Shown: positions 1 to 64,000 of the stretch, in pieces
How the letters are laid out: each line of letters begins with the position of its first letter
Position numbering within the stretch: position 1 is the stretch's first letter
DNA from: an uncultured Thermoanaerobaculia bacterium
GTDB taxonomy: Bacteria > Acidobacteriota > Thermoanaerobaculia > Multivoradales > JAGPDF01
Direction of reading: 5' to 3'
Length of the DNA stretch: 64,000 bases
Assembly (NCBI GenBank): GCA_964471955.1
Contig: CAYYIK010000007.1
Location: 2,729-66,728 of the forward strand
Position numbers and translations under genes: made by a program
The notes under the pieces: model-generated
The model's input: the letters and a program-made list of their open reading frames with translations, nothing else
Database searches by the model: none
Told to the model about the DNA's origin: nothing

Positions 1-24
1 CCGTCGGGGCCACTCGGGGAAGGA

Positions 25-60
25 AATTACCTCTGACTGAATTTTCGGGGGAGGGGCGGG
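25..60. repeat. Copy 1 of a 36-37 bp direct repeat with an AT-rich core
   Basis: The exact 20-mer AATTACCTCTGACTGAATTT (25-44) is followed by CGGGG and AGGGGCGGG. The same string recurs at 3290-3326. It is an AT-rich island in a very GC-rich window, and the core carries TGA in two forward frames. Confidence 0.8.
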
Positions 61-79
61 ATCCGGGTAACATCGGCGC

Positions 80-874
80 ATGTCCCCGGTGCCGCTCTCT
101 CCGGAGGCTTCCCGCCCGCGTCGCGATCGGACGGCGTGGCGCTGGCCGCTGGTGACGATCCTCCTCGCCGGCCTGTTCGCCGCTGCCTATTTCGTGACGC
201 TGGAGCGCTTCGTCGCCGCGGGCCGTGGCCTGGCGGCCGCTCCGGGGGCGGCAGTCGCCGGCCTCGAGCGGCTCTCGCGCGGCCTGCTGCGCGGTGAGGT
301 GACTCTGCGCTTCCTCTCCTCGGTCCCGGAGGTAGCCGGCTCGCCCGCCGGCCGTCTCGAACTGGCCACCGCCGAGGTCATCGAAACGATCACGCGCACC
401 GACGAGCGCAGCGCCCTCTGGGACCTCGTCCCGCTGGGCACGACGACGGTCGAGATCCGCGTGCCGGTCGTCTATCGCTACCACGTGCCGATGGACGGCG
501 ACTGGCGCGTGACGGTCAGCGGAGACCGCGCCGAGGTCGTCGCGCCGCGCCTCCGGCCCTCCCTGCCGCCGGCACTGCGTACCGACCGGATGGAGCGCCG
601 GGTCGAGAGCGGCTGGCTGCGTTTCGACGGGGCGGTCCGCCTCGCCGAGCTGGAGCGCCAGCTCGTCCCGCTGGTGGTGGCGCGGGCAGGTGATCCCCGC
701 CACCTCGCTCTGGCCCGCGAGAGCGCCCGCCGCTCCCTCGCCGGCTTCGCCCGCGGCTGGCTCCTGGCCGAAGGCGAGGCAGCCGGGGACATTCGCACCC
801 TGATCGTCCGCTTCGCCGACGAAGGGCCGGATACGGGGGCTCACTCTCCCGCTTTCCGCGTCGGCCGGGACTGA
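80..874 (+). CDS. Membrane-anchored hypothetical protein (pattern reminiscent of DUF4230-type proteins; family not verified)
   Basis: 264-aa ORF with ATG at 80. A basic N-terminus is followed by one hydrophobic helix (WPLVTILLAGLFAAAYFV). Third codon positions are GC-rich. The stop lies 6 nt before the patatin gene start. Confidence 0.7.
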   Translation: MSPVPLSPEASRPRRDRTAWRWPLVTILLAGLFAAAYFVTLERFVAAGRGLAAAPGAAVAGLERLSRGLLRGEVTLRFLSSVPEVAGSPAGRLELATAEVIETITRTDERSALWDLVPLGTTTVEIRVPVVYRYHVPMDGDWRVTVSGDRAEVVAPRLRPSLPPALRTDRMERRVESGWLRFDGAVRLAELERQLVPLVVARAGDPRHLALARESARRSLAGFARGWLLAEGEAAGDIRTLIVRFADEGPDTGAHSPAFRVGRD

Positions 875-880
875 CTCCGA

Positions 881-2077
881 GTGGATCCCGACGCCAGCGC
901 CGCAGCCGCTCCGGTCGACCGCCTGGCCCTCGTGCTCTCGGGCGGCGGCGCCCGCGCCGCTTACCAGGCCGGCGTGCTCGCCGGGCTCGCGAAGCTTCAC
1001 CCCGACCTCGCCCCGGCGATCTACACCGGCGTGTCGGCCGGGGCGATCAACGCGACCTTCCTCGCCGCGCACCCCGGCAGCTTCGTCGAGGCGACCGGGG
1101 ATCTGGTCGGACTCTGGCGCGCGCTGTCGATCGAGCGGGTGCTGCGCACCGACGTCGGGACGATTGCCGCCTCGTTCGCCCGCTGGGGCGGGCGACTGGT
1201 CTCGGGAGGACGCGGACGCGTCTCGCGCAAGGCGCGCGCGCTGGTGGATGGCTCGCCGCTGCGCGAATTCCTCGCCAGTCACCTCCAGGGCAGCGACGGC
1301 GCCATCACCGGCATCTCCCGCAATCTCGACGCCGGGCGGCTGCACGCGGTCGCCATTTCGACCCTGCACTACGGCTCCGGCGACACGTTCAACTGGCTGC
1401 AGGCCCGCGACGTCGAGCCCTGGTTGCGCCCGGGGCGACGGATCGTCCCCGCCCGCCTGGCGGTGGCGCACGTGCTCGCTTCGGCGGCGCTGCCGATCGT
1501 CTTCCCGGCCGTCCGTCTGCACGGGGGATGGCACGGCGACGGCGGCGTGCGGCTGACCGCCCCCTTTTCGCCCGCGATCCACCTCGGCGCGACGCGCATC
1601 CTGGCGGTGTCGACGCGGCGACAGCGCAGCGGTGAGGAGAGCGACCCGCGACGCCAGCGGCGCTACCCGTCGCCGGCGCAGATCGGCGGCCACCTGCTCG
1701 ACGCGGCATTCCTCGACCTGTTCGACGAAGATGCGCGCAGGCTCGAGAAAGTGAACCAGATCTGCCGCGCCCTGCCCGGCGCGAGCGACCTCGGCTTCCG
1801 GGTGATCGACACGCTGGTCGTCCGCCCGTCGCGCGACCTGCGACCGCTCGCGGCGCGCTTCGAGTCGCGGCTGCCGCGGGCGCTGCGCTTTGCCGGACGC
1901 GGACTCGGTGCCGGTGAAGGCGGAGCCGGCTCGATGCTCTCGCTCCTCCTGTTCATTCCGGAGTTTCTCGAATCGCTGATCGAACTCGGTCAGTTGGACG
2001 CCGCGCGCTATGGCGCCGGCGGCCTGCCCGCTCCGCCCGAGGAGTGCCGCAGCTCCCGAATCCCTTCCCCGGGTTGA
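881..2077 (+). CDS. Patatin-like phospholipase
   Basis: 398 aa, GTG start. It has the oxyanion motif LSGGGARAAYQAGVL (G-G-G-x-R), the nucleophile motif GVSAG (G-x-S-x-G), and the Asp-dyad motif GDGGV further on. Confidence 0.88.
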   Translation: MDPDASAAAAPVDRLALVLSGGGARAAYQAGVLAGLAKLHPDLAPAIYTGVSAGAINATFLAAHPGSFVEATGDLVGLWRALSIERVLRTDVGTIAASFARWGGRLVSGGRGRVSRKARALVDGSPLREFLASHLQGSDGAITGISRNLDAGRLHAVAISTLHYGSGDTFNWLQARDVEPWLRPGRRIVPARLAVAHVLASAALPIVFPAVRLHGGWHGDGGVRLTAPFSPAIHLGATRILAVSTRRQRSGEESDPRRQRRYPSPAQIGGHLLDAAFLDLFDEDARRLEKVNQICRALPGASDLGFRVIDTLVVRPSRDLRPLAARFESRLPRALRFAGRGLGAGEGGAGSMLSLLLFIPEFLESLIELGQLDAARYGAGGLPAPPEECRSSRIPSPG

Positions 2078-2120
2078 CCTCCTCCCCGCCGGCGGGAGAT
2101 GATTTGAACCGTGGTTCAAA
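2074..2120 (+). promoter_or_regulatory. Candidate sigma70-type promoter plus palindromic TetR operator overlapping the tetR start
   Basis: TTGACC (2074-2079), an 18-nt spacer, then GATGAT (2098-2103). A perfect 8+2+8 palindrome TTTGAACC-GT-GGTTCAAA (2103-2120) is centred on the GTG start at 2111. This geometry would give a leaderless or near-leaderless transcript. Confidence 0.4.
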
Positions 2121-2743
2121 CAGCGTCTCCCCTACGCGCGGAGGCCTCCGGCCCCGCCGCCGACCGGCGGCGGCGCGCGATCCTCGCCGCCGCGTCGCGC
2201 CTCTTCCGCGAGCGCGGCCTGCATGCGACCGGTATGCGCGAGATCGCCGCCGAGCTCGGGATGACGGCCGGAAACCTCTACTACTACTTTCCGTCCAAGC
2301 AGGATCTGCTCGCCTACTGCCAGGAGGCGACGCTCGACGAGCTGCAGGCGCTCGCCGTAGAGGTCGCAGCGAGCCGGGACGCCGCCGGCGAGCAGCTCGC
2401 CCGGCTGCTGCGTGGGCACGTCCGGATCCTCAACGAGTCGACGCCGGGCTCGCTCGCCCACCTCGAGCAGAACGAGGTCCCGGAGGCGCGGCGCGCCTCC
2501 CTGCTCGCCCGGCGCAAGCGATACGAAGAGGTCTTCCGGCGGCTGATCGAGGCGGGGATCCGCACGGGCGAGTTCCGGCCCGTCGATCCCGGCCTCGTCG
2601 CGCTGGCGATGCTGGGAGCGGTCAACTGGACCGTCCGCTGGTTTCAGGCCGAAGGCCGCAAGAGCGCCGACGAGGTGGGGCGGGAGTTCGCCGACCTGCT
2701 GGTCGCCGGCCTGAGGAACCTTCCGACGAGGAGCGACGCGTGA
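2111..2743 (+). CDS. TetR/AcrR family transcriptional regulator
   Basis: 210 aa. The N-terminal HTH signature is RRRAILAAASRLFRERGLHATGMREIAAELGMTAGNLYYYFPSKQDLL. Confidence 0.9.
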   Translation: MVQTASPLRAEASGPAADRRRRAILAAASRLFRERGLHATGMREIAAELGMTAGNLYYYFPSKQDLLAYCQEATLDELQALAVEVAASRDAAGEQLARLLRGHVRILNESTPGSLAHLEQNEVPEARRASLLARRKRYEEVFRRLIEAGIRTGEFRPVDPGLVALAMLGAVNWTVRWFQAEGRKSADEVGREFADLLVAGLRNLPTRSDA

Positions 2744-3282
2744 GCGCAGACTGCGAGATGGTGGTGCGCCGGCTGAAGGTCAACGGCGAGGAGCGGACGG
2801 TCGCCTTCCCCGTCCATCACACGCTGCTCGAGGTGCTGCGCGAAGAGCTCGGTCTGCCCGGCACCAAGCACGGCTGCGAACTCGGCGAGTGCGGCACCTG
2901 CACGGTACTGGTCGACGGGGCCCCGATCCTCTCCTGCCTCGCCCTGGCCGACGAGATGGAGGGTCGGGAGATCGAGACGGTCGAAGGGTTGGCGCGGGGC
3001 GGCGAGCTGCATCCGCTGCAGCGCACCTTCGCGGACCTCGGCGCCGCGCAGTGCGGCTACTGCACGCCGGGGATCCTGATGACCGCCAGGGCGCTGCTCG
3101 CCGAGAACGCCACACCGACGCGCCCGGAGATCCGCACGGCCCTGGCCGGCAACCTCTGCCGCTGTACGGGCTACCAGAAGATCCTCGAAGCGGTCGAAGG
3201 CGCTGCGGCGCTCGAGCGCGGAGAACCCTGGGAGCCGACCTCCGAGGCACTGCGCGGCTCCCCCGAGCCGGGGGAACAGTGA
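2740..3282 (+). CDS. Xanthine dehydrogenase family [2Fe-2S]-binding small subunit (CoxS/HcrC-like)
   Basis: This is the C-terminal part of the ORF-track frame 2044..3282. The GTG at 2740 overlaps the tetR stop (GTGA); an alternative ATG lies at 2758. Motifs: CELGECGTC (plant-type cluster), CGYCTPG and CRCTGY (second cluster). Confidence 0.9.
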   Translation: MSADCEMVVRRLKVNGEERTVAFPVHHTLLEVLREELGLPGTKHGCELGECGTCTVLVDGAPILSCLALADEMEGREIETVEGLARGGELHPLQRTFADLGAAQCGYCTPGILMTARALLAENATPTRPEIRTALAGNLCRCTGYQKILEAVEGAAALERGEPWEPTSEALRGSPEPGEQ

Positions 3283-3289
3283 CAATTTT

Positions 3290-3326
3290 AATTACCTCTG
3301 ACTGAATTTACGGGGTCAGGGGCGGG
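3290..3326. repeat. Copy 2 of the 36-37 bp direct repeat
   Basis: AATTACCTCTGACTGAATTT (3290-3309), then A, CGGGG, TC, AGGGGCGGG. It fills the 33-bp convergent gap between the small-subunit stop (3282) and the stop of the minus-strand small ORF (3316), and runs into the end of that ORF. Confidence 0.8.
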
Positions 3327-3510
3327 CGCCGAGGAGGCGGGCGGGCAGGAAGAGGACGGCTTTGAGCAGGGCGAAGACCCCTTCGACGGCGACGCCGAGC
3401 AGGCGGAAGGGGAGCAGCAGCAGCCAGACGATCGGGTAGAGGACGAGCGCCAGCAGGGCGAGCGGCCAGCAGAGGACGAAGAGCAGGAGCCAGAGCAGAA
3501 ACGTGAACAT
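3316..3510 (-). CDS. Small hydrophobic membrane protein (64 aa; two predicted helices)
   Basis: Protein MFTFLLWLLLFVLCWPLALLALVLYPIVWLLLLPFRLLGVAVEGVFALLKAVLFLPARLLGARP. The ATG at 3510 is preceded by GGTGGAGGGGG (Shine-Dalgarno, SD). Codon third positions are GC-rich as in neighbouring genes. It lies on the opposite strand between the small and large molybdoenzyme subunit genes. Confidence 0.6.
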   Translation of the reverse strand: MFTFLLWLLLFVLCWPLALLALVLYPIVWLLLLPFRLLGVAVEGVFALLKAVLFLPARLLGARP

Positions 3511-3587
3511 GTGCACCCCCTCCACCACCTTCTACGCAGCCGCCTCCGCCGGGTTCCAGCCGGCGGGCGGGCGGCGGGAGACCGGCC

Positions 3588-6155
3588 GTGGCTGATCCCG
3601 ATCGCGACGTCCCCGCAGCCGCGCCGAACGCGCGTCCGCTGCGCGTCGTCGGCACCCCCTTCCGCCGGGTCGACGGCTTCGCCAAGGTGACCGGACAGAC
3701 CCGCTACGCCGACGACCTGGACTTTCCGCGCACGGCGCACGTCAAGCTCGTGCGTTCGACGATCCCCCACGGGCGCATCCGCTCCATCGACCTCGAGGAG
3801 GCCGCGAGGCTCCCCGGCGTCCTCGGTTTTCTCACCGGACGCGACCTGCCGACCACCTTCGGCATCCTGCCGGTGTCACAGGACGAGCACCCGCTGGCGC
3901 TCGACCGGGTACGCCACGTCGGCGACCCGGTGGTCGCCGTCGCCGCGACGAGCGAGGACGCCGCCCACGCGGCGGCGCTGGCGGTGAAGGTCGACTACGA
4001 GCCGCTGCCGACCATCGCCACGGTCGAAGAGGCGATCGCGACGCCCGAGCCGCAGCTGCACGAGTACGCCGACCAGGGGAATCTGCACAAGGTCGTGTCG
4101 ATGGAGTTCGGCGACGTCGAGGCCGGCTTCGCCGCCGCCGATCGGGTTTTCGAGGACGTCTTCTTCTACGACGGAAACACCCATCTGCCGCTCGAGCAGC
4201 ACGCCACGGTGGCGCTGCCCGAGGGGGACGACCGGATCACCGTCTGGTCGTCGACCCAGACGCCGCACTACCTGCATCGCGCCCTGACCCGCGTGCTCGG
4301 CCTGCCGGCGTCGCGCATCCGCGTCGTCGCGACCCCCAACGGCGGCGGCTTCGGCGGCAAGAGCGACCCGTTCGGCCACGAGATCGTCTGCGCCGCGATG
4401 GCGCGCAAGCTCGGCCGTCCGGCGCGCATCGCGCTCACCCGCGAGGAGGTCTTCTACTGCCATCGCGGCCGCCACCCGGTGCTGATGCGCCTCAGGACGG
4501 GCGTCTCGAAGGACGGGGCGCTCACCGCGCAGACCCTGCAGACGACCCTCGACGGCGGCGCCTACGGCAGCTACGGCGTCGCGTCGACCTACTACACCGG
4601 GGCGCTCGAGACGGTCACCTACCGGCTGCCGAACTACAAGTTCGAGTCGATCCGCGCCTTCACCAACAAGCCGGCCTGCGGCCCCAAGCGCGGCCACGGC
4701 ACCCCCCAGCCACGCTTCGGCTTCGAGGTGCAGCTCGACAAGATCGCCGTGGCGACCGGGCGCAATCCGGCCGACCTGCGGCTCGCCGTCGTCGAGCAAC
4801 CGGAGACCATCACCGCCAACTGGCTCAAGCTCGGCACCATCGAGCTGGCGCGCTGCATCGAGGCGGTGGTCGCCGGGTCGGGCTACCGCGAGCGCTGGGG
4901 CAGGCTGCCGCGCGGGCGCGGCCTCGGACTCGCCTGCGGCTCCTATCTTTGCGGCGCCGGCCTGCCGATCTACTGGAACCACATGCCGCAGTCGGGCGTG
5001 GCGATCCACGTCGACCGCGGCGGCGGCGTCGCGGTCTTCTGCGGCGAGACCGAGATCGGCCAGGGGTCGGACTCGGTGCTCGCCGCAGTGGTGGCCGAAG
5101 TCCTGGGCGTCGAGATCGCCGACCTGCGGCTCCAGGTCGCCGACACCGCCTTCACCCCGGTCGACCTCGGCAGCTACTCTTCGCGCGTCACCCTGATGAT
5201 GGGGCAGGCGGCGCGCGACGCTGCGGAGAAGGTGCGCGCCACGATCGCCGAGGCGGTCGCGCGGCAGCTCGAGGTCGCCCCCGACCGGCTCGTCTTCGCC
5301 GACCGCCGCGTCTTCGACGCCGCCGATCCCGGGCGCGGCCTCACCTGGGAGGAGGCGGTGATCGCCGCCGAGGCCCGCTTCGGAACGATCGCCACGGCCG
5401 GCAGCTACACCCCTCCCCGCTCGCCCGGCAAGTACCGCGGCGCCGGCGTCGGCCCCTCCCCCACCTACTCCTACTCCGCCGCCGTCGTCGAGGTCGAGGT
5501 CGACGAGCACACCGGCATCTGGCGCCCGCTGCACGTCTGGGTGGCGCACGACATCGGCCGCGCCCTCAACCCGGCACTGGTCATGGGTCAGGTCGAGGGG
5601 GGCGTCTACATGGGTCTCGGCGAAGCGATGATGGAGGAGTCTGCCTTCCGCCGCCTGCCCAGGGCGCGCTCGCAGGCGCTGGTGCACAAGTTCCCCAGCC
5701 TCCTCGAGTACAAGAGCCTGACCTTCGAGGAGATGCCGCCGGTGACCACCTACCTGATCGAAGAGCCCGATCCGGCCGGCCCCTTCGGCGCCAAGGAGGT
5801 CGGCCAGGGGCCGCTGCTCCCCCTGCCGCCCGCCTGCGCCAACGCCATCTTCGACGCCGTCGGCGTGCGCGTCGACCAGGTGCCGATCCACCCGCACATG
5901 GTGCTCAAGGCGCTCGAAGCGAAGGCGAAGGGGAGCGAGCCCCGCTACGGCCCGGCGACCTTCCCCGAGGTCGACTTCGGCTTCACCCTGCAGGTGCCGA
6001 CTCCCTGGGAGGGGGGCGACGGCAGGGCGTCGAACGAAGAGGAGTTCAAAGCGGCCACCGGGCGCAAGTCCCGCGCCGGGACGATGACCGAGCGCAGCGA
6101 AGCGCTGCGCTCGGGAAGCGTCGCAGCCCTGACGACGAAGCTGAAGGAATCGTGA
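3588..6155 (+). CDS. Xanthine dehydrogenase family molybdopterin-binding large subunit (CoxL/HcrA-like)
   Basis: 855 aa, GTG start. The N-terminus RVVGTPFRRVDGFAKVTGQTRYADD matches the a/b-hammerhead signature. It has the NGGGFGGK motif and FGAKEVGQGP near the C-terminus. A C-terminal tail of roughly 85 aa (KGSEPRYGPATFPEVDFGF...KLKES) extends beyond the usual family end. Confidence 0.92.
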   Translation: MADPDRDVPAAAPNARPLRVVGTPFRRVDGFAKVTGQTRYADDLDFPRTAHVKLVRSTIPHGRIRSIDLEEAARLPGVLGFLTGRDLPTTFGILPVSQDEHPLALDRVRHVGDPVVAVAATSEDAAHAAALAVKVDYEPLPTIATVEEAIATPEPQLHEYADQGNLHKVVSMEFGDVEAGFAAADRVFEDVFFYDGNTHLPLEQHATVALPEGDDRITVWSSTQTPHYLHRALTRVLGLPASRIRVVATPNGGGFGGKSDPFGHEIVCAAMARKLGRPARIALTREEVFYCHRGRHPVLMRLRTGVSKDGALTAQTLQTTLDGGAYGSYGVASTYYTGALETVTYRLPNYKFESIRAFTNKPACGPKRGHGTPQPRFGFEVQLDKIAVATGRNPADLRLAVVEQPETITANWLKLGTIELARCIEAVVAGSGYRERWGRLPRGRGLGLACGSYLCGAGLPIYWNHMPQSGVAIHVDRGGGVAVFCGETEIGQGSDSVLAAVVAEVLGVEIADLRLQVADTAFTPVDLGSYSSRVTLMMGQAARDAAEKVRATIAEAVARQLEVAPDRLVFADRRVFDAADPGRGLTWEEAVIAAEARFGTIATAGSYTPPRSPGKYRGAGVGPSPTYSYSAAVVEVEVDEHTGIWRPLHVWVAHDIGRALNPALVMGQVEGGVYMGLGEAMMEESAFRRLPRARSQALVHKFPSLLEYKSLTFEEMPPVTTYLIEEPDPAGPFGAKEVGQGPLLPLPPACANAIFDAVGVRVDQVPIHPHMVLKALEAKAKGSEPRYGPATFPEVDFGFTLQVPTPWEGGDGRASNEEEFKAATGRKSRAGTMTERSEALRSGSVAALTTKLKES

Positions 6156-6170
6156 AGAGATCGTGAAGAG
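6149..6170. repeat. 11-bp perfect tandem duplication spanning the large-subunit stop codon
   Basis: ATCGTGAAGAG (6149-6159) is repeated at 6160-6170. The first copy contains the TGA stop at 6153-6155. Confidence 0.85.
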
Positions 6171-6330
6171 GAAAGAAGCAAAGGCCTTTTTGTTCAAGAC
6201 AAAGGCAAAGGCAGAAGCTTCCATAGAAGGGAAAAGAGGGGACTGGGGCGTGGGCTGGGCGGGTGAGTCGATTGCGGCGGGCCAGAAGCCGGGTGAAGCC
6301 TGGATTCCTTTCTCCGATGCCGAGGGCGAG

Positions 6331-6493
6331 GGGGCCGGGAAAGTTTCCCGGCAGGGAAGCTCGAAGGCCCCATCACCTGAGCGGTGGGCCGGCACTCCCG
6401 GTTCAGATCGGGGCCTGAGCGCAGGAGCGCACCCGCCGTCGTTGCCGGCACTCGTGCGCGCCGGTTCCCGGCCGGGGAACTTTCCCGGCCCCC
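6331..6493. repeat. Inverted-repeat pair (about 22 nt) inside the 405-bp repeat-rich spacer 6156-6560
   Basis: GGGGCCGGGAAAGTTTCCCGGC (6331-6352) matches the reverse complement of 6470-6493, GGGGGCCGGGAAAGTTCCCCGGCC. Each arm is itself nearly palindromic (CCGGGAAAGTTTCCCGG). Between them, GCCGGCACTC...CCGGTTC occurs twice, at about 6388 and about 6444. Confidence 0.75.
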
Positions 6494-6560
6494 TCGCTTC
6501 CACCTCCCGCTGAACGAGGACGAACATGTCCAGAACCAGGAAGTCCGAGAGGAAGCACCG

Positions 6561-7571
6561 ATGCTGAGAATGCCGGGGTTCCGGCTGCTGCGCCCCGAGA
6601 GTCTGGCGGAGGCGGCGGCCATGCTGGCGGGCGAGGGCGAGGGGGCGCGGCTGGTCGCCGGCGGGACCGACCTCTTCCCCAACCTCAAGCGCCGCCACCA
6701 GAAGGCGACGGCCGTCATCTCGCTCGCCCGCGCCGCGCGACGCGATCCGGCCCTCGCCGCGGTGTCGGTCGGGCCCGGTCCCGTCGGCGACTTGCGGCTC
6801 GGTCCGATGGCCCGCCTGTCGGCCATCGAGCGCGATCCGCGCGTGCGGGCCGGCTGGCCGGCGCTCGCCCGGGCGGTGGCGTCGATCTCCTCGCCGGTGC
6901 TGCGCAACATGGGGACGATCGGCGGCAACGTCTGCCTCGACACCCGCTGCACCTACTACAACCAGAACGAGGAGTGGCGGCGGTCGATCTCCTACTGCAT
7001 GAAGGCCGAGGGGAAGGTCTGCTGGGTCGCGCCCTCGTCGCCGCGCTGCTGGGCGGTGCAGAGCGCCGACTCGGTGCCGATGCTCATCGCGCTCGGTGCC
7101 CGCGTCCGTCTTCTCTCGGCCGCCGGCGAGCGCGAAGTGCCACTCGAGGCGCTCTACCGCGACGACGGGATGGACTACCTGACCCTGAGCCCCGGCGAGA
7201 TCGTCACCGGCATCGCGGTCCCCGCCGCATCCGCGGCCTCCCGGCTGCGCACCGCCTTCTTCAAGCTGCGCCGCCGCGGCTCGATCGACTTCGGCGTCCT
7301 GTCGGTCGCCGTCGCGCTGCGGCTCGAGGCGGATGTCGTCGCCGATGCGAAGATCGTCCTCGGCTCGATCGCGTCGTTCCCCTCCCCCGCCGCTGACGCC
7401 GCCGCCGAGCTCGTCGGCAAGCCGCTCACCGAGGAGACGATCCGCGCCGCCGCCGCGAAAACACGCACGGCCGCGACGCCGATGGACAACACCGACCTCG
7501 ACCCGCGCTGGCGCGGCCAGGTGACGCCGGTGTACGTCGAGCGCACCCTGCGCGAGGCGGCCGGTCTCTGA
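6561..7571 (+). CDS. Xanthine dehydrogenase family FAD-binding subunit with extra Cys-rich loop (HcrB-like)
   Basis: ATG at 6561 within the ORF-track frame 6384..7571; 336 aa. FAD motif LVAGGTDLFPNLK. A Cys-rich insertion C125-x4-C130-x15-C146-x7-C154-x8-C163 is absent from ordinary CoxM/XdhB-type subunits. Confidence 0.9.
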   Translation: MLRMPGFRLLRPESLAEAAAMLAGEGEGARLVAGGTDLFPNLKRRHQKATAVISLARAARRDPALAAVSVGPGPVGDLRLGPMARLSAIERDPRVRAGWPALARAVASISSPVLRNMGTIGGNVCLDTRCTYYNQNEEWRRSISYCMKAEGKVCWVAPSSPRCWAVQSADSVPMLIALGARVRLLSAAGEREVPLEALYRDDGMDYLTLSPGEIVTGIAVPAASAASRLRTAFFKLRRRGSIDFGVLSVAVALRLEADVVADAKIVLGSIASFPSPAADAAAELVGKPLTEETIRAAAAKTRTAATPMDNTDLDPRWRGQVTPVYVERTLREAAGL

Positions 7572-7573
7572 CC

Positions 7574-7590
7574 GGCCGCGCCGCGCGGCC
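7574..7590. terminator. GC palindrome in a 19-bp convergent gap (possible bidirectional terminator)
   Basis: GGCCGCGC-C-GCGCGGCC lies between the stop at 7571 (+) and the stop at 7591 (-). There is no U tract. Confidence 0.25.
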
Positions 7591-9219
7591 TCAATTCGCC
7601 GCCACCTCCGACCAGCGCAGCAGGTCGCCACGCTCGAAGCCGTCGCGGAAGAGACCCAGCGCGTAGAAGACGTTCACGGCGCCGGCGTTCTCGACCGCTC
7701 CGGCGTCCTCGTCCGGCGCGCCGACGGCGAGATCTTCGAACCCGTTGCCGTCGAAGTCGCCGGCGGCGAGGGCGGTGCCGAGCCGGTCCCCCGCCTCGGG
7801 AGTGCCGGGAGCCGTGCCGGCCTGGTTGAGCTCTACGTGGAACAGCGGCGCGCCCGCGGCCCGGCCGGTGAACGCGAAGGCGGAACCGGCGGCGTTCTGC
7901 CCGGCGACGTCGACGCCGTATCCGCCGACGACGAGGTCCGCCGTGGGGCCGGCATCGAATCTCCCGGCCGCCACCGCGGATCCGAAGTGATCGAAGCCGG
8001 CCGGCGAGCTTCCGGTGTCGGTTCGCTGGATCTTCCAGGCGAAGGTCGGCTCGAGGCCGCCGCCGGCGCCGCGCAGGACGTGGACCGATCCGGCGCTCGG
8101 CACGATGGCGGGCGCCTCGATGTCCTCGTAGAGCGAGCCCACCGCGAGGTCGTCCCGGCCGTCGCCGTTGAAATCCGCCGCCACCAGAGAGAAGCCGAAC
8201 CAGTCCTCGGCCTCCACCTCGGCCGGCACCGCCTGGCTCTGGGTGACGAAGCGCGCGCGGCTCGCACTCAGGCCGAGGCCGGTTCCGAAGATCACGGACA
8301 CGGCGCCGGCGTCCTCGAGGACGCCGATGTCCTCGCGCGGCGAAGCCACCGCCAGGTCGTCGTGCCCGTCGCCATCGAAGTCGCCCGCCGCGAGCCGCCA
8401 ACCGAAGCCGTCACCGGCCTCCTCGATCGACAGGTTGAGGTCCGCCTGGACCCAGATCTGGTCCGCCACCGGCGCGAAGTCGGGCGACAGGCCCGACGGC
8501 GACCCGTAGAGGACGTTGACGGCCCCCGAGTCGGCGACCGCACCGACGTCCTCGCCCGGTACGCCGATGGCAAGGTCGACGAAAGCGTCGCCGTTGAAGT
8601 TGCCCGCCGCCAGGGAGCGGCCGAATCCGTCCTCCGACTCGGCGACTCCCGCGACGCCCCCGGCGCCCTGGTGCCAGAGCTGGCTGCCGGCGGCGGTGAT
8701 CCCGGAGAGACCGCCGTGGAGCACCAGCACGGCGCCCCCGCTGTACGCCGTGCCGCCGGAACCGGGGACGTTGCGCCCGGGGATCCCCACCGCGAGGTCG
8801 TCGAAGCCGTCGTCGTCGAAGTCTCCGGCCACCAGCGCCGTGCCGGCCAGGTCCTCCCACTCGCTCGGACCGTGGGCGGTCCAGTCGATCGCCCACGTCT
8901 CCGACCCGCTCGGGTCGAGACCCGAGGCCAGCCCGTAGACGACCGTGACCTGCCCCCCCATCGAAGCCCCGGCCAGGACGGTCTCGCCCGGGGCCGCGAT
9001 CGCCAGGTCGTCGAAGCCGTCGCCGTTGAAGTCTCCGACCGCGAGCTCCCGCCCGAACAGATCGCCGGCCTCCGCGCCGTCCGGAACGCCACCCGCCCCC
9101 TGTTCCAGAATCTGTGCCCCGGCCAGCCCGAGCTGCGCGTGAATCGACGTGGAAAAGGCGAGCGCGCCCGCCAGCGAGAGGACGGCCGCCGGCCGCCCGA
9201 TCGATCGATCGAAACCCAT
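7591..9219 (-). CDS. Secreted FG-GAP/integrin-alpha-like repeat protein carrying the C-terminal GFExGD-W tag
   Basis: The start at ATG 9219 is preceded by AAGGGGGA (SD); the track ORF extends to 9315. Signal peptide MGFDRSIGRPAAVLSLAGALAFSTSIHAQ. There are at least 7 repeats of the type GDFNGDGFDDLAIAAPGE. The protein ends LFRDGFERGDLLRWSEVAAN. Confidence 0.88.
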   Translation of the reverse strand: MGFDRSIGRPAAVLSLAGALAFSTSIHAQLGLAGAQILEQGAGGVPDGAEAGDLFGRELAVGDFNGDGFDDLAIAAPGETVLAGASMGGQVTVVYGLASGLDPSGSETWAIDWTAHGPSEWEDLAGTALVAGDFDDDGFDDLAVGIPGRNVPGSGGTAYSGGAVLVLHGGLSGITAAGSQLWHQGAGGVAGVAESEDGFGRSLAAGNFNGDAFVDLAIGVPGEDVGAVADSGAVNVLYGSPSGLSPDFAPVADQIWVQADLNLSIEEAGDGFGWRLAAGDFDGDGHDDLAVASPREDIGVLEDAGAVSVIFGTGLGLSASRARFVTQSQAVPAEVEAEDWFGFSLVAADFNGDGRDDLAVGSLYEDIEAPAIVPSAGSVHVLRGAGGGLEPTFAWKIQRTDTGSSPAGFDHFGSAVAAGRFDAGPTADLVVGGYGVDVAGQNAAGSAFAFTGRAAGAPLFHVELNQAGTAPGTPEAGDRLGTALAAGDFDGNGFEDLAVGAPDEDAGAVENAGAVNVFYALGLFRDGFERGDLLRWSEVAAN

Positions 9220-9332
9220 GAGTTCCCCCTTTCGCCGCGACGGGTCGTGCCCGTCCCTCGCTTGCATCGCGAAAAGGGGAGAGACTGCGACAGTGCCATT
9301 CGGGGCGGCCTCCACGGCGCCGGACAGAGCGC

Positions 9333-9361
9333 GGGGCGACCCCGCGCCGCGGAGTCGCCCC
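9333..9361 (-). terminator. Hairpin downstream of the M16 peptidase gene (candidate terminator)
   Basis: GGGGCGAC (9333-9340) pairs with GTCGCCCC (9354-9361) around a 13-nt loop. It sits about 40 nt after the M16 stop on the minus strand and has no U tract. Confidence 0.3.
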
Positions 9362-9399
9362 GGGTGAGGCCGTCGACCGGCCGGCAGCCGCCGGCGAAC

Positions 9400-12159
9400 T
9401 CACTCGACGACGTTGCCCTCGTCGTCGAGCACGACGACCTCGCCGAGCTCACGCAGGCCGGCCTCGATCTTCGCCCGGTCGCCGACGACCAGGATCGCCG
9501 CGGCCTCCGGCTTCGCCCAGCGGTCAGCGGCGGCGCGCACCTGGTCGAGGGTGAGGGTCGCCAGCGCGTCGGCGGCCTCCTGCAGCTCACTCATCGGCAG
9601 CCCCTTGACCCACAGGTCGCCCACCTGCTGGGCGACGCGGCCGTACGCCTCGAACTGCTGCGCGTAGCCGCGCTGCTTGCGCTGACGCGCGCCCTCGAAC
9701 TCCTCGGGGCTGATCGGCCTCTCCCCGGCGAGACCGTCGAGCTCGCTGCGGAATTCGACGACCGACTCCTTCGTCTTGTCGGTCTGCACGCCGCCGCCGG
9801 CGTTCCAGAAGCCGCCGTGGCGGTACTGGCCGAGCTGCGAGAAGACGCCGTAGGAGTACCCCTTGTCTTCGCGCAGGTTGAGGTTGAGGCGGGTGCCGAA
9901 GCCGCCGCCGCCCCACACCGCGTCGGCGAGGTCGAGCGCATGGCGATCCTGCGTGCCGACCGGAGGCGCCGGCAGGAACTCGGCGACCACGGACTGCGCC
10001 GAGTCCTGGCGATCGACCAGGTAGATACGGCCGGCCGCCGCCGGCGCCGCCGGCGGGATGGCGATCTCGGGCGCGGCGCCGCCGCTCCAGCCGCCGAACT
10101 CGCGCTCCGCCAGGGCGAGCGCCTCGTCGAGCGAGACGTCGCCGACGAAGACGAGCGCCGAGCTTCCGGGACGCCAGCGCTCGGCGTGGAACGCGGCGAG
10201 GTCGTCGCGCGTGATGCCTTCGACGGTCGACGGAAGCCCCTGGGCCGGCCGGCCGTACGGGTGCCGGCGCCCGAAGGCGAGGATGCCGCGGACCCGGGCG
10301 GCGACGGCGTTGCCGTTTTTCGCCTGCTGGGCGAGCGCATCGAGGTGCCGCTGGCGCTCGCGGTCGAACTCGCTCTGCGGATAGACCGGGTTGCGGATCA
10401 CGTCGGCGACGATTCCGAGGGCCGCCGGCAGGTTGCGTTCGAGCACCTCGAAGGAGAGCGTGGAAGCCTCGCGCCCGGCGGCGCCGGTGAGCGACGTGCC
10501 GAGGTCGCCGAGCTCCTGCTCGATCTCGAGCGCCGTGCGGCTCGTCGTACCGAGGTCGATCATGGTCAGCGCCAGATGAGCGACCCCCTCCCTGCCGGCC
10601 GGGTCGGCGACGACGCCGGCGCGGGTGGTGAAGGTGACGGCGACCTTCGGCAGGTCGGCCCGCTCGACGACGAAGACCTCCAGTCCGTTGGCGAGGCGAC
10701 CCGCCGCGACGTCCGGCGCATCGAACGTCTTGTCCGCGCCGAGGTCGGGGATGATCGAGCGATCGATCGCCCCCGCCTCGGGCCGGCCCGACGTCTCGGG
10801 GTGGAAGCGCAGGGCGAGCCGGCGCGGCGTCGCGAGCCAGCGCGTCGCAGTCTCCCGGATGCTCTCGGGCGTCACCGCGGCGTAGCGCGAAAGATCCCAC
10901 TCGAAGCGGTCCGGATCACCGAGGAAGGTGTTGTACTGGTTGAGCAGGTCGGACTTGCCGCCGAAACCGCCGATCCGCTCGAGCCCCGAGACGAAGTTGA
11001 ACTCGTGCTTGACCCGGGCGCGCTCGAGTTCGGCGGCGGTCGGACCCTCCGCGGCGAGGCGGGCGATCTCGGCGACGATGCCCCCCTCGACCTCGGACAG
11101 CTCCACGCCGGGGCGCGCCGTGCCGATGACGACGAAGGCACCGGCAATCTCCTGCGAGATCTGGAAGGCGGAGACCGACGAGGCGAGCTGTCGGTCGTAA
11201 ACCAGGGCGCGCTGCAGGCGCGAGGAGAGCCCGTCGGCGAGGATTCCGGCGATCAGGTCGAGCTCGGCGTCGCCCGCCTCGTAGAACGGCGGGCTCGGCC
11301 AGGCCAGATAGACGCGCTCCTGCGGCACCCGGTCGGCGACCTCGATCACCTTCTCGCCGGGCAGCTCGGGGATCCAGCGCGCCGGCCGCGCCAGCGCCGG
11401 GCCGGGCGGAATCGGCCCGAAGTACTTCTCGACCAGGCGCTTCGCCTCGGCCGGGTCGAAGTCGCCGGCGATCACCAGCGAGAGGTTGTTGGGCGTGTAA
11501 TAGGTGCGGAAGAACTCCTTGACGTCGTCGAGCGTCGCCGCCGAAAGGTCGGCCATGCTGCCGATCACCGACCAGGAGTACGGGTGGCCGGCCGGGAAGA
11601 GATTCTCGGCGAGCAGCTCGAACCAGCGGCCGTAGGGCTGGTTCTCGAGCCCCTGCCGGCGCTCGTTCTTGACCACATCGCGCTGGTTGTCGAGCTTGGC
11701 GTCGTCGGTGACGTCGAGCAGGGTCGCCAGGCGGTCGGACTCGAGCCAGAGCAGGTTCTCGAGATTCGCCGAGGGGACGGTCGCGAAGTAGTTGGTGCGG
11801 TCAGTGTTCGTGGTGCCGTTGACGCCCCCCTCGAAGAGGTTGGCGCCGGCCCGCTCGACGTAGGCGAAGTACTCCTCCTTCGCGTTGGCCGAGCCCTGGA
11901 ACATCATGTGCTCGAAGAGATGGGCGAAACCGGTGCGGCCGGGCTTCTCGTTCTTCGAGCCGACGTGGAACCACTGGTTGACGTGGACCACCGGCAGCTT
12001 GCGGTCGACGTGCAGGATCACCTGCAGCCCGTTGGGCAGCGCGTACTTCTCGAACTCGATCTTCGGCACGTCGGGGGTCCCGGCAGCCGGGGCGGCCTGG
12101 ACGGCGGCCAGCGGCGCGAGACCGAGGCTCAGGGTGAGGGCGAATGCGGCGGTTCTCAA
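9400..12159 (-). CDS. M16 (pitrilysin/insulinase) family zinc peptidase, tandem double module, secreted
   Basis: 919 aa. Signal peptide MRTAAFALTLSLGLAPLAAVQA. The inverted zinc motif H-x-x-E-H appears in FAHLFEHMMFQGS. A second M16-like half follows. Confidence 0.9.
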   Translation of the reverse strand: MRTAAFALTLSLGLAPLAAVQAAPAAGTPDVPKIEFEKYALPNGLQVILHVDRKLPVVHVNQWFHVGSKNEKPGRTGFAHLFEHMMFQGSANAKEEYFAYVERAGANLFEGGVNGTTNTDRTNYFATVPSANLENLLWLESDRLATLLDVTDDAKLDNQRDVVKNERRQGLENQPYGRWFELLAENLFPAGHPYSWSVIGSMADLSAATLDDVKEFFRTYYTPNNLSLVIAGDFDPAEAKRLVEKYFGPIPPGPALARPARWIPELPGEKVIEVADRVPQERVYLAWPSPPFYEAGDAELDLIAGILADGLSSRLQRALVYDRQLASSVSAFQISQEIAGAFVVIGTARPGVELSEVEGGIVAEIARLAAEGPTAAELERARVKHEFNFVSGLERIGGFGGKSDLLNQYNTFLGDPDRFEWDLSRYAAVTPESIRETATRWLATPRRLALRFHPETSGRPEAGAIDRSIIPDLGADKTFDAPDVAAGRLANGLEVFVVERADLPKVAVTFTTRAGVVADPAGREGVAHLALTMIDLGTTSRTALEIEQELGDLGTSLTGAAGREASTLSFEVLERNLPAALGIVADVIRNPVYPQSEFDRERQRHLDALAQQAKNGNAVAARVRGILAFGRRHPYGRPAQGLPSTVEGITRDDLAAFHAERWRPGSSALVFVGDVSLDEALALAEREFGGWSGGAAPEIAIPPAAPAAAGRIYLVDRQDSAQSVVAEFLPAPPVGTQDRHALDLADAVWGGGGFGTRLNLNLREDKGYSYGVFSQLGQYRHGGFWNAGGGVQTDKTKESVVEFRSELDGLAGERPISPEEFEGARQRKQRGYAQQFEAYGRVAQQVGDLWVKGLPMSELQEAADALATLTLDQVRAAADRWAKPEAAAILVVGDRAKIEAGLRELGEVVVLDDEGNVVE

Positions 12160-12286
12160 GGCGGAGTCCTCCCGGGAAGTGGTCCAGCAGAATACGCGGA
12201 AAGGTCGCCCCGGGTTGCGTCGGGAGGGATCTCTCCGAGCACGGGCGCTGCGGATTCCCGCCGCCCGCTGCTATCCTCGTCCGGCC

Positions 12287-14353
12287 TTGCGTCCCCTTCG
12301 CCCCGCTCTCGCCCTGGCGTTGCTGCTCTTCGCCGCGCCGGTCTTCGCCGCGCTCCCGGAGCACGCCGAGCGGGTGGTCGACTACGACATCGAGGTGCGG
12401 CTCGATGCCGAGAAGCACGCGCTGACCGGCACGCAGCGACTGACCTGGCGCAACCCGTCGGACGATGCCGTCCCCGACCTCTGGTTCCATCTCTACCTGA
12501 ACGCCTTCCGCAACAGCGAGAGCACCTTCTTCCGCGAGTCCGGCGGCCAGCTGCGCAGCGATCGGACGGTGCAGGACAACTGGGGGTGGATCGACGTCAC
12601 CGCCCTGCGCCTGGCCAGCGGCGCGGACCTGCTGCCGGCGCTGACTTTCGAGGCACCGGACGACGGCAACCCCGAAGACCGCACGGTGGCGCGCGTCGTG
12701 CTCCCCGAGCCGGTCGCCCCGCGCGGCGAGATCACGCTCGAGATCGAGTTCCACGCCGTGCTGCCGCGCGTCTATGCGCGCACCGGTCACGCCGGCGACT
12801 TCCACATGATCGGCCAGTGGTTCCCCAAACTCGGCGTCTACGAGCCGGCCGGCATGCGCGGGCGCCAGACCGGCGGCTGGAATTGCCATCAATTCCATGC
12901 CCACTCCGAGTTCTACGCCGATTACGGCCGTTTCCGGGTCGCCATGACCGCGCCGGCCGACTTCGTCCACGGCGCCACGGGCCGCCGAATCGAGGTGCGC
13001 GACAATCCGGACGGCACGCGGACCTGGGTGCACGAGCAGGAAGACGTGCACGACTTCGCCTGGACCGTCGATCCGCGCTACGTCGAGGTGGTCGATCGCT
13101 TTGTCGCCGCCTCGGACGTGTCGGCCGCCGACCTCGCCGCAGCCGCCGCGCTGCTCGACCGGCCGGCCGAGGAGCTGCACCTCTCCGACGTCGAGATCCG
13201 CCTGCTGCTGCAGCCCGAGCACCGGGCGCAGGCCGATCGGCACCTGAGGGCGGCGAAGCTCGCCCTGCGCTGGTACGGGCTCGCCTACGGCCGCTACCCC
13301 TACCCGACCCTGACCATCGTCGACCCGCCGGCGCACGCCGGCGGCGCCGCCGGCATGGAGTACCCGACGCTGATCACCGCCGGGACCTCGATCGCGGTCG
13401 GGCGCGGGCCGTTCGCCCGCGTCCGGCTTCCCGAGATCGTCACCGTGCACGAGTTCGGCCACCAGTACTGGTACGGCCTGGTGGGCAGCAACGAGTTCGA
13501 GGAGTCCTGGCTCGACGAAGGGTTCACCACCTATTCGACCGAGCGCGCGCTGGCGGCCGGCTATGGCGAGGCGACCGCCAACGCCGAGCTGCCCGGCGGC
13601 CTGCGCATCGGCGCCTTCGACATGGCGCGCATGCAGAACGGCCCGGACCAGCGCTTCGACCGCATCCGCACGCCGTCCTGGGGCTTCTCGCGCTCGGGCG
13701 CCTACGGTTTCAACTCGTACGGCCGGCCGGCACTCGTCCTGCGCACCCTCGACGGCCTGCTCGGCGAGGCGACGATGGCGCGGGCCCTGCGCACCTACCA
13801 CGAGCGCTGGCGCTTCCGGCACCCGCGCTCGGAGGACTTCTATGCCGTGGTCGAGGAGGTCTCCGGGCGCGATCTCGACGACTTCTTCGCCCAGGTCGTC
13901 GAAGGCCCCGGCGTCTTCGATCCCGCGGTCGACCGGCTGCGGCACGAGATGGTCCGCACGCCGCGCGGCCGGATCGAACGCGGCGGCGTCGTGACGACGG
14001 TCGACGAGGCGATGGCGCGGCTCGAGGACGAGGCGGCGGAGCTCGACGTCCGCTCGATCGTCGAGCTGCGTCACCTCGGCGAGGTGCGCCTGCCGGTCGA
14101 GGTCGAGCTGCGCTACGACGACGACACCACCGAGCGGCGCACCTGGCAGGGTGAGGCGCGCTGGGTGCGCTGGGAAATCGTCGATCCGCGGCGGGTCGTC
14201 GAGGTCGTCCTCGATCCCGACCGCAAGCTGGCGCTCGACGCCAGCCGGCTCAACAACGCGCGACGCGAGGAGCCGGACCGTCGCGCCGCCGCACTCTGGT
14301 CGCTCCGCCTGCTGGCGTGGACACAGCGCCTGATGGGGATGGTCGGCCTGTGA
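12287..14353 (+). CDS. M1 family metallopeptidase (aminopeptidase N-like), secreted
   Basis: Motifs GMEYP (a GAMEN variant) and HEFGHQYWYGLVGSNEFEESWLDEG (HExxH-x18-E). The start is uncertain. TTG at 12287 gives a clean signal peptide (M)RPLRPALALALLLFAAPVFAA. In-frame GTG 12180 and TTG 12216 are alternatives. Confidence 0.82.
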   Translation: MRPLRPALALALLLFAAPVFAALPEHAERVVDYDIEVRLDAEKHALTGTQRLTWRNPSDDAVPDLWFHLYLNAFRNSESTFFRESGGQLRSDRTVQDNWGWIDVTALRLASGADLLPALTFEAPDDGNPEDRTVARVVLPEPVAPRGEITLEIEFHAVLPRVYARTGHAGDFHMIGQWFPKLGVYEPAGMRGRQTGGWNCHQFHAHSEFYADYGRFRVAMTAPADFVHGATGRRIEVRDNPDGTRTWVHEQEDVHDFAWTVDPRYVEVVDRFVAASDVSAADLAAAAALLDRPAEELHLSDVEIRLLLQPEHRAQADRHLRAAKLALRWYGLAYGRYPYPTLTIVDPPAHAGGAAGMEYPTLITAGTSIAVGRGPFARVRLPEIVTVHEFGHQYWYGLVGSNEFEESWLDEGFTTYSTERALAAGYGEATANAELPGGLRIGAFDMARMQNGPDQRFDRIRTPSWGFSRSGAYGFNSYGRPALVLRTLDGLLGEATMARALRTYHERWRFRHPRSEDFYAVVEEVSGRDLDDFFAQVVEGPGVFDPAVDRLRHEMVRTPRGRIERGGVVTTVDEAMARLEDEAAELDVRSIVELRHLGEVRLPVEVELRYDDDTTERRTWQGEARWVRWEIVDPRRVVEVVLDPDRKLALDASRLNNARREEPDRRAAALWSLRLLAWTQRLMGMVGL

Positions 14354-15237
14354 GGGCGCTCGCCCTGACCCGTCGCGGCCTGCGTCGGGCCGGCCGCGAG
14401 TGGCGCCTGGCGCTGCTGCTCTGGCTCACCCACTTCGTCGTGGCCGCGGTCGCTCTGGCGCCGGTGGCGGCGGCGCTCCTGGCGGCGCTCGGCGCAGCGC
14501 CCGAGGGGGACCTGCTGCTGGAGAGTCCGTCGCTCGCACTTCTCGTCGACCTGCTGCGCCAGGCTCCCGAGCTCGGCGCCCGCCTCGCACCGGCCCTTGT
14601 TGCCGCGACGGCGGTCGCCTGGGCCGGCGGCGCGCTGCTCGCCGGCGGGGTGCTCGAAGTACTGGTCACCGACGACCGGCGCCCGCTCCTCCACCGCTTC
14701 GGCCGCGGCGCCGGCAAGTTCGCCGGCCGCTTCCTGCGCCTCGGCCTCGTCGCCACGCTCGCCGCCCTCATCGCCGCGGCGCTGCTCGCCGGGCCGCTGT
14801 TCGCCCTGCGCGCCTCGCTCGAGTCGACCGGCCCGGAGGGGCTGCGCCTGGCCCTCGGCCCGGCCGGCCTGCTGGTCGCCCTCGCCGCGATGACGGCGGT
14901 GCAGATGGCGCTCGACCTGGCGCGTGTCCGGATCGCGCGCGACGACCGCCATGACACCCTGCGCGCGCTGCTCGGGAGCACCGCCACCCTGCTGCGCCAT
15001 CCGCTGCGGGTGTTCGACATCTGGGGCTGGAACGCGCTGGCGCGCGCCGCCGCCTTCCTGCTGGTCACCCTGGCCGCGCGCCCCTTCGGCGGCGGCTCGG
15101 TGCTCGCCCTCACCGCACTGCTGCTGGTGCAGCAGGCGGGCTTCTTCGTGCGCGCCGGCCTGCGCGTCGCCCTGTGGGAGAGCGAGGTCGCCCTGGCCGA
15201 GTCGCTCGACCGCGGCATCGCCCGGCCCCGCCCCTGA
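14350..15237 (+). CDS. Polytopic membrane protein, unknown function
   Basis: The GTG at 14350 overlaps the M1 stop (GTGA). 295 aa with several long hydrophobic segments (LALLLWLTHFVVAAVALAPVAAALLAAL and others). Confidence 0.65.
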   Translation: MRALALTRRGLRRAGREWRLALLLWLTHFVVAAVALAPVAAALLAALGAAPEGDLLLESPSLALLVDLLRQAPELGARLAPALVAATAVAWAGGALLAGGVLEVLVTDDRRPLLHRFGRGAGKFAGRFLRLGLVATLAALIAAALLAGPLFALRASLESTGPEGLRLALGPAGLLVALAAMTAVQMALDLARVRIARDDRHDTLRALLGSTATLLRHPLRVFDIWGWNALARAAAFLLVTLAARPFGGGSVLALTALLLVQQAGFFVRAGLRVALWESEVALAESLDRGIARPRP

Positions 15238-15246
15238 GCAGCTCCC

Positions 15247-15996
15247 TCAGGGAAGCGAGCCCGACCAGTGCGTGGTATCTCCGGTCTCGAAACCGTCGGC
15301 GAAGATGTCCGCCGTGCAGTAGAGAATCCGCACGTCGTCGAGATACCAGCCCATCCGGTTGACCACCGTGGTGGCGTGCAGCCTGAATTCGATGTCGATC
15401 GCAGGCATGCCGGCGAACGCGGAGAGATCCACCAGCTGCAGCTGCCAGTCGGGCGTCGGCGTGGCGTCCGGCACGAAGTACTGGCTCACCCCTTCGACGA
15501 AGACGTCGGCGCGATCGAAGGTCATGAAGACCTCGTACCAGTGGGCCCATTCGAGCGCGATCGGCGCCTGCAACGTGCTGAAGTCGAAGCTCTGCGACAG
15601 CGAGCTGTCCTGGCCGCTGTTCTGGTAGCAGCCGTCGAGATTCGTCCCCATGACGGCCGCGCCGTTGTACACCCCGGAGGGCTCGGGGCGCGGCGTGGTG
15701 TCGCACAGCTCGTAGACGCCCGTCGTCACCCCGCCGCGCTCCCAGTCGCCGAATCCGCTCTCGACCCAGCCCCCTTCGTCGACTTCGAAATCGGCGGCGT
15801 GGAACTCCGCGACACCCGTGCCCGGCGGGCAGACCATCCCCACCCCGTTCGCCAGGGCCGCCGGGGCGGCGGGTGACCGCCGGGCGCGCTGGTCGGCGAT
15901 CATCTCCTCGATCGGTGAGTCGGCGGCCAGAGGGAGCGGCAGCAATGCCGCCAGACAGAGGGGTGCGATCCACTTCGCGTTGCGAAAAGTGACCAT
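15247..15996 (-). CDS. Secreted hypothetical protein carrying the C-terminal GFExGD-W tag
   Basis: 249 aa. Signal peptide MVTFRNAKWIAPLCLAALLPLPLAA. The body looks like a jelly-roll fold (GWYLDDVRI). The protein ends IFADGFETGDTTHWSGSLP. Confidence 0.75.
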   Translation of the reverse strand: MVTFRNAKWIAPLCLAALLPLPLAADSPIEEMIADQRARRSPAAPAALANGVGMVCPPGTGVAEFHAADFEVDEGGWVESGFGDWERGGVTTGVYELCDTTPRPEPSGVYNGAAVMGTNLDGCYQNSGQDSSLSQSFDFSTLQAPIALEWAHWYEVFMTFDRADVFVEGVSQYFVPDATPTPDWQLQLVDLSAFAGMPAIDIEFRLHATTVVNRMGWYLDDVRILYCTADIFADGFETGDTTHWSGSLP

Positions 15997-16164
15997 GCGA
16001 CCTCCTTCCGGGGCCGGGCGCCACCGCCTTGCCTCGCGAGCCGATCGCGACCGGCGCTGTTCGGAACTGCGCCGAATCTAGGCCCTTCTCCTCGCCGCGT
16101 CAAACCGGGCGCGGATGCTACGATCGCGCCGTCCCGGCGGGCCTTCTCCCGCCGCGGAGGGACC

Positions 16165-17841
16165 ATGACCCGAGAGCGCGAAACGCTGGAGATGGACGTC
16201 CTCTTCGTCGGCGCCGGGCCGGCGAGCCTCGCCGGGGCCTGTCACCTGGCCCGGTTGCTCAAAGCCCACAACGCGCACGCCGCGACGCCGGTCGAACTGA
16301 CCCTCGCGGTGCTCGAGAAGGGCGCCGAGGTCGGTGCCCACGGCTTCTCCGGAGCGATCGTCGACCCGCGCGGGTTCCGCGAGCTGTTTCCCGAGAAGTT
16401 CGACCAGATCCCCTTCGAGGCCGAGGTGGGCGCCGAGCACCTCTGGTGGCTCACCGAGAGGCGCGCCCGCTCGCTGCCCGAGCCACCGCCGATGCAGAAC
16501 CACGGCAGCTACGTCGCGTCGCTCGGCCGGCTGGTCAAGTGGATGGCGAAGGAGGCCGAGGCGCTCGGCGTCGACGTCTTCTGCGAGTTTCCGGGCCGCG
16601 AGCTGCTGATGGAAGGCGACCGGGTCGCCGGCGTACGCACCGGGGATCGCGGCGTCGGCAAGGACGGGCGGCCGAAGCCGAACTACGAGCCCGGGGTCGA
16701 CATCCGGGCCGGCATCACCCTGCTCGGTGAGGGGCCGCGCGGCACGCTCGCCAAGCAGCTCGACGCCCGTCTCGACCTGTCGGCGGACGCCAATCCGCAG
16801 GTCTACGCCATCGGCATCAAGGAGGTCTGGGAGCTTCCCAGGGGGCGCTTCGAGGCCGGCGACATCTGGCACACCATGGGCTGGCCGCTGTGGCCCGACC
16901 TGTTCGGCGGCGGCTTCCTCTACGGCATGCAGGACGACCTGCTGATCACCGGCCTGGTCGTCGGGCTCGACGCCGAGAACCCGTGGACCGACCCGCACCT
17001 CGAGTTCCAGCGCTACAAGACCCACCCGGCGATCGCCTCCCTGCTCGAGAACGGGAAGATGGCGTACTACGGCGCCAAGGCCATCCCCGAGGGGGGGTAC
17101 TGGGCGATGCCGCGACTCGGCGGCGACGGCTTCTGCCTGATCGGCGATTCGGGCGGCTTCGTCGACGGCCAGCGGCTCAAGGGGATCCACCTGGCGATCA
17201 AGTCCGGCATGCTGGCCGCCGAGGCGATCTTCGCCGCCGCCGTCTCCGGCCGGCCGCTCGCCTCGGCGGGCACCGACTATCCGGCCCGCTTCGAAGCGAG
17301 CTGGGCGAAGCAGGAGTTGTGGAAGAGCCGCAATTTCCATCAGGGGTTCGAGCGCGGCGGTCTCGACGCGCTGATCAACGCCGGCCTCGGCGTGCTGACC
17401 GGCGGCCGCGGCTGGGGGGTCGTCGACCGCCTGCACTCGGTGGCCGGGCACGAGCGCCTGCTGCGCCTCGACAGCGAGCGCAGCGACCTGCGCCCCGCTC
17501 CGCCGGTGCCGGTCGACGGCGAGCTGACCTTCGACCGCCTGGCCGACGTCTACAACTCCGGAACCGCGCACGAGGAGGACCAGCCGGTGCATCTCCTGGT
17601 GGCCGACCTGTCGATCTGCGTCGACCGCTGCGTGCGCGAGTTCGCCAACCCCTGCACCCGCTTCTGCCCGGCCGCGGTCTACGAGATGGTCGACGATCCG
17701 ACGCAGCCGCGCGGCAAACGGCTGCAGATCAACGCCAGCAACTGCGTCCACTGCAAGACGTGCGACATCGCCGATCCGTACCAGATCATCACCTGGGTGC
17801 CGCCCGAGGGGGGCGGCGGGCCGAACTACGGTCGCATGTAG
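16165..17841 (+). CDS. Electron-transfer flavoprotein:ubiquinone oxidoreductase (ETF-QO)
   Basis: 558 aa. N-terminal FAD fold DVLFVGAGPASLAGA. The C-terminal 4Fe-4S region is CTRFCPAAVYEM...NCVHCKTCDIADPYQIITWVPPEGGGGPNY. SD GGAGGGACC precedes the ATG. Confidence 0.93.
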   Translation: MTRERETLEMDVLFVGAGPASLAGACHLARLLKAHNAHAATPVELTLAVLEKGAEVGAHGFSGAIVDPRGFRELFPEKFDQIPFEAEVGAEHLWWLTERRARSLPEPPPMQNHGSYVASLGRLVKWMAKEAEALGVDVFCEFPGRELLMEGDRVAGVRTGDRGVGKDGRPKPNYEPGVDIRAGITLLGEGPRGTLAKQLDARLDLSADANPQVYAIGIKEVWELPRGRFEAGDIWHTMGWPLWPDLFGGGFLYGMQDDLLITGLVVGLDAENPWTDPHLEFQRYKTHPAIASLLENGKMAYYGAKAIPEGGYWAMPRLGGDGFCLIGDSGGFVDGQRLKGIHLAIKSGMLAAEAIFAAAVSGRPLASAGTDYPARFEASWAKQELWKSRNFHQGFERGGLDALINAGLGVLTGGRGWGVVDRLHSVAGHERLLRLDSERSDLRPAPPVPVDGELTFDRLADVYNSGTAHEEDQPVHLLVADLSICVDRCVREFANPCTRFCPAAVYEMVDDPTQPRGKRLQINASNCVHCKTCDIADPYQIITWVPPEGGGGPNYGRM

Positions 17842-17873
17842 CCCTCCGCGGCCGGCCAGAAGGGAACGACTTC

Positions 17874-20099
17874 ATGCGCGCGACGACGAAATCACGGTGG
17901 ATACCCGGGATCCTGCTGGCGCTCTGCGCCACGACGCTGCCCCTGCCGGCCGCGGCCGCGACGGGCGAGACGCCGGGTGGCGAAGTCCCGTTCGAGGCGC
18001 TGTTCGATCCGGCCCTGATGCCTCGTCTGACGGGCCTCGCGTGGAATGACGACGGCAGCCGCTTTGCCGGAGTCTGGCGCGACGGCAAGCGGCGGGGAGT
18101 CCGGATCTTCGACGGCGCGACCGGCGCCGATCTGGTGACGGCCTTCGCCGACGAACTGATCGAGGGGCCGCCGGTGCCCGACGCCACGGCGGCGGCCGCC
18201 ACGCTCGGCAAGCTCTCCGGCTTCGCCTTCCGCCCCGGCTCGAACGAGCTGCTGCTGGTCGCCGACGACGACCTCTTCCTCTGGGACCCGGCGGGGCGTA
18301 CGGTCCGCCGCCTCACTCGAGGCCCCGCCGAGGAGGAGGGGGCGACCTTCTCCCCCGACGGCCGTCGCCTCGCCTTCTCGCGCGATGCCGATCTCTGGGT
18401 GCTCGACCTGGCCAGCGGCGGTGAGCGGCGGCTGACCGAGGACGGCCGCCCCGACGAGATCCTCAACGGCACGACCGACTGGGTCTACTGGGAGGAGATC
18501 TGGGGGCGCGACGCGACGGCCCTCTGGTGGTCGCCGGACTCGCGCTCGCTCGCCTACTACCGCTTCGACGAGACCGGCGTGCCGACCCATCCGCTCCTTG
18601 CGGAACGCGAAGTGACAGCGAAGGTGACGCTGCAGCGCTATCCCAAAGCCGGCGATCCGAATCCCGACGTCGCCGTGCGCGTCGTCGAAGTCGACAGCGG
18701 CGCGATCGTCGAGCTGGCGACCGGCGAGGCGCCGGGCGACTACCTGGCGCGCGTGCACTGGGCGAGCGACCCGGGTGCCGTGGCGGTCGAGCGACTCGAT
18801 CGCGACCAGACGCGGCTCGACCTGCTGCACTGCCGGGCCGACAGCGGCAGCTGCGTCGAGCTGGCGAGCCAGCAGGCCACGACCTGGGTCAATCTCTCCA
18901 AGGACTACCGCCCGCTCGACGACGGTGGCTTCCTGTGGAGCCACGAGGGGGGCGGCTGGCGGACGCTGCACCGCCACGACCGGCTCGGACGCAGCCGCGC
19001 CGATCTCCTGCCGTCCGGCTGGGCGCTCGAAGAGGTCGTGCAGGTGCTTTCCGAACGCGGCGAAGTCATCGTCACGGCACACCGCACGTCCGCGCTCGGA
19101 GCGCTCGGCCGCAGCGTGCTGGCGCTCGACCTGACGGGACGCAAGGCGCCTCGCCTGCTGGCCGACGGACCGGGTTGGCATGGCGCACATGTGGCGGCCA
19201 CCGGGACCTGGATCCACAGCTGGAGCGACGCCCATACCCCGACCGAGCTGCGCCTGCGCGACGCCGAGGGCGGGGAACTCGCTCTGCTGCCCGGCGGCGT
19301 CGAACTGCCCGCCGCGCTCGCCGCCCTGCCGCGCTGGGAGGTGACGACGATCCCGGCGGCCTCCGGAGCTGCGCTGCCGGCGCGTTTCATCCCGCCGGCC
19401 GGGGCGCCGGACGAGCGCCACCCGGCGATCACCTACCACTACGGCGGCCCCGCCTCCCAGGTGGTGATCGATCGCTGGGAGGGGCCGCGCGGGCTCTGGC
19501 ACCGCTGGATGGCGAGCCGCGGCTATCTCGTCCTGTCGCTCGACAACGAGGCCTCGCGCTTCTTCGGCAAGCCCGGCGAGGATCGGCTGCACCGCCGCTT
19601 CGGCGAGCTCGAGCTGGCCGGCCAGCTCGACGGCGTGCGCTGGCTCGGCAATCGGTCCGACGTCGACGTGCAGCGCATCGGCCTCTGGGGGTGGTCCGGC
19701 GGCGGATCGAACACGCTCTACTCGGTGCTCCACCGACCCGGTACCTGGAAGGCGGCGGTGGCCGGCGCGCCGGTGACCGACTGGCGCCTCTACGACTCGA
19801 TCTGGACCGAGCGCTACCTCGACACGCCGCAGGACAACCCCGACGGCTACCGCGACTCGTCGCCGATCAGCGCCGCCGAGAGCCTCGCCGACGCGGTGCT
19901 CCTCGTCCACGGAACCGGCGACGACAACGTCCACCCGCAGAACTCGATCGCCCTGATGGCGAAGTGGATCGCCGCCGGCAAGCGCTTCGAGGAGGCGATC
20001 TACCCGGACGAAAAGCACGGCTTCTCACCCGCGGCGGGCCGCCACTTCTATCGCCGGATGACCGACTTCTTCGACCACCAGCTGCAATCGGCGCGCTGA
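17874..20099 (+). CDS. S9 family serine peptidase (dipeptidyl-peptidase IV-like), secreted
   Basis: ATG at 17874 in track frame 16890..20099; 741 aa. Signal peptide MRATTKSRWIPGILLALCATTLPLPAAAA. WWSPDSRSLAYYRFDETGV marks the beta-propeller part. Triad motifs: GLWGWSGGGS (Ser), VHGTGDDNVH (Asp), DEKHGF (His). Confidence 0.9.
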   Translation: MRATTKSRWIPGILLALCATTLPLPAAAATGETPGGEVPFEALFDPALMPRLTGLAWNDDGSRFAGVWRDGKRRGVRIFDGATGADLVTAFADELIEGPPVPDATAAAATLGKLSGFAFRPGSNELLLVADDDLFLWDPAGRTVRRLTRGPAEEEGATFSPDGRRLAFSRDADLWVLDLASGGERRLTEDGRPDEILNGTTDWVYWEEIWGRDATALWWSPDSRSLAYYRFDETGVPTHPLLAEREVTAKVTLQRYPKAGDPNPDVAVRVVEVDSGAIVELATGEAPGDYLARVHWASDPGAVAVERLDRDQTRLDLLHCRADSGSCVELASQQATTWVNLSKDYRPLDDGGFLWSHEGGGWRTLHRHDRLGRSRADLLPSGWALEEVVQVLSERGEVIVTAHRTSALGALGRSVLALDLTGRKAPRLLADGPGWHGAHVAATGTWIHSWSDAHTPTELRLRDAEGGELALLPGGVELPAALAALPRWEVTTIPAASGAALPARFIPPAGAPDERHPAITYHYGGPASQVVIDRWEGPRGLWHRWMASRGYLVLSLDNEASRFFGKPGEDRLHRRFGELELAGQLDGVRWLGNRSDVDVQRIGLWGWSGGGSNTLYSVLHRPGTWKAAVAGAPVTDWRLYDSIWTERYLDTPQDNPDGYRDSSPISAAESLADAVLLVHGTGDDNVHPQNSIALMAKWIAAGKRFEEAIYPDEKHGFSPAAGRHFYRRMTDFFDHQLQSAR

Positions 20100-21148
20100 G
20101 CGGCCGGCGTCGCGAGCCAGTCCCGCAGGTCGCCGGCGACTTCGGCCGCGAGGGGTCGCCGGGCGGGGTCGGAGCGCAGGCAGGATCGCACCAGGCGACC
20201 GAATCGGCGGTCGACGAGCTGGCCGGCCGGCGGACGCTCCGCCGCGAGACCCGAGAGGACGAGGGCGAGCGGGCGGCCGGAACGGTTCCACAGTCGGCTT
20301 CCCGTGGCCGCCTCGAAGAGCAGCAGGCCGACGCCGTAGATGTCGGCCGGCGCTCCGACCGGCTGGCCGCGCAGCTGCTCCGGTGCCGCGTAGTCGAGCG
20401 TGAAGACCCACAGGTCGCTGCTCGAAGCGCGATCCCCTCCTTCGGCGATCAGGGCGGCGATGCCGAAGTCGAGCAGGTGCGCCCGTCCGTCCGCCCCGAC
20501 GATCACGTTGGAAGGCTTCACGTCGCGGTGCGCGACACCGTGGCCGTGCGCCCAGGCGAGCGCTTCGCAGACCTCCGCGATCCTCTCGACTCGCGCGTCG
20601 AAGTCCGACTCGGCGCGCGCCATCCAGGTCCGCAGGCTCTCGCCTTCGACCCACTCGGTGACCAGGTAGGGGCGCCCCGTGGGCGTCTCGCCGGCGCCGA
20701 GGAAACTCACGATGCCCGGATGAGAGAGCGACGCGAGAATCCTGCCTTCGCCGAGGAAGCGCCGCGCCAGGGCGCCGCCGGAAAACTCCCGCCGCAACAG
20801 CTTGAGCGCCACGGGCGGCCCCCCGACCCGCGGCTCGGCCCGGAAGACCTCGGCCGCCGCCCCGGCGCCGACCCGCGCGAGCCGGACGTAGCCGGGGACC
20901 TCCGGCGTGGCCCCGGCCGCGCCCGGGTCCGGCGACTCCGATCGCGTCACCAGGGCGAGCAGATTCGCGGCGTCGAGGTCGAGAACGGACCGGTCGGCGC
21001 CGAGCAGCGACGCCAGCCTTTCGGCGAGCGGGCGGTCCGCGGTGGCCAGCTCGGCCAGCCGGCGCCGGCGCGCTGCCGTTTCGAGATCCAGCAGCTCGTC
21101 GAGGAGCGGTTCGATCGCGCTCCAGGGAGGGCCGGGATCCGGGGTCAT
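20048..21148 (-). CDS. Ser/Thr protein kinase, short soluble form, translationally coupled to the ECF sigma factor
   Basis: The ATG at 21148 overlaps the sigma-factor stop (ATGA). 366 aa. Motifs VALKLL (Lys), HRDVKPSNVIV, DFGIA, YAAPEQ. No hydrophobic segment follows the kinase domain. The 3' end overlaps the convergent S9 peptidase gene by 52 nt. Confidence 0.88.
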   Translation of the reverse strand: MTPDPGPPWSAIEPLLDELLDLETAARRRRLAELATADRPLAERLASLLGADRSVLDLDAANLLALVTRSESPDPGAAGATPEVPGYVRLARVGAGAAAEVFRAEPRVGGPPVALKLLRREFSGGALARRFLGEGRILASLSHPGIVSFLGAGETPTGRPYLVTEWVEGESLRTWMARAESDFDARVERIAEVCEALAWAHGHGVAHRDVKPSNVIVGADGRAHLLDFGIAALIAEGGDRASSSDLWVFTLDYAAPEQLRGQPVGAPADIYGVGLLLFEAATGSRLWNRSGRPLALVLSGLAAERPPAGQLVDRRFGRLVRSCLRSDPARRPLAAEVAGDLRDWLATPAAQRADCSWWSKKSVIRR

Positions 21149-21723
21149 GCGGGATATCCGAGGCGTTCGAGCTCGAGGCGGAGGAAGGCGCGGGCCTTGC
21201 GCCAGTCGCGGCGAACCGTCCGCTCGCCGCGCCCGATCACCAGCCCGATCTCGCACTCGGTCATGCCGCCGAAGAAGCGCATCTCGACGATGCGCGCCAG
21301 CTCGGGCGCCGCCTTCTCGAGCTCGCCGAGAGCGGCGTCGACCGCCAGCAGCTGCCCCGCCTGCCAGGTCGCCGGATCGGCGATCTCTTCGGGCAGCGGA
21401 ACGTGGTGCGCGTCGCCGCCGCGCTTCCGGCGGTGGAGCCGCTCGGCTTCCGAGAGCAGGACCTGCCGCATGGCGCGCGCCGCCAGGCTGAAGAAGTGCA
21501 CCCGATCGACCGGAGTCAGGCGCGACGTCCCGCTCACCCGCAGGTAGAACTCGTGGACCAGCGCCGTCGTGTCGAGCGACGAACTGCCGCGAATCCGCCG
21601 CAGCTGGGCGCGCGCCAGCCGGGCCAGCTCGCCGTAGACGCGTTCGAAGACGCGGTCGAGGCTGGCACGGTCGCCGCCTCGCGCCGCCGCGAGCAGCAGA
21701 GTGAGATCCTCTTCGGTCTCCAT
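21145..21723 (-). CDS. ECF-type RNA polymerase sigma-70 family factor
   Basis: Region 2 (LVHEFYLRV) and region 4 HTH (MTECEIGLVIGRGERTVRRDWRKARAFL). ATG 21723 (METEEDL...) is preferred; the track ORF allows a GTG at 21804. Confidence 0.88.
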   Translation of the reverse strand: METEEDLTLLLAAARGGDRASLDRVFERVYGELARLARAQLRRIRGSSSLDTTALVHEFYLRVSGTSRLTPVDRVHFFSLAARAMRQVLLSEAERLHRRKRGGDAHHVPLPEEIADPATWQAGQLLAVDAALGELEKAAPELARIVEMRFFGGMTECEIGLVIGRGERTVRRDWRKARAFLRLELERLGYPA

Positions 21724-21724
21724 C

Positions 21725-21768
21725 GGGTGGGTCGCCGGCGCCCATGTTAGCGCCGGAGCGACCCACCC
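21725..21768 (-). terminator. Strong GC-rich hairpin between the S8 peptidase stop and the ECF sigma start (terminator/attenuator or translational-control candidate)
   Basis: An 11-bp stem (21725-21735 with 21758-21768), a 2-nt bulge, a 6-bp stem (21736-21741 with 21750-21755) and an 8-nt loop. On the minus strand, the arm nearest the start codon ends 1 nt before ATG 21723. Confidence 0.45.
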
Positions 21769-21782
21769 GCGGATGTCCTGCG

Positions 21783-24599
21783 TCACAGGGCGGTGGCCGA
21801 CCACTCCAGCAGATCGCCGCCTTCGAAGTCGTCCGAGAAGAGCGATGCCGGCAGGACGATCACCTGGAAGGAGACCGCGCCACCGGTGAGATTCGCCACT
21901 ACCAGGCCGAGCCAGTCACCGAGAGCCGCGGGATTGTTCAGGCCCCCCCGCTCGGTCGCGGTCCCGGAGCTGGAACGGTTGCGCGCCAGCACGTACTCGC
22001 TCTTGCGCTTCGTCCAGCTGGCGGAGTTCGCCGGATCGGAGCGGTATCCGTAGATGGCGAGGTCGGCGCTGCCGCTCACCGGGACGACGCGGACACGGCG
22101 ATGGCTCGCCGCCGGAACCCAGACGTCGAAGACCGAGAGGACGTTCGCGGCTGCGTGCGTCACCGGCCCGAGCGTGATCGGTGAGCTGGAGCTTCCGGCT
22201 CCCAGGCCGAGGTTGGTGAACTGCAGATTGTAGCCATCCGTGCCCGCGAACCGGTAGACGCGGTAGTGCTCCTGGGTCGTCGTCCGGTGATTGCCGTCCA
22301 CCGCGACGAAGTCGATGGCGCTGCCGGCGTAGGTCGACGTCTCGTTGACCGTCCGCACGCCGGGGTTGACGAACAGCGAGTGACTGGCGAGCTCGAGGTC
22401 GTGATCCGAGGTTCCCGCCGGACGGATTCCAACGGCGCGCCAGTAGTTGTTCGGCGACCAGTCGGCCGGAAAGACCGCGAGGTGGGTGCCCGTCGGCGCG
22501 GGCACCTGATCGGTATAGCCGACCTCGGGCACGATCCGGTACTCGCCGCGCCACCAGCCGGCGCCGAGCCAGGTGCCGCCCGAGCTCCAGTCGGACGAGA
22601 AGAGCGAGGCGCGGAAGCGGTAGGTCTCCGAGGCTGGAGCGATGAAGTCGATGATCTCGTAGGCGTTGCGGACGCTCGACGAGCAGGTGATCACCGTCGT
22701 GTTGTCGGCGCGATAGGCGCACAGGTCGATGTCGGCCGGCAGCGGGTCCGTGGTGTAGGCCGCGTTGGGGTTGGTCGACCAGGCGATGGCGAAGCGCACC
22801 CGCTCGCCCGCGTAGGCGTACTGCGAGTAGTTGATGGGGAACGTCGTCGTCGAACCGATGGACTGGACCGCCCAGTTGCCGCGCTCGGCCGAGGCCGCCG
22901 CCGCCGCGCCGACGATGCCACCCGCGCCGTCCTTGTCCGAAAGGCGCGTCGCCCCTTCGACGTTGTGGATCGCCGTCGCCATCAGCAGCGCTTTGACCGC
23001 CTCCGGGTCGTTCTCGATCGCCGGGTCGACTTCCATCACGTCGGCGGCGAGCGCCGTGACCATCGGTGCCGAGTAGCTGGTGCCGCTGCCGACGGGGCCG
23101 ATCCAGGGGCTGGAGGTCGTCGTGCTGGTGATCGAGGAGCCGACGCCGGCGATTTCGGGCTTCTCCTGCGTCCCGGTGCCGGCCGAGTTGTTCGGGTTGC
23201 CGAAGCTCGAGCAGTTCGACATCACGTCGCCGGTCCACGTCAGGCTGTCGAGGTCGTCGTAGTTGCCGACCGCCAGGATGTTGTGCCCCTTGGCGGGCGA
23301 GGTGACGTAGGTCGAGAAGTTGCCGCCGCACCCGTTGCCGAAGTTGCCCGCCGCAACGACCACCGTGTCGAAGTGGGAGCGCACGAAATAGTCCATCTGC
23401 CGATCGACACTCCAGAAGTTCGGGTTGTTGGCGCTGTCCCAGTACCAGCTGTTGTTGAGCACGCGGGCGTTGGACGACCCCCACTCCATCGCCGCCGACA
23501 TGACGCCGAAATCGGAGTAGCTGCCGTTGGCGCTGTGCAGGTCGACTTCGTCCGCCAGGCCGTGCTGCGTCGCGTCGGTGCTGCGCACCATGCCGCCCAC
23601 GGCGGTCGGATGGCTGGCGTAGGGCTGTCCGCAGGCGTAGCAGGCGGAGAGGGTGAGGAACGGATTGGCGAACGAGGCGCGCTCCCCCTCGGTGATCGAC
23701 ACCTCGACGCCCGTGCCGTCGTAGCCCACGTTGTTGGGCACCAGCATGTTCTGCGTCGGGCGCGCGTTGGCGAGCAGCGGGCCGCCCTGCCCCGAAGCGT
23801 CGTAGAGCGCGTCGATCTCGGGCCAGAAGGCGAGTTCCTCGAGGACCTCCCGGCGCCCTTCGAGCACGACGAGCGGGGAGAGCTCGCCGGCGAACGTGAT
23901 GTCGAGGTCGAGCGCCGTCACGCGGCCGAGGAAGTCGGCGCGCGCCGGCGCGATGAGCTCGCGGATCAGTCGCTGGCGCTCGGCGTCCTCGGCGCGCAGG
24001 GCCGCCTGGACCGCTTCGCGGTGCGCCTCGCGGCGCGGATCGACGATACGAAGATCGCCCGGCTCACCCTTGGAGAGCTCGGGGGCGGCGTCGGCGCGGG
24101 TCACCGGAGCGTCCGGATCCGGCTCGGCGGCCTCGCCCAGCGCGCTGCCGGCCTCGCGGCCGGTCGGCTTCGGAGCGAGTCGCTCGTCCGGCAGGGCCGA
24201 CAGGTCGACGGCGAGCCAGGCCGTGACGCGCAGGCGATCCGCCGGGCCGAGCTGGTCGAGGTGCCGGCGCAGGTCCGGGGTAACGGCGCCGTGGCGGGCC
24301 CGCCAGGCGTCTCCCGCCCGCCGGATCTCGGCGTAGCGGTCGACCACCCGCTCGCCGTCGAGCGCCACGCCGACGATCTCGCCGGTTGCCCGGTCGATCG
24401 CCTTGACGGTCTCGATCCGGCGGCCGTCGGCCAGCGTGTCGACGGTCGTCTCGATCTTCTCGATCGAGTCGGGATCCAGGCCCAGGGCGGCCGCCAGGCG
24501 ATCGCCGGCATCCTCCGCCCGGACGGGAGCCGCCAGGGGGAGCGCCCCCAGCAGCAATGAGGTGAGCAGTGCGGTTCTGATTCGACCGGAATTTCGCAT
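21783..24599 (-). CDS. Secreted subtilisin-like (S8 family) serine peptidase with long N- and C-terminal extensions and the C-terminal GFExGD-W tag
   Basis: 938 aa. SD GAGGAGGAATCG precedes the ATG. Signal peptide MRNSGRIRTALLTSLLLGALPLAAPVRA. Serine motif GTSYSAPMVTALAADV, His region ASHPTAVGG, and AAGNFGNG. The protein ends LFSDDFEGGDLLEWSATAL. The catalytic Asp could not be placed by eye. Confidence 0.78.
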   Translation of the reverse strand: MRNSGRIRTALLTSLLLGALPLAAPVRAEDAGDRLAAALGLDPDSIEKIETTVDTLADGRRIETVKAIDRATGEIVGVALDGERVVDRYAEIRRAGDAWRARHGAVTPDLRRHLDQLGPADRLRVTAWLAVDLSALPDERLAPKPTGREAGSALGEAAEPDPDAPVTRADAAPELSKGEPGDLRIVDPRREAHREAVQAALRAEDAERQRLIRELIAPARADFLGRVTALDLDITFAGELSPLVVLEGRREVLEELAFWPEIDALYDASGQGGPLLANARPTQNMLVPNNVGYDGTGVEVSITEGERASFANPFLTLSACYACGQPYASHPTAVGGMVRSTDATQHGLADEVDLHSANGSYSDFGVMSAAMEWGSSNARVLNNSWYWDSANNPNFWSVDRQMDYFVRSHFDTVVVAAGNFGNGCGGNFSTYVTSPAKGHNILAVGNYDDLDSLTWTGDVMSNCSSFGNPNNSAGTGTQEKPEIAGVGSSITSTTTSSPWIGPVGSGTSYSAPMVTALAADVMEVDPAIENDPEAVKALLMATAIHNVEGATRLSDKDGAGGIVGAAAAASAERGNWAVQSIGSTTTFPINYSQYAYAGERVRFAIAWSTNPNAAYTTDPLPADIDLCAYRADNTTVITCSSSVRNAYEIIDFIAPASETYRFRASLFSSDWSSGGTWLGAGWWRGEYRIVPEVGYTDQVPAPTGTHLAVFPADWSPNNYWRAVGIRPAGTSDHDLELASHSLFVNPGVRTVNETSTYAGSAIDFVAVDGNHRTTTQEHYRVYRFAGTDGYNLQFTNLGLGAGSSSSPITLGPVTHAAANVLSVFDVWVPAASHRRVRVVPVSGSADLAIYGYRSDPANSASWTKRKSEYVLARNRSSSGTATERGGLNNPAALGDWLGLVVANLTGGAVSFQVIVLPASLFSDDFEGGDLLEWSATAL

Positions 24600-24682
24600 C
24601 GATTCCTCCTCGCGAAAAGGCGTGATTCCATTCAGAGTAACGCCGACGCCGCGGCGAACCGGACACCGGCGCCGGCCCCGGG

Positions 24683-26305
24683 TCAGACCTGGCTCTCGAG
24701 CGGCAGCCTGGCGAGCAGCCAGGCGAGCAGGCGGCGCCAGGTGGAGGCGCGCGGTTCGCGGGTGCGCAGAGGCCGCTCGGGGTCGCCGGTCCAGACGACC
24801 CGCTGGCGCTCGATCGGACCGGCCGACGTGCGCACCCGCTGCGCCTCCAGCTCGACCTTCCAGCTGTAGGCGGGGTCGTACCCCCGCTCCAGCCGGGCGG
24901 CAACCGCCGCGGCGACCGGAGGCGCGTCGACGAAGAGGCCGATCTCCGTGTTGAGCACCACCGAGCGCGGATCGAGGTTCAGCGATCCGACGAAGAGGTG
25001 GCGGCGATCGAAGACCAGGACCTTCGAGTGGAGGCTGGCCCGCGACCGGCGCGACGGGCGGAGAAACCGCCCGTCGTCGTGCCCGCCGGGACGCAGTTCG
25101 TGCAGCTCGACGCCGGCCTCGAGCAGTCGCCGGCGCGTCGAGACGTAGCCCGAATGGGCGGCCACCACGTCGTTGGTGGCCAGGGAGTTGGTCAGGACCC
25201 GCACCCTCACTCCCCGCTCGACCAGCCGCGCGAGCTCGTCCGTCGTCGCCTCCGGCAGAGCCAGGTAGGCCACCTCGACCAGCAACTCCTCGCCGAGCAG
25301 CGCCGTCTCGCCGCGCAGCCGCTCGGCGATGACGCTGGTGACCTGCTCCGCCTCGCCGATCTTTCCGGGGTCATCCACCAGCAGTTCGACCGGCGCCCAG
25401 AACAGCTCCGGCACGATCCGGTCGAAAGCCGCGCCGGCCGTCTCGGGCGTCGGCCGGGAGGCGTACGGAATCCGCTCCTGGCCGGCCTCGAAGCGCTCGA
25501 GCGCCTGCCGGGCGCGCTCGAGCCGGCGGTCACGGGCGTGGGCCAGCTCCTCGATCGGTACCGCCCAGCGGCTGTTCCAGTAGCGGTCGAACGCCGCGCT
25601 CGAGTCGGCCGCCACGGGGCCCGCCGCGAGCAGGTCGAGGTCGCGGAAGTTGAGGTCCTCGGCCAGAAGGAAGTAGTGATCCGCCACGTTGCGGCCGCCG
25701 ACGATCGTCCAGCCGCCGTCGAAGATCCACTGCTTGTTGTGCATGCGTCGGTTGAGGCGGCGGAAGTCGGCGATGAACTCGATGGTGCGTTCGACCCAGG
25801 TGTCGCCCGGGCGGGTGCGAAACGGATTGAACAGGCGGACCTGGAAGTTGGGATGCCGATCGAGAGCGGCGAACATCCGCTCGTTGCGGAAGGTCGCGGT
25901 GTCGTCGAGCAGCACCCGGACGCGCACGCCGCGATCCGCGGCGGCGAGCAGCCGGCCGAGGATCAGGCGTCCCGAATGGTCGAGATCCCAGATGTAGGTC
26001 TGGACGTCGATCGACCTGCCGGCCAGCTCGATCATCGCCAGGCGGGCGTAGAGGGCGTCCTCACCCGTGGCGAGAGAGGCCACCCCGCTGGTGCCCGCCG
26101 GCGCCCCGACCCGCTGCCGGTCGAGCCGCCGGTCGAGCACTGTCCGCTCGCCGAACGGCTGCCGCGAGATCGCGGTCTCTTCGAGGGTGCGCGGGCCGCG
26201 CCAGGAGCTCGCGCAGCCGGGCAGCAGCAGCGCCGCCGTCCAAGGCAGAAGGCGCACCAGGGTGCGGCGGACGCGGATGCCGAGCGAGGGACGCATCGCC
26301 GGCAA
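24683..26305 (-). CDS. Phospholipase D / cardiolipin-synthase-like family lipoprotein (two HKD motifs)
   Basis: 540 aa. Lipobox LLLPGC. HKD motifs MHNKQWIFDGGWTIVGGRN and LHSKVLVFDRRHLFVGSLN. Confidence 0.85.
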   Translation of the reverse strand: MPAMRPSLGIRVRRTLVRLLPWTAALLLPGCASSWRGPRTLEETAISRQPFGERTVLDRRLDRQRVGAPAGTSGVASLATGEDALYARLAMIELAGRSIDVQTYIWDLDHSGRLILGRLLAAADRGVRVRVLLDDTATFRNERMFAALDRHPNFQVRLFNPFRTRPGDTWVERTIEFIADFRRLNRRMHNKQWIFDGGWTIVGGRNVADHYFLLAEDLNFRDLDLLAAGPVAADSSAAFDRYWNSRWAVPIEELAHARDRRLERARQALERFEAGQERIPYASRPTPETAGAAFDRIVPELFWAPVELLVDDPGKIGEAEQVTSVIAERLRGETALLGEELLVEVAYLALPEATTDELARLVERGVRVRVLTNSLATNDVVAAHSGYVSTRRRLLEAGVELHELRPGGHDDGRFLRPSRRSRASLHSKVLVFDRRHLFVGSLNLDPRSVVLNTEIGLFVDAPPVAAAVAARLERGYDPAYSWKVELEAQRVRTSAGPIERQRVVWTGDPERPLRTREPRASTWRRLLAWLLARLPLESQV

Positions 26306-26366
26306 GCCTAGCCCGGATCCGGGAAGGCCGCGCGGGCGAGAACCGGCTTGTCGGGGGCGCCGCCGT

Positions 26367-27617
26367 TCAGGCGTGCCGGCGCATCAGCAGGGCGCCGTTG
26401 GTGCCGCCGAAACCGAAGGAGTTCGTCAGCGCGACGTCGATCTTCGCCGCGCGGGCCGCGCCGGGGACGAAGTCGAGGTCGCACCCCTCGCCGGGCGTCT
26501 CCAGATTGATCGTCGCCGGCATCACCTGCTCGCGCACCGCCATCGCCAGGATGCCGCACTCGAGGCCGCCGGCGGCGCCGAGCAGGTGTCCGGTCGACGA
26601 CTTGGTCGACGACATCGCCAGCTTCTCGGCGTGGGCGCCGAAGACGTCCCGTACCGCGTGCACTTCCGCGAGGTCGCCCAGCGGGGTCGAGGTGCCGTGG
26701 GCGTTGATGTAGTCGACGGCCTCCGGAGCGAGCTCCGCGTCGGCGAGGGCATTGCGCATCACCGAGGCGGCACCCCTTCCCTCCGGGTGCGGCGCCGCCA
26801 TGTGGTAGGCGTCGCCACTCATGCCGTAGCCGACGATCTCGCAGTAGATCGGAGCGCCGCGGCGGCGCGCCCGCTCGTACTCCTCGAGCACCAGGATGCC
26901 GGCCCCCTCGCCGATGACGAATCCGTCGCGCTCCCGGTCCCACGGGCGGGAGGCGCGCTGCGGATCGTCGTTGCGCGTCGACAGGGCGCGCATCACCGAA
27001 AAGCCGGCGACGGTGATCGGCGTGATCGCCCCTTCCGACCCGCCGGCGATCGCCGCGTCGGCGTAGTCGTGCTGGATCAGGCGAAAGGCGTCGCCGACCG
27101 CGTGCAGCCCCGACGTGCAGGCAGTGCAGGGGGCGGTGTTGGGACCGCGGGCGCCGAAGCGGATGGAGACCTGGCCGGCGGCCAGGTTGACGATGACGCC
27201 CGGAATGAAGAACGGCGAAACGCGCGACGGGCCACGCTCGACCAGGGTGCTGTGCGTCTTCTCGATCATCGGGAAGCCGCCGATCCCCGAGCCGATGACC
27301 ACTCCGACGCGGTCGGCCAGCTCCTCGTCGATCTCGAGACCCGAGTCGTCCATCGCCATCTGGCTCGCCGCCAGCGCGTAGAGGATGAAGAGGTCCATCT
27401 TCTTGACCTCCTTCTTCTCCACCCAGCGCTCGGCTTCGAAGCCGGAGAGTTCTCCGGCGATACGCGTCTCGTAACCGGAGGTGTCGAAACGCGAGATCGC
27501 CCCGACGCCGCTTCGCCCCGCCATCAGACCCTCCCAGGTCTCGCGGGTTCCGATGCCGAGCGGGGACACCAGTCCCACCCCGGTCACGACGACGCGTCGT
27601 CGGTCACTTCTCGCCAT
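26367..27617 (-). CDS. fabF: 3-oxoacyl-ACP synthase II
   Basis: ATG at 27617 (MARSDRRRVVVTGVGLVSPLG) within the track ORF; 416 aa. Active-site regions APCTACTSG, INAHGTSTP and NSFGFGGTN. It follows acpP. Confidence 0.95.
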   Translation of the reverse strand: MARSDRRRVVVTGVGLVSPLGIGTRETWEGLMAGRSGVGAISRFDTSGYETRIAGELSGFEAERWVEKKEVKKMDLFILYALAASQMAMDDSGLEIDEELADRVGVVIGSGIGGFPMIEKTHSTLVERGPSRVSPFFIPGVIVNLAAGQVSIRFGARGPNTAPCTACTSGLHAVGDAFRLIQHDYADAAIAGGSEGAITPITVAGFSVMRALSTRNDDPQRASRPWDRERDGFVIGEGAGILVLEEYERARRRGAPIYCEIVGYGMSGDAYHMAAPHPEGRGAASVMRNALADAELAPEAVDYINAHGTSTPLGDLAEVHAVRDVFGAHAEKLAMSSTKSSTGHLLGAAGGLECGILAMAVREQVMPATINLETPGEGCDLDFVPGAARAAKIDVALTNSFGFGGTNGALLMRRHA

Positions 27618-27663
27618 GATGTCTCGGTGACTCGTTGCCGCCCGCCCGCCGGCGGGCGCGCAC

Positions 27664-27909
27664 TCAGTTCTTCTGTCCGGCGTGCTGCTCGATGTAGCTG
27701 ACGGCCTCGGAGACGCGGCCGATCTTCTCGGCATCCTCGTCCGGGATCTCGATGCCGAACTCCTCCTCGAAAGCCATCACGAGCTCGACGATGTCGAGGG
27801 AATCGGCTCCGAGATCGTCGGTGAAGCTGGCGTCGGCGGAAACCTCGTCGGCTTCCACGCCCAGCTGCTCGACGATGATGCTCTTGACCTTCTCGGCTAC
27901 GGTCGACAT
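27664..27909 (-). CDS. acpP: Acyl carrier protein
   Basis: 81 aa with the phosphopantetheine site [20 protein letters not shown]. Confidence 0.97.
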
Positions 27910-28018
27910 GTGATGCGTTCCTCCTTGAAGGGGGGCCCGGTCCGGGCCGGGCGATTTTTAGCACACTCCGCGCGGGCGAGTCCAACGCCGCACGGCGGCG
28001 CCGGAAGGGCCGCGAAGC

Positions 28019-28762
28019 TCAGATGTACAGGCCTCCGGAGACGTTGAGCACCTGTCCGGTGACGTAGCCCGCCTCGTCGCTGGCGAGGTAGACCACCGCC
28101 GCCGCGACCTCCTCGGCGGCGCCGAACCGGCGCAGCGCGATGTCCTCGAGCATGGCGGCGCGGGTCGCCTCGGGCAGGGCATCGGTCATCGCCGTCTCGA
28201 CGAAGCCGGGCGCCACGACGTTGGCCGTGATGCCGCGGCTCGCCAGTTCGCGCGCCACCGACTTGGTGAAGCCGATCAGCCCCGCCTTGGCGGCCGCGTA
28301 GTTGGCCTGGCCGGCGTTGCCCATCAGCCCGACCACCGAGGAGATGGTGACGATCCTCCCCCGCCGCCGGCGGAGCATGCCGCGCGAGATCTCCCGGGTG
28401 ACGACGAAGGTCCCGGTCAGATTGACGTCGATCACCGACTGCCACTGCTCCAGCGACATGCGGGCCAGCAGTCCGTCGGCGGTGATGCCGGCGTTGTTGA
28501 CCAGAATGTCGATCTCCGCCCACTCGGCCGGCAGCTCCCGGAGCCGGTCGGCGATCTCGCCGCCCTGCGCCAGGTCGAGGCGCAGCGTCGACGCTTCGCC
28601 GCCGGCTTCGCGGATGCGCGCCGCGAGCACCGCGAGCTTCTCCTCACCGCGGGCCGCCAGCACCACGCGCGCCCCCTGCGCCGCCAGCCGCGTCGCGATC
28701 GTCTCGCCGATGCCCTGCGACGCGCCGGTCACCAGCGCGGTTCTGCCGTCGAGTCGGAACAT
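28019..28762 (-). CDS. fabG: 3-oxoacyl-ACP reductase
   Basis: 247 aa SDR with TGASQGIG and the YAAAKAG catalytic motif. It sits between fabD and acpP. Confidence 0.92.
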   Translation of the reverse strand: MFRLDGRTALVTGASQGIGETIATRLAAQGARVVLAARGEEKLAVLAARIREAGGEASTLRLDLAQGGEIADRLRELPAEWAEIDILVNNAGITADGLLARMSLEQWQSVIDVNLTGTFVVTREISRGMLRRRRGRIVTISSVVGLMGNAGQANYAAAKAGLIGFTKSVARELASRGITANVVAPGFVETAMTDALPEATRAAMLEDIALRRFGAAEEVAAAVVYLASDEAGYVTGQVLNVSGGLYI

Positions 28763-28776
28763 GTTCGATTCGCTCC

Positions 28777-29703
28777 TCAGGCCAGCTTCGCCAGCCCGTC
28801 GGGCTCGGCGAGCGAGAATGCTTCGGCGTCCGGCACGATGCGGCGCACGAGGCCGGAGAGCACGGCTCCCGGGCCGACCTCGACGAAACGGGTGATGCCG
28901 AACTCCTCGCGCAGACGACGCACGGAATCGATCCAGCGCACCGGACCGTCGATCTGGCGGATCAGGGCGTCACGCGCGGCGGCGCCGGTGGTGACCGGAG
29001 AGGCGTCGATGTTGACCATCACGGGCACGGACGGATCGGCGAACCCGGCCGCCTCGAGGTCGGGCGTCAAGCCGCGGCGCGCCGGTTCCATCAGCGAGCA
29101 GTGGAAGGGCGCCGAGACGGGAAGCGGCAGGGCGCGCCGCGCGCCGCGCTCGCGGCAGAGAGCCATGGCGCGCTCGACCGCCGCGCGGTGGCCGGCGATC
29201 ACCGTCTGCTCCGGCGAGTTGTAGTTGGCCACCGCGCAGACCTCGTCGCCGGCCGCCTCGGCGGCCGCAGCCGCCACGGCCTCGGGCGCCAGGCCGAGTA
29301 TCGCCGCCATCGCGCCGACTCCGACCGGCACCGCCTCCTGCATCAGCTGGCCGCGCCGGCGCACCAGACGCGCCGCGTCGGCCAGGGCGAGGGTGCCGGC
29401 GACCACGTGGGCCGAGTACTCGCCCAGGCTGTGCCCCGCCATCGCATCGGCCGCGACGCCGCGCTCGGCCAGGACGCGGCCGATCGCCACCGAGACGGCG
29501 AGGATCGCCGGCTGCGTGTTGGCGGTCAGCTGCAGCTCCTCCTCCGGGCCGCTGGCGCACAGCTGCGCGAGGTCGAAACCGAGGGCCGCAGAGGCTTCGG
29601 CGAAGGCGGCGCGCGCGGCGGGAAACTCCGCCACCCAGGCGCTGCCCATGCCGACCTTCTGCGAGCCCTGGCCCGGAAAGACGAATGCGGTGCGCGGCGA
29701 CAT
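28777..29703 (-). CDS. fabD: Malonyl-CoA:ACP transacylase
   Basis: 308 aa with FVFPGQGSQKVGMG and the nucleophile motif GHSLGEYSA. Confidence 0.95.
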   Translation of the reverse strand: MSPRTAFVFPGQGSQKVGMGSAWVAEFPAARAAFAEASAALGFDLAQLCASGPEEELQLTANTQPAILAVSVAIGRVLAERGVAADAMAGHSLGEYSAHVVAGTLALADAARLVRRRGQLMQEAVPVGVGAMAAILGLAPEAVAAAAAEAAGDEVCAVANYNSPEQTVIAGHRAAVERAMALCRERGARRALPLPVSAPFHCSLMEPARRGLTPDLEAAGFADPSVPVMVNIDASPVTTGAAARDALIRQIDGPVRWIDSVRRLREEFGITRFVEVGPGAVLSGLVRRIVPDAEAFSLAEPDGLAKLA

Positions 29704-29736
29704 GCCTCTCCCCTCCCTGCGTCCAGCGGTGACGGT

Positions 29737-30762
29737 TCAGGCGCCGGCGTCGGCCGCCAGCGGGCCTCCGGCGGCCGCCAGCTCGGCGAGCTTGGCGCCG
29801 ATGCGGGTCGCCACGTCGGCGCGGCCGAACTCGACGGCGCGGCGCACGGCGTTGCGCACGGCGCGGGCGTTCGAGCGCCCGTGCCCGATGAAGCAGCCGC
29901 CGGCGACCCCGAGCAGCGGCACGGCGCCGTACTCGGCGTAATCGGTGCGGCGGGCGAAATTGGCGAACGCCGGCCGGGCCAGCCAGCCACCGAAGCGAGT
30001 GCGGGAACTGCGCAGCAGCTCTTCGCGCACCATGCCGACCACCAGCTCGGCCATCCCCTCGGTGGCCTTGAGCAGCACGTTGCCGACGAAGCCGTCGCAG
30101 ACCACCACGTCGACGCCGCCCGAGAAGACCTCGCCGCCCTCCACGTTGCCGACGAAGTTGAGCCCGGTGGCGGCGATCGCCGCGTGGGCGTCGCGCACCA
30201 CGTCGTTGCCCTTGACGTGCTCCTCGCCGATCGAAAGCAGGCCGATGCGCGGCCGCGAGGTGCCGATCACCTCGCCGGCGTAGAAGTGTCCCATCACCGC
30301 GAACTGGCGCAGATGCTCGGCCCGGCTGTCGACGTTGGCGCCGACGTCGAGCACGACGGTGCGGCCGCGCCGGTTCGGAAAGACCGCCGCCAGCGCCGGC
30401 CGGTCGACACCCGGTACGGCGCCGATGAGCAGCTTGGCGGCGACCATGGCCGCGCCGCTGTTGCCGGCGGTGACCATCGCATCGGCGCGCCCTTCGCGCA
30501 CCAGCTCGGCGCACATCGCGAGCGAGGAGCGGCGCTTGCGGCGCACCGCGGTGGCGGGCTCGTCCATGCCGACGGTCTCCGGGGCGTGCACGACCTCAAC
30601 GCGCCCGGACGCACCGCCCAGCTTCTCGATCTCGCTCTCGACGATCCCGCGGTCGCCGACGAGCAGAATCGACACGCCCTCCTCGAGCGCGGCCAGGAGA
30701 GCTCCCTGGACCGCGGCGCGCGGGGCGAGATCGCCCCCCATGGCGTCGACGGCGATCCTCAT
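29737..30762 (-). CDS. plsX: Phosphate acyltransferase
   Basis: 341 aa starting MRIAVDAMGGDLAPRA. It is in the conserved position after rpmF. Confidence 0.94.
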   Translation of the reverse strand: MRIAVDAMGGDLAPRAAVQGALLAALEEGVSILLVGDRGIVESEIEKLGGASGRVEVVHAPETVGMDEPATAVRRKRRSSLAMCAELVREGRADAMVTAGNSGAAMVAAKLLIGAVPGVDRPALAAVFPNRRGRTVVLDVGANVDSRAEHLRQFAVMGHFYAGEVIGTSRPRIGLLSIGEEHVKGNDVVRDAHAAIAATGLNFVGNVEGGEVFSGGVDVVVCDGFVGNVLLKATEGMAELVVGMVREELLRSSRTRFGGWLARPAFANFARRTDYAEYGAVPLLGVAGGCFIGHGRSNARAVRNAVRRAVEFGRADVATRIGAKLAELAAAGGPLAADAGA

Positions 30763-30787
30763 CCCGGCGTGCGGGGCGGGATCCGGA

Positions 30788-30973
30788 TCAGGACTGCGGG
30801 CCGGTCTCGACCACTTCCCGGCCGCGGTAGCTGCCGCAGCTCGGGCAGACGCGGTGCGGCAGCTTGCGCTCGCCGCAGCTCGGGCAGAGCGAGGTGCCCG
30901 GCACGGTCAGCGCATCGTGGGCGCGCCGCTTGTCGCGCCGGTGCTTGGAGTGGCGGTGTTTCGGATTCGGCAT
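30788..30973 (-). CDS. rpmF: 50S ribosomal protein L32
   Basis: 61 aa, [19 protein letters not shown], plus Cys-x2-Cys ... Cys-x2-Cys. Confidence 0.95.
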
Positions 30974-31004
30974 CGTCGGTCCCTCTCGGCTTCCTGCCTG
31001 ACCG

Positions 31005-31541
31005 TCAGTCGCGGTCGTCGTCGTTGCTGCTCCGCAGCGCGGCCAGCGCGGCCCAGCGCGGATCCGGCGGCGGCGCGGCGCAGCCGCACGGCCCCGGGTT
31101 CAGATTCGCTCCGCAGCGCGGGCAGAGCCCGGCGCAGTCGGGTCGGCAGAGCGGATGGGTCGGCAGGTTGAGCTGCACCTGCTCGGCGACCAGGAGCCCG
31201 CTGTCGAGCACGCCGCCGTCCACTTCGACCACCCCCAGCTCCTCCTCCCGCAACTCGCGCTCGCCGGCGACGGGACGCTCGCGCCCCTCGACCACCAGCA
31301 ACTCGAGCGGCAGGACGACCGCCTCTTCGGCCGGCGCCAGGCAACGATCACAGGGCACCGTCTGGCGCCAGGCCAGGCGCGCCGCCAGGACGTAGCCGGT
31401 GTCGATCCGCGTCAGAGTCCCGTCGACGGCGACCAGAGTCAGGACGACCTCCGGCCCCAGCTCGAGGGCTGCGGGTTCGAGAGCGATCTCTTCCTGCCAG
31501 CGAAAGGGCTCGTCGCGCGCGGAATCCAGGTGAATCTTCAT
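31005..31541 (-). CDS. yceD: YceD/DUF177 family protein
   Basis: 178 aa with C-terminal [17 protein letters not shown]. It is in the conserved position upstream of rpmF. Confidence 0.85.
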
Positions 31542-31582
31542 CGGCCGAGCCCTCCGCGGAGAGCCGACGAAGGGTATCGGAT

Positions 31583-32815
31583 TCAGCGGGTTGGGTCAAT
31601 CGCGGCGGCCCCGCCGGCGGGCCGCCCGTGGCACGGGACGAGGCGCACCCAGGCTCCGCCGGGACCCACCGCGAGAGAGGCGCGGCCGCAGCCGCGCAGC
31701 GGTTCGAGCAGTGCCGCCAGACGCTCGAACGGCCGCGCCTCGGCCGCCCCGAAGACGGGCACCTGGCGCAGCGCGCGGGCGATCCCGGCCGCCGCGGGGG
31801 CCATCCGGTCGGGGTCGGCCCCCGCCGCCCGGTCCAGCCCGGCGGCCAGCAGCGCCTCCGCGGCGGCCGCGAAGCGTGCCGCCGGTGCGAGAGCGGTGCG
31901 CTCGAGCGAGCGGATCCGCAGGTCCGCCTCGAACCGTTCCGGCACCTCGCCGCCCACCAGCTCCACGAGCTCCTCGCCCGGCAGGTCGAACTCCGCACCG
32001 CCGCGGGCGAACACGGCGATCCGGGGCAGGCCGAGCCGGTCCGCGCCTCCGGCCTCCACCAGCACTCCGCGCCGCCCTTCCCCCGCCGTCCGCTCGACCC
32101 ACCAGGCATCGGGCAGCTCCCGCCGCAGCCAGAACGGCCCTTCCGGCGCCAGGGGGCCGATCGCCGGAGGGTCGCCGGCGCGCAGTTCGAGGCGAGCCGG
32201 GGTGCCCGCCTCTCGCGGAACCCGGGCCAGCCGGTAGAGGCCGGCCGGCAGCGGCCCCGCGGGGCGGACGAGACGCACGAGGCCGAGCACGGGGCTCTCC
32301 GGCAGGCGGAGCGCCACCGCCGGAGGCGCCCCCGCGGGACCGCGCCGATAGCGCCAGAGCCGACCCTCCCAGCGGACCTCCTCCCCCTCCCCGACGGGGC
32401 CCCCGGCCAGCCAGGGGTTGCCGGCCAGCCGGCCCGCCCAGCGGGCCAGCACGGCCACCGTGGGCAGGAGGCGCGCGGCGGCGCGCACCCCGCCGTCTGC
32501 CGTCGTCACCACCACCAGCTCGCGGGACGGGGGGACGACGAACGGGCCGAAGCCGGGGATCGCCTCACCGGATCTCCCGGCGGGGCCGAGCCGGGCGATC
32601 CAGCGCCGCAGATCGCCGGTGCGCCGCTCGAGCCGGCGCAGATTCTGGTGCGGAAAGGGGAGCCAGACTCCGGCGACCACGTCGGGAGCGGCGAGCTCGG
32701 CCGCCAGAGAGCCCGAGACGGCCGCCCGCTCGCGGCCGCCGTACCAGAAGACGACGTGGCCGGCCGTGGCGGCGAGCAGCAGCAGGCCCAGCGCGATCCG
32801 GCTGCGCCGGCTCAT
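31583..32815 (-). CDS. Hypothetical protein with N-terminal membrane anchor or signal
   Basis: 410 aa starting MSRRSRIALGLLLLAATAGHVVFWY. Its start overlaps the stop of the upstream glycosyltransferase (ATGA). I recognised no motif. Confidence 0.6.
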   Translation of the reverse strand: MSRRSRIALGLLLLAATAGHVVFWYGGRERAAVSGSLAAELAAPDVVAGVWLPFPHQNLRRLERRTGDLRRWIARLGPAGRSGEAIPGFGPFVVPPSRELVVVTTADGGVRAAARLLPTVAVLARWAGRLAGNPWLAGGPVGEGEEVRWEGRLWRYRRGPAGAPPAVALRLPESPVLGLVRLVRPAGPLPAGLYRLARVPREAGTPARLELRAGDPPAIGPLAPEGPFWLRRELPDAWWVERTAGEGRRGVLVEAGGADRLGLPRIAVFARGGAEFDLPGEELVELVGGEVPERFEADLRIRSLERTALAPAARFAAAAEALLAAGLDRAAGADPDRMAPAAAGIARALRQVPVFGAAEARPFERLAALLEPLRGCGRASLAVGPGGAWVRLVPCHGRPAGGAAAIDPTR

Positions 32816-34185
32816 CGCCCCTCCGGGGCCCAGCCGAGGTCGGCCAGCGTCGCCGCCAGCCCGGGCAGCAGGTCGGGGGCGCTGCGGTCCAGGCCGAGGT
32901 CGGCGAAGTCCGCCGCCAGTCCGGCCGCCAGCGCCACCCGCGGGTCCCCCTCCGCCCCGGCGGCGAGCGGCGCAACGGCGACAGCGGGCGGCGGGGCCGC
33001 GGCCACGCGCGCGAGGGCCTCGCGCCAGCGCCTCGCCGCCGCGGGCAGGGCGTGCTGCCGCTCGACGTGCCGGCGGCCCGCCGCACCGACCGCGGCGCGC
33101 AGTGCCGGATCCGCGGCGAAGGCCTCGAACAGCGCCGCGAGAACCGGCGTCTCGCAGTCGTCGAGCGACACCCGGGCGACCGCGCCGGGCGGCACTTCGG
33201 CGAACGAGCCGGTATGCGAGACGATCGTCGGCACGCCGGCGGCGAGCAGGTGCAGCAGCGCCGCCGAGGTCTCGCCGCCGGTCGGGTGGCGCAGATTGAC
33301 CGCCACGTCGCAGGCCGCCATGGCGCCTTCGAACTCGCCGGCCGGCAGGCGCCCCGTCACCGTCACCCCGTCGGCTCCGTGCGCCGCGAGCAGCGCCGCG
33401 AGATCCTCGCGCGCCGGCACCTCGCCGACGATCAGGAAGCGGGCGTCGGGTCGCGAACGGCGCAGCCGCGCGAAGGCGGCGAGCGCCGGACCCAGCCGCT
33501 TCTGCGGCGTGACGAAGCCGAACGAAGCGAGCACGAAGGCGCCCGTCGGAAGGTCGAGGGCGCGGCGGGCCGCCAACCGCGCCGCGGCATCGACGGGCGC
33601 GACGGCCCCGGTGTCGACGGCGAACGGCACCACCTCGACGCGCGCCGCCGGCCGGCTGGCGAGCACCCGGTCGGCGGCGAAGCGGGAGTGGACGAGTACC
33701 GCGCGACTGCGATCGACCACCCGCTCGAAGAGCGGGAAGGACCAGATGTCGAGCGGATGGTGGGTGTCGAGCAGCCGCCGGGCGGCGCGCCGGCCGGTCT
33801 CCCCCGCCGCGTAGCGCATCTCCTCGACGTAGCCGGCGGGGTCCCCGGCGCCCAGCGTTCGTGCGCGGAAGAGGTGATGGAGCATGAATTCGTGCAGCAC
33901 CACGACTCCCGGCAGCTCGAGCAGCAGATCGAGCATGCCGGCATGGTGCGGCAGGCTGTTGCCGAGGTGGTACAGCAGCACGTCGTAGTCGCCGGCGCGC
34001 GCCGCCAGCTCGCGCACCGGCCGCGCGGCGAAGCGGTCGGCGAGCGCCGGCGGAGGCGGCGTCCGCCCTTCATGGTAGAGATCGATCGCGAGCCCGGTCG
34101 CGGCGAGCCCCGGCGCCAGCGTCGCGGCGTAGTCGGCGATACCCGAATCGAGCGGCGGCAGCGGCGAGACGAAGGCGATGCGCAC
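32812..34185 (-). CDS. Glycosyltransferase (GT-B fold, GT4-like)
   Basis: 457 aa, GTG start. N-terminus (M)RIAFVSPLPPLDSGIADYA. The C-terminal half resembles typical GT1/GT4 nucleotide-sugar binding domains. Confidence 0.78.
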   Translation of the reverse strand: MRIAFVSPLPPLDSGIADYAATLAPGLAATGLAIDLYHEGRTPPPPALADRFAARPVRELAARAGDYDVLLYHLGNSLPHHAGMLDLLLELPGVVVLHEFMLHHLFRARTLGAGDPAGYVEEMRYAAGETGRRAARRLLDTHHPLDIWSFPLFERVVDRSRAVLVHSRFAADRVLASRPAARVEVVPFAVDTGAVAPVDAAARLAARRALDLPTGAFVLASFGFVTPQKRLGPALAAFARLRRSRPDARFLIVGEVPAREDLAALLAAHGADGVTVTGRLPAGEFEGAMAACDVAVNLRHPTGGETSAALLHLLAAGVPTIVSHTGSFAEVPPGAVARVSLDDCETPVLAALFEAFAADPALRAAVGAAGRRHVERQHALPAAARRWREALARVAAAPPPAVAVAPLAAGAEGDPRVALAAGLAADFADLGLDRSAPDLLPGLAATLADLGWAPEGR

Positions 34186-34199
34186 GCGGCCGCTCCCGT

Positions 34200-35246
34200 T
34201 CAGACCGCCGCGAGCAGGCGCTCGACGACGCGGTCCCAGCCGATGGCCGCCACCCGCTCCCGTCCGGCGACGCCGAGCCGGACGGCCTCGTCGCGATCGT
34301 CGAACAGGCGGTCGAGCCGGGAGGCGATCTCGCGCGGCGAATCGGGGGCGCAGACGAACCCGTTGACGCCGTCGGCGACGAACTCGAGCACGCCGCCGGA
34401 GTCCGCGGTGGTGACGACCGGCCGCGCCGAGCGCATCGCCTCGACGGTGACGTAGCCGTAGTCCTCGTCGAACGGGGCATAGAAGACCGCCAGCGCGCCG
34501 GCGTAGAGCTCGATCAGGGTCGCGTCGTCGATCCGCCCCGGCAGCGCCACCCGGTCGCCCACGCCGAGTCCGGCGGCGAGCGCCGCGAGCCGCTCGCGGT
34601 CCGGCCCGTCGCCGGCGATGACCGCGCGCAGCGGCCGCCGGCTGGCGGCGATCGCGCGCACCAGCAGGTCGAAGCGCTTCATCGGGTCGAGGCGGCCGAC
34701 GGTGACCACGCAGTCGCCGGGGGGGTCGGCGCGGTAGCGCTCGCCGAGCGCCGGCGGCGGGTAGAGCACTTCGGCGTCGAGGCCGTTGTGGGCCTTGAGC
34801 CGCTCGGCGGTGTTGCGCGAGATCGAGAAGAGGCCGCGCGCCTCGCCGAGCGCCCGCTGGTCGACCGAGCGGATCATCGCCGCCACCTCCTCGTCACCGC
34901 GCTGGGCGCCGAAGTCGGAGAAGCGGGTTCCGGCCAGGTCGTAGACCTGGCGGAACTGGTGGATGAGCCAGACGACCTTGCGCGGATGGCGGACGACGTA
35001 GGAGGGGAAGCGCGTCGCGATCACCAGGTCGACCCGCTCGCCGGCCGCCTCCCCCAGCTCGACGAGCCGCCAGGCGAGGGCGCTGCGCAGGATCGCCTGG
35101 CGGTTCGACCAGTTGAACGGCAGGGCGACGATCTCGACCCGGTGACCCCGCCGCACCAGCTCGTCGCGCAGCGACTCGTAGAGCACCTCGGCACCGCCGC
35201 GGGTAAAGGGTACCTGGGCGGCGCAGATCGCGATGCGCGCGCTCAC
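34200..35246 (-). CDS. Glycosyltransferase (GT4-like)
   Basis: The GTG at 35246 overlaps the upstream stop (GTGA). 348 aa. N-terminus (M)SARIAICAAQVPFTRGGAEV. The E-x7-E region is YAPFDEDYGYVTVEAM. Confidence 0.8.
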   Translation of the reverse strand: MSARIAICAAQVPFTRGGAEVLYESLRDELVRRGHRVEIVALPFNWSNRQAILRSALAWRLVELGEAAGERVDLVIATRFPSYVVRHPRKVVWLIHQFRQVYDLAGTRFSDFGAQRGDEEVAAMIRSVDQRALGEARGLFSISRNTAERLKAHNGLDAEVLYPPPALGERYRADPPGDCVVTVGRLDPMKRFDLLVRAIAASRRPLRAVIAGDGPDRERLAALAAGLGVGDRVALPGRIDDATLIELYAGALAVFYAPFDEDYGYVTVEAMRSARPVVTTADSGGVLEFVADGVNGFVCAPDSPREIASRLDRLFDDRDEAVRLGVAGRERVAAIGWDRVVERLLAAV

Positions 35247-35671
35247 GCAGCCGGTCCGGGAGGCTCGGGACGGGGCGCCAGTTCTTCGATCCGGGCGCGC
35301 AGGCGCTCGATCTGGCGCTGCGCTTCGCGCTCCCGTTCGGCCAGCTCGACGATCAGCGCCGCGGCGGCCTGGTTGAACTCGTTCTGCTGTTGCATCACCG
35401 CGCGCGCGTGCCACTTGAATCCGAGGTGGTAGAAGAGTTTGCGGGCCAGGACGAGCAGGCGCCCGATGCCCGGCCGCGGTGAAACCGGCTGCGGCTCCTG
35501 CACGAACTCGCGCTGGCGCAGCTCGGCCAGCCGGGCGGCGAGCCCCTCGCCGCCCGCGCCGAGCGCCGCCAGCTCGCCGCGCCGCAGGCGCACGCCCGCT
35601 TCGAGCGCCGCCAGTGCCGCCGCGGCGGCTTCGCGCCCGGCGTCGCCCCCCTCGTCTCCGCTCGCCTGCAT
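35243..35671 (-). CDS. Hypothetical coiled-coil protein
   Basis: ATG at 35671 (MQASGDEGG...); the track ORF extends to 35761. It is Ala/Glu/Arg-rich with a heptad-like C-terminus (EREREAQRQIERLRARIEEL). It is the first gene of the minus-strand glycosyltransferase arm. Confidence 0.5.
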   Translation of the reverse strand: MQASGDEGGDAGREAAAAALAALEAGVRLRRGELAALGAGGEGLAARLAELRQREFVQEPQPVSPRPGIGRLLVLARKLFYHLGFKWHARAVMQQQNEFNQAAAALIVELAEREREAQRQIERLRARIEELAPRPEPPGPAA

Positions 35672-35814
35672 CGCCGCCAAGTCTACGGGAAGCGGCGCGC
35701 GACGCCGCTCCCACCCCGCCGCGCGCCGGAGCCACCCGGCCGGCCGGTGCCCCGGGGCCACCCGGCGGGTAGCTTGAGCGGGGAGCGCACCGCTCGCTCC
35801 CGAGGAGGAGTGGG

Positions 35815-36285
35815 ATGAGAGTCCGGGAGATTCTTCGCCGCGAAGTCCGGGTCGCCCGGCCCGAGAGCGACCTCGCCACCATCGGCCGCACCATGGACGA
35901 AATCGGCTGCGGCATCGTGCCGATCGTCAACGAGCGCGGCCAGGCGGTCGGTGTGCTGACCGATCGCGATCTCTGCCTGGCCCTGGCGCGCGCCGACCGC
36001 CGGCCCTCCGAGATCAGGGCGCGGGACGTGATGTCGGGCGACCTGTTCACCTGCGGCGCCGGAGATTCGATCGAGGAGGCGCTGGCGCAGATGGCGCTGC
36101 ACCGCGTCCGACGCCTGCCGGTGCTCGACGAGCGCCAGCAGATCATCGGCCTGCTGTCGCTCGACGACGTCGTCCTCTACGCACGCGCCCTGGCCACCGA
36201 AGATTTCACCGGTCCGTTCTACGCCGACATCGCGCGGACCCTGATGGCGATCTGCGAGCACCCGCTGCCCGCCCCGGTCCACTGA
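35815..36285 (+). CDS. CBS domain pair protein
   Basis: 156 aa with two CBS repeats (IVPIVNERGQAVGVLTDRDL and RRLPVLDERQQIIGLLSLDDV). Confidence 0.85.
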   Translation: MRVREILRREVRVARPESDLATIGRTMDEIGCGIVPIVNERGQAVGVLTDRDLCLALARADRRPSEIRARDVMSGDLFTCGAGDSIEEALAQMALHRVRRLPVLDERQQIIGLLSLDDVVLYARALATEDFTGPFYADIARTLMAICEHPLPAPVH

Positions 36286-36455
36286 GCCGGTCCGGGGGCG
36301 GCCCGCCGCGCCGCCGGCGACGATAGACTTGCCGGGTTCCGGCCGGCCGCGAGACGCGCCGGCCGCCGCCCCCGGAGGATCCGATCCCGTCTTCGCGCCG
36401 TCCCCGCATCGCCGTCGACCTGCGCGCCGTCGTCGCCGAGCCGACCGGCATCGGG

Positions 36456-37520
36456 GTGCACACCCTCGAATTGCTCGAACGGCTGGCGCGCGCCGGCGAG
36501 TTCGAGTTCGTCGGCCTCGCCCACCGCGAACCGCGACCCGCCGCCCGCCTGCGCGCCGCCGGCGTCGCGATCGAGTGGCAGCGCGCGCCGCTCGGCGTCG
36601 TCTGGCAGCAGCTCGTGCTGCCGCGCCGGCTCGCGGCGGGTGACCTCGATCTCTTCTGGTCGCCGCTGCAGACGCTCCCCGGACGGCTGCCGATTCCGGC
36701 GATCGCGACGATCCACGACCTCGCGGTGCTGCTCTACCCGGAGACGCTGCCGCTGCGGGTGCGCTGGAGCCAGATCCCCTTCCTCGCCACGACGGTCGAC
36801 CGGGCGACGCGCCTGATCGCGGTGTCGCGCGCGACCGCGGACGACCTGGTCGCCGCCTTCCCCGCCGCCGCCGGCAAGGTCGAGGTCATCGCCAACGGCG
36901 TCGACGCCGCCTGGCGCCCCGGCGAGGCCCCGGCGATCGCCGCCACCCGGGAGGCCCTGGGGGCGCCGGGTGGCTACCTGCTCTCGGTCGGCACGCTGGA
37001 GCCGCGCAAGAACCTCGACCTGCTGCTCGACGCCTGGCTGCTGCTGCGCGACGAGCTCGGCGAGGCGACGCCGCCGTTGCTGCTCTCCGGCTCCCCGGGC
37101 TGGAAGAGCCGCGCCCTCGACGCCCGGCTCGCCGCGCTCGCGCCGCTCGGCGTGCGCCGGCTCGGCCGGCTGCCGCTGGCCGACCTGCGGGCCGCCGTGC
37201 AGGCGGCCACCGTCTTCGTCTACCCGTCGCTCTACGAGGGGTTCGGCCTGCCGGTGCTCGAAGCGATGGCCTGCGCCGTACCGGTCGTCGTCTCGCGCAC
37301 CCCCGCTCTGCTGGAGGTCACGGGAGACGCCGGCTGCGCGATCGAACCGGACGACCCGGCCGGGCTCGCCGCCGAGCTGGCCGCTCTGCTCGCCGATCCG
37401 CGGCGCGCCGCCGCCTTCGGCCAGCGGGGCCGCGAGCGCTCGCTGGACTTGTCCTGGGACGCGGCGGCGCAGCGGCTCGGCGAGCTCTTCCGGGCGGTTC
37501 TCGCGGAGGGCCGGGCGTGA
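36456..37520 (+). CDS. Glycosyltransferase (GT4-like); the true N-terminus probably lies upstream (see finding)
   Basis: 354-aa ORF from GTG 36456, with YPSLYEGFGLPVLEAM (E-x7-E). The in-frame upstream peptide PRIAVDLRAVVAEPTGIG looks like the missing first beta-strand and Gly loop, but no ATG, GTG or TTG is available there. Confidence 0.8.
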   Translation: MHTLELLERLARAGEFEFVGLAHREPRPAARLRAAGVAIEWQRAPLGVVWQQLVLPRRLAAGDLDLFWSPLQTLPGRLPIPAIATIHDLAVLLYPETLPLRVRWSQIPFLATTVDRATRLIAVSRATADDLVAAFPAAAGKVEVIANGVDAAWRPGEAPAIAATREALGAPGGYLLSVGTLEPRKNLDLLLDAWLLLRDELGEATPPLLLSGSPGWKSRALDARLAALAPLGVRRLGRLPLADLRAAVQAATVFVYPSLYEGFGLPVLEAMACAVPVVVSRTPALLEVTGDAGCAIEPDDPAGLAAELAALLADPRRAAAFGQRGRERSLDLSWDAAAQRLGELFRAVLAEGRA

Positions 37521-38662
37521 CGACGATCGCCATCGACGCACGCAAGATCGCCGACTTCGGCATCGGCACCTACCTGCGCGGACTGATCGGCGCCCTGGCG
37601 CGCCTCGATCGCGACCACCGCTACCTCCTGCTGGGCGGCGCCGAGGGGGCCTCGGCGCTCCCCCTGCTGCCGGGCAACTTCCGCTGGATCGAGGAGAGGT
37701 CCCCCGGCTACTCCCTGCGCGAGCTGGTCACCGTTTCGCGCGCCGTCCGGCGCGAGCGGGTCGACCTCTTCCACGCGCCCCACTACGTCCTGCCGCTCGC
37801 TCTCCCGTGCCCGGCGGTGGTGACGATCCACGATCTCATCCACCTGCGCTTCCCGGAGCTGCGCAGCCCGCTCGAACGGGTCTACGCGCGCTGGATGATC
37901 GGCCGCGCGGCGCACCGGGCGGCGCGGGTGATCGCCGTCTCGCAAGCCACCGCCGGGGAGCTCGCCGGCCGCTTCGGGGTCGATCCGCAACGGGTCGAAG
38001 TCATCCCGAACGGCGTCGACGAACGGTTCCACCGCGAAGTGCCGGCGGCCGAGGTCGAGGCGACGCTCGCCGCGCTCGATCTCGCGCCCGGTTACCTGCT
38101 CTTCGTCGGCAATCCGAAGCCACACAAGAACCTCGATCGGCTGCTGGCGGCGGTTGCGCGCCTGGCCGGCCGGCCCGGCGGAGCGCCGATGCTGGTTCTG
38201 GCGGGCGACCGGGACGAGGCGTCGCCGCTGCCCCGGCAGATTGCCGCCGCCGGGCTGGTGCCCACCGTCCGCCATCTCGGCCACCTGCCCGACGCCGACC
38301 TGCCGGCGCTCTACCGCGGCGCGGCGCTGCTGGTCCAGCCATCGCTCTGGGAGGGGTTCGGCCTGCCGGTGGCCGAGGCGATGGCGCTCGGCGTGCCGGT
38401 CCTCGCCGCCGACCGCGGGGCCCTCCCCGAAGTGGCCGGCGACGCGGCGCGACTGGTCGACCCGGAGGACGTCGGGGCCATCGCCGCCGCCATCGCCGCC
38501 CTGCTGGACGATCCGGCGGCGCGCGCCGAGCTGTCCCGGCGGGGGCGTCAGCGCGCCGCCGGGCTGCACTGGGAAGCGGCGGCCCGCCGCACGCTGGCCG
38601 TCTACGAGGCGGTGCTCGGCGGCGGGGACGGAGCGCCGGCGCCGCGGGAGGGCGGGCGATGA
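37517..38662 (+). CDS. Glycosyltransferase (GT4-like)
   Basis: 381 aa. The GTG overlaps the upstream stop (GTGA). N-terminus TTIAIDARKIADFGIGTYLRG, plus QPSLWEGFGLPVAEAM. Confidence 0.85.
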   Translation: MTTIAIDARKIADFGIGTYLRGLIGALARLDRDHRYLLLGGAEGASALPLLPGNFRWIEERSPGYSLRELVTVSRAVRRERVDLFHAPHYVLPLALPCPAVVTIHDLIHLRFPELRSPLERVYARWMIGRAAHRAARVIAVSQATAGELAGRFGVDPQRVEVIPNGVDERFHREVPAAEVEATLAALDLAPGYLLFVGNPKPHKNLDRLLAAVARLAGRPGGAPMLVLAGDRDEASPLPRQIAAAGLVPTVRHLGHLPDADLPALYRGAALLVQPSLWEGFGLPVAEAMALGVPVLAADRGALPEVAGDAARLVDPEDVGAIAAAIAALLDDPAARAELSRRGRQRAAGLHWEAAARRTLAVYEAVLGGGDGAPAPREGGR

Positions 38663-39765
38663 GGGCTCCCGTCGGGCTCGTCCACGACTGGCTGACCGGC
38701 CAGCGCGGCGGCGAGAACGTCCTGGTCGAGATCGCCCGCCTCTTCCCGCGGGCGCCGATCCACACGCTCTTCCACTTCCCGGGCAGCGTTTCGCCGGAGA
38801 TCGAGGCGCACCCGATCGTCACCAGCTTCCTGCAGCGCGCGCCCGGGCTCGATCCCGGCTATCGCTGGTTCCTGCCGCTCTTTCCGTTCGCCATCGAGGA
38901 CCTGCCGACCACCGACCACCGGCTGCTCGTCTCTTCGAGTCACTGCGTCGCCAAAGGGGCGCGGCGCGGCCCCGGCGCCTTTCACCTCTGCTACTGCCAC
39001 ACGCCGGTGCGCTACGCCTGGGACCAGCAGGAGGCCTACTTCGGCGGCCGCGGCGCTCTGCGCCTCGCCCAGCGGCTGGTGCTCGCCGGCCTCCGGCGCT
39101 GGGACGTCGCCACCGCCGGCCGGGTCGATCACTACGTCGCCAACTCCCGGTTCGTCGCCGAACGGATTCGGCGCTACTACGGCCGCCGGGCGGACGTTCT
39201 GGCACCGCCGGTCGACACGGAGTGGTACCAGCCCGGCGGCGAAGGTCGGCGCGAGCACGTCCTGGTCGTCGCCGCCCTGGCCCCCTACAAAAGGGTGGAT
39301 CTGGCGATTCAGGCCTGTGAAAGGGCGGGACTCCCCCTGGTGGTGGTCGGCGAAGGCCCCGAGCGGGGCCGCCTCGAGAGGATGGCGGGGGGCCGGACCC
39401 GCTTCGCCGGCCGGGTCGATCCCGACCGGCTGCGCGAGCTCTACCGGGGGGCGATCTGCTTCCTGCAGACGGGCATCGAGGACTTCGGCATCGCCGCGGC
39501 CGAGGCCCTGGCCTGCGGCACTCCGGTGGTCGCCGCCGGCGCCGGCGGGGTGCTCGATATCGTGGTCGACGGCGAGCACGGACGGCTCTACGATCCGGAG
39601 GCCCCCGGGGCGGTGGATGCCGCGATTGACAATTGTCTCCGGATGGAGTTCAATTTCGTGAACCTACGGAGGCGGGCGGAGACGTTCTCCGCCGGGCATT
39701 TCGCCCAAGGGCTCAGGGAGATGCTCATCTCCCGCTGGCCGGACGCGGAGGGGATCCCGGTTTGA
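38659..39765 (+). CDS. Glycosyltransferase (GT4-like)
   Basis: The ATG at 38659 overlaps the upstream stop (ATGA). 368 aa. N-terminus MRAPVGLVHDWLTGQRGGENV, plus EDFGIAAAEALACGTPVV. Confidence 0.82.
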   Translation: MRAPVGLVHDWLTGQRGGENVLVEIARLFPRAPIHTLFHFPGSVSPEIEAHPIVTSFLQRAPGLDPGYRWFLPLFPFAIEDLPTTDHRLLVSSSHCVAKGARRGPGAFHLCYCHTPVRYAWDQQEAYFGGRGALRLAQRLVLAGLRRWDVATAGRVDHYVANSRFVAERIRRYYGRRADVLAPPVDTEWYQPGGEGRREHVLVVAALAPYKRVDLAIQACERAGLPLVVVGEGPERGRLERMAGGRTRFAGRVDPDRLRELYRGAICFLQTGIEDFGIAAAEALACGTPVVAAGAGGVLDIVVDGEHGRLYDPEAPGAVDAAIDNCLRMEFNFVNLRRRAETFSAGHFAQGLREMLISRWPDAEGIPV

Positions 39766-41189
39766 TCCAGCAGCGCCACCGCATCACCGCGGCGGTCCTC
39801 TTCGCGGGGGACGTCGTCGCAACGCTGGCCGCCTTCTTCGGCGCCTGGCTCCTCCGTTTCGAAGTCGAACTCGTTCCGCTGACCAAGAGCACGCCGGAGC
39901 TCGGCCGCTACGTCGAGCTGCTGCCGATCATCCTGCTGCTCTTCCCGCTGGTCTTCTACTTCCTCGGCCTCTACCGGCCGCGGCCGAGCGCCAGCCGGGT
40001 CGAGGAGGCGGTGGCCGTCCTCTCGGCGGTGCTGCTGGCGACCATCCTGCTGTCGGGCGTCGTCTCCTGGTACCGGCCGGCGCTGCGCCCCGGCAGCATC
40101 GAGTACTTCACCTACAGCCGCGCCTTCCTCGCCCTCTTCGCGGTGGTCCAGGTGGCGATGGTGGTGCTCGGCCGGGCCGCGGTGCGCTGGTTGCTGCACA
40201 GCGCCAGCGTCCACGCCGGCAGCGCGCAGCGCATCCTGGTGGTCGGCGCCGGCAAGCTCGGCCTCGAGATCACCTCCAAGCTGCTCGCCCACCGCGACCA
40301 CGGCCTCGAGGTCGTCGGCTTCCTCGACGACGACCCCAACAAGCTCGGCCGGCAGATTCTCGGCCGACCGGTGCTCGGCATGACGCGCGACGTCGAACGC
40401 GTCCTCGCCGAGCAGAAGATCGACCAGCTCTTCGTCGCCCTCCCCCTCGAAGCCCACAAGAAGATGATGCGCCTGCTGCAGGCGGTGGGCAGCGAGTGCG
40501 TCGAAGTCAAGCTCGTCCCCGACATCCTGCAGTACGCGACGATCAAGGCGACGCTCGAGGAGATCGACGGCACGCCGGTGATCAACCTCTCGCAGCTGCC
40601 GCTGCAGGGCTGGAACAGCCTGGTCAAGCGGCTGCTCGACGTCGTCCTGTCGGCCGCCGGCCTGGTGGTGCTGCTCCCGTTCTTCCCGCTGCTGGCGCTG
40701 ATCATCTGGCTCGACGACCGCGGCCCGATCTTCTACCGCCAGGAGCGCATGGGCCTCGACGGCCGCCCCTTCTGGATCTGGAAGTTCCGCTCGATGCGAG
40801 TCAACGCCGAGGCCTCCACCGGGCCGATCTGGGCCATCCAGGGGGATCCGCGGCGCACCGTCGTCGGCGGCGTGCTGCGCCGCTGGTCGATCGACGAGCT
40901 GCCGCAGCTGTGGAATGTGCTGCGCGGCGACATGTCGCTGGTCGGTCCCCGCCCCGAGCGCCCGACCTTCGTCCAGGAGTTCAAGCAGCGCCTGCCGCAG
41001 TACATGCTGCGTCACAAGGTCAAGGCCGGAATCACCGGCTGGGCCCAGGTGCACGGCTGGCGCGGCAACACCTCGATCCGCAAGCGGCTCGAGTACGACC
41101 TCTACTACATCGAGAACTGGTCGCTGGGGCTGGATCTGAAGATCCTCTGGATGACGCTCCGGCACGGCCTGCGCCACAACGCCCACTGA
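39762..41189 (+). CDS. Polyprenyl-phosphate glycosyl-1-phosphate transferase (WbaP/EpsB-type priming sugar transferase)
   Basis: The TTG at 39762 overlaps the upstream stop (TTGA). 475 aa. N-terminal TM helices are followed by the conserved C-terminal bacterial sugar-transferase domain (RMGLDGRPFWIWKFRSM...DELPQLWNVLRGDMSLVGPRPERP...YIENWSLGLDLKIL). Confidence 0.92.
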   Translation: MIQQRHRITAAVLFAGDVVATLAAFFGAWLLRFEVELVPLTKSTPELGRYVELLPIILLLFPLVFYFLGLYRPRPSASRVEEAVAVLSAVLLATILLSGVVSWYRPALRPGSIEYFTYSRAFLALFAVVQVAMVVLGRAAVRWLLHSASVHAGSAQRILVVGAGKLGLEITSKLLAHRDHGLEVVGFLDDDPNKLGRQILGRPVLGMTRDVERVLAEQKIDQLFVALPLEAHKKMMRLLQAVGSECVEVKLVPDILQYATIKATLEEIDGTPVINLSQLPLQGWNSLVKRLLDVVLSAAGLVVLLPFFPLLALIIWLDDRGPIFYRQERMGLDGRPFWIWKFRSMRVNAEASTGPIWAIQGDPRRTVVGGVLRRWSIDELPQLWNVLRGDMSLVGPRPERPTFVQEFKQRLPQYMLRHKVKAGITGWAQVHGWRGNTSIRKRLEYDLYYIENWSLGLDLKILWMTLRHGLRHNAH

Positions 41190-42694
41190 TGACCGACCAT
41201 CGCTTCGAGCCGCGGGCGCCCGCCGCCCGCCCGGCCATCGCCTCGTTCGCCGTCTTCGCCCTGGCCATGCTCGCCGCCGCCGGATGCCGCCGGCCCGAGG
41301 CTCCGGCCGCGGCCTCCACCGCCGCGACCCCGACGACGCCGCCGAACATCCTGCTGATCACCGTCGACACGCTGCGCGCCGACCATCTGTCGGCCTGGGG
41401 CTATCCCCGTCCCACCTCGCCGCGCCTCGACCAGCTCGCCGCCGAAGGGGCGCGCTTCGCGGCCGCCCAGGTACAGTGGCCCAAGACGGGGCCCTCCTTC
41501 GCCTCCATGTTCACCTCGACCTACCCGAAGGACAACGGCAACGTCCGCCAGGTCGGCATCCCGCTCCCCTGCGAGTTCACCACCCTCGCGGAACGCCTGC
41601 AGCGGGCCGGCTGGGCGACGCGCGCCGTGGTGGCCAACGGCGCGCTGGCGCGCGAGTTCAACTTCGACCAGGGGTTCGACGCCTACGTCGAGGCGTGGCA
41701 GAACCCGCACCCCGGGGGCGGCGATCCGATTCGCGCCGAGAACGTCACCCGCCTGGCGCTCGAGAACGCGGCCGAGTTGCCCGCCGACCGTCCATGGTTT
41801 CTCTGGGTGCACTACATCGATCCACACTTCCCCTATCGCGCCCCGGACGCCTGGCGCGACCGGTTCCAGGGGGACGAGCACTTCCGCGACGAGCCGCGCA
41901 TTCGGGTGCTCGACAAGTATTCGCAACAGCTGGCCGGCATCGGCAAGCGGCAGACCCTCGACGGCGAGGATCGCCTCGCCTTCTACGTGGCGCGCTACGA
42001 CGCCGAGATCGCCTACGCCGACGAACAGATCGGCGTCCTGCTCGACCGCCTGCGCGAGACGGGGCGAATGGCCGACACGGTGACCGCCTTCACTTCCGAC
42101 CACGGCGAGTCGCTCGGCGACCACGAGTACTACTTCGATCACGGCCGATTCGCCTTCCAGACCTGCCTGCACGTGCCCCTCGTTCTGCACTGGCCGGGGC
42201 GGATCGCGCCGGTGGTGCGCGAGGAACCGGTCGCCCTGCTCGACCTGGCGCCGACGCTGCTCGCCGCCGCCGGGCTGCTCCCCGAGACGGGTGCCTGGGC
42301 GCAGGGAGAGAGTCTCTGGCCGGCGCTGCGCGGCGGCGAGCCGGGGCGCCCGATCGTCTTCGCGGAAGGGGGCACCGCGACGAAGCGCCAGTGGATCAAG
42401 ACGGCGCGCGACGGCCGCTTCAAGCTGCAGCACACCAATCAGGCGGGCGAGCAGCGCTGGATCGCCGGCAAGGGGGTCGACTACGCCCTCTTCGACCTCT
42501 CCGCCGATCCCGGCGAGACGCGCAACGTCGCCGCCGAGCACCCCGAGGAGCTGGCGCGCCTGCAGCGCGCCCTCGCCGAGTGGTGGCGGCAGCCGCCGTT
42601 CGACGTTCGCACCGACGAACGGACCGACTGCGCCGCCGGCCGCGCCGTCGAGGCCGGCACGACCGAGCAGCTCGAGGCTCTCGGCTATCTCTGA
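41189..42694 (+). CDS. Sulfatase-like (alkaline phosphatase superfamily) lipoprotein with Thr at the nucleophile position
   Basis: The ATG shares 1 nt with the upstream stop. 501 aa. Lipobox LAAAGC. It has NILLITVDTLRADHL, and the site that normally reads C/S-x-P-x-R reads T-G-P-S-F (TGPSFASMFTSTYP). Confidence 0.8.
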   Translation: MTDHRFEPRAPAARPAIASFAVFALAMLAAAGCRRPEAPAAASTAATPTTPPNILLITVDTLRADHLSAWGYPRPTSPRLDQLAAEGARFAAAQVQWPKTGPSFASMFTSTYPKDNGNVRQVGIPLPCEFTTLAERLQRAGWATRAVVANGALAREFNFDQGFDAYVEAWQNPHPGGGDPIRAENVTRLALENAAELPADRPWFLWVHYIDPHFPYRAPDAWRDRFQGDEHFRDEPRIRVLDKYSQQLAGIGKRQTLDGEDRLAFYVARYDAEIAYADEQIGVLLDRLRETGRMADTVTAFTSDHGESLGDHEYYFDHGRFAFQTCLHVPLVLHWPGRIAPVVREEPVALLDLAPTLLAAAGLLPETGAWAQGESLWPALRGGEPGRPIVFAEGGTATKRQWIKTARDGRFKLQHTNQAGEQRWIAGKGVDYALFDLSADPGETRNVAAEHPEELARLQRALAEWWRQPPFDVRTDERTDCAAGRAVEAGTTEQLEALGYL

Positions 42695-42715
42695 GCCGGC
42701 GTCCTCTCCTTGGGT

Positions 42716-43074
42716 CTTCACCGGTTCGAGTGGGTGATCCCTTGTCGGGGCGGGACGGCTGGGCGGAACGACGCGTCCGGTTCAAGAGTGCGGACACAAG
42801 CTTCCAAAGAATGGAATGACGGCTCCCGGTGGAGTCTGGATCGGGCGTGGCGGGCTCGAAGCGACCGGAGTCCACCCCCGCCGTCTGGCCCCACCGGTCG
42901 CTGGCCGACCCCTACTCTGGCTTTTCCCCTATCTGGAAGCTTGTGTCCCCGGGCGTACACCTTGCGTCGGCATCGACCAGTTCGAGTTTCGGTGCCTGTC
43001 CCCGAGATAGGAGTCTTGGTGCCTGTCCCCGAAATACCGCCTCGCGGTGGCGCCACCCACTCGAACCGGGGAAG
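42716..43074. mobile_element. MITE-like non-autonomous element or structured non-coding element (359 bp)
   Basis: 21-bp terminal inverted repeats CTTCACCGGTTCGAGTGGGTG (42716-42736) and CACCCACTCGAACCGGGGAAG (43054-43074), with 1 mismatch. It is flanked by an identical 13-bp direct repeat GCGTCCTCTCCTT (42699-42711 and 43074-43086). A nested 15-bp perfect inverted repeat is GGACACAAGCTTCCA (42792-42806) with TGGAAGCTTGTGTCC (42934-42948). GC is lower than the surroundings, and there is no credible ORF. Confidence 0.55.
42991..43036. repeat. Two-copy direct repeat (27-bp period) inside the MITE-like element
   Basis: GGTGCCTGTCCCCGAGATA (42991-43009) and GGTGCCTGTCCCCGAAATA (43018-43036). Confidence 0.8.
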
Positions 43075-43085
43075 CGTCCTCTCCT

Positions 43086-44762
43086 TCAGCTTTCGACGAG
43101 AGATACAGCCGGCTCGGACCCGCGACCCCGGCGCAGCGCCAGGACGGCGAGCAGCGCCGCCAGGCCGAGCAGCACGGCGGCCGAGAGGCCATTCCAGAAC
43201 CCGACCTCGCCGAGGGCGGCGCCGAGGTTCGCCCACGCCAGCGTGGCGAGCGCCCAGATGGTGATCGTGGCTACGAAGAGCAGCGGCAGCAGGGTGAACA
43301 GATAGGGGCGGCGCCGGCGGCGCAGCCAGATGGTGAGCACCAGCAGGGTGAGCGCCGCCAGCAGCTGGTTGCTGGCGCCGAACAGGGTCCAGAACTTCGT
43401 CCAGGCCCCCTGCCCGCCGGCGAGCACGAACCAGACCGCCGGCGCCACCGTGGCCAGGGTGGCGATCGCCGCGCCGGTCCTGCCGCGCCAGCCCGACAGC
43501 TCCTGCAGCAGATAGCGGCCGAGCCGCGTCGAGACGTCGAGGGTGTCGAAGACGAACGTCGAGAAGGCCATGGCCCCGAACGTCACCGCGAAGGCGAGGT
43601 GCTGCTCCCCCACGACGAGGGCGAGGAAGCGCCCGATGCCGTTGCCGTAGATCGTCCCGGGCGACAGTCCGGCGATCGCCTCGGGGGGCGCGATCATGAT
43701 CGTCACCAGGGCGATCAGCGCGACGAACCCTTCCGCCAGCATGGCGCCGAAGCCCACCGGCTGACAGTCGCTCTCGCGCGCGATCTGCTTCGAGGTCGTC
43801 CCCGAACAGACCAGGCCGTGAAAGCCCGAGCAGGCACCGCACGCGATGGTGACGAAGAGGAAGGGAAAGAGTCCCCCCGTCACGCCGCCGGCGTTCCAGG
43901 CACGGAAGAAGGGCTGCTCGATCGACCAGCCGCCCAGCAGCACGCCGATCACGCCGGTGGCGAGCGCGGTGTAGAGGACGAAGCCACCCAGGTAGCCGCG
44001 CGGCTGCAGCAGCGCCCAGACCGGCACGACCGAGCCGAGGGCGCAGTAGACGAGGATCAGCACCGCCCAGGTCGCGTGATCGAACTGCAGCCAGGTCGAC
44101 ATCCGGGTGCCGGCCCAGCAGGCGGCGAAGGTGGCGGGGACGAAGATCGCGGTGACCAGCCAGAGCGGCGGCGCCAGGAAACGCTGCACCAGGCCGAGCA
44201 GCAGCGACAGCCCGAGGTAGAGCACCGCCGCCGCGGCCACCGCGCCGCCGGCGTGGAAGCTCGTTCCGCCCTCGCGCAGCTCTTCGGTGCCGGCGACGAA
44301 GCTGCCCGCCGTGATGTCGGCGAAGGCGACGATCACGTAGACGAGGGCGATCCAGATGAACAGCATCATCGCCCGCCCGGCGAGCGGTCCGAGCTCGTGG
44401 CGGGTGATCTCGGCGATCGAGTCGCCGCCGTGGCGCACCGAGACGGCGAGCGCCGAGAAGTCGTGCACCGCGCCGATGAAGACGACGCCGAATGCGATCC
44501 AGGCGAGGCAGGGGCCCCAGCCGAACGCCTGGCAGGCGAGGATCGGCCCGGCGATCGGTCCGGCCGCGGCGATCGCCGAGAAGTGCTGCCCGAACAGGTA
44601 GAAGCGACGGGTGGGAACGAAGTCGACGCCGTCGCGTCGCGACACCGCGGGCGTGGCGCGGCCGTCGTCGAGGCGGAACTGGCGTGCCACCCAGCCGCCG
44701 TAGAAGTGGTAGGCGGCGGCCAGCAGGCCGAGCAGCGCGACGCTGAGCAGTGTGAGGGACAC
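43086..44762 (-). CDS. cstA: Carbon starvation protein A (CstA family peptide/pyruvate transporter)
   Basis: 558 aa, GTG start. The conserved N-terminus is YHFYGGWVARQF...FVPTRRFYLFGQHFSAIAAAGPIAGPILA, and the protein is polytopic. Confidence 0.92.
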   Translation of the reverse strand: MSLTLLSVALLGLLAAAYHFYGGWVARQFRLDDGRATPAVSRRDGVDFVPTRRFYLFGQHFSAIAAAGPIAGPILACQAFGWGPCLAWIAFGVVFIGAVHDFSALAVSVRHGGDSIAEITRHELGPLAGRAMMLFIWIALVYVIVAFADITAGSFVAGTEELREGGTSFHAGGAVAAAAVLYLGLSLLLGLVQRFLAPPLWLVTAIFVPATFAACWAGTRMSTWLQFDHATWAVLILVYCALGSVVPVWALLQPRGYLGGFVLYTALATGVIGVLLGGWSIEQPFFRAWNAGGVTGGLFPFLFVTIACGACSGFHGLVCSGTTSKQIARESDCQPVGFGAMLAEGFVALIALVTIMIAPPEAIAGLSPGTIYGNGIGRFLALVVGEQHLAFAVTFGAMAFSTFVFDTLDVSTRLGRYLLQELSGWRGRTGAAIATLATVAPAVWFVLAGGQGAWTKFWTLFGASNQLLAALTLLVLTIWLRRRRRPYLFTLLPLLFVATITIWALATLAWANLGAALGEVGFWNGLSAAVLLGLAALLAVLALRRGRGSEPAVSLVES

Positions 44763-44836
44763 TCGGGCGCGGATCCTACGCCGAGTCGGCGCGCGCTGGG
44801 GCGCCGGCCGCGTGCTAGCATCCGCGGACTTCGCCG

Positions 44837-46327
44837 ATGAGCCGAGAGAAGAAGCCCCCCGGGCTGGGTCAGGCGCTGATCCCCGTCCTCGTCCTGATCG
44901 CCCTGCTGGCGTCGTCCGTGCGCCTGTTCGGCGACGGCTCGTCGAGCGGCCCGAACCAGATCGCCCTCATCCTCGCCGCCGGCGTGGCCAGCCTGATCGG
45001 CATGCGGCTCGGCTTCTCCTGGCGCGAACTCGAAAGCGGCATCGTGCACGGCATCTCGCTGTCGATGGGTGCCGTGCTCATCCTCTTCGTGGTCGGCTCG
45101 CTGATCGGCACCTGGATCCTCGCCGGCATCGTGCCGACGATGATCTATTACGGTCTCCTGCTGCTCAGCCCGGGGATCTTCTACGCCGCGAGCTGCGTCA
45201 TCTGCGCCCTGGTTTCACTGGCCACGGGCTCGTCGTGGACGACCGCCTCGACGATCGGCATCGCCCTCATCGGCGTCGCCACGGCGCAGGATCTCCACCT
45301 CGGCCTGACCGCCGGGGCGATCATCTCGGGTGCCTACTTCGGCGACAAGATGTCGCCCCTGTCCGACACCACCAATCTCGCCCCGGCGATGGCGGGGACC
45401 GACCTGTTCACCCACATCCGGCACATGGTCTGGACGACGGCTCCGAGCATCGTGATCGCGGTGATCGGATTCGCCGTCGCCGGATGGCTGGGCACCACGC
45501 CGGACGAAGCGCGCAATCTCGAGGAGATCCTCGCCGCCCTGCGCTCGACCTTCGAGATCGGGCCGCACCTCCTGCTGCCGGCCGCGCTGGTGATCTTCCT
45601 GGTGGTCAGGCGGGTGTCGGCCTTCCCGGCGCTGCTGATCGGCGCCCTGGTGGGCGGCGTCTTCGCGATGATCTTCCAGCCGCGCGCCGTCCTCACCTTC
45701 GTCGGCGAGACCGACCTGCCCGCCGGAGTGGCGCTGCTCAAGGGATTCTGGATGGCCCTGTTCGACGGATTCCGGCTCGAGTCGGGGCACGAGACGCTCG
45801 ATGCCCTGCTGACCCGTGGCGGCATGTCGAGCATGCTCAACACCATCTGGCTGATCCTCTCGGCGATGATGTTCGGCGCGGTGATGGAGAAGACCGGCAT
45901 GCTCGCCGAGATCGCGCGCAGCATTCTCGCGCTGGTGCGCGGCACCGGCTCGCTGATCGCCGCGACGCTCGGCACGTCGATCGGCATGAACGTCCTCGCC
46001 TCGGACCAGTACATCGCCATCGTCCTGCCGGGCCGGATGTTCCGTGCCGAGTTCACGCGGCGGGGCCTGCACCCGAAGAACCTGTCGCGCGCCCTGGAGG
46101 ACGCCGGCACCCTGACCTCGCCGCTGGTGCCGTGGAACACCTGCGGCGCGTTCATGGCGCAGACGCTCGGCGTGGCGACCCTGACCTACCTGCCGTTCTG
46201 CTTCTTCAACCTGCTCAATCCGCTGATCTCGGCGGGCTACGGCTTCACCGGCTTCACCATCGAGCGGCTCCCCGCCGGCGAAGAATCGCTGTCGGCTCCG
46301 GAGACCGCGCCCGCCGGTCCCGCCTGA
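44837..46327 (+). CDS. nhaC: Na+/H+ antiporter NhaC family transporter
   Basis: 496 aa polytopic membrane protein. Its N-terminus and overall pattern (GPNQIALILAAGVASLIG..., GSSWTTASTIGIALIGV) match NhaC-type antiporters. Confidence 0.82.
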   Translation: MSREKKPPGLGQALIPVLVLIALLASSVRLFGDGSSSGPNQIALILAAGVASLIGMRLGFSWRELESGIVHGISLSMGAVLILFVVGSLIGTWILAGIVPTMIYYGLLLLSPGIFYAASCVICALVSLATGSSWTTASTIGIALIGVATAQDLHLGLTAGAIISGAYFGDKMSPLSDTTNLAPAMAGTDLFTHIRHMVWTTAPSIVIAVIGFAVAGWLGTTPDEARNLEEILAALRSTFEIGPHLLLPAALVIFLVVRRVSAFPALLIGALVGGVFAMIFQPRAVLTFVGETDLPAGVALLKGFWMALFDGFRLESGHETLDALLTRGGMSSMLNTIWLILSAMMFGAVMEKTGMLAEIARSILALVRGTGSLIAATLGTSIGMNVLASDQYIAIVLPGRMFRAEFTRRGLHPKNLSRALEDAGTLTSPLVPWNTCGAFMAQTLGVATLTYLPFCFFNLLNPLISAGYGFTGFTIERLPAGEESLSAPETAPAGPA

Positions 46328-46328
46328 G

Positions 46329-47543
46329 TCAGGACTTGCTCTCGCGCGAGCGGGGGAAGAAGTCGCCGAGGGCACCGAAGCCGCCGGGAGCAGGGGTCGC
46401 GCCGGCGGACTCGCCGGCCGCCCCCTCCTCACCGCCGCGCGCCAGCGCCAGGGAGATGCGACGCGTCTCGGGCGAAATCGAGAGCACGGTCACCTCGACC
46501 TGCTGGCCGGCCTTCAGCACGTCGCGGGCGTGACGGATCTCCCGCTTGCCGAGCTCGGCGAGCTCGGAGACGTGCAGCAGGCCGTCGACCCCCGGCGCCA
46601 GCTCGACGAACGCGCCGAAGCTCTCGAGCCGCGCCACCCGCCCGCTGCGCCGCGCGCCCGGCTCCAGCTTCGCCGCCTCGCCGAGCCACGGATCGGGCGT
46701 CAGGGCGCGGCGCGACAGCGAGATCCGCTCCCGCCCCCGCGCGTCGGGCGGCGCGATGGCGAGGATCTGCACTTCGACCTCGTCGCCGATTCGCAGCACC
46801 TCCTGCGGATGCTCGATCCGCCCGTGGCCGAGCTCGGAGACGTGCAGCAGCCCCTCGAGGCCGCCGAGGTCGACGAAGGCGCCGTAGGAGGCGAGCGAGG
46901 TGACGGTGCCGCGCACCGTCTTGCCGACCTCGATGCGCGCCCGCGCCGCCTCGGCCTTCGCCTTCGCCTCCTCCTCGAGCAGCGCGCGGCGCGAGAGGAC
47001 GAGGTTCATGCCGCGGCCGCGCCCCTCTTCGAGACGGGTGATGCGGAAGTCGAGCCGCTGGCCGACCCAGGTCGACGGATCCTCGACGTAGCGGCTGTCG
47101 AGCTGCGAGATCGGACAGAAGGCGCGCTGTCCGGAGACCGAAACCTCGACGCCCCCCTTGACCACCGCCTGGACGACACCGGCCACCGGCAGGCCATGCT
47201 CGTACGCCTGCTGCAGCTCGGCGGGCGCCGCCGGGCCGCGTCCGGCGCGCACCCTCAGGACGGCCACGTCGTCCTCGATCGACGCCACCACCCCCTCGAC
47301 GACGTCACCCACCGCGACGGTGACGATGCCTTCGTCGTCGGTGAGCTGGGTGAGTGGAATCACCCCCTCGGCCTTGCCCCCCAGGTCGACGAAGACCGAC
47401 TCCTCCCCCACGCCGACGACGCGGGCGCTCACCCGCTCGCCCACCGCCGGCGGCGCCTTGCGGGTCTCGGCCTGCCGACTCTCGAACGCTGCGAGGATGG
47501 CGGCGAATTCGCCGTCTCCGGAATCTCCAACGCGACGCTTCAT
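46329..47543 (-). CDS. S1 RNA-binding domain protein (four S1 repeats, RpsA-like but shorter)
   Basis: ATG 47543 is preceded by GGGAG; the track ORF extends to 47843. 404 aa. It has repeated S1 signatures (GTVTSLASYGAFVDLGGLEGLLHVSEL; GRVARLESFGAFVELAPGVDGLLHVSEL). Confidence 0.85.
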   Translation of the reverse strand: MKRRVGDSGDGEFAAILAAFESRQAETRKAPPAVGERVSARVVGVGEESVFVDLGGKAEGVIPLTQLTDDEGIVTVAVGDVVEGVVASIEDDVAVLRVRAGRGPAAPAELQQAYEHGLPVAGVVQAVVKGGVEVSVSGQRAFCPISQLDSRYVEDPSTWVGQRLDFRITRLEEGRGRGMNLVLSRRALLEEEAKAKAEAARARIEVGKTVRGTVTSLASYGAFVDLGGLEGLLHVSELGHGRIEHPQEVLRIGDEVEVQILAIAPPDARGRERISLSRRALTPDPWLGEAAKLEPGARRSGRVARLESFGAFVELAPGVDGLLHVSELAELGKREIRHARDVLKAGQQVEVTVLSISPETRRISLALARGGEEGAAGESAGATPAPGGFGALGDFFPRSRESKS

Positions 47544-47652
47544 GGGGAACTCCCGCCCGGCGGCCGCAGCACCGGACCGCGGTGCGCGATCGGGGGAGCC
47601 GCCGGTAGCGCCATTGTAGCGGCGGGCGCGTGTCGGCAAGTAGGATCGGCAG

Positions 47653-47961
47653 GTGGAAGCCGCCGACTTTCTCCCGCTGCTCGGTAGCCGGTTCCAGGTC
47701 GACCGCTCCGGCCCTACGATCCACCTCGAACTCGTCGAGGTACGACGCTCGCCGCCGGGCAGCGAGGCCGAGGCGCGGCACCGTGCCGCCGCCGGCATCC
47801 GGGAAGAACCGTTCACCCTGCTCTTTCGCGGCCCGCGCGACACTCCCCTCGACCAGCGGATCCATCGCCTCGAGCAGGACCGGCTGGGGACGCTCGAGAT
47901 CTTTCTGGTACCCGTGCGGCCCGACGACCGGGGGCCTCTTTACGAGGCGGTCTTCAACTGA
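47653..47961 (+). CDS. Small conserved hypothetical protein (resembles the roughly 100-aa family ending ...YEAVFN, possibly DUF6916; name from memory, unverified)
   Basis: 102 aa, GTG start. Pattern F.PL.G..F.V...L.LVEV...PF.L.F.GP...L.Q....L....LG.LE.FLVP....YEAVFN. Its 3' end overlaps the convergent GNAT gene by 8 nt. Confidence 0.65.
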   Translation: MEAADFLPLLGSRFQVDRSGPTIHLELVEVRRSPPGSEAEARHRAAAGIREEPFTLLFRGPRDTPLDQRIHRLEQDRLGTLEIFLVPVRPDDRGPLYEAVFN

Positions 47962-48454
47962 CCGGACGCCATTCGAGGAGCCGGTAGACCTCGCCCGCCG
48001 CGCCGATCTCGCGGAAGCCGAGTCGGTCGTACAGGGCGCGCGCCGGATTGAAGCGCTCGACGTGGATGGTCAGAGGAACCCCGACGGCTCCGGCCTCGCG
48101 TTGAAGGTCTCCGATCAGGCGGGTTCCGGCGCCGAGCCGGCGGAACCCGGGGAGCAGCGCGATGTCGACCAGCCGGATCTCTGCCGGCCGTCGATCGACA
48201 TAGAGGCGCCCCGCGGCATGGCCGTCGATTTCGACGACCTGGAAGCTGCACCCGGGATACTGCAGCCGCCACCAGCGATCCTGCGCCTCGAACTGCTGGC
48301 GCAGAAACGCCTCTTTCTGCGCCGCCGTCCACGCGACCGGCGCGAGTTCCTCGGCTCGGGTAGAGGCGTAGACGCCGAAGAGGAACTCCCGATCCGCAGC
48401 CGTCACCGGCCGCAGCGCCAGCGACGCCTTCGGCTCAGGCCTCGTCGCCGACAC
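47954..48454 (-). CDS. GNAT family N-acetyltransferase
   Basis: 166 aa, GTG start. The acetyl-CoA region is LLPGFRRLGAGTRLIGDLQREA, with NPARALYDRLGF at the C-terminus. It is the last gene of the long minus-strand operon. Confidence 0.82.
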   Translation of the reverse strand: MSATRPEPKASLALRPVTAADREFLFGVYASTRAEELAPVAWTAAQKEAFLRQQFEAQDRWWRLQYPGCSFQVVEIDGHAAGRLYVDRRPAEIRLVDIALLPGFRRLGAGTRLIGDLQREAGAVGVPLTIHVERFNPARALYDRLGFREIGAAGEVYRLLEWRPVS

Positions 48455-49220
48455 TCTCGACAGTCATCACCAGCGAGGCGAGCGCCGCGGGAAATGGCTC
48501 CTCCTCCCCTGGCAGGTACCGCTCCAGGTCCCAGGCCCCCTCGGTGAGGCCGAGGAAGTAGACGCCGGCCTGGAGTCGTGGCACGCCACCTTCCTTGCCC
48601 AGAGTGAGCCTGGCCCGGCGCCGGACTCCCGAGTCCGGGATCGCCGTTCGATCGGTCGGCCGCCGGTCGCCGGCCGCCCCGTCAACGCGCACTTCGAGCA
48701 CCAGCGGGTCGTACTCGTCGAGCCAGCTGCGGAACCGGATCGGCGACGACGCACCAGAGGCTCTCCGGTAGCTCCAGGCGTGGAACGGGAGCTGTCGCCC
48801 CAGCTCGTCACGCACCAGGACGTCGAGATCGATCTCCCGCGGCGGTGTCACGCCGCGCTCCGGACCCGCGAGGAGGCCCTGGACGCGGATCCGGACGCTC
48901 CCTGCGGCGAGTCGCGGGTCGCCTGCCGGCAGCGAGAAGGCGGGCACGACGATCGACTCGGCCGCGAACGGCCGCTCCTCGTCCGCCTCGAGCGGCACCG
49001 ATACGGGCCACCGCGGTGTCGCGAGTGCGTCGCTGCCCAGCAGGTAGCCGACGGAGAGGGCCGCAGCGGCAGCCGTTTCTCTCTTCGTCGTGGCGGCCAG
49101 CGCCCAGCCGGGCGACAGCGCCAGTGCCCCTCCGGCGACCAGCAGCTCGCGCCGGCCGAACGGCGTCGAAACCCACGCCGGTTCGTGTGAAGACTTCGCC
49201 CTGCGTTCCTCGTGGCTCAA
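48435..49220 (-). CDS. Hypothetical exported protein with a twin-arginine-like signal
   Basis: The TTG at 49220 is preceded by GAGGAG and overlaps the methyltransferase stop (TTGA). 261 aa. The signal is FGRRELLVAGGALALSPGWALA. I recognised no domain. Confidence 0.6.
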   Translation of the reverse strand: MSHEERRAKSSHEPAWVSTPFGRRELLVAGGALALSPGWALAATTKRETAAAAALSVGYLLGSDALATPRWPVSVPLEADEERPFAAESIVVPAFSLPAGDPRLAAGSVRIRVQGLLAGPERGVTPPREIDLDVLVRDELGRQLPFHAWSYRRASGASSPIRFRSWLDEYDPLVLEVRVDGAAGDRRPTDRTAIPDSGVRRRARLTLGKEGGVPRLQAGVYFLGLTEGAWDLERYLPGEEEPFPAALASLVMTVESVGDEA

Positions 49221-49786
49221 GATCCACTCCTCGGCGGCGAGGCCGCCTCCGGCTCCGGCGGCGCCCCGACCCGCCAGAGCCGGATCGTCCGCGGCGTCCC
49301 GTCGCCGTCGACGAAGCGCTCGGTGCGCGCCGGCTCCGGGGACTTCAGAGCGAAGCTGTGGGAGACGATGCGCGTCCCCGCCGGCAGCTCCGCGATCAAC
49401 CGATTGCCGATCCGTTCGGTCGACCACTCGACCAGGTAGAGAGTGATGACCGTCGCCTCGCGCGGAACCAGGTCGCTGGCGTCGCGGACCTCGAAACGGG
49501 TGCTCGCCGCGACGCCGGCCCGCTCGGCCTCCTCGCGGGCCCGCTCGACCCAGAACGGCTCGACGTCGTAGCCGATTCCGCGCGCGCCCCGGCGCGCCGC
49601 CGCGATCACGATCCGGCCGTCGCCGCAGCCGAGATCGCAGACGACGTCGTCCGCGCCGACCTCGGCCAGGTCGAGCATCCGTTCCACGACCTCGGGCGGC
49701 GTCGGCACGTACGGAGCCAGCACGTAGCGTGGAGCGACCGGTCCGTTGTCCGGTGTGATCGAGTCTGCGACGGCGGCGATCGTCAT
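49217..49786 (-). CDS. Class I SAM-dependent methyltransferase
   Basis: 189 aa with motif I VVCDLGCGDGRIV and an acidic loop GYDVE. Its start is 1 nt after the stop of the third tail-collar gene. Confidence 0.78.
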   Translation of the reverse strand: MTIAAVADSITPDNGPVAPRYVLAPYVPTPPEVVERMLDLAEVGADDVVCDLGCGDGRIVIAAARRGARGIGYDVEPFWVERAREEAERAGVAASTRFEVRDASDLVPREATVITLYLVEWSTERIGNRLIAELPAGTRIVSHSFALKSPEPARTERFVDGDGTPRTIRLWRVGAPPEPEAASPPRSGS

Positions 49787-49787
49787 C

Positions 49788-50309
49788 TCAGGTCCGCGGC
49801 GGGAAGACGCCCTGCAAGGCGATCGCGAAGTAGCACGTCAGGTACGGCTGCATGTTGTTGTGCGGCTGGTCGCCGCCGCCAGGAGCCAGGGCCTGGTCCG
49901 ACGCGCTCGCGTTCGGAGACGCCTGATACAGAGCTCCTCCGCCGGAGAGTGCGAAGGACGCAGAGGCGCTCGCAACATTGGTGTCGGCCAGGTCGACGAC
50001 GTTGGCGCGCAGAGTGTGGGAATGCGCGGGAATCTCCGATTGAAGGAGCGAAACCGTCTCGCTGCCTCCCGTCTCCCCCAGGTCGTGCAGGGACAATCCC
50101 GGGCCTTGTCCCGGCTGCATCGGTGCGCGACCCTGAAGGTCCGGCAGTGCGAAGTTGCTCTTGCCGTTGCCTCCGTATGTCGTGCCGAGCAGCGAAAAGA
50201 GCGCCGTATTCTGCGACAGGGGAAGAAGCTGCCCGTCGCACCACGCCCAGCCCTTCGGGGCGAAGTTGAACGGGAAGATCCGGATCTCAGCGACGAAGGG
50301 ATCTGCCAT
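49788..50309 (-). CDS. Phage tail-collar domain protein (MdpB/COG4675-like), paralogue 3
   Basis: 173 aa: MADPFVAEIRIFPFNFAPKGWAWCDGQLLPLSQNTALFSLLGTTYGGNGKSNFALPDLQGRAP...QPYLTCYFAIALQGVFPPRT. Confidence 0.9.
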   Translation of the reverse strand: MADPFVAEIRIFPFNFAPKGWAWCDGQLLPLSQNTALFSLLGTTYGGNGKSNFALPDLQGRAPMQPGQGPGLSLHDLGETGGSETVSLLQSEIPAHSHTLRANVVDLADTNVASASASFALSGGGALYQASPNASASDQALAPGGGDQPHNNMQPYLTCYFAIALQGVFPPRT

Positions 50310-50321
50310 GACGTCTCACTC

Positions 50322-50825
50322 TCAGGCCGGGCTCGGGAAGATTCCGAACAACGAAATGATGAAATTGACGCAGAGATAGGGCTGGAAGTTCGTGTGCGGC
50401 TGGCTGCCGCCCGTCGACCCGATCGCCGCAGCATTCATGTTTCCGCTCGGAGCGTCGTTGATGTACGGGGTGACGTTGAAGGAGTTCGCCGGGAGATTGC
50501 CCGAAGCGTTGATCTGGTCCCCGGTAACTCCGGCGGCGAGCAGCGGATGGCCGTGCGCCGGAATCTGCTGAATCGTGAGCGTGATCTCCTCCGCGCCTCC
50601 GGTCTCCGCGAGGATGAATCCGCTCCCCTGATGAATCGGAATCCGCCCGCGCAGGTCGGGCAGCGCGAAGGTGGACTGCCCGTCGCCTCCGTAGGTGGTG
50701 CCGATCAACTGGAACAACGTCTCGTTCTCCGAGATCGGCAGCAGCTGACCCTCGCACAGCATCCAGCCTGCCGGCGCGAAGTTTCCGCCGAACATCCGGA
50801 TCTCTCCAACGTAAGGTTGCGCCAC
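50322..50825 (-). CDS. Phage tail-collar domain protein, paralogue 2
   Basis: 167 aa. The GTG start is preceded by GAGGAGG, which overlaps the upstream stop. MAQPYVGEIRMFGGNFAPAGWMLCEGQLLPISENETLFQLIGTTYGGDGQSTFALPDLRGRIP...QPYLCVNFIISLFGIFPSPA. Confidence 0.9.
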   Translation of the reverse strand: MAQPYVGEIRMFGGNFAPAGWMLCEGQLLPISENETLFQLIGTTYGGDGQSTFALPDLRGRIPIHQGSGFILAETGGAEEITLTIQQIPAHGHPLLAAGVTGDQINASGNLPANSFNVTPYINDAPSGNMNAAAIGSTGGSQPHTNFQPYLCVNFIISLFGIFPSPA

Positions 50826-50835
50826 GACGGCCTCC

Positions 50836-51336
50836 TCAGTTCGGGCTCGGGAAAATGCCCTGGAGGGCGATACAGAAGCTGATCGTGAGGAACGGCTGCA
50901 TGTTCAGATGCGCCTGGCTTCCTCCGACGGCGGTCACGGTGGCGGAGCTCATGGCGACCAGGGATGCCGGCGCGTGGTAAGCGTTGTTGGCCCCTCCGAG
51001 GACCCTTCCCGCCGGATTCACGTTGCCGCCGGTCGAGGCCGAGGAGACCGCCAGCACATGCACGTGTTGCGGCATCTCCGCGATCGACAAGGTGTGGGCC
51101 TGCTCTCCCCCGCGCTCACCGAGCGTGTGCGCCGATCCGACGTGAATCGGGGCGCGCCCGCGCAGGTCGGGCAGCGCGAAATTGACGCGGCCGTCGCCGC
51201 CGAAGGTCGTTCCCAGGAGAGAAAACAGGGCCTGGTTCTGATTGATCGGCAACAGCTGGCCGTTGCAGAGGGCCCAACCCTTGGGAGCGAACTGGAAGCT
51301 GAACAGTCGAACTTCGCTCAGGAACGGTTCGGCCAT
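50836..51336 (-). CDS. Phage tail-collar domain protein, paralogue 1
   Basis: 166 aa with SD GAGAGGAAG. MAEPFLSEVRLFSFQFAPKGWALCNGQLLPINQNQALFSLLGTTFGGDGRVNFALPDLRGRAP...QPFLTISFCIALQGIFPSPN. Confidence 0.9.
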   Translation of the reverse strand: MAEPFLSEVRLFSFQFAPKGWALCNGQLLPINQNQALFSLLGTTFGGDGRVNFALPDLRGRAPIHVGSAHTLGERGGEQAHTLSIAEMPQHVHVLAVSSASTGGNVNPAGRVLGGANNAYHAPASLVAMSSATVTAVGGSQAHLNMQPFLTISFCIALQGIFPSPN

Positions 51337-51372
51337 GGTCTTCCTCTCATCCGCGACTCGTGCACCAGCGCG

Positions 51373-54300
51373 TCACGGCAGCGGGCAGGCAGCGCCGCCC
51401 GGGGTATTGACGAAACCGCCGCCCGTAGGCACGGTATTCGACGCGATCGCCGAGGGCACTCCGTCTCCCGAGTTCCGCGCGATCAGGTAGTTCTGGACCG
51501 CGGTGTTGTCGTTGTTGGCGCCCGCGTATCCGCGCAGCGCAACGGTCGTCGCCTGCCGCTGGCGGAGTCGGATGTCTTCGCCTCCCGCCGGAATGTCGCT
51601 GGGCGCGCCCGCGGTCGAAACCGAGTTCTGGAGAGCCCCGGCTCCGCCCGCGTCGAGGCAGATCTGGTAGGTGTCTCCGGGCACTGTGCCGGCGTTCAGG
51701 TGAATCCCGTTCTTCGGGATCGAAGCGGTGGCCGGATTGGTACCCGGAAGCGTGATCAGATTGCCCGTGATCGTGGCGTTCAGGGCGCCGGGCTGCGCCG
51801 TCGCCCCGCCGCCAGTCAGCAGCTCGATGCCGAAGTTGTTGTACCAGCGGATCGTGTTGCCGCTGATCAGCGCGTCGATCGCCCCCTGGCCGACGCTCTG
51901 GATTTTGAGCGCCGATCCCTCCAGCGATCCGGAGTTGGGCGTCGCGGCCGCGCCGATCGTATTTCCCTGGAACGTCAGATCGAGGCTGCCCACGCCGGTC
52001 GGCTTGACGATCAACACCGCCGGCCCGACCGCGTCGCGGAAGCTGTTGTTCTGAACGACGAACGTGTCCGAGCTCGTGGCGCCGGCGAAGAAGGAAACTC
52101 CACCGCCGCCCGTCGCGATTCCGCCGTGGTTGTTGCTCAGCGTATTGCCCGTGAAGGCGAAGGTGAAGGCGCCGTTCGAGTTGTTGTTGACCTGGATCAG
52201 GTCGCCACGGGCGGACGTGAAGGCTCCATTCTGGACGGTGACGTTCATCGTCGCGCCAGCCGAACCGAGAGTCTCGAAGTAGGCCCCGTCGTTGCCGTCG
52301 GACAGGCTGTTGGCGCCGATCGTGACCCCGGAGAGAGTCACCGTGAGCGCTCCAGCGGTGTTGACGATCCTGAGATTGTCTTCGAAACCGCCGCTCACGT
52401 TGCAGTTCGTGAAGGTCGCCGTACCGGTCAGCTCGCTGAACCGGATACTCCCCTCGTCCGCCGCGGCGCTGTTGCCGTTGACGCCGTTGACGACGCTGTT
52501 GTCGAGGTTGAAACCCGTGACGGAAGCGCCGCGAATCGCGAAGTCGCCGAAGTCGTCGAGCTGCATCCAGGAGAACGACGGGTTCAGCGTGCTGGTGAGC
52601 GAGATACCGGTGCTCGTCGCGTTCCGAATCGTGCCGCCGGTCGCGGCCGAGCCCGTTCCGGAGACGATGAGCCTGCCTGCACCTCCCGTCGCATTGAGGA
52701 TCAGGCCGTTGGCCGGATCAGCAGCGGCCGTCGCATTTCCCGAGCTGATCGACCGGAAGCTCAGGTTCGAGGTCCCGATCGGCGTGCTGGTCACCCGCAA
52801 TGCGGTCGCGCTGACCGAGTCGATGGTGTTGATTCCGGTGATGTTCAAACCGAGCGCGTTGGTGTTGCTGGTCGCCGCGAAGCCCTCGCCGGTGGTGGTG
52901 TCGATGTCGAGTCCGCCGCTGAAGGTGATCGCCCGGCTGCCGGCGTTGCCGTTGAGCAGGATGCCGGCGCCGTTCTCGTCGACGGCGCCCGAGAGCAGCA
53001 AGTCGTCGCTCGCGTCGTCTCCGGCCCAGGTCGTGATCGAGACGGCTCGCGCCGTCGCCGAGTTGTTGGTGATCGTCCCGGCGTAGTTGATGCGGCCGTT
53101 GCCACCGCTGACGTTGAAAGCGGGTCCGGCCGCTCCCGCCGCGGTCGTGATCGTGCTGCCGGCGCCGGCGGTGAACTGGGCGTCGAAAGCCGGATTGATC
53201 GCGTCGAGCACCGTCGCCAGCGAGACGCCCGTCGTCGTCGTGTTCGTGCTCCGAATCGTGGTCAGCGGCAGCGAGGCGGTCAGGTTGGAAAGGTCGACCG
53301 CCGGACCGCCCGTCGCTTCCGCCATCCCCACGCCCGCGCCCACCGACACGCGCGTACCCGTTCCCGCACCGACGTTCACGGCGCCGGTGCCGCTGACGCG
53401 GATCGCGGCGCCGTTGTCGGCGAAGACGTCGAGGTCGGTGAAGGCGAGGTCGCCCGAGACGTTGGTCAGAACCAGACCGCTCGCGCCGACGCCGTTGCCC
53501 GGCGCGCCGACCACCGTGGCGCCGCCCGCGACCTGCTGATAGGCGCCTCCCGGCGTGGCGTCGAGCGTCAACGGACCCGTGAGCACCAGGCCCGAGCCGC
53601 CGGTGTTGCCGGAGACCACGTTGTCGTCGAAGGCCGTGACCTGAACGGTGCCGTTGGTCCTCGCCACGTCGAGGCCGGTGCCGCCGGCGGTGATGCTGTT
53701 GTCGTGGATCGAGAGCGTCAGCGTCCCGGTGCCGCCGGCGTTGACGTCGATCCCCTCGGCACCGGAGGCACGCACGGTGTTGTTCGCGATCGTCAAAGCG
53801 CCCGACCCGCCGAAGGCGCCGGTGAGCGTGACGTCGACGGCGTTCGCGTTGCCGGCCAGATTCAGGCCGACGATCTCGGTCGGGATCAGATCGGTGGCCA
53901 TCACCGCGCTGCCGCCGACCGTGGTGTTGTCGAGCATCGGCCGGGTACCCGGTGCGATCAGCACGACGGGCGAGGCACCGCCGTTCAGCACGACCGGGAT
54001 CGAGAGCCCCGCCCCTTCGCCCACCAGATGCTGACCCGCCTTGAGCGTGATGCCGGCGTTCTGCCCGGTGGTGGCGCCGTCGCCGTTGTAGACGAAGATC
54101 CAGTCGTTGGCACCCGAGGCGGTCTGCGCTTCGACCAGGGTGTCGAATGGATCGATCGAACGTCCGAGACCGCCGGCGGTCGCGTCGTTGCGGACGTACC
54201 AGACCCGCTGGAGGAACGAAATCGTCACCGTGCCCTGGACGCTCACGTCGCCGTCGGAGACGTTGTACGTGAAGCTGTCGTCGACCGTTCGCCCGGCCGG

Positions 54301-56514
54301 CGACGTGTAGCTGAACGTGCCGTCCGAGGCGACCGCGACCACCGCGCCGGCGGTCGCCGTACCGAGCGACGTGGTCAACGCCGCCGGGCCGTCCGGATCG
54401 CTGTCGTTGGCGAGCAGGTTCCCCGCCGCGAAGACGTAGGGACCGTTCGCGTCCGGCCCGGGATCGATTGCCGCGACCCGCAGCCGGGTGTTCGAAATCG
54501 TCTGGAACGACTCGCCGGTGATCACCGGAGGATCGTTGACCGGCGTAACGGTGACGCTCTTCGACGCCGTGTTGCTCGGATCGGCGCCGTCGTTCGCGAC
54601 GAAGGTGACGAGGCGGTCCGGCAGGGCCGTCGGGCTCTGGGAAGCGTTGGCGTAGAGGACCGAGCGCAGGCAGCCCTGGTAGACCGCGACCGTCGCCGTT
54701 CCCGAGATCGCCAGCGCGTGGCCCGGCGCGGAGACGACGAGGCCCGGGCAGGTTGTGCCCGGCGCAGCGACCGAGAGCGCCTCCTGGCCGCCGTTCTGCG
54801 GATTCGTCAGCGACACGATCGCCGAGACGAGATCCGCGTCGTCGGCGTCGGTGACGTTCAGCGCACCGTCGACCACCACCGCGCCGGCGTCTTCGACGAA
54901 CGAGGTCGCGCCGCCGCTGGTTGTGACCACCGGTACATCGTTGACCGCGGTGATCTCGACCGTCGACGTCGCGGCGGCGCTCGACTCGACGCCGTCGCTC
55001 GCGCTCCAGGTTACCGTGCGGTCGGACGGGTCGGGATCCTCCGAGCTGTTCTCGTAGGCGACCGAGCGCAGCGCCGCCTGCCAGGCAGCGACGGTATCGA
55101 GTCCGTTCAGGGCGAGGGTGCCGGTCGCCGGCGCGAAGACGCCGGTGATGCTGGGCGTGTTCGTGAACGACAGGACGTCTTCCCCGCTCTGGAAGTTGCC
55201 GGTGATCTGCACCGTCGCCGAGACCAGATTGGCGCTGTCGACGTCGCTGACCGTGAGCGCGGCGTCGACCGCGGTCGGCGGATCGTTCTCGGTGTAGGCG
55301 AGCGTGCCGCCGGCGACGACGACCGGCGGCGCGCGGTCGATCACGATCCGGGCGCGGGCCGTGGCCGGGCCGATCGGCGCGCCCGAGGCGTCCACCGTCG
55401 GGTCTCCCGCCGCCGCGGCGATCGTGTAGGCGAAGTCGTCGACGCCGTTGAAGCCGGCCGGCGGCGTGTAGACGAAGTGCCCGTCGGCGGCGACGTCGAC
55501 GCTGCCCCCCTGGCTGGTTGCCTGCCCCGCCGCCGGCACCGCGGCGAGCGAGTCGCCGTCCGGATCGGTGTCGTTGCCGAGCAGCGCGGGCAGCGCCGCC
55601 GTCGAGCTGTCGATCGGCTGGTCGGTGACCGTCCGGTAGACGTCGGGTCGTGCCAGCGGCGTCGTGCGCACCGAACCGGCGACCAGCGCCAGATTGGAGT
55701 CGAGGATGTCCGCGAGCTCGACGCCCGTGGCGCCGCCACCGGCGTTCGAGATCGTGATCCGGTAGCGAATGGTGTCTCCCGGCACGACCGCGCCGGGAAT
55801 CGGATCCCCGGCCGGCGTGCGGTCGACCTTGAGCGCCGCGAGTTCGGGAGCCGCCGTGCGCAGCTCCGAGAGCATCAGCGCCGGCGTCGCTTCCCCCGAC
55901 TCGACGCGAAGGACGATCGCGCCCACCGCGGAGAGATCCGCCGGCGTCGCCGCGCCGGGCGCCTGCGCCAGGCTCGAGAAGTCGACGAAGATGTCGACGG
56001 GAGCCGCGATCGCCGGCAGGACCAGGGCGCCGCGCGACACCGAATCGGCGTCCTCGTAGATCTCGAGCACCAGGGAGGTGCCCGCCGCCGCCGCGTCGAT
56101 GGTGAAACGGAAGGCGCCCGCGCCGCCGGCGGTCAGGTCGACGCCGCCCAGCCCGGCCGGGTCGATCGCGTCGGGGTCGCTGTCGCCGTCCCAGATCACG
56201 AAGACCGCACCGCGCGAGTCGGGCGTGGTCGCGGTGACGCCGACGTCCAGCGCGCCGCCCGCCACGCCGGCGGTGACCGGCCCCGCTCCGGCGAAGCGTT
56301 GCACCCGCAGTCCGCGGTTCTGACCGAGGATGTCGGCGCCGCCGGTGACCGCGTTGCTGGCGCCGCCGGGCGGATCCGAGATCACGGTCTGGTTGGTCGT
56401 GAACTGATCGACGACGACCTGGCCGGCGACCGGTGCGGCGGCCAGGACCAGTCCGGCGACGAGTGCGGCGAGCGCGGCGGGCCGTCGCGGCGAGGGTCTC
56501 ATGGCGCCTCTCAT
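51373..56514 (-). CDS. Giant secreted protein (1713 aa): unknown N-terminal domain, DUF11-like and cadherin/VCBS-like modules, then a long right-handed parallel beta-helix region
   Basis: The ATG overlaps the upstream stop (ATGA). Signal peptide RRPAALAALVAGLVLAAAPVAG. Modules seen: GDTIRYRITISNAGGGATGVELADIL (DUF11-like); NDTDPDGDSLAAV...GFNGVDDFAYTI (cadherin/VCBS-like); repeated ...VSDVDS.NLVSATV.I...AL.SV.Y.N... modules; and many Gly/Asn/Thr-rich beta-helix turns (NNTVRASGAEGIDVNAGGTGTLTLSIHDNSITAGGTGLDV). Confidence 0.85.
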   Translation of the reverse strand: MRGAMRPSPRRPAALAALVAGLVLAAAPVAGQVVVDQFTTNQTVISDPPGGASNAVTGGADILGQNRGLRVQRFAGAGPVTAGVAGGALDVGVTATTPDSRGAVFVIWDGDSDPDAIDPAGLGGVDLTAGGAGAFRFTIDAAAAGTSLVLEIYEDADSVSRGALVLPAIAAPVDIFVDFSSLAQAPGAATPADLSAVGAIVLRVESGEATPALMLSELRTAAPELAALKVDRTPAGDPIPGAVVPGDTIRYRITISNAGGGATGVELADILDSNLALVAGSVRTTPLARPDVYRTVTDQPIDSSTAALPALLGNDTDPDGDSLAAVPAAGQATSQGGSVDVAADGHFVYTPPAGFNGVDDFAYTIAAAAGDPTVDASGAPIGPATARARIVIDRAPPVVVAGGTLAYTENDPPTAVDAALTVSDVDSANLVSATVQITGNFQSGEDVLSFTNTPSITGVFAPATGTLALNGLDTVAAWQAALRSVAYENSSEDPDPSDRTVTWSASDGVESSAAATSTVEITAVNDVPVVTTSGGATSFVEDAGAVVVDGALNVTDADDADLVSAIVSLTNPQNGGQEALSVAAPGTTCPGLVVSAPGHALAISGTATVAVYQGCLRSVLYANASQSPTALPDRLVTFVANDGADPSNTASKSVTVTPVNDPPVITGESFQTISNTRLRVAAIDPGPDANGPYVFAAGNLLANDSDPDGPAALTTSLGTATAGAVVAVASDGTFSYTSPAGRTVDDSFTYNVSDGDVSVQGTVTISFLQRVWYVRNDATAGGLGRSIDPFDTLVEAQTASGANDWIFVYNGDGATTGQNAGITLKAGQHLVGEGAGLSIPVVLNGGASPVVLIAPGTRPMLDNTTVGGSAVMATDLIPTEIVGLNLAGNANAVDVTLTGAFGGSGALTIANNTVRASGAEGIDVNAGGTGTLTLSIHDNSITAGGTGLDVARTNGTVQVTAFDDNVVSGNTGGSGLVLTGPLTLDATPGGAYQQVAGGATVVGAPGNGVGASGLVLTNVSGDLAFTDLDVFADNGAAIRVSGTGAVNVGAGTGTRVSVGAGVGMAEATGGPAVDLSNLTASLPLTTIRSTNTTTTGVSLATVLDAINPAFDAQFTAGAGSTITTAAGAAGPAFNVSGGNGRINYAGTITNNSATARAVSITTWAGDDASDDLLLSGAVDENGAGILLNGNAGSRAITFSGGLDIDTTTGEGFAATSNTNALGLNITGINTIDSVSATALRVTSTPIGTSNLSFRSISSGNATAAADPANGLILNATGGAGRLIVSGTGSAATGGTIRNATSTGISLTSTLNPSFSWMQLDDFGDFAIRGASVTGFNLDNSVVNGVNGNSAAADEGSIRFSELTGTATFTNCNVSGGFEDNLRIVNTAGALTVTLSGVTIGANSLSDGNDGAYFETLGSAGATMNVTVQNGAFTSARGDLIQVNNNSNGAFTFAFTGNTLSNNHGGIATGGGGVSFFAGATSSDTFVVQNNSFRDAVGPAVLIVKPTGVGSLDLTFQGNTIGAAATPNSGSLEGSALKIQSVGQGAIDALISGNTIRWYNNFGIELLTGGGATAQPGALNATITGNLITLPGTNPATASIPKNGIHLNAGTVPGDTYQICLDAGGAGALQNSVSTAGAPSDIPAGGEDIRLRQRQATTVALRGYAGANNDNTAVQNYLIARNSGDGVPSAIASNTVPTGGGFVNTPGGAACPLP

Positions 56515-59444
56515 GGCACGACGGCGCTCCAGCGCGAGGTATCGCCCGTCTCGAATCCGTCATTGAACAGCAGCGGCGAGGGCCGCACGTAGAGCTGATC
56601 GAAGTGCGCGGTAAACAGGGCGTCCGTGGTTGTCCTGGCCTCGATCGTCCAGCGAGCCGAGGCGGTGCCGGCGGGCGCCCGCTGCGGGTCGACCAGTTCG
56701 AGCCAGGCTCCGGCCGAGTCGAAGAACGGCTGGGCGACTTCGACCGAACCCGCCGTTCCCGTGCAGCCGGCGCCGGTGAAGTACTCGACGCGTCGCGCCA
56801 CGGTCACCGGCGTGCCGGCGCTGGCGGCGATCCGCACGCGGGTCACCAGCTCATAGTCGGCGGCGACCAGCGGCGTGCACTGGGCGACGGAGAATTCCGA
56901 CGGACCCTGCGGCGGGCCGAGCAGCGGATCGATCCGCAGCGCCCCCGAGACCGGCGCGTCGTCGAGGTCGACGGCCGGATCGTGGATCACGTCGCCGGTG
57001 CCCTCGGGCGTCGCCTGCCAGGCCCGCAGGTCGCAGTCGAAGTGGCCGTTGAGCAGGCGATTGCCCGCATCGATCCGGAATCCGAGCTCGTGCTCGTCGT
57101 CGCCCGAGGGGGTCGAATCGCCGTCGAGCGGGTTGCCCGCGACGTCCTCGAGCGTCGGGCAGACCAGCAGCCGGTAGGGGCGGTCGCCGAGCGCTTCGCC
57201 GAAGGTCACGGTCGCGACCGACGGAGAAGCCTGATAGACGACTGCGGTGGCGTCGATCGCCACGTCGTCGCCGGCCGGTGGCCCGCACAGCGCGGTCGAG
57301 AACGCGCCGTCGGGACCGGTCGCGAACAGCCGGTAGTTGTCCGGGTTGGTGACGTCCTCGGGGTCGGCGTCGCCGGCCGGATCGGCCATCTCCTCGCTGA
57401 ATTCGAGCGCGAGCGCGGTCGGCGTGGCGAGCACCGTGTCGCACTCCGCGATCTCGCCGTCGGGGCTCGCGGGGACCGAGTCGACGATCACGATCGTCGG
57501 TGCGGTGAGGTCGAGCGCCACCGTCTCGCAGTCGTCGTTGTCGCCCGGGACCGGGTCGGGCCCGTTCGAGCCGTCGTCGGCGATCGAAGCGCAGTTGTCG
57601 ATCTCGGTCGTGCCCGGCGGCAGCGGGTCGTCGAGCTCGACGGCGAAGACGGCGATGCCCGCGCCGCCACCGCCATCGAGAGATCCGATCGCCAGATCAC
57701 AGGCGGTGCCGGCGGGTGCACCGTCGGCGCACGACCAGCCGGCGGTCGAGGCCGCGGCGTCGAAGGTGGTGTCGACCGGCACCGTCTCGGACAGGACGAC
57801 GCCGACAGCCGTCTGGTTGCCGGCGTTCGAATAGGCGAGATCGAAGGCGATCGTGTCACCCGGGAACGGCACGCCGCCCGAATAGCTCTTGACAATCGCC
57901 AGGTCCGGCGCGGCTTCGATCGGCGTGGAGTCCTCGGCGCCGTTGTCGCCCGGGTTCGGGTCGGCACCGTTGGCGCCGTCGTCGGCCACGCTGGCGACGT
58001 TGACCACCTCGCTGACGCCGGCGGGCAGCGGCGTCTCGACTTCGACGGCGAACGTCGTCGAGCCGCTCCCCCCGCCCGCCACCGCACCTACCGCGTACGT
58101 GCAGGCGGTGCCCTCGGGCGAGCCGTCCGGGCACGACCAGCCGGGCGTCGAAGCCGCGGCGTCGAAGACCGTGAACGGCGGCACGAGCTCCGACAGTACG
58201 ACGCCGGTCGCCCCCTGGTTGCCGCCGTTCGACCAACCAAGCGCGTACGGGATCGTGGAACCAGGAGTCGACGTGATCCCGCCGTCACTCTTGGTCAGCG
58301 CGAGGTCCGGCTGGGCGTCGACAGGCGTGGTGTCCGAGGCCGAGTTGTCGCCGGGATTCGGATCGGCGCCGTTGACGCCGTCGTCGGCGATCGAGGCCGT
58401 GTTGGCGATCTCGGTGACGCCGGCGGGGACCGGATTCGCGACGGTAACCGCGAAGGTCGCCGAGCCCGAGGCGCCGCCGCCGACGAGCGAACCGACCGCG
58501 AGCGTGCAGACCGCGCCCGGATTGCCGTCGGGGACGCACAGCCAGCCGGCCGTCGACGCGCCCGGGGCGAAGACCGCGTTGGCCGGAACGGTCTCGCTGA
58601 GCGTCACGCCGGTCGCCTCCTGATTGCCGTCGTTGGCGTAGGAGAGGACGTAGGCGACGGTCGCGCCCGGGACCGCCGAGATTCCGCCGTCGCTCTTGGC
58701 CAGGGTCAGGTCGGGCGCGGCGTCGACCGGAGTGGTGTCGGTCGAGCTGTTGTCGGCCGGCGTCGGGTCGGCGCCGTTGGCACCGTCGTCGGCGATCGTC
58801 GCCGTGTTCGAGATCTCGTCGAGCCCCGCCGGCACCGGCGAGTCCACAGTGACCGCGAAGGTCGCCGAACCCGCAGCGCCGCCGCCGGCGAGCCCGCCGA
58901 CCGTCAAGTTGCAGACCGACCCCGGGTTGGCGTCCGGAACGCAGATCCAGCCCGCGGTCGAGGCGCCGGCGTCGAAGGTGGTGCTCGCGGGCACCACTTC
59001 GCTCAGCGTCACGCCGCTCGCCGCCTGGTCGCCGTCGTTGGCGTAGGCGAGCAGGTAGGCGACGGTTCCGCCCGGAACGACCGAAACGCCGCCGTCGCTC
59101 TTGGCCAGGCTGAGATCCGGCTGGGCAACGACCGGTGTGAGGGTCGGGTCCTGGGCGCCCGGCTCGCCGGGATCGTCCGTGAGCAGCGTGGCGGCGTTGG
59201 TCGCCTGGATGGTCGCCTGATTGGTCACCTCGACGACTCCGGCCGGCAGCGGCGTGTCGACGGTCACCAGGAACTCGATGGTGACCGCGCTGCCTGCCGG
59301 CAGGATGCCGATCGACGTGTCCTGCGCCCACGCGGTCGCGGCGGCGCCGAAGGCCGCGCCTGCGATCAGCCATCTGCGAAGCCACGCGTGCCGCGAAACC
59401 AACCGCTCGCTCCTTCCGTCGACGACGGGATGCGGACGCAGCAT
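56511..59444 (-). CDS. Secreted DUF11-repeat protein (4 full and 1 partial repeat of about 133 aa) with an Ig-like and a CenC/CBM4_9-like domain and the C-terminal GFExGD-W tag
   Basis: ATG 59444 is preceded by GGAG; the track ORF starts at TTG 59468. Signal WLRRWLIAGAAFGAAATAWAQD. Repeats read PDL.LAKSDGG......G.TVAY.L.YAN.G.Q.A.GV.LSE.VP, each with two Cys. Then NGHFDCDLRAWQ (CBM-like). The protein ends LFNDGFETGDTSRWSAVVP. Confidence 0.88.
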   Translation of the reverse strand: MLRPHPVVDGRSERLVSRHAWLRRWLIAGAAFGAAATAWAQDTSIGILPAGSAVTIEFLVTVDTPLPAGVVEVTNQATIQATNAATLLTDDPGEPGAQDPTLTPVVAQPDLSLAKSDGGVSVVPGGTVAYLLAYANDGDQAASGVTLSEVVPASTTFDAGASTAGWICVPDANPGSVCNLTVGGLAGGGAAGSATFAVTVDSPVPAGLDEISNTATIADDGANGADPTPADNSSTDTTPVDAAPDLTLAKSDGGISAVPGATVAYVLSYANDGNQEATGVTLSETVPANAVFAPGASTAGWLCVPDGNPGAVCTLAVGSLVGGGASGSATFAVTVANPVPAGVTEIANTASIADDGVNGADPNPGDNSASDTTPVDAQPDLALTKSDGGITSTPGSTIPYALGWSNGGNQGATGVVLSELVPPFTVFDAAASTPGWSCPDGSPEGTACTYAVGAVAGGGSGSTTFAVEVETPLPAGVSEVVNVASVADDGANGADPNPGDNGAEDSTPIEAAPDLAIVKSYSGGVPFPGDTIAFDLAYSNAGNQTAVGVVLSETVPVDTTFDAAASTAGWSCADGAPAGTACDLAIGSLDGGGGAGIAVFAVELDDPLPPGTTEIDNCASIADDGSNGPDPVPGDNDDCETVALDLTAPTIVIVDSVPASPDGEIAECDTVLATPTALALEFSEEMADPAGDADPEDVTNPDNYRLFATGPDGAFSTALCGPPAGDDVAIDATAVVYQASPSVATVTFGEALGDRPYRLLVCPTLEDVAGNPLDGDSTPSGDDEHELGFRIDAGNRLLNGHFDCDLRAWQATPEGTGDVIHDPAVDLDDAPVSGALRIDPLLGPPQGPSEFSVAQCTPLVAADYELVTRVRIAASAGTPVTVARRVEYFTGAGCTGTAGSVEVAQPFFDSAGAWLELVDPQRAPAGTASARWTIEARTTTDALFTAHFDQLYVRPSPLLFNDGFETGDTSRWSAVVP

Positions 59445-59503
59445 AGAGACTCCGCAGGCGCGATACAAGCGTCACGCGACGGTTTCGTCGTGGCGCGCGC
59501 GGC

Positions 59504-59532
59504 TTGACGTGCGGAGAGCGACGCCGTACGGT
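59504..59532 (+). promoter_or_regulatory. Candidate sigma70-type promoter for the 59573 gene
   Basis: TTGACG (59504-59509), a 17-nt spacer, then TACGGT (59527-59532), about 40 nt upstream of ATG 59573 (SD GGAAGGGAG). Confidence 0.3.
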
Positions 59533-59572
59533 TGCCGCCGCCGCTGGGCGCGGCAACGCTGTGGAAGGGAGC

Positions 59573-60208
59573 ATGATGCCTACCGGAAGAGTCCTCAGTC
59601 TCCTCGTCGCCGGGCTGCTCGCCGCCGGGCAGCTGCGCGCCGCCGAGCTGCTGCCCAACGGTCGATTCGACGACCCGGGAACGGGAACCGCCGGCTGGGT
59701 GGCAGTCGATCCGTTCTCGAACCTCGCCTGGGACGGTAGCCGCGACGCCGATGGTTGCGCCGGCTCCGGCTCCGCCGCCCTGACCAACAGCGCCACTACT
59801 TCCGATGCCGGGGCGCGCTTCGCCAGCTGCGCCGCCGCGGTCCCCGGCGCCACGGATTACGGCTTCGGCGCCTCGATCCTCTTCCCGATGCAGGAGCGCG
59901 AGGGCTCGGCCTCCGTCGCCGTCCACTGGATCGAGGGTACGGGGTGTGCCGGCGCCGTGCTCGGCACTTCGAACACCCCCCCCGCGCTGTCGTCGATCGA
60001 AGAGGTGTGGATCTCCCTCGCCGGCACGGCGACGGCGCCGGCGGCGACCGGCAGCGCGCTGATCGTGGTAACCCTGACCAAGAAGGTCGGCGGCTCCGAA
60101 CTCACGGCGCGGCTCGACGAGGTGGCGCTGCGGCCGCCCGGCGAGATCTTCGGCGAGGGCTTCGAGGTTGGCGCCGTCTGTCGCTGGACCGCCGCTGCGA
60201 CCGACTGA
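59573..60208 (+). CDS. Small secreted CenC/CBM4_9-like protein with a variant of the C-terminal tag
   Basis: ATG 59573 within the track ORF 59504..60208; 211 aa. Signal peptide MMPTGRVLSLLVAGLLAAGQLRA. AELLPNGRFDDPGTGTAGW is a CBM-like start. The protein ends IFGEGFEVGAVCRWTAAATD. Confidence 0.8.
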   Translation: MMPTGRVLSLLVAGLLAAGQLRAAELLPNGRFDDPGTGTAGWVAVDPFSNLAWDGSRDADGCAGSGSAALTNSATTSDAGARFASCAAAVPGATDYGFGASILFPMQEREGSASVAVHWIEGTGCAGAVLGTSNTPPALSSIEEVWISLAGTATAPAATGSALIVVTLTKKVGGSELTARLDEVALRPPGEIFGEGFEVGAVCRWTAAATD

Positions 60209-60259
60209 GCCCACACCGGGCTTCCCCCGACTCGACACCCCGCCGTGCGCCGCCCGGGG

Positions 60260-63109
60260 TCAGCGCGGCAGGCGGGCCAGCAGCGGATCGTGGTCGCTGG
60301 CGCGCTCGGCGTCGGGGCAGTCGGAGTCGAGGTGCACCGCTTCGATGCGTGCTCCGCGCGCCAGCGACGGCGACACGAGGAGATGATCGATCGCCGCCGA
60401 GCCCCCTTCGAAGGAGAAGGTGTAGCGCTCCTCGGGCGCCAGGCGCAGGACCAGGTTCTCGAGCGGCGGCCGGCCGATCTCGCGCATCGGTTCGCTGCCC
60501 GCGACATCGTTGAAGTCGCCGATGACGATCAGCCGCGCCGTCGGATCGGCGGCGAGACGCGACATCGCGAAAGCGCGTACCTCGCGCGCCTGGGCGAGGC
60601 GGCGCGCCGCGGTCGGCCGGCGTGGCGGCTGGACAGCGCCGAAGGCGCGGTCGTCCTCGTACTTCGAGGACCAGTGGTTGACCACGACGACGACCGGCCG
60701 CCAGCGACGGAAAAAGCGGCGCCCGGTCGGCACCTCGACCTCCACCACCAGAGAGCGACGCACCCCCTCACCGTCGGCCCCAGAAGGCGCGAATGCGGCC
60801 GATGCCGGCGCGAGCCGGGCCGGGTTGACCTCCAGCCGTCCGTCGGCGCCGAAGCGCGCCTCGGTCCTCGCATCGGGCTGGCCGCGCGGTGCGAAGCGGA
60901 CGCGCGCCGGATCGAGCAGCAGAGCGACCCGGATGTTGCCCCCCGGCTGCCCCCCCTCGCGGTCGGCTTCGGGGTCGATCTGCACGGCCCGATAGGTCGG
61001 CCCGCCGGCCCGCTCGATCGCCGCTACGAGCTTCGCCAGCGTCCCTTCGGCGGAGACGACAGCGTCGCCGCCGCGCGGACCGGAGTCGTCCTGAACCTCC
61101 TGCAGCGCCACCAGCTCGGGCGCTCCGAGGCCGCGCACGATCCGCGCCGCGAGGCGCTCGAAGCGGTCCTCGTCGTCGGCCGCCGAGAGGTTGTAGAGGT
61201 TGTACGACGCGATGGCGAAGCGCCCCGGCTCGTTCTCCGAGCGCGCCGGGCGCGAGCAGGGGGCGCCCGACGGGAGAATCTCCGGCGGCGCGAGCGGCTG
61301 CAGGCGGTAGTTGGAGAAGGCGTAGTCGACGATTCCGGTAAGCGGTCCGGCCACCCGGTCGCCCACCGCGGCGCGCGGCATGCCGCCCGCCAGGCGTCCG
61401 GAGACGAAGACGCGCGCCAGCGGGCCGCCGCCATCGCGCAGCGCCAGGGCCCCCCCGGCCGCCGACGCACCACTCGACGGCACCCCTTCGGGCAGGACGA
61501 CGATCTCGCCGAACGAGCGGGTGGCGCCGGCCACCACGCTCTCGGGCAGCGTGGCGCGCATCCCCTCGAGGCTCTCCCAGAAATCGATCGCGTCTTCGCC
61601 CGGCTGAAAGAGCGCCAGCGCGTCGTCGTCGACCTGCGGCGGGATCTCGAGCTCATACCAGAGCAGCGGCGGCTCGGGCAGCGCCGCGCCCGCCGGCACG
61701 AATTCGAACGCCGCCAGCTCGAGCGTCGTCACGCTCAGCTGGTCGCGCCCGGGGACCCGCTCGAGGAGCCGGCCGCCGACCCGCACTGTCGCGCCGACCG
61801 CGACGCCGTCCAGCCGCGCGGCCGCGACGAAGAGCCCCTCGGAGGTCCGCGGGTCGCCGTCCGGCCGCGTCGACTCGATCCAGAAGCCGCGATCGCGCGG
61901 GCGATCGACCCGCGCGGTCACCGTCCCCTCGATTCCCGTCACCCAGCGTCCGGCCAGCGGCGAATGGTGACCGGCGCCCTGCAGGTCGGCGATCGTCAAC
62001 GGCGAGAAGTCGACCGCGAAGGCGAGGACCTGGGTCACCTGCTCGGCGGGCGAGAAGTTGTCGTCCGACACGACGACCAGCGAGCTGCGGCCGTCCGGCA
62101 GCCGAGGTCCGAAAGCGATCCCTTCGAGGTTGTCCAACCGCAGGCCGAGGCCGGCGAAGTCGAGCAGCAGGAGTTTGCCGGCGGCGCGCGGCGGCGGCTC
62201 GGGCAGGCGGTCGAAGTCGGCCACCGGCGCGGCGCCGGCGAGGTCGACGAGGAAGAGCCTCGCTTCGACCCCCACCCCTTCGACGTACTGCCGCTCGAGC
62301 GCCAGCAGACGGCTGGGCGAGAGCGCCAGCAGATCGACCAGGCCGTTGACCCGGAAGGCCCCCTCGCCCGGCGGCGTGCCGCGGATCGGCTCGACCGCGA
62401 GGACGAACTCTTCCGGCGGCGCCTCCGGTGCGGTGAGGTTCCAGCGCAGCAGGCGCGCCGAGGCGGCGACCCCGAAGTCGGCCTCCGGTCCGTCCTGGGC
62501 CAGCGCCGACTCGGTGGCCCCGAACAGGAATCGGCCGTCGGGCGAGCGCGCCAGACTCTCGAAACCGAGGTTCTCGCGCACGCCGCGACTCCCCCGGTCG
62601 TCGGGCAGGAAGCGGTCGCGCAGGGGCAGATCGCGACGCCAGCGACCGCCGCGATCGAACTCGGCGACGAACGGCGCCAGGCCGACCTTGGCCTCCCCCT
62701 CCGAGCCGACGAAGAGGGCGTCCGGCGCGAGGGCGAAGCCCTCCGGATCGAGGCTTCGGGGGGGGAACGGCCGGCCCAGCCGGTCGGCGAGGGGGATCTG
62801 GCCGACGACCGACACCCCATCCGGAGGGAGCCGGCCGGAGGTCAGGTCGACGCGCAGCCGCATCACCCGCGCCGGACCGTGGACGCTGCGGTCGTCGCTC
62901 ATCGCCAGGAACTCGCCGCTCGCCGGATCGAACGAGAGCGAGGAGAGACCGCCCACCGGAACCCCGTCGAACGTCGTGCCGCGCGGCAGCTCCGCGGCGC
63001 CGATCCACTCGAACGAAGTCGGGACGGCGATTTCGGCGGCGGCGGCTGCGGCGGCGAAGAGAGAGAGGATCGCCGCGAGGGCGAAGCGCGGCGGCGGGCG
63101 ATCGGGCAT
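60260..63109 (-). CDS. Secreted multidomain nuclease/phosphatase: N-terminal phytase-like (esterase-like) beta-propeller plus an ExeM/NucH-like extracellular endonuclease (EEP fold)
   Basis: 949 aa. Signal peptide FALAAILSLFAAAAAAA. GGLSSLSFDPASGEFLAMSDD marks the phytase-like part. IADLQGAGHHSPLAGRWVTGIEGTVTA...GFWIES marks an ExeM/NucH-type OB-like module. The C-terminal EEP motifs are ASYNLYNL, LVALQEVQD, VVNHWSSK, GDFND and ASDHDPLLARL. Confidence 0.82.
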   Translation of the reverse strand: MPDRPPPRFALAAILSLFAAAAAAAEIAVPTSFEWIGAAELPRGTTFDGVPVGGLSSLSFDPASGEFLAMSDDRSVHGPARVMRLRVDLTSGRLPPDGVSVVGQIPLADRLGRPFPPRSLDPEGFALAPDALFVGSEGEAKVGLAPFVAEFDRGGRWRRDLPLRDRFLPDDRGSRGVRENLGFESLARSPDGRFLFGATESALAQDGPEADFGVAASARLLRWNLTAPEAPPEEFVLAVEPIRGTPPGEGAFRVNGLVDLLALSPSRLLALERQYVEGVGVEARLFLVDLAGAAPVADFDRLPEPPPRAAGKLLLLDFAGLGLRLDNLEGIAFGPRLPDGRSSLVVVSDDNFSPAEQVTQVLAFAVDFSPLTIADLQGAGHHSPLAGRWVTGIEGTVTARVDRPRDRGFWIESTRPDGDPRTSEGLFVAAARLDGVAVGATVRVGGRLLERVPGRDQLSVTTLELAAFEFVPAGAALPEPPLLWYELEIPPQVDDDALALFQPGEDAIDFWESLEGMRATLPESVVAGATRSFGEIVVLPEGVPSSGASAAGGALALRDGGGPLARVFVSGRLAGGMPRAAVGDRVAGPLTGIVDYAFSNYRLQPLAPPEILPSGAPCSRPARSENEPGRFAIASYNLYNLSAADDEDRFERLAARIVRGLGAPELVALQEVQDDSGPRGGDAVVSAEGTLAKLVAAIERAGGPTYRAVQIDPEADREGGQPGGNIRVALLLDPARVRFAPRGQPDARTEARFGADGRLEVNPARLAPASAAFAPSGADGEGVRRSLVVEVEVPTGRRFFRRWRPVVVVVNHWSSKYEDDRAFGAVQPPRRPTAARRLAQAREVRAFAMSRLAADPTARLIVIGDFNDVAGSEPMREIGRPPLENLVLRLAPEERYTFSFEGGSAAIDHLLVSPSLARGARIEAVHLDSDCPDAERASDHDPLLARLPR

Positions 63110-63193
63110 CGGGCTCGGGCTCCTGGGCGGTGACGGGCGAGTTTATCCGAGGGCCGGGCAACCCGCCCCCCCGCTCGCCCGTAAAATGTCGCA

Positions 63194-64000
63194 GTGAGTC
63201 ACTCGAAGCGCCGCCGCAGCGCCCGCCGCCCCGACCTGCTCCGGCGCTCGAAAGAGGCGCTGTCGCGCTACGCCGAGGGGTTCGATCCGTCGACGCTCGG
63301 GCGCTACGTCGAGCGCGACGCGCCGCGCGTCTACTCGGTGCTGCTGCGCGAGCGCGCCGGCGAGGCCGAGGGGCGCAAGGGCGCCGACCGGTTCTTCCTC
63401 GTCGTCCGCCTCCTCTTCCAGTCGATCTCCGAGAAGCTCTCACCGCCGCGGCGGCTGATCTTCCTGCTCTCCCTCGCGGCCGCGGCGCTGGCGATGATCG
63501 ACATCCGCTTCACCTGGAACGAAGCGAACTTCGAGTTCTCGCCCGGGTCGACCCTCTACGTGGTCGCGATCGCCGGCCTGCTCTACCTGCTGGCCGGCGA
63601 GCTGGTCGAACGCGTGCTGGTGCGCGACGAGCTGCAGGTGGCGCGACAGATTCAGCAGGAGCTGCTGCCGCGCACGCCGCCGATCCTCACCGGCTGGGCG
63701 GTGGCCCACTCCTGGCGCACCGCGGCGGAGATCGGTGGCGACTATCATCACTTCCAGACCCTGCCCGATGGCCGCCTGGCGATCGTCGTCGCCGACGCCT
63801 CCGGCCACGGCATGGCGGCCGGCCTGCTGATGGCGATCGCCGACACGACGCTGCGCATCGGCCTCGAGCAGGATCCGACGCCGGCGACGGTCGCCGATCT
63901 GCTCCACCGCGCCCTGCACCGGGCCGGCAACCGGCGCAGCTTCCTCACCCTCTTCTACGGCCGGCTCGACCCGGCCAGCGGGGAGCTCGACTACGTCTGC
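63194..64000 (+). CDS. PP2C/SpoIIE-family serine phosphatase (RsbU-like), 5' partial, runs off the window end
   Basis: Not in the ORF track because there is no stop in the window. GTG at 63194, and the frame stays open to 64000. Two hydrophobic helices are followed by ARQIQQELLP...AAEIGGDYHHF...LAIVVADASGHGMAAGLLMA, the classical SpoIIE/PP2C signature. Confidence 0.85.
   Translation, partial: MSHSKRRRSARRPDLLRRSKEALSRYAEGFDPSTLGRYVERDAPRVYSVLLRERAGEAEGRKGADRFFLVVRLLFQSISEKLSPPRRLIFLLSLAAAALAMIDIRFTWNEANFEFSPGSTLYVVAIAGLLYLLAGELVERVLVRDELQVARQIQQELLPRTPPILTGWAVAHSWRTAAEIGGDYHHFQTLPDGRLAIVVADASGHGMAAGLLMAIADTTLRIGLEQDPTPATVADLLHRALHRAGNRRSFLTLFYGRLDPASGELDYVC

Follow-up and report, generated by a model that had tools for sequence, protein, structure and literature searches.

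We asked what the repeat-rich DNA represents that lies between a sulfatase gene and a gene for a CstA-family carbon starvation protein in a 64-kb window (the whole stretch of DNA that was analysed) from an uncultured bacterium of the Acidobacteriota class Thermoanaerobaculia: an inserted mobile element, or a structured RNA or regulatory element that belongs to the locus. A preliminary description, made from the letters of the window, had favoured a non-autonomous transposable element and had named the second possibility as the alternative. The sulfatase gene is the final gene of a glycosyltransferase and sugar-transferase (polysaccharide) cluster and is convergent with cstA, so that the region between them is a spacer between two 3' ends and not a promoter or a leader.

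The spacer is organised as a set of nested repeats, whose coordinates are given in Table 1. It is bracketed by two exact copies of the 13-mer GCGTCCTCTCCTT, which has these two matches in the 64-kb window even with one mismatch permitted (expected 0.15). The terminal inverted repeats of 21 nt are complementary at 20 of 21 positions, contain a perfect core of 16 nt, and stretch to 38 nt at 76%; with up to three mismatches, the terminal repeat matches the window twice (expected 0.01), at the two ends of the element. Further inside, the two arms of a nested inverted repeat pair over 25 nt at 84%. The terminal and internal repeats of the element are far above chance: when the 396-nt region was shuffled 1000 times with its dinucleotide content kept, no perfect inverted repeat was longer than 13 nt, compared with the observed 16 and 15 nt, and a perfect direct repeat of at least 13 nt occurred in 5 of the 1000 shuffles. 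Each of the repeats in the preliminary description was recovered, including the direct repeats at exactly the positions given there, the 4-nt separation of the left direct repeat from the terminal repeat, the perfect 15-bp inverted repeat, and the two-copy direct repeat with a 27-bp period. The third copy of the terminal repeat, which had been placed at about 42978, was located precisely, and a fourth was added at 42777-42786.

Table 1. Features of the sulfatase-cstA region, in positions of the window
Feature	Position	Strand	Remark
Sulfatase gene	41189..42694	+	stop at 42692-42694
Left target-site duplication, GCGTCCTCTCCTT	42699..42711		begins 4 nt past the sulfatase stop codon
Inserted element, 362 bp, non-coding	42712..43073		from comparison of filled and empty sites
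GGGT, 4 bases between left duplication and left terminal repeat	42712..42715		read from the sequence
Left terminal inverted repeat, CTTCACCGGTTCGAGTGGGTG	42716..42736	+
Internal copy of the terminal-repeat core motif, CCGGTTCAAG	42777..42786	+
Nested inverted repeat, left arm	42792..42816		perfect 15-nt core GGACACAAGCTTCCA
Nested inverted repeat, right arm	42924..42948
Internal copy of the terminal-repeat core, ACCAGTTCGAGT	42976..42987	+	directly before the tandem repeat
Tandem repeat, 27-nt unit, 2.0 copies, 88%	42984..43036	+	shared perfect core GGTGCCTGTCCCCGA
Right terminal inverted repeat, CTTCCCCGGTTCGAGTGGGTG	43054..43074	-
Right target-site duplication, 13 bp	43074..43086		ends on the first (+) base of the cstA stop triplet TCA
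CstA-family carbon starvation protein gene	43086..44762	-	stop at 43086-43088
Element ends as read			CTTCMCCGGTTCGAGTGGGTG and GGGTCTTCACC
Target sequence of the insertion			GCGTCCKCTCCTT

Base 43074 is common to the right terminal repeat, of which it is the outermost base, and to the right duplication, of which it is the first; the boundary is therefore ambiguous by 1 nt, and the duplication measures 13 bp, or 12 bp if this base is counted as element. The GGGT at the left end is unmatched, the right end having no counterpart to it. The pattern CCRGTTCRAG, which was picked after the sequence had been seen, has six matches in the 64 kb, four of them inside the element, and the internal copy at 42777-42786 is a candidate subterminal binding site for a transposase.

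Comparison with relatives shows that the region is inserted mobile DNA and not a conserved RNA gene, because a strain of about 99% identity keeps an intact empty site. The contig of this strain (L061) is approximately 98.5-98.9% identical to the window on both flanks and is devoid of the element. Its sulfatase and cstA stop codons are separated by 16 nt, and the empty site reads TGA-GCCG-GCGTCCGCTCCTT-CA, with a single 13-mer that has one mismatch relative to GCGTCCTCTCCTT. The window is longer than this contig by exactly 375 nt, which corresponds to the 362 nt of the element plus the 13-bp duplication. An empty site with one 13-mer, for which the preliminary description had proposed a search, was thus found in a near-identical strain. 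The sulfatase gene is unaltered by the insertion, and the stop codon of cstA is kept by the duplication; since both reading frames are intact, the insertion was probably neutral.

The element occupies the same site in six other assemblies, which are 98.8-99.8% identical to the window, and its copies differ by 0-1 SNP in 362 nt (L067, L158, L160 and L161, with partial copies in L068 and L162), in line with the background divergence. As the six assemblies are independent and come from different samples, the element is not an assembly artefact. More distant relatives (L058, L059/L060 and L062, at ~92% nucleotide identity), which the preliminary description had also proposed as a check, keep the gene order and lack the element; their spacer is 70-76 nt long and shows no significant similarity to it, so the absence is ancestral. 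One stretch of the L058 spacer, AAGTTCGAGGTGGGCG, resembled the terminal repeat, and comparison with shuffles showed its local alignment to be non-significant.

A precise deletion between the 13-bp repeats, by slippage or recombination, would leave one 13-mer, and the empty site could in principle have arisen in this way from an ancestral element that was lost in L061. We regard such a loss as very unlikely, as it conflicts with the absence of the element from the outgroups at 92% identity and still requires an insertion to create the repeats. Moreover, six sites differ in the final 75 nt of cstA, and at four of them the empty-site strain has the state of the outgroup L058, which makes the filled allele the derived one there. 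Taken together, the data fit a single recent insertion with vertical inheritance.

The same comparison bears on the proposal that the region is a structured non-coding RNA gene or a cis-regulatory element native to the locus. The long nested inverted repeats and the position between genes would suit such an element, but it is missing from the strain at 98.5-98.9% and from the 92% relatives with the same gene order, and no promoter-like or terminator-like site was detected in the region, which is flanked by two 3' ends. No Rfam match was obtained at E<=1 in 42000-43800, nor at the gathering score anywhere in the window, and ARAGORN returned no tRNA or tmRNA. The motif TTCGAGT had suggested a T-loop and hence a tmRNA or tRNA-like RNA; this candidate was rejected, as ARAGORN and Rfam were empty and the would-be T-stem is unpaired. 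The long rod of RNA envisaged in the preliminary description did not emerge either. Instead, the terminal-repeat helix closes predicted minimum-free-energy structures that have several branches. Their z-scores reach no more than -1.9 for the (+) strand and -1.5 for the (-) strand, so that the fold is unconvincing against shuffles. The copies of the element differ by at most one SNP, which is too few for covariation. A Shine-Dalgarno role for the direct repeat, which had been raised as well, is not borne out, because the repeat lies after two stop codons and no plausibly placed start was seen; the nearest start downstream of the cstA-side repeat copy is a GTG about 21 nt away, as judged by eye. 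With its restriction to one sub-species clade, a native RNA or regulatory element is extremely unlikely at this locus.

The composition of the element is foreign, with a G+C content of 65.5% vs 72% for the window. The element is non-coding: across the six frames its GC3 stays at 0.62-0.68, vs 0.83-0.95 in genes, and its six-frame translation had no Pfam match at E<=1 and no match among 5.8 billion proteins, the latter query being meant to catch spurious open reading frames called in other copies of the element.

The reading that we prefer, to which we give a probability of about 0.6, is that of a non-autonomous MITE-type DNA transposon of 362 bp with 21-bp terminal inverted repeats, which inserted once into the 16-nt sulfatase-cstA spacer in the ancestor of one sub-species clade. 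Prokaryotic MITEs measure about 50-800 bp and usually carry a duplication of 2-10 bp (PMC11602168). The element agrees with them in its size, in terminal inverted repeats of at least 10-15 bp, in a duplication confirmed by the empty site, and in its lack of a transposase and of coding capacity, but its 13-bp duplication exceeds that range, as the remark in the preliminary description that 13 bp is long for a target-site duplication had implied. Bacterial MITEs such as Correia/NEMIS, RUP, MITEAba12, and TIMEs are also small and without coding capacity, with terminal inverted repeats above 15 bp, a flanking duplication, an intergenic position, and presence/absence polymorphism between strains. 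Compared with these, the present element is known at one locus, without a known parent insertion sequence or similarity in plasmid and phage collections.

A transposase supplied in trans would bind the terminal repeats of the MITE-type element, and possibly the 27-nt repeats and the CCRGTTCRAG copies of the interior as well. The two target strands would be cut at points 13 nt from each other and joined to the ends of the element. Repair of the gaps would then yield the 13-bp duplication, which is itself observed in the filled sites. After the insertion, the element would have been passed on by vertical descent, with some shuffling through homologous recombination, and the autonomous parent may reside elsewhere in the genome, may have been lost, or may have been present only transiently.

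All known copies of the element are at one locus, and the remainder of the 64-kb window holds no second copy. This also suits a different history, in which the DNA that arrived was a full-length element (an insertion sequence, a transposon, or a casposon-like element) that made the 13-bp duplication and then lost its interior in place. The 362-bp unit would in that case never have been mobile in its miniature form. The interior, a patchwork of subterminal-type repeats, would accord with such a remnant. Two Logan contigs stop inside the element, at window position 42951 in L068 and at 43000 in L162, and these ends could reflect a branch in the assembly graph or equally low coverage. However, two events, an insertion and a deletion, would be needed within a clade whose divergence is ~1% or less, the short form is shared by 7 of 7 readable filled loci, and a remnant of a transposase was detectable in no frame. 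We consider this history unlikely.

Searches for further copies and for a cognate enzyme covered several collections. An 18-mer of the terminal repeat, scanned against 185,579 GTDB representative genomes (the source genome is not among them), revealed no copy of the element and no cognate transposase. The scan gave 57 single matches in unrelated taxa, none similar beyond about 20-30 nt, and these were dismissed as chance. A 20-mer gave three matches in JGI metagenome contigs, with no similarity past the seed and in apparently unrelated coding-like sequence; the same scan missed Ga0130016_10005095, a contig with both terminal repeats intact. Three seeds gave 89 loci in viral contigs, none with extended similarity. 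BLASTN of the whole element had no match in plasmids and phages, and BLASTN of each 42-nt end against plasmids gave only chance matches. These negatives are weak, because exact seeds were needed, the source genome is outside the collection, and a known positive was missed. Within the window, Pfam scans of likely genes over most of its length, together with precomputed Pfam matches for 33-55 kb, detected no transposase, integrase, Cas1, or PolB, several open reading frames having no Pfam match; the earlier remark that the window contains no transposase holds for the genes scanned in this manner. The claim of a non-autonomous mobile element is partly supported. Its core, a mobile insertion that has inverted-repeat ends and a target-site duplication, agrees with the empty site in the near-identical strain; multiple copies and a cognate transposase were not found in the collections searched.

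Since the duplication is outside the usual range for MITEs, its length constrains the enzyme that moved the element. In the IS4 subgroup of the IS4 family, direct repeats are 10-13 bp long and the ends carry the signature -AATR--------WTW---- (PMC2266710 Table 1). The 13-bp duplication is within that range, but the signature is absent from the element ends CTTCMCCGGTTCGAGTGGGTG and GGGTCTTCACC.

Casposons offer a second comparison. The sections of PMC4046053 and PMC4779613 on which we draw describe elements that have terminal inverted repeats and make long duplications (median 15 nt, typically 14-15 nt, overall 1-27 nt, and 14 nt in Methanosarcina mazei), which insert intergenically or just past the 3' ends of genes and leave the genes undamaged, all bacterial ones being intergenic, and in which the terminal repeat may overlap the duplication. 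In the present element the two overlap by 1 nt, and on the figures in those sections its 13 bp is near the typical 14-15 nt but outside it, and inside the overall range. Casposons are Cas1-dependent, self-synthesising, and large, and carry cas1 and polB, neither of which is among the window genes scanned. The resemblance is one of duplication length and site type only, and a 'MITE' or 'miniature' casposon derivative is not mentioned in those sections of either paper. Our literature search on casposon-derived MITEs and 13-bp duplications yielded nothing relevant besides general MITE surveys. It is quite improbable that the 13-bp duplication, the insertion past a stop codon, and the 1-nt overlap between repeat and duplication are the footprint of a non-DDE or unusual integrase, for which a Cas1-type casposase would be the leading candidate and an undescribed transposase family with a 13-nt staggered cut the other. 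If the casposase reading were true, the element would be the first miniature derivative of a casposon to be mobilised in trans, and would come from Acidobacteriota.

The two identical 13-mers at the filled site and the single one at the empty site fit an attachment core as well as a target-site duplication. In that case, the 13-mer would be the attL/attR core of a miniature site-specific integrative element, a small circle integrated in trans by a tyrosine or serine recombinase, and the terminal inverted repeats would be core-type binding sites. A length of 13 bp is commoner for attachment cores than for MITE duplications, which counts for this reading. In contrast, the host flanks of the 13-mer, compared by eye, are unlike the repeat arms of the element, contrary to the B/B' expectation; the left arm stands 4 nt away from the 13-mer and the right arm abuts it; the empty-site 13-mer differs from the duplicated one at one base; and no integrase is among the window genes scanned. 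Integration of this kind is improbable here. CIMEs and decayed integrative elements likewise are short non-coding inserts with identical direct repeats and a one-copy empty site. They derive from tyrosine- or serine-recombinase integrative elements, usually at tRNA genes or conserved gene ends, and, unlike the present element, they are not bounded by terminal inverted repeats set tightly against the core. The genes scanned in the window include no recombinase.

Little work is known to us on mobile elements of the uncultured Acidobacteriota class Thermoanaerobaculia. The locus provides a clean natural before-and-after pair for a mobile element in this class, one allele filled and the other empty, at about 99% identity, and annotations should not list the region as an RNA gene or a regulatory element. 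We conclude that the element is probably a non-autonomous one of the MITE type, with inverted-repeat ends and a 13-bp duplication that is unusually long. The identity of the enzyme that moved it would extend a known family (IS4-like) or reveal a less expected one. The insertion can also serve as a strain marker for a population that spans at least seven public samples. Among the filled alleles, position 42981, within the ACCAGTTCGAGT copy, is polymorphic (T/C) in L158 and L162.

The 391-nt spacer (42695-43085) between the convergent sulfatase and cstA genes contains a non-coding unit of 362 bp whose ends form inverted repeats and whose base composition is foreign, flanked by a 13-bp duplication that was verified against an empty allele. 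The sulfatase gene is the final gene of a glycosyltransferase/sugar-transferase cluster, both reading frames are unaltered by the insertion, and the cstA stop codon regains its last base from the duplicated 13-mer. All of the repeats listed in the preliminary description, which had proposed a miniature inverted-repeat transposable element (MITE)-like insertion, were found in the sequence, together with one more copy of the terminal-repeat core, the fourth; as a correction, base 43074 is shared by the terminal repeat and the direct repeat on the right side. The 13-mer has just two matches in the 64 kb with one mismatch permitted, and the terminal inverted repeats have no further match in the window at up to three mismatches. 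Perfect inverted repeats of 16 and 15 nt were observed, whereas none above 13 nt arose when the region was dinucleotide-shuffled 1000 times; 0.5% of these shuffles gave a perfect direct repeat of at least 13 nt.

Repeats of the element and its flanking genes
Feature	Coordinates	Strand	Details
Sulfatase gene	41189-42694	+	Pfam Sulfatase, E 3e-51
Direct repeat GCGTCCTCTCCTT	42699-42711 and 43074-43086		exact 13-mer
Terminal inverted repeats	42716-42736 and 43054-43074		21 nt, 20/21 complementary
Terminal-repeat core motif, fourth copy	42777-42786		new
Nested inverted repeat	42792-42816 with 42924-42948		perfect 15-nt core
Terminal-repeat core, internal copy	42976-42987
Tandem repeat	42984-43036		27 nt, two copies
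CstA-family gene	43086-44762	-	Pfam CstA, E 9e-124

Orthologous loci in public assemblies were reached via CstA and sulfatase homologues, and the names on cluster members place the host in the Thermoanaerobaculia, Acidobacteriota. The preliminary description had looked to an empty site as the check on its reading, and a near-identical locus with one 13-mer copy was found in L061 (Logan SRR24881069), which shares 98.5-98.9% identity with the window on both flanks. Its stop codons lie 16 nt apart, reading TGA-GCCG-GCGTCCGCTCCTT-CA in the + orientation, where GCGTCCGCTCCTT is the single copy of the 13-mer and differs from it by one substitution. On L061, the two segments of the window aligned by BLAST overlap precisely at the 13-mer, and the window is longer by 375 nt, that is, the 362-nt element plus the 13-bp duplication. 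The element is complete in L067/L159 (SRR18230991, 99.77% identity over 21.7 kb), L158 (JGI 3300009868, 99.6% over 13.4 kb), L160 (SRR32005130, a contig in four samples, 99.7%), and L161 (SRR20986597, 99.6%), and partial in L068 (SRR14117730, 99.1%) and L162 (SRR12103081, 98.8%); its position is identical in all of these filled assemblies, and only two sites within it, 42884 and 42981, are polymorphic among them. The outgroup loci L058, L059/L060, and L062, at ~92% nucleotide identity, keep the sulfatase-cstA arrangement with spacers of 70-76 nt that show no significant similarity to the element. The element is polymorphic within a Thermoanaerobaculia population, and its duplication is unusually long. 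The filled, empty, and outgroup states together argue by parsimony for a single insertion event ancestral to a shallow clade and inherited vertically since then. The outgroups contradict both a native ncRNA, the alternative raised in the preliminary description, and a deletion in L061. Two independent Logan contigs stop within the element (L068 at window position 42951 and L162 at 43000), which may reflect low coverage or an assembly-graph branch from another copy or a longer variant.

Mismatches in the flanks fall in short patches, for example at 42278-42364 and 42592-42688 in the sulfatase gene, and the patches are common to subsets of assemblies (L162; L067/L160/L161), a pattern that indicates homologous recombination tracts within the population. 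At the 3' end of cstA, beside the insertion (43091-43131), the filled allele departs from the empty one at 6/45 nt against an average of ~1.2%. L061 has the state of outgroup L058 at four of these six sites, which places a cluster of derived changes in the filled allele adjoining the insertion; repair-associated mutation or the import of a recombination tract could account for it.

The element is neither a known RNA nor coding. Rfam gave no match at E<=1 in the surrounding 1.8 kb, nor any at the gathering score across the whole window; no tRNA or tmRNA was called by ARAGORN, and no promoter-like or terminator-like sites were detected. The long rod suggested for its RNA did not hold up, since the predicted fold is multibranched and its z-scores (-1.9 and -1.5) are unremarkable. 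The GC3 of the element is 0.62-0.68 across the six frames versus 0.83-0.95 in the window genes, and its G+C content is 65.5% versus 72% in the surroundings. The concatenated six-frame translation had no match in 5.8 billion predicted proteins and none in Pfam at E<=1.

Like MITEs, the element is small and non-coding, has terminal repeats, and is flanked by a duplication to which an empty site corresponds, but the 13-bp length of this duplication falls outside their usual 2-10 bp (PMC11602168). That length lies within the 10-13-bp repeats of the IS4 subgroup of the IS4 family, whereas the end signature of this subgroup, -AATR...WTW, is missing from the element ends (PMC2266710, Table 1). We consider that the main idea of the preliminary description was essentially right and that the element is a MITE-type non-autonomous mobile insertion, with a probability of roughly 0.6. 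A transposase acting in trans would bind the terminal repeats, with candidate subterminal binding sites in the two extra same-strand core-motif copies and, towards the right end, in the 27-nt repeats; the target would be cut with a 13-nt stagger, and repair would then yield the duplication. All known copies lie at the sulfatase-cstA locus, so the data do not separate this reading from that of a larger element that inserted here and was later reduced in place to its ends, which we regard as unlikely. The filled/empty pair would formally allow site-specific integration at an attachment core, but this fits the end geometry more poorly, and we judge it improbable. Casposons generate duplications with a median length of 15 nt (14 nt in M. 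mazei), which is long, insert intergenically or just beyond gene 3' ends, and at times have a terminal repeat overlapping the duplication (PMC4046053, PMC4779613). This resemblance is no more than a lead; neither cas1 nor polB turned up among the window genes scanned, and a casposase-driven or otherwise undescribed integrase mechanism appears very improbable.

The absence of a transposase from the window, as first described, was borne out among the likely genes scanned with Pfam over most of the window. Neither these scans nor the precomputed Pfam matches added for 33-55 kb contained a transposase, an integrase, or Cas1; several window ORFs have no Pfam match. Searches for relatives of the element and for a parent element yielded none. 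Among 185,579 GTDB representative genomes, a set without the source MAG, an exact 18-mer of the terminal repeat gave only 57 single chance matches; an exact 20-mer gave three matches in JGI metagenome contigs, with similarity ending at the seed; three exact seeds gave no extended similarity in IMG/VR; and BLASTN with the element and each end gave no meaningful match in plasmids and phages. The JGI contig Ga0130016_10005095 (L158), with both terminal repeats intact, was missed by the metagenome exact-pattern scan, so the scanned set does not cover all of the JGI data reached via proteins. These negatives are weak because of this omission, the need for exact seeds, and the genome set used. Terminal-repeat matches of up to 23/23 nt, such as CACCCACTCGAACCGGGGAAGCG, occur in loci of unrelated taxa (L053, L010, L065, and L066), in coding-like sequence that otherwise does not resemble the element, and are probably a recurrent codon string (R-F-E-W-V in one frame) unrelated to it.

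Elsewhere in the window, a second strong inverted repeat (GCGAGGGGGCCGGGAAAGTTTCCCGGCAGGGAA ...; 6326-6358 and 6465-6497) with 33-nt arms, 94% complementary and 106 nt apart, sits between two subunit genes of a xanthine-dehydrogenase-family enzyme, one for the molybdopterin-binding subunit (3588-6155) and one for the FAD-binding subunit (6384-7571). Its sequence does not resemble that of the 42.7-kb element, and it may represent a further miniature element or a structured element of the intergenic region. At 57533-59075, the gene for a 985-aa DUF11-repeat protein (56511-59468, - strand) contains four to five tandem repeats (~402-405 nt each, 68-74% identical), which are coding domain repeats. 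A set of three tandem paralogous genes of ~166 aa with the phage-tail-fibre 'Collar' domain (PF07484; 50137-51336) adjoins a 1713-aa cadherin/Big_9-repeat protein gene (51373-56514), as annotated from the precomputed Pfam matches of L067.

Follow-up and report, generated by a model that had tools for sequence, protein, structure and literature searches.

The closest described counterparts of the small proteins discussed here are the C-terminal collar domains of T4 gp12 and gp10 (PF07484 and PF21939). In gp12 the three chains coordinate a metal on the axis of the trimer through their HxH motifs. Subunits that have no signal peptide of their own can be exported by the Tat system as 'hitch-hikers', as is the case for hydrogenase HybO/HybC and for DmsA/DmsB, and the known cases are redox enzymes. 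Small collar-domain proteins are also found in bacteria outside phages, and COG4675/MdpB, Rhizobium RhiB and Microcystis MrpB belong to this group. RhiB is described as a tail-collar protein of the rhiABCD operon (PMC13133039). A soil metaproteome and an exoproteome contained members of the collar family (PMC5579227, PMC4949626). The isopeptide-bonded stalk domains of fibrillar adhesins, of the DUF11/CLIPPER, Big_9, and cadherin-like kinds, have been catalogued (PMC12617251, PMC9210967).

The window analyzed here is a stretch of 64,000 nucleotides. The host genome is that of a soil Thermoanaerobaculia (Acidobacteriota). Coordinates and sequence place eight ORFs on the minus strand between 47954 and 59468 (Table 1). 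The original prediction, made from the DNA letters, described a nine-gene operon, but its own gene list and its seven junctions add up to eight; a conserved ninth partner, DUF6916, does exist, but is encoded on the plus strand. All seven junctions given (-4 (ATGA), 36, 10, 12, 1, -4 (TTGA), and -20 nt) agree with coordinates and sequence, and they are tightly coupled. The SD sequence that was said to overlap a preceding stop is the GGAGG found 5' of collarB, which overlaps the collarA stop. The DUF11, collar, SAM-dependent methyltransferase, and GNAT domains were all recovered by the Pfam search. The annotated flanking genes (about 43-64 kb) encode S1 (rpsA), a Na+/H+ antiporter, CstA, a phytase-like/EEP protein, and SpoIIE, and, as predicted, no phage or secretion genes are found among them.

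Table 1. Coordinates and domain assignments of the genes in and next to the analyzed locus.
Feature	Position	Strand	Basis
DUF6916, 102 aa	47653-47961	+	PF21880, E 1.5e-26
GNAT acetyltransferase, 166 aa	47954-48454	-	PF00583, E 8e-11
Tat-signal protein, 261 aa, TTG start	48435-49220	-	RR motif and hydrophobic stretch; without family match
SAM-dependent methyltransferase, 189 aa	49217-49786	-	Methyltransf_31, Methyltransf_25
collarC, 173 aa	49788-50309	-	PF07484, E 3e-27; Gp10_C PF21939
collarB, 167 aa	50322-50825	-	PF07484, E 2.4e-29
collarA, 166 aa	50836-51336	-	PF07484, E 4.4e-28
Giant signal-peptide protein, 1713 aa	51373-56514	-	Big_9, Cadherin_4, Cadherin_5
DUF11 protein	56511-59468	-	Pfam DUF11
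Divergent secreted protein, ~211 aa	59573-60208	+	BLASTP to C-terminal domain of the DUF11 protein

All three collar proteins contain the PF07484 domain (Pfam, E 1e-27 to 1e-29) and match the distal domains of phage tail fibers across their entire length. CollarA gives a full-length match to the tail protein family phrog_9116, and collarC, which is distinguished by a PGLSL insertion, also matches Gp10_C at 28.1 bits, over the cut-off. As originally stated, none of them has a signal peptide. The residues C23, H90, and H92 and the motif GGSQxHxNxQP are invariant across collarA, B, and C. Each of the three forms a separate lineage of orthologues with conserved signature residues specific to it, and those of collarB are kept across phyla. 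CollarA orthologues are 68-82% identical (83 loci, about ten phyla), and the median identity to orthologues is 74% for collarB and 76% for collarC. The identity is unevenly distributed, since the scaffold (aa 1-90 and from aa 140 onward) mostly shows around 85-97% identity per 10-residue block across phyla, while the center (aa 91-139) is variable, mostly with 28-53%. The proposal that a collar trimer is the binding or tip module is plausible given the match to tail-fiber distal domains, the invariant HxH motif, and the variable central stretch.

The giant protein has a signal peptide, a stalk of DUF11/Big_9/cadherin-like domains, and then a repeat-rich C-terminal half. This half is probably β-helical; the 'beta-helix' of the original prediction comes down to a sub-threshold match to PF13229 (E 0.005) and the repeat appearance, and residues 1101-1713 gave no Pfam or PDB sequence match. 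The DUF11 (CLIPPER)-repeat protein contains a signal peptide, four repeats (E 2.5e-46), and a C-terminal domain of about 300 aa, and is an accessory protein of the stalk or adhesin-like kind. As its orthologues in relatives are called at 976 aa, the true start is likely to be the ATG at 59444, which gives this length. The divergent secreted protein has no Pfam match, but its C-terminal part and the C-terminal domain of the DUF11 protein are paralogous (91 aligned residues with 31% identity, E 3e-9). It is conserved only in close relatives (L001 and L002, weakly in L004 and L080), and it is uncertain whether it belongs to the module. The methyltransferase resembles enzymes of the protein-lysine/PrmA type, its best NCBIfam match being an archaeal protein-lysine methyltransferase at 81 bits, under the cut-off of 200.

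The gene set is conserved. Related loci number 86 and come from about ten phyla, with plasmids of cultured strains in addition; the module as a whole is present in at least eleven bacterial phyla, and the same layout is found in cultured Aminobacter, Ruegeria sp. TM1040, and Paenibacillus. The order collarA→B→C is kept wherever all three were detected (80 of the 86 loci); the remaining six run into a contig end or, in the case of L043, have an atypical arrangement. GNAT accompanies the triad in 79 loci. DUF6916 was detected in 66 loci with tblastn and in 75 with an HMM, and the C-terminal half of the giant protein in 65 (62 of 83 when the relatives L001-L003 are excluded). The part of the giant that is conserved beside collar triads is some 500 residues long (about 1140-1660) with a peak at residues 1260-1420, which are kept in 57-58 of 62 loci. 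Unbiased clustering of the ORFs in the related loci gave no further shared neighbor. The conserved core consists of six genes (collarA, B, C, GNAT, DUF6916, and the giant), one of which is on the opposite strand here. The suggestion of a dedicated system is thus supported, as the triad has the same three partners (GNAT, DUF6916, and the giant with its Ig/cadherin stalk) in about ten phyla. The proposed neighborhood comparison, which asked if homologous triplets would have unrelated neighbors, did not refute this suggestion; the giant and GNAT recur, but the methyltransferase is found in only four other loci. A unit of nine genes is not upheld; the DUF11 protein (repeat matches in 19 of the 86 loci), the methyltransferase, and the 261-aa Tat protein are additions restricted to certain lineages. 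No publication on this gene module was found, and the window might hold one copy of a cell-envelope module that is widespread but has not been described so far, an assignment that we make tentatively.

The sequence constraint is extreme. In the same loci the collars are 74-76% identical; GNAT reaches 49%, DUF6916 38%, and the giant 35%. All genes have a saturated dS, but dN differs, being 0.20-0.23 in the collars and 0.49-0.60 in GNAT and DUF6916. Collar identity is equal within and between phyla (0.74 in both cases), whereas GNAT identity tracks taxonomy. The near-identical scaffolds, with some 90-97% identity across phyla, the diverged neighbors, with 35-49%, and the saturated synonymous sites together point to extreme purifying selection and not to recent transfer. 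The collar genes do have a lower GC content than their neighbors, 63-65.5% versus 70-73%, as had been noticed. Roughly two thirds to three quarters of this deficit is found at codon positions 1 and 2 and thus reflects amino-acid composition, and GC3 is 0.80-0.83 in the collars versus 0.83-0.90 in the neighbors. The low GC content had been taken as a sign of horizontal acquisition, but it is a poor indicator of this, since synonymous sites are saturated and the amino-acid constraint accounts for most of the dip.

GNAT has an intact acetyl-CoA motif (RRLGAG). DUF6916 is a small split β-barrel, and its gene is convergent with that of GNAT, with an 8-nt overlap at the GNAT stop. The domain is found as a stand-alone protein, preceded by a twin-arginine signal, and in fusions to the GNAT family of the window and to the methyltransferase. 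The GNAT-DUF6916 fusion P0225 displays 47% identity over the full GNAT and is encoded 10 nt 3' of a collarC gene, while L074 encodes the methyltransferase-DUF6916 fusion; both are single examples from metagenome assemblies. Forms of DUF6916 with a Tat signal are found in many loci and in a library of 1.84 billion proteins, including a tandem form, and in one case the gene of such a protein lies directly upstream of a collar gene.

The 261-aa protein was predicted to be Tat-exported and without a recognizable domain, and it indeed carries an RR motif with a hydrophobic stretch after it (FGRRELLVAGGALALSPGWALA) and has no family match. It is predicted to be all-β, although the AF2 model is poor (pLDDT 44). 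Its gene sits in a 'Tat-partner' slot between the triad and GNAT. The family is found only in about ten loci of the Thermoanaerobaculia type, and in other lineages different Tat-signal proteins fill the same slot. A home-made motif filter, which gives both false positives and false negatives, placed a Tat-like ORF at most 2.5 kb from the triad in 48 of the 66 loci with adequate flanks, and the density of such ORFs was 1.70 per 10 kb near the triad versus 0.52 per 10 kb beyond 5 kb. The Tat-signal gene is often no more than 30 nt from collarC or collarA. No such partner was found in Alphaproteobacteria (Mesorhizobium, Aminobacter, Ruegeria) or in several Bacteroidota, Chloroflexota, and Actinomycetota loci, and Tat piggy-backing is thus not universal.

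The model that we tentatively propose is that collarA, B, and C fold in the cytoplasm and would there form one heterotrimer, with a central metal bound by the three HxH motifs, by analogy with T4 gp12. The separate lineages of the three collars, the residues invariant in all of them, and their full-length matches to tail-fiber domains are in line with such a trimer. The gene fusions suggest that DUF6916 may be an adaptor that recognizes the trimer and recruits GNAT everywhere and the methyltransferase in the lineage of the window, so that these enzymes could modify it. Judging from gene adjacency, the Tat-signal partner, the 261-aa protein here and Tat-signal DUF6916 elsewhere, might take the trimer, which would be folded and has no signal of its own, across the inner membrane as a hitch-hiker. 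Outside the cytoplasm the trimer and the Sec-exported, adhesin-like giant protein would make up a binding or tip unit, and the variable collar stretch of about 45 residues would face a ligand or a lineage-specific partner. It counts against this model that the GNAT and DUF6916 genes are often convergent and not co-transcribed. Furthermore, the giant is around 35% conserved while the collar scaffold is around 95% conserved, and the giant is therefore not evident as the invariant partner of the scaffold.

This partner could be intracellular. The whole triad might then act inside the cell, with the scaffold binding a universal cytoplasmic component, GNAT and the methyltransferase acting on this component or on the triad, and the giant and the Tat proteins being co-regulated neighbors without physical contact to it. 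The missing signal peptides of the collars and the lack of Tat partners in some lineages fit such a role, as does the best curated match of GNAT, which is RimI-like, although weak (NCBIfam). The scaffold is also more conserved than any partner encoded by the module, which suggests an invariant, perhaps universal target. We still consider an intracellular role unlikely, as the characterized relatives of the fold (Pfam and PHROG matches) are all receptor-binding tips outside the cell, the triad is tightly linked to giant secreted stalk proteins in diderm and monoderm phyla alike, Tat-signal genes adjoin it far above background, and proteins of the collar family are reported in exoproteomes. It is likewise doubtful that the genes do not form one system, and that the triad, GNAT, and DUF6916 are a small mobile cassette that just tends to land beside large adhesin genes, the remaining genes having independent functions. 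Tandem [giant + triad] units in Gemmatimonadales and Chiayiivirga speak against this, as do the tight junctions of the window, the gene fusion that ties the methyltransferase to the core, and the specific C-terminal region of the giant that accompanies the triad in the 62 of 83 loci mentioned above. Such a cassette would however agree with the many module copies on megaplasmids, with the lineage restriction of the DUF11 protein, the methyltransferase, and the 261-aa protein, and with the giant gene being found upstream, downstream, or on the opposite strand of the triad and being absent, or undetectable by similarity to the giant of the window, in about one quarter of the loci.

GNATs are immunity proteins or toxins in some other systems, and the conserved scaffold with its variable tip resembles a receptor-binding protein. 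With the sub-threshold β-helix signal, which recalls tailspike depolymerases, this could indicate bacteriocin-like or contact-dependent antagonism, where the triad binds a receptor, the β-helical giant is a depolymerase or delivery fiber, and GNAT is immunity protein or toxin. Such a role, which the original prediction had put forward as one of its options, is very improbable. Pfam, NCBIfam, and PADLOC searches revealed no toxin, immunity, lysis, or secretion-ATPase gene; PADLOC gave no match for the collars, GNAT, DUF6916, or the 261-aa protein, and only weak methyltransferase-type matches for the methyltransferase. GNAT is not paired with a DUF1778/RHH antitoxin, and the orientation of the genes varies. 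Moreover, relatives that are 97% identical differ mostly by synonymous changes, with no concentration in the collar tip, unlike what is seen for arms-race receptor binders. The least credible explanation is a remnant of a prophage tail-fiber region, even though the collars match phage tail-fiber families and their orthologues are labeled 'tail fiber protein' by NCBI ('microcystin-dependent protein' by JGI). No other phage gene is found in the annotated flanks or in the 86 other loci, the best phage relative of the collars is only 39% identical, the locus is flanked by housekeeping genes such as rpsA, and purifying selection is strong over about ten phyla, which effectively refutes a prophage origin. 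The earlier statement that the locus is neither a prophage nor a tailocin/eCIS can be retained.

The proposed envelope module shares features with several known systems. Its collars belong along their full length to the same family as the domains of T4 gp12/gp10, and share with gp12 the HxH motif and a layout in which a variable stretch interrupts a conserved collar. Unlike these, they lack a fiber shaft and a baseplate, and they are three paralogues in a fixed order instead of one homotrimeric chain. They are also chromosomal or megaplasmid-borne and non-phage, with a scaffold frozen across phyla, whereas phage fibers diversify. The rhi and mrp systems, as described, have no A/B/C triad with GNAT, DUF6916, and a giant protein, and the likeness is that of a shared domain. 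The giant and the DUF11 protein have the signal peptide and repeated stalk domains of fibrillar adhesins, but fibrillar adhesins are not reported with a tail-fiber-tip triad, GNAT, and DUF6916, and the conserved C-terminal region of the giant belongs to no known family. Like Tat hitch-hikers, the collars appear to be folded, oligomeric, and possibly metal-containing proteins without signals, encoded beside a twin-arginine-signal partner; here, however, the putative cargo is a phage-type binding trimer, suggested by gene adjacency alone, and the partner is missing in some lineages. Sheath, tube, baseplate, spike, and ATPase genes of tailocins and extracellular contractile injection systems are found neither in the window nor in the 86 related loci, but the module resembles these systems in being a bacterial use of parts derived from phage tails.

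The gene content of the module is real: profile-HMM annotation of the window proteins confirmed all domain calls of the original prediction, and the 261-aa protein has no family match. However, eight and not nine open reading frames lie on the minus strand, and a plus-strand gene encoding DUF6916, a small β-barrel protein of 102 aa, had been missed. The seven junctions of the minus-strand genes (-4, 36, 10, 12, 1, -4, and -20 nt) and the ATGA and TTGA overlaps are exactly as predicted. The triad (collarA, collarB, and collarC) consists of three small paralogues with a phage tail-fibre-tip (Collar) domain, scoring 94.8-101.5 bits against the Collar profile (cut-off 24; E 1e-27 to 1e-29 each). 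The top curated match of the MTase is an archaeal protein-lysine MTase, with a score under the cut-off. By motif inspection, the N-terminus of the 261-aa protein, FGRRELLVAGGALALSPGWALA, carries a twin-arginine motif with a hydrophobic stretch free of charges behind it.

Positions of the module genes and of neighbouring features in the window
Feature	Position	Strand	Remarks
GT4 glycosyltransferase and Bac_transf-type initiating sugar transferase	36327-41189	+	~7 kb from the module
DUF6916	47653-47961	+	PF21880, E 1.5e-26; convergent with GNAT, 8-nt overlap of the GNAT stop
GNAT	47954-48454	-	GNAT profile
261-aa protein	48435-49220	-	TTG start
MTase	49217-49786	-	SAM-MTase profile
collarC	49788-50309	-	Collar PF07484 and Gp10_C above threshold
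collarB	50322-50825	-	Collar PF07484
collarA	50836-51336	-	Collar PF07484
Giant	51373-56514	-	1713 aa; Big_9, Cadherin_4, Cadherin_5, and DUF11 by profile search
DUF11-repeat protein	56511-59468	-	985 aa; Pfam DUF11, four repeats
Secreted protein	59573-60208	+	~211 aa; divergent
Phytase-like secreted protein	60260-63109	-	949 aa; directly upstream of the module

The chromosomal flanks are ordinary, with rpsA (S1), a Na+/H+ antiporter, and CstA downstream of the module, and a small secreted protein, a phytase-like/EEP protein, and a SpoIIE phosphatase upstream. The S1 protein falls into a 90%-identity cluster that bears the name 'Thermoanaerobaculia bacterium', so that an acidobacterial MAG is the source. 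No genes for sheath, tube, baseplate, terminase, capsid, integrase, or secretion machines were seen among the annotated flanks, and promoter/terminator and Rfam scans gave nothing informative. The ~211-aa secreted protein is kept in close relatives only; over its C-terminal part it shares 31% identity with the C-terminal domain of the DUF11-repeat protein, and both proteins end in a GFExG(D)xxRW-type motif. The 949-aa protein has both a phytase-like esterase domain (E 1e-78) and an endonuclease/exonuclease/phosphatase domain, and adjoins the module in the 97% identical relative (L002) too. The glycosyltransferase and sugar transferase genes indicate an exopolysaccharide locus.

CollarA has thousands of relatives; beyond its species group, the nearest show about 80-85% identity and come from unrelated phyla. 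The same layout is found around the three first relatives, i.e., the 97% identical one, a Thermoanaerobaculia genome, and Methylomicrobium. When one genome of each GTDB species was scanned, at least 513 relatives were confirmed. The best 80 of these (68-82% identity) come from Acidobacteriota, Verrucomicrobiota, Planctomycetota, Chloroflexota, Actinomycetota, Bacteroidota, and Gemmatimonadota, as well as from Alpha-, Beta-, and Gammaproteobacteria. The module is spread over about ten phyla, plus plasmids of Deinococcota and Bacillota.

The window proteins were mapped on 86 related loci by tblastn, and DUF6916 also by HMM. All three collar genes were detected in the order collarA→collarB→collarC in 80 loci, the rest being cut by a contig end or atypical (L043). 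GNAT is found in 79/86 loci, DUF6916 in 66 by tblastn and 75 by HMM, and the C-terminal half of the giant, a signal-peptide protein, in 65. DUF11 repeats are present in 19 loci, the 261-aa protein in seven (about 10 by jackhmmer), and the MTase in four, and an all-against-all clustering of every ORF in the 86 loci gave no additional common neighbour. The unit is thus a six-gene core (triad, GNAT, DUF6916, and giant) with lineage-specific additions, here the DUF11-repeat protein, the MTase, and the 261-aa protein, and not the nine-gene operon originally proposed. Homologous triads do not have unrelated neighbours, and no phage, tailocin, or eCIS gene cluster was found in the 86 loci. The claim of a dedicated system that is not a phage is supported, and the module is almost certainly a conserved and dedicated one.

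Plasmid pAA01 of Aminobacter aminovorans and the megaplasmid of Ruegeria sp. TM1040 encode the giant, three 'tail fiber proteins', a hypothetical protein, GNAT, and a convergent DUF6916, while Paenibacillus amylolyticus has an Ig-like giant, GNAT, and the triad. The loci of the first two are AA2016_RS29755-29785 (strain KCTC 2477) and TM1040_RS01845-01875, respectively. Mesorhizobium, Chiayiivirga flava (DSM 24163, with a Tat-type partner), and Spirosoma luteum are further cultured carriers. In databases the module proteins carry no label other than 'tail fiber protein', 'microcystin-dependent protein', or 'hypothetical', and such names make it easy to call a prophage in error. Two or three tandem units of giant plus collarA-B-C are found in a Gemmatimonadales MAG (L034) and a Chiayiivirga MAG (L036), one of the units being a diverged triad (55-59% identity); this suggests that giant and triad were duplicated as one unit.

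When it comes to the collar sequences, the alignment shows that each paralogue has its own conserved signature, and that all three begin with MA[EQD]P[FY] and share an invariant Cys and HxH as well as GGSQxHxNxQP. H90, H92, and the latter motif are invariant in 18 aligned A, B, and C sequences from six phyla/classes, in line with the HxH metal motif and the separate C-terminal strand motif of gp12-type domains. Compared to orthologues in blocks of ten residues, the collars are mostly 85-97% identical over residues 1-90 and again from residue 140 onwards, and mostly 28-53% identical over residues 91-139. In the same loci GNAT is 49%, DUF6916 38%, and the giant 35% identical. Median dS is 1.2-1.6, with many values undefined, and is thus saturated for collars, GNAT, DUF6916, and giant alike, while dN is 0.20-0.23 for the collars versus 0.49-0.60 for GNAT and DUF6916. 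Collar identity is 0.74 both within and between phylum groups, and the nearest neighbour of a collar belongs to the same phylum group in only 29/75 cases. GNAT tracks taxonomy, with 53/64 nearest neighbours in the same group.

The lower GC content of the collar genes, which had been taken as a sign of horizontal acquisition, is real (63-65.5% versus 70-73%, in a window of ~72% GC), and most of the drop is held by codon positions 1 and 2. Recent transfer might account for both the conservation and the low GC, but since dS is saturated, collar identity is flat, and GNAT tracks taxonomy, it was rejected as the cause of either. The conservation is thus due to constraint, and the low GC follows largely from an amino-acid sequence that is frozen while the genome around it is rich in GC. 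The central stretch of the collars is lineage-specific, yet it does not display arms-race-style evolution; between the window and the 97% identical relative the collar changes are mostly synonymous and spread along the genes. Neither horizontal acquisition nor a bacteriocin-like function is therefore supported. From Acidobacteriota to Bacteroidota and Proteobacteria the collar scaffolds stay about 90-97% identical, while the neighbouring proteins have diverged to 35-50%. Such constraint is unusual for a patchily distributed, non-housekeeping protein, and the frozen scaffold implies a putative invariant partner or assembly. Since none of the partners encoded in the module matches the scaffold in conservation, the invariant target of the scaffold could be intracellular.

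The collars all match phrog_9116, which comprises phage tail-fibre distal domains, over their full length (E 1e-23 to 1e-29), while a PDB sequence search gave one marginal match. In T4 gp12 the HxH of three chains holds a metal on the trimer axis. By analogy, the invariant set of three genes suggests that A, B, and C may form an A·B·C heterotrimer. Fusion proteins of A, B, and C, which would be a sign of a complex, were not found in the collar cluster, where the long ORFs are out-of-frame artefacts of high-GC DNA.

Both the giant and the DUF11-repeat protein have N-terminal signals, as read from the sequence, and tandem stalk domains. DUF11/CLIPPER, Big_9, and cadherin-like domains are typical of fibrillar-adhesin stalks (PMC12617251, PMC9210967), and the surface-fibre part of the original prediction is plausible. 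The comparison of the 86 loci places the conserved part of the giant at residues ~1140-1660. Its C-terminal 600 aa gave no PDB sequence match and no Pfam match even at E ≤ 10; a sub-threshold Beta_helix match lies further upstream. The signal regions of the DUF11-repeat protein and the giant contain RR (LRRWLIAGAAFGAAATAWA and SPRRPAALAALVAGLVLAAAPVAG, respectively), and could be of either the Sec or the Tat type.

DUF6916 is a family of 8,999 members, a count obtained by searching 1.84 billion representative proteins (clusters at 50% identity) with a profile. In the loci it has two forms, one of ~100 aa without a signal and one of 140-190 aa with a clear twin-arginine signal by motif inspection. 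The long form is found in Verrucomicrobiota, Pyrinomonadaceae, Planctomycetota, Actinomycetota, Chloroflexota, and Gammaproteobacteria, and the library members include more Tat-signal forms as well as one Tat-signal tandem form. DUF6916 is also found joined to enzymes. In P0225 a GNAT with 47% identity to that of the window is fused to DUF6916, and the gene begins 10 nt downstream of a collarC gene; in L074 MTase and DUF6916 form a single 290-aa ORF. On a short beach-sand metagenome contig (L092:1007-1981) a Tat-signal DUF6916 is followed 22 nt later by one collar gene; the link between DUF6916 and collars thus occurs beyond the classical triad layout too.

When the slot between collarC and GNAT lacks a Tat-signal DUF6916, it usually holds another Tat-signal protein of 200-270 aa, as judged by motif inspection. 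This is the 261-aa family in the window, and unrelated Tat-signal families in Burkholderiales and Lysobacterales. According to local HMM and jackhmmer searches the 261-aa family is confined to Thermoanaerobaculia-type loci; it is treated as unrelated to DUF6916 (hhalign probability 0.3%), and its AF2 model, built from 10 homologues, was unusable (pLDDT 44). In 48 of the 66 loci with adequate flanks, a home-made motif filter found a Tat-like ORF no further than 2.5 kb from the triad, and the density of such ORFs is 1.70 per 10 kb near the triad versus 0.52 more than 5 kb away. The Tat-signal gene often directly adjoins collarC or collarA. The Tat partner is missing from some lineages, and in Alphaproteobacteria the slot holds not a Tat-signal protein but a signal-less one of 400-494 aa (L090:10602-12086, L091:10650-11867, L045:11586-12884), with FG-GAP/Tectonin-like (β-propeller) matches that are all sub-threshold. 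In two Competibacteraceae loci (L028:11654-13395, L046:2027-3774) a 180-aa protein and a GT4 glycosyltransferase lie between collarC and the Tat-signal DUF6916, which may reflect an added glycosylation step in some lineages.

Phage-type fibre tips would fold in the cytoplasm as metal-containing trimers, and a cell wanting such a trimer outside would then have to export it folded. Because the collars are signal-less beside Tat-signal proteins, and DUF6916 occurs free, Tat-tagged, and enzyme-fused, DUF6916-type proteins might be what binds the A·B·C trimer. They would also recruit GNAT to it, and in the window lineage the MTase too, and in most lineages a Tat-signal partner would carry the trimer across the membrane as a hitch-hiker. 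Once outside, the trimer would cooperate with the giant stalk protein, itself exported by Sec. This is the most probable of the mechanisms considered. Proteins of the Collar family have been detected both in a soil metaproteome and in a Ruegeria exoproteome (PMC5579227, PMC4949626). Chances are about even that the triad serves outside the cytoplasm as a heterotrimeric binding unit, and the combined model is tentative, falling somewhat short of even odds. Export by Tat hitch-hiking, to which the signal motifs point, is doubtful. A bolder reading has a low but real probability. In it, the triad would be an obligate A·B·C heterotrimer that descends from a domesticated phage tail-fibre tip; bacteria of at least eleven phyla would fold and modify it in the cytoplasm, export it in folded form by means of Tat-signal DUF6916-type carriers, and use it to tip or anchor giant surface fibres. 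If true, the module would be a kind of envelope apparatus that has so far gone unrecognised, the trimer would represent a new class of Tat hitch-hiker cargo, and few known non-housekeeping proteins would rival the scaffold in conservation. DUF6916 gains a first functional context and a testable role as an adaptor fused to GNAT, MTase, and Tat signals.

The phage-type domain of the collars could point to a prophage, a tailocin, or an eCIS, but such gene clusters are absent from both the window flanks and the 86 loci, and with the closest relative among sequenced phages being 39% identical the prophage reading was rejected. An anti-phage defence system was likewise dismissed, as PADLOC gave no match for the collars, GNAT, DUF6916, or the 261-aa protein, and weak, generic MTase matches for the MTase. 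In GNAT toxin-antitoxin pairs of the TacT/AtaT type, GNAT is co-transcribed with a DUF1778/RHH antitoxin; the partner here is the β-barrel DUF6916, in variable and often convergent orientation, and the module is not such a pair.

Searches of 8 million full texts found no account of the triad-GNAT-DUF6916-giant module. RhiB, which is encoded beside RhiA and RhiC in the Rhizobium rhiABC(D) operon under RhiR/RhiI control, shares the Collar domain with the collars, and both RhiB and MrpB belong to the same Collar/COG4675 family, while MrpC is an unrelated pilin. The combination of a signal peptide and tandem stalk domains in the giant and the 985-aa protein is also that of fibrillar adhesins. The module thus sits among domesticated tail-fibre domains and fibrillar-adhesin loci.

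Follow-up and report, generated by a model that had tools for sequence, protein, structure and literature searches.

A conserved bacterial cassette with three tandem Collar-domain genes, candidate chains of a single heterotrimeric fibre tip

The window analysed here is a 64,000-nucleotide stretch of DNA from an uncultured Thermoanaerobaculia bacterium (contig CAYYIK010000007.1, positions 2,729 to 66,728). Three small genes, here called A, B and C, lie in tandem at positions 49788-51336, in the following surroundings:

47653..47961, plus strand: DUF6916 protein, 102 aa, converging on the GNAT gene with an 8-nt overlap at the 3' end of the latter
47954..48454, minus strand: cassette-specific GNAT acetyltransferase, RimI/N-terminal-acetyltransferase-like, 166 aa, Pfam Acetyltransf_1
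48435..49220, minus strand: variable-slot protein of Thermoanaerobaculia type, ~261 aa counted from the TTG at 49220, carrying a twin-arginine-like signal (GRRELLVAGGALAL)
49217..49786, minus strand: SAM-dependent methyltransferase, 189 aa, Pfam methyltransferase domains, starting 1 nt downstream of the C stop codon
49788..50309, minus strand: Collar protein C, 173 aa, N-terminus MADPFVAE, HxH motif in IPAHSH, Collar E 3e-27 and Gp10_C E 4.4e-6
50322..50825, minus strand: Collar protein B, 167 aa, GTG start, N-terminus MAQPYVGE, HxH motif in IPAHGH, Collar E 2.4e-29
50836..51336, minus strand: Collar protein A, 166 aa, N-terminus MAEPFLSE, HxH motif in MPQHVH, Collar E 4.4e-28
51373..56514, minus strand: giant exported protein, 1713 aa, signal-peptide-like N-terminus, DUF11/Big_9/cadherin-like repeats (Pfam, NCBIfam)
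56511..59468, minus strand: exported DUF11 (CLIPPER) repeat protein, 985 aa, four Pfam DUF11 matches, its stop overlapping the start of the giant gene by 4 nt

An earlier note, made from the DNA letters, had read A, B and C as tandem tail-collar (MdpB-like) paralogues outside any phage context, and its three minus-strand genes proved exact in coordinates and size. On that strand A comes first, B second and C third, with spacers of 10 nt (A-B) and 12 nt (B-C) that each contain a Shine-Dalgarno-like sequence. Promoter and terminator scans of the locus gave nothing informative. The triplet is flanked by genes for CstA, a Na+/H+ antiporter, an S1-domain protein and a phytase-like enzyme, and no phage genes were found in the window or in annotated relatives.

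All three products matched the Pfam Collar family PF07484 (bit scores 94.8, 101.5 and 97.5, gathering threshold 24; E 3e-27 to 2.4e-29), with a weak second match to Gp10_C for two of them. Their pairwise identity is 47-52%. NCBIfam had no model for A, B or C, and JGI names their homologues "microcystin-dependent protein" (COG4675, MdpB-like). The shared N-terminal motif and the C-terminal QP[FY]L...G[IV]FP motif described in the earlier note were present in each protein. The collar domain starts at the very N-terminus, with no N-terminal shaft or anchor, and since the Collar domain already includes the N-termini the proteins carry no signal peptide, as had been claimed and as we judged by inspection. 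The best PDB matches of B were a phage long tail fibre (8kec, E 1.2e-6) and T4 gp12 (1e-3). Each chain contains a single HxH motif, which is invariant in all orthologues and aligns to an HxH of 8kec. An AF2 monomer model of B, computed from a 29-sequence alignment, reached a pLDDT of just 36.5, too low for the model to be of use.

The three Collar paralogues turned out to belong to a conserved cassette, missed in the earlier note, together with the giant protein, the GNAT and the DUF6916 protein. A homologue of the giant gene, whose stop lies 36 nt upstream of A in the window, is adjacent and on the same strand in 74 of the 80 related loci. The conserved part of the giant protein spans approximately aa 650-1713, including a repeat region of ~900 aa and the conserved C-terminal motif IRLRQRQATTVALRGYAG...GGGF...CP; relatives of the protein also have signal peptides and this motif. 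Since a profile of the conserved 900-aa region matched nothing in PDB or Pfam, its reading as probably a beta-helix derives from the repeat patterns alone. The statement in the earlier note that the operon partners are exported agrees with the signal-peptide-like N-termini of both upstream proteins, of 1713 and 985 aa.

The GNAT was present in 73 of the 80 loci, at E 1e-37 to 1e-70 with the cassette profile. In a profile search of PDB its best solved relatives were N-terminal acetyltransferases, Naa50 and RimI (E 2.6e-15 to 1e-8), the matched stretch being mainly the general acetyl-CoA-binding core; JGI names the protein "RimI-like". DUF6916 proteins of ~100 aa were found at 71 loci. Their fold is PilZ/YcgR-N-like, a fold typical of cytoplasmic proteins, and in an alignment read by eye the PilZ c-di-GMP motifs RxxxR and (D/N)xSxxG were absent. 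A Foldseek search of DUF6916 against PDB and BFVD gave no match below E 0.02, an HMM match to a phage neck/adaptor protein (E 0.048) is suggestive only, and we found no mention of DUF6916 in the literature. PADLOC gave no match for A, B, C, the GNAT or DUF6916.

Other genes of the locus vary between lineages. The variable-slot protein has no Pfam match and no known domain; two related loci (L081 and L082) have a 245-aa homologue in the same place, and in other phyla the slot holds a 400-490-aa propeller-like protein or a substrate-binding-protein-like gene. The methyltransferase resembles an archaeal protein-lysine N-methyltransferase (E 8.5e-23, below the cut-off) and matched the mad2 and type II methyltransferase models of PADLOC. 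It is missing from the otherwise collinear L081 and is a lineage-specific insertion in the cassette. Full-length homologues of the 985-aa protein were found upstream of the giant gene in a few acidobacterial loci only, and this protein is a lineage-specific accessory.

The composition of the triplet is fixed across bacteria. Exactly one A, one B and one C gene in ABC order were found in 74 of the 80 related genome loci, from many phyla, with other sets in 6 or 9 copies; two loci hold 2 or 3 complete triplets. Divergent relatives (44-56% identity) likewise have 3, 6 or 9 copies, and most of the divergent sets still comprise one A-, one B- and one C-type gene. A BAC order is rare (Paenibacillus and L090), and two sets (L088 and L093) are too diverged for the types to be assigned. 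No AAB, AB or AC set was seen among the loci surveyed. Orthologues are ~74% identical to the window protein and ~49% to the other paralogues. Homologues of B number >8000, the best 120 of them at 81-100% identity, and C has orthologues in many phyla at 72-86% identity.

The cassette occurs in Proteobacteria, Acidobacteria, Actinobacteria, Bacteroidota, Chloroflexi, Verrucomicrobia, Gemmatimonadota, Deinococcus and Firmicutes, and probably also in cyanobacteria, with the triplet on a chromosome or megaplasmid. Annotated isolates with the same cassette include Aminobacter, Ruegeria TM1040 (TM1040_RS01845-RS01875), Paenibacillus, Deinococcus and Rhizobium. The earlier note had named differential expression of the paralogues, and their pseudogenisation in relatives, as findings that would count against a heterotrimer. 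In Acaryochloris the triplet genes are co-regulated, together with the acetyltransferase (PMC11633204), and the sole candidates for pseudogenes were disrupted copies of B, three in all, in loci from draft MAGs.

As the earlier note had seen, the middle "tip" segments diverge, with ~25% identity between paralogues and 38-40% between orthologues. What it had missed is that the collar segments do not behave like ordinary diverging paralogues: they are extraordinarily conserved, at 89-96% identity across phyla. This level is comparable to that of core translation proteins. Both histidines of the HxH motif are among 49 columns that are identical in A, B and C. In another 21 columns each orthogroup shows at least 90% conservation, yet the paralogues differ from one another; column 14, for example, is Phe/Gly/Phe.

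Co-variation between the chains was quantified by Mantel tests. Tips correlated with tips (r 0.49-0.58) and collars with collars (r 0.75-0.80), whereas a tip correlated with its own collar at just r 0.16-0.22. In whole-protein distances, A, B and C gave mutual r values of 0.40-0.48, compared to 0.10-0.25 with the GNAT or DUF6916. The giant protein correlated with the tips (r 0.38, p 0.001) and not with the collars (r 0.01); common ancestry alone may be the source of this correlation. Block recombination or shared descent could also yield the co-variation of the tips, so that three homotrimers remain compatible with it. In mutual information computed column by column between the paralogues, conversion among neighbouring genes would mimic the signal of contact.

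A biochemical precedent comes from the virophage DSLV2 (Aquatic Virophage 1 lineage; J Virol 2025), in which three consecutive PF07484 proteins of 196, 205 and 247 aa co-purify as a heterotrimeric 16-nm fibre, as shown by co-purification, native PAGE and EM (PMC12724248). Their genes adjoin capsid genes, and the proteins are virion parts that bind Synechococcus LPS (PMC12724248). Compared by gene arrangement as described, both systems have three consecutive, co-oriented, small PF07484 genes in positional orthology, and a conserved collar with a variable receptor-binding middle is proposed in both. The bacterial triplet differs in being accompanied by the giant, GNAT and DUF6916 genes instead of viral or capsid genes, and its collar is far more conserved.

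From this precedent and the comparative pattern we infer, as the best reading, that A, B and C are the three chains of one 1:1:1 tail-fibre-tip-like heterotrimer, encoded by an ancient non-phage cassette with a Sec-exported giant protein, a dedicated GNAT and DUF6916. The heterotrimer idea is strongly favoured by the comparative evidence from the sequences; the reading as a whole we hold to be somewhat more probable than not.

The phage Collar proteins studied to date form homotrimers, T4 gp12 and gp37 among them. Like these and 8kec, the bacterial proteins have a Collar domain, which is predicted to be followed by a head, with the HxH motif, and by a return of the C-terminal chain to the collar. 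Unlike the phage proteins, which have long N-terminal shafts anchored to the baseplate or fibre, they start exactly at the collar and come as three fixed paralogues. Translational coupling of the three genes would provide equal amounts of A, B and C. The N- and C-terminal segments would then co-fold into a single, highly conserved collar with paralogue-specific packing residues, and each chain would give its HxH pair to one axial metal site, predicted from the presence of the T4 gp12/gp37-type motif. The three divergent middle segments would jointly make an asymmetric, distal, ligand-binding tip. This tip and the giant surface protein would match each other, the tip either binding the protein or sharing its target, probably a glycan, and the outcome may be a function in cell-surface recognition or adhesion.

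A candidate role for the GNAT follows from the N-termini. Nearly all of 232 orthologues have Ala or Ser at position 2, none has an N-terminal extension, and a GNAT-less singleton begins with Met-Glu-Pro (n=1). Probably, these invariant Met-Ala/Ser N-termini undergo processing and N-alpha-acetylation by the cassette GNAT.

A surface location of the trimer, which we infer, is at odds with other features of the cassette. Signal peptides are absent from A, B, C, the GNAT, DUF6916 and the alphaproteobacterial propeller-like protein, the cassette contains no secretion or export genes, and it is present in monoderm and diderm bacteria alike; the location is therefore unexplained. The same features, and the DUF6916 fold with its cytoplasmic associations, would suit an intracellular hetero- or homo-oligomer that does not bind surface ligands. 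Such a complex could serve as pre-export chaperone, modifier or quality control of the giant protein, or in regulation or phage sensing with the GNAT and DUF6916. We consider this unlikely. The fold family is that of receptor-binding fibre tips, the combination of a conserved base with a variable tip is the pattern of a receptor-binding protein, and the tips co-vary with an exported protein. The lack of PADLOC defence matches and of PilZ c-di-GMP motifs in DUF6916 also argues against such roles, and the Microcystis relative MrpC, whose Collar domain is putative, was reported to be extracellular (PMC3328848).

Three separate homotrimers (AAA, BBB and CCC), with three tips and three specificities kept together since all are needed, appear less likely still. 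They would agree with the characterised phage proteins, with the phage homologues of B (~40% identical, mostly single-copy minor tail proteins) and with a singleton Collar gene that adjoins an Ig-like giant protein in Aliiroseovarius. Moreover, one of the three virophage proteins was fairly stable as a modelled homotrimer (PMC12724248). Homotrimers can hardly account, however, for a strict 1:1:1 composition over ~ten phyla with copies in threes, sixes or nines and no AAB, AB or AC locus, nor for paralogue-specific invariants, such as those in column 14, within an otherwise identical collar. The co-variation of the collars among paralogues and the co-purification of the virophage triplet as a single complex (PMC12724248) likewise favour the heterotrimer. 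Finally, a prophage or tailocin relic in decay that serves no purpose of its own in the cell, as the phage origin of the Collar domain and five related loci in IMG/VR "viral" contigs might suggest, is effectively refuted by the absence of phage neighbours and of an N-terminal shaft or anchor, the near-absence of the loci from IMG/VR (5 in 2.9 million viral contigs compared to >575 in genomes), the conservation of the collar across phyla, a GC content ameliorated to each host (r 0.94, range 0.44-0.70), ORFs that are intact except for the three disrupted B genes, and regulated expression in Acaryochloris (PMC11633204).

Cellular use of phage-fibre-like trimers outside phages has a parallel in the mosaic adhesive trimer (MAT) fibres of Bdellovibrio (Nat Microbiol 2024), which reportedly are long, single-gene homotrimers on the predator surface. 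They resemble the proposed A:B:C heterotrimer in their mosaic variable tips for surface recognition, and differ from it in not being three short paralogues within this cassette. Closer in family are the COG4675 proteins MrpB/MdpB of Microcystis and RhiB of the Rhizobium rhiABC(D) operon, which are small, non-phage and free of signal peptides, as A, B and C are. By their descriptions, these are single Collar genes accompanied by the unrelated RhiA/MrpA and RhiC and controlled by quorum sensing or light, which sets them apart from the cassette; those descriptions of the rhi and mrp operons mention no triplet, GNAT, DUF6916 or giant protein (PMC13133039, PMC3328848). A paper on the Anabaena exoproteome makes no mention of Collar proteins.

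Collar proteins labelled "MdpB/RhiB" have stood in bacterial genome annotation for >20 years with no assigned function. Our analysis shows that one large Collar subfamily is a fixed three-chain unit in a cassette of ~six genes and not a collection of loose paralogues. Natural heterotrimeric tips would offer an asymmetric binding surface, impossible for homotrimeric phage fibres and of interest to receptor-binding-protein engineering. The GNAT and the Met-Ala N-termini form a candidate enzyme-substrate pair, the giant protein is a candidate partner, and cultured hosts for tests exist in Ruegeria sp. TM1040, Aminobacter, Mesorhizobium and Paenibacillus. In its fullest form, which we put forward tentatively and think possible rather than probable, the proposal is that of a cross-phylum domesticated phage fibre tip: an obligate A:B:C heterotrimer with an asymmetric tip matched to the giant protein, matured by its own N-terminal acetyltransferase and DUF6916 and taking a signal-peptide-free route to the surface. 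If true, bacteria would have a class of cell-surface recognition system that has not been described before.

Three open reading frames of 166, 167 and 173 aa were found at 49788-51336, with exactly the coordinates and sizes given in the earlier note:

50836-51336, minus strand, A, 166 aa
50322-50825, minus strand, B, 167 aa, GTG start
49788-50309, minus strand, C, 173 aa

Each matched the Pfam Collar family (PF07484) far over threshold (E 3e-27 to 2.4e-29); weak matches to the T4 Gp10 C-terminal domain were seen for A and C as well, and pairwise identity among the three was 47-52%. The spacers within this triplet measure 10 and 12 nt and carry Shine-Dalgarno-like sequences. The gene for a giant exported repeat protein (1713 aa) stops 36 nt before A, and a methyltransferase gene begins 1 nt past the end of C. 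The triplet had been described as lying outside any phage context, and the flanking genes were indeed all cellular (CstA, Na+/H+ antiporter, S1-domain protein, phytase-like enzyme), with no phage gene among the Pfam matches of the surroundings. G+C was 0.646 at 49788-51336, below the 0.721 of the whole window, and GC3 was 0.80-0.83 versus 0.94 for cstA. Long antisense frames opposite real genes (e.g., 1894 aa at 50908-56592, plus strand, and many others) were rejected as genes, since they arise artefactually from the window's 72% G+C.

The earlier note had called for a survey of exact threes. Scanning one genome per GTDB species yielded >575 relatives of C. The best 80 loci were retained, and in all of them C was 72-86% identical to window C. 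Hosts among these best 80 were Chromatiaceae, Burkholderiales, Sphingomonas, Mesorhizobium, Lysobacterales, Verrucomicrobiota, Solirubrobacterales, Thermoanaerobaculia, Pyrinomonadaceae, Chloroflexota, Bacteroidota, Gemmatimonadales and Polyangia. Of the 80, 74 carried precisely three Collar ORFs, running A-type, B-type, C-type; the others had two full triplets (n=1), three full triplets (n=1), BAC order (n=1), a contig end (n=1) or a split B (n=2). B was truncated in one further locus, L045. Across the 80 loci, same-position orthologues were ~74% identical to the window protein versus ~49% to the other two paralogues. Orthogroup-specific HMMs still assigned a single member of each type (A, B and C) in sets of 45-55% identity, including the Paenibacillus (L085, pART37) and L090 sets, which have BAC order; L088 and L093 were too divergent for assignment. 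The composition of the triplet is therefore conserved, beyond mere inherited order.

Most PLSDB plasmid records carried three copies (Aminobacter, Comamonas, Deinococcus, Ruegeria/Tritonibacter, Paenibacillus, Rhizobium, Ensifer). IMG/VR held only five loci, with 3, 9, 3, 6 and 3 Collar copies, and phage homologues showed ~40% identity and were for the most part minor tail proteins encoded in single copy. Tandem arrays of two or three complete triplets (6 or 9 Collar genes) were observed in L040 (Gemmatimonadales), L032 (Chiayiivirga), L088 and L090 (IMG/VR), with extra giant genes between triplets in L040 and L032; such arrays may represent several fibre-tip variants within one genome. A single Collar gene occurs in L094 (Aliiroseovarius crassostreae plasmid, 8998-9507), beside a divergent 1334-aa Ig-like protein and a DUF4331 gene.

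Alignment of A, B and C recovered the common N- and C-terminal motifs proposed previously. The middles diverge as claimed, with about 25% identity between paralogues in this segment (the tip) versus 55-64% in the terminal segments (the collar).

Identity of collar and tip (orthologues versus window; paralogues within a locus)
Collar, N-terminal part: orthologues 89-96%; paralogues 55-64%
Middle (tip): orthologues 38-40%; paralogues about 25%
Collar, C-terminal part: orthologues about 90%; paralogues 55-62%

Forty-nine columns are identical across A, B and C. Among them are the two His of a single HxH motif, which aligns to an HxH of a phage long tail fibre. A further 21 columns are ≥90% conserved inside each orthogroup yet differ between paralogues. 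Triplet GC tracks host GC (r 0.94, range 0.44-0.70); the genes have thus resided in their hosts for a long time and were not acquired recently. Across loci, triplet G+C averaged 2.7 points under the flanks.

Co-variation was measured by Mantel tests on distances.

Mantel correlations
Whole A, B, C with each other: r 0.40-0.48
A, B, C with GNAT or DUF6916: r 0.10-0.25
Tips with each other: r 0.49-0.58
Collars with each other: r 0.75-0.80
A tip with its own collar: r 0.16-0.22
Mean tip distance with giant-protein distance: r 0.38 (p 0.001)
Collar distance with giant-protein distance: r 0.01
GNAT with DUF6916: r 0.62

The cassette therefore falls into three modules that co-evolve, namely, the collars, the tips with the giant protein, and GNAT with DUF6916. 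This is the pattern expected from one joint collar and one joint tip; it is supportive and not decisive, because part of the co-variation could stem from block recombination or shared descent.

The giant protein (median 1941 aa) is encoded next to the triplet, in the same orientation, in 74/80 loci (42 with the giant gene upstream, 23 with it downstream). Conservation covers approximately aa 650-1713 of the window protein, and its relatives have Sec-type signal peptides. Many end in RLRQRQxTTxRLPGYxG...GGGF..CP, within a ~70-aa motif, (D/E)IRLRQRQxTTxRLPGYxG...ND..AVQ.F...N...P.GGGF...CP, observed in several phyla (window 51373-51600; also L001, L003, L004, L006, L018 and L066). It had no match in Pfam or PDB and could be a sorting or docking element.

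Of the 80 loci, 73 carried a specific GNAT acetyltransferase, 71 a ~100-aa DUF6916 protein and 70 both; most absences fell at contig ends. The window copies are as follows:

47954-48454, minus strand, GNAT
47653-47961, plus strand, convergent, DUF6916 protein

In Paenibacillus (L085), GNAT lies directly upstream of the triplet and shares 8 nt with the first Collar gene. A second ORF of ~150-180 aa, weakly matching the DUF6916 profile, lies between triplet and GNAT in many loci (L001 10546-10974; L008 8280-8810; L034 10550-10987; others). Annotated isolates carry the cassette on Aminobacter pSR1, Paenibacillus pART37, Deinococcus ficus pDFI2, Rhizobium bangladeshense p5 and the Ruegeria sp. TM1040 megaplasmid (TM1040_RS01845-RS01875). 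Our literature search found no paper on DUF6916 or this cassette. The best solved relatives of the GNAT profile are N-terminal acetyltransferases (6wqb/6wqc, 7wx5), Naa50 and RimI, and JGI names it RimI-like. Orthologues of A, B and C start with Met-Ala/Ser-(Glu/Gln/Asp)-Pro without extension, with Ala/Ser at position 2 in nearly all; the L094 singleton, without GNAT, starts with Met-Glu-Pro and has no Ala/Ser there (n=1). As a lead, these relatives and the near-invariant Met-Ala/Ser start suggest that GNAT N-alpha-acetylates A, B and C.

Between C and GNAT, a variable slot is occupied by lineage-specific proteins: a twin-arginine-signal protein in Thermoanaerobaculia including the window (48435-49220, minus strand), a propeller-like protein of 400-490 aa in alphaproteobacteria and a substrate-binding-protein-like gene in Deinococcus. 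The Aminobacter slot protein (L084, 13071-14555) begins with a long Lys/Ala/Pro-rich tail resembling histone H1, after which comes a propeller-like region that weakly matches FG-GAP and Tectonin. The window methyltransferase and a 985-aa DUF11 protein are lineage-specific additions to the cassette. The methyltransferase gene and one other gene of the window are as follows:

49217-49786, minus strand, SAM methyltransferase, 189 aa, an insertion that separates C from the rest of the cassette
60260-63109, minus strand, 949-aa protein with phytase-like esterase (E 1e-78) and Exo_endo_phos domains

The methyltransferase resembles an archaeal protein-lysine N-methyltransferase (E 8.5e-23, below cut-off), matches part of the PADLOC mad2 model (4e-17) and is missing from the otherwise collinear locus L081; it might act on the Collar proteins as a second modifier. 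The 949-aa protein probably works as a secreted phosphatase or nuclease; no link to the cassette was seen.

A 2025 paper showed for virophage DSLV2 that three consecutive PF07484 proteins purify together as a heterotrimeric fibre of 16 nm, which binds Synechococcus LPS; the tripartite genes show positional orthology in 44 virophages, and bacterial triplets go unmentioned (PMC12724248). RhiB and MrpB are single Collar genes whose function is still unknown (PMC13133039, PMC3328848). In Acaryochloris, the acetyltransferase and hypothetical genes that neighbour three "phage tail collar" genes (AM1_3688-3690) are induced together with them (PMC11633204), and COG4675 proteins have been detected in soil metaproteomes. 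We infer a surface or ligand-binding function for the triplet, as well as acetylation and an export route for A, B and C. That A, B and C form a heterotrimer is the best-supported reading, not a proven one, and we lean modestly towards it. Like DSLV2, the window has three consecutive PF07484 genes. The finding is a new cellular, cassette-embedded variant of a kind so far shown only in virophages.
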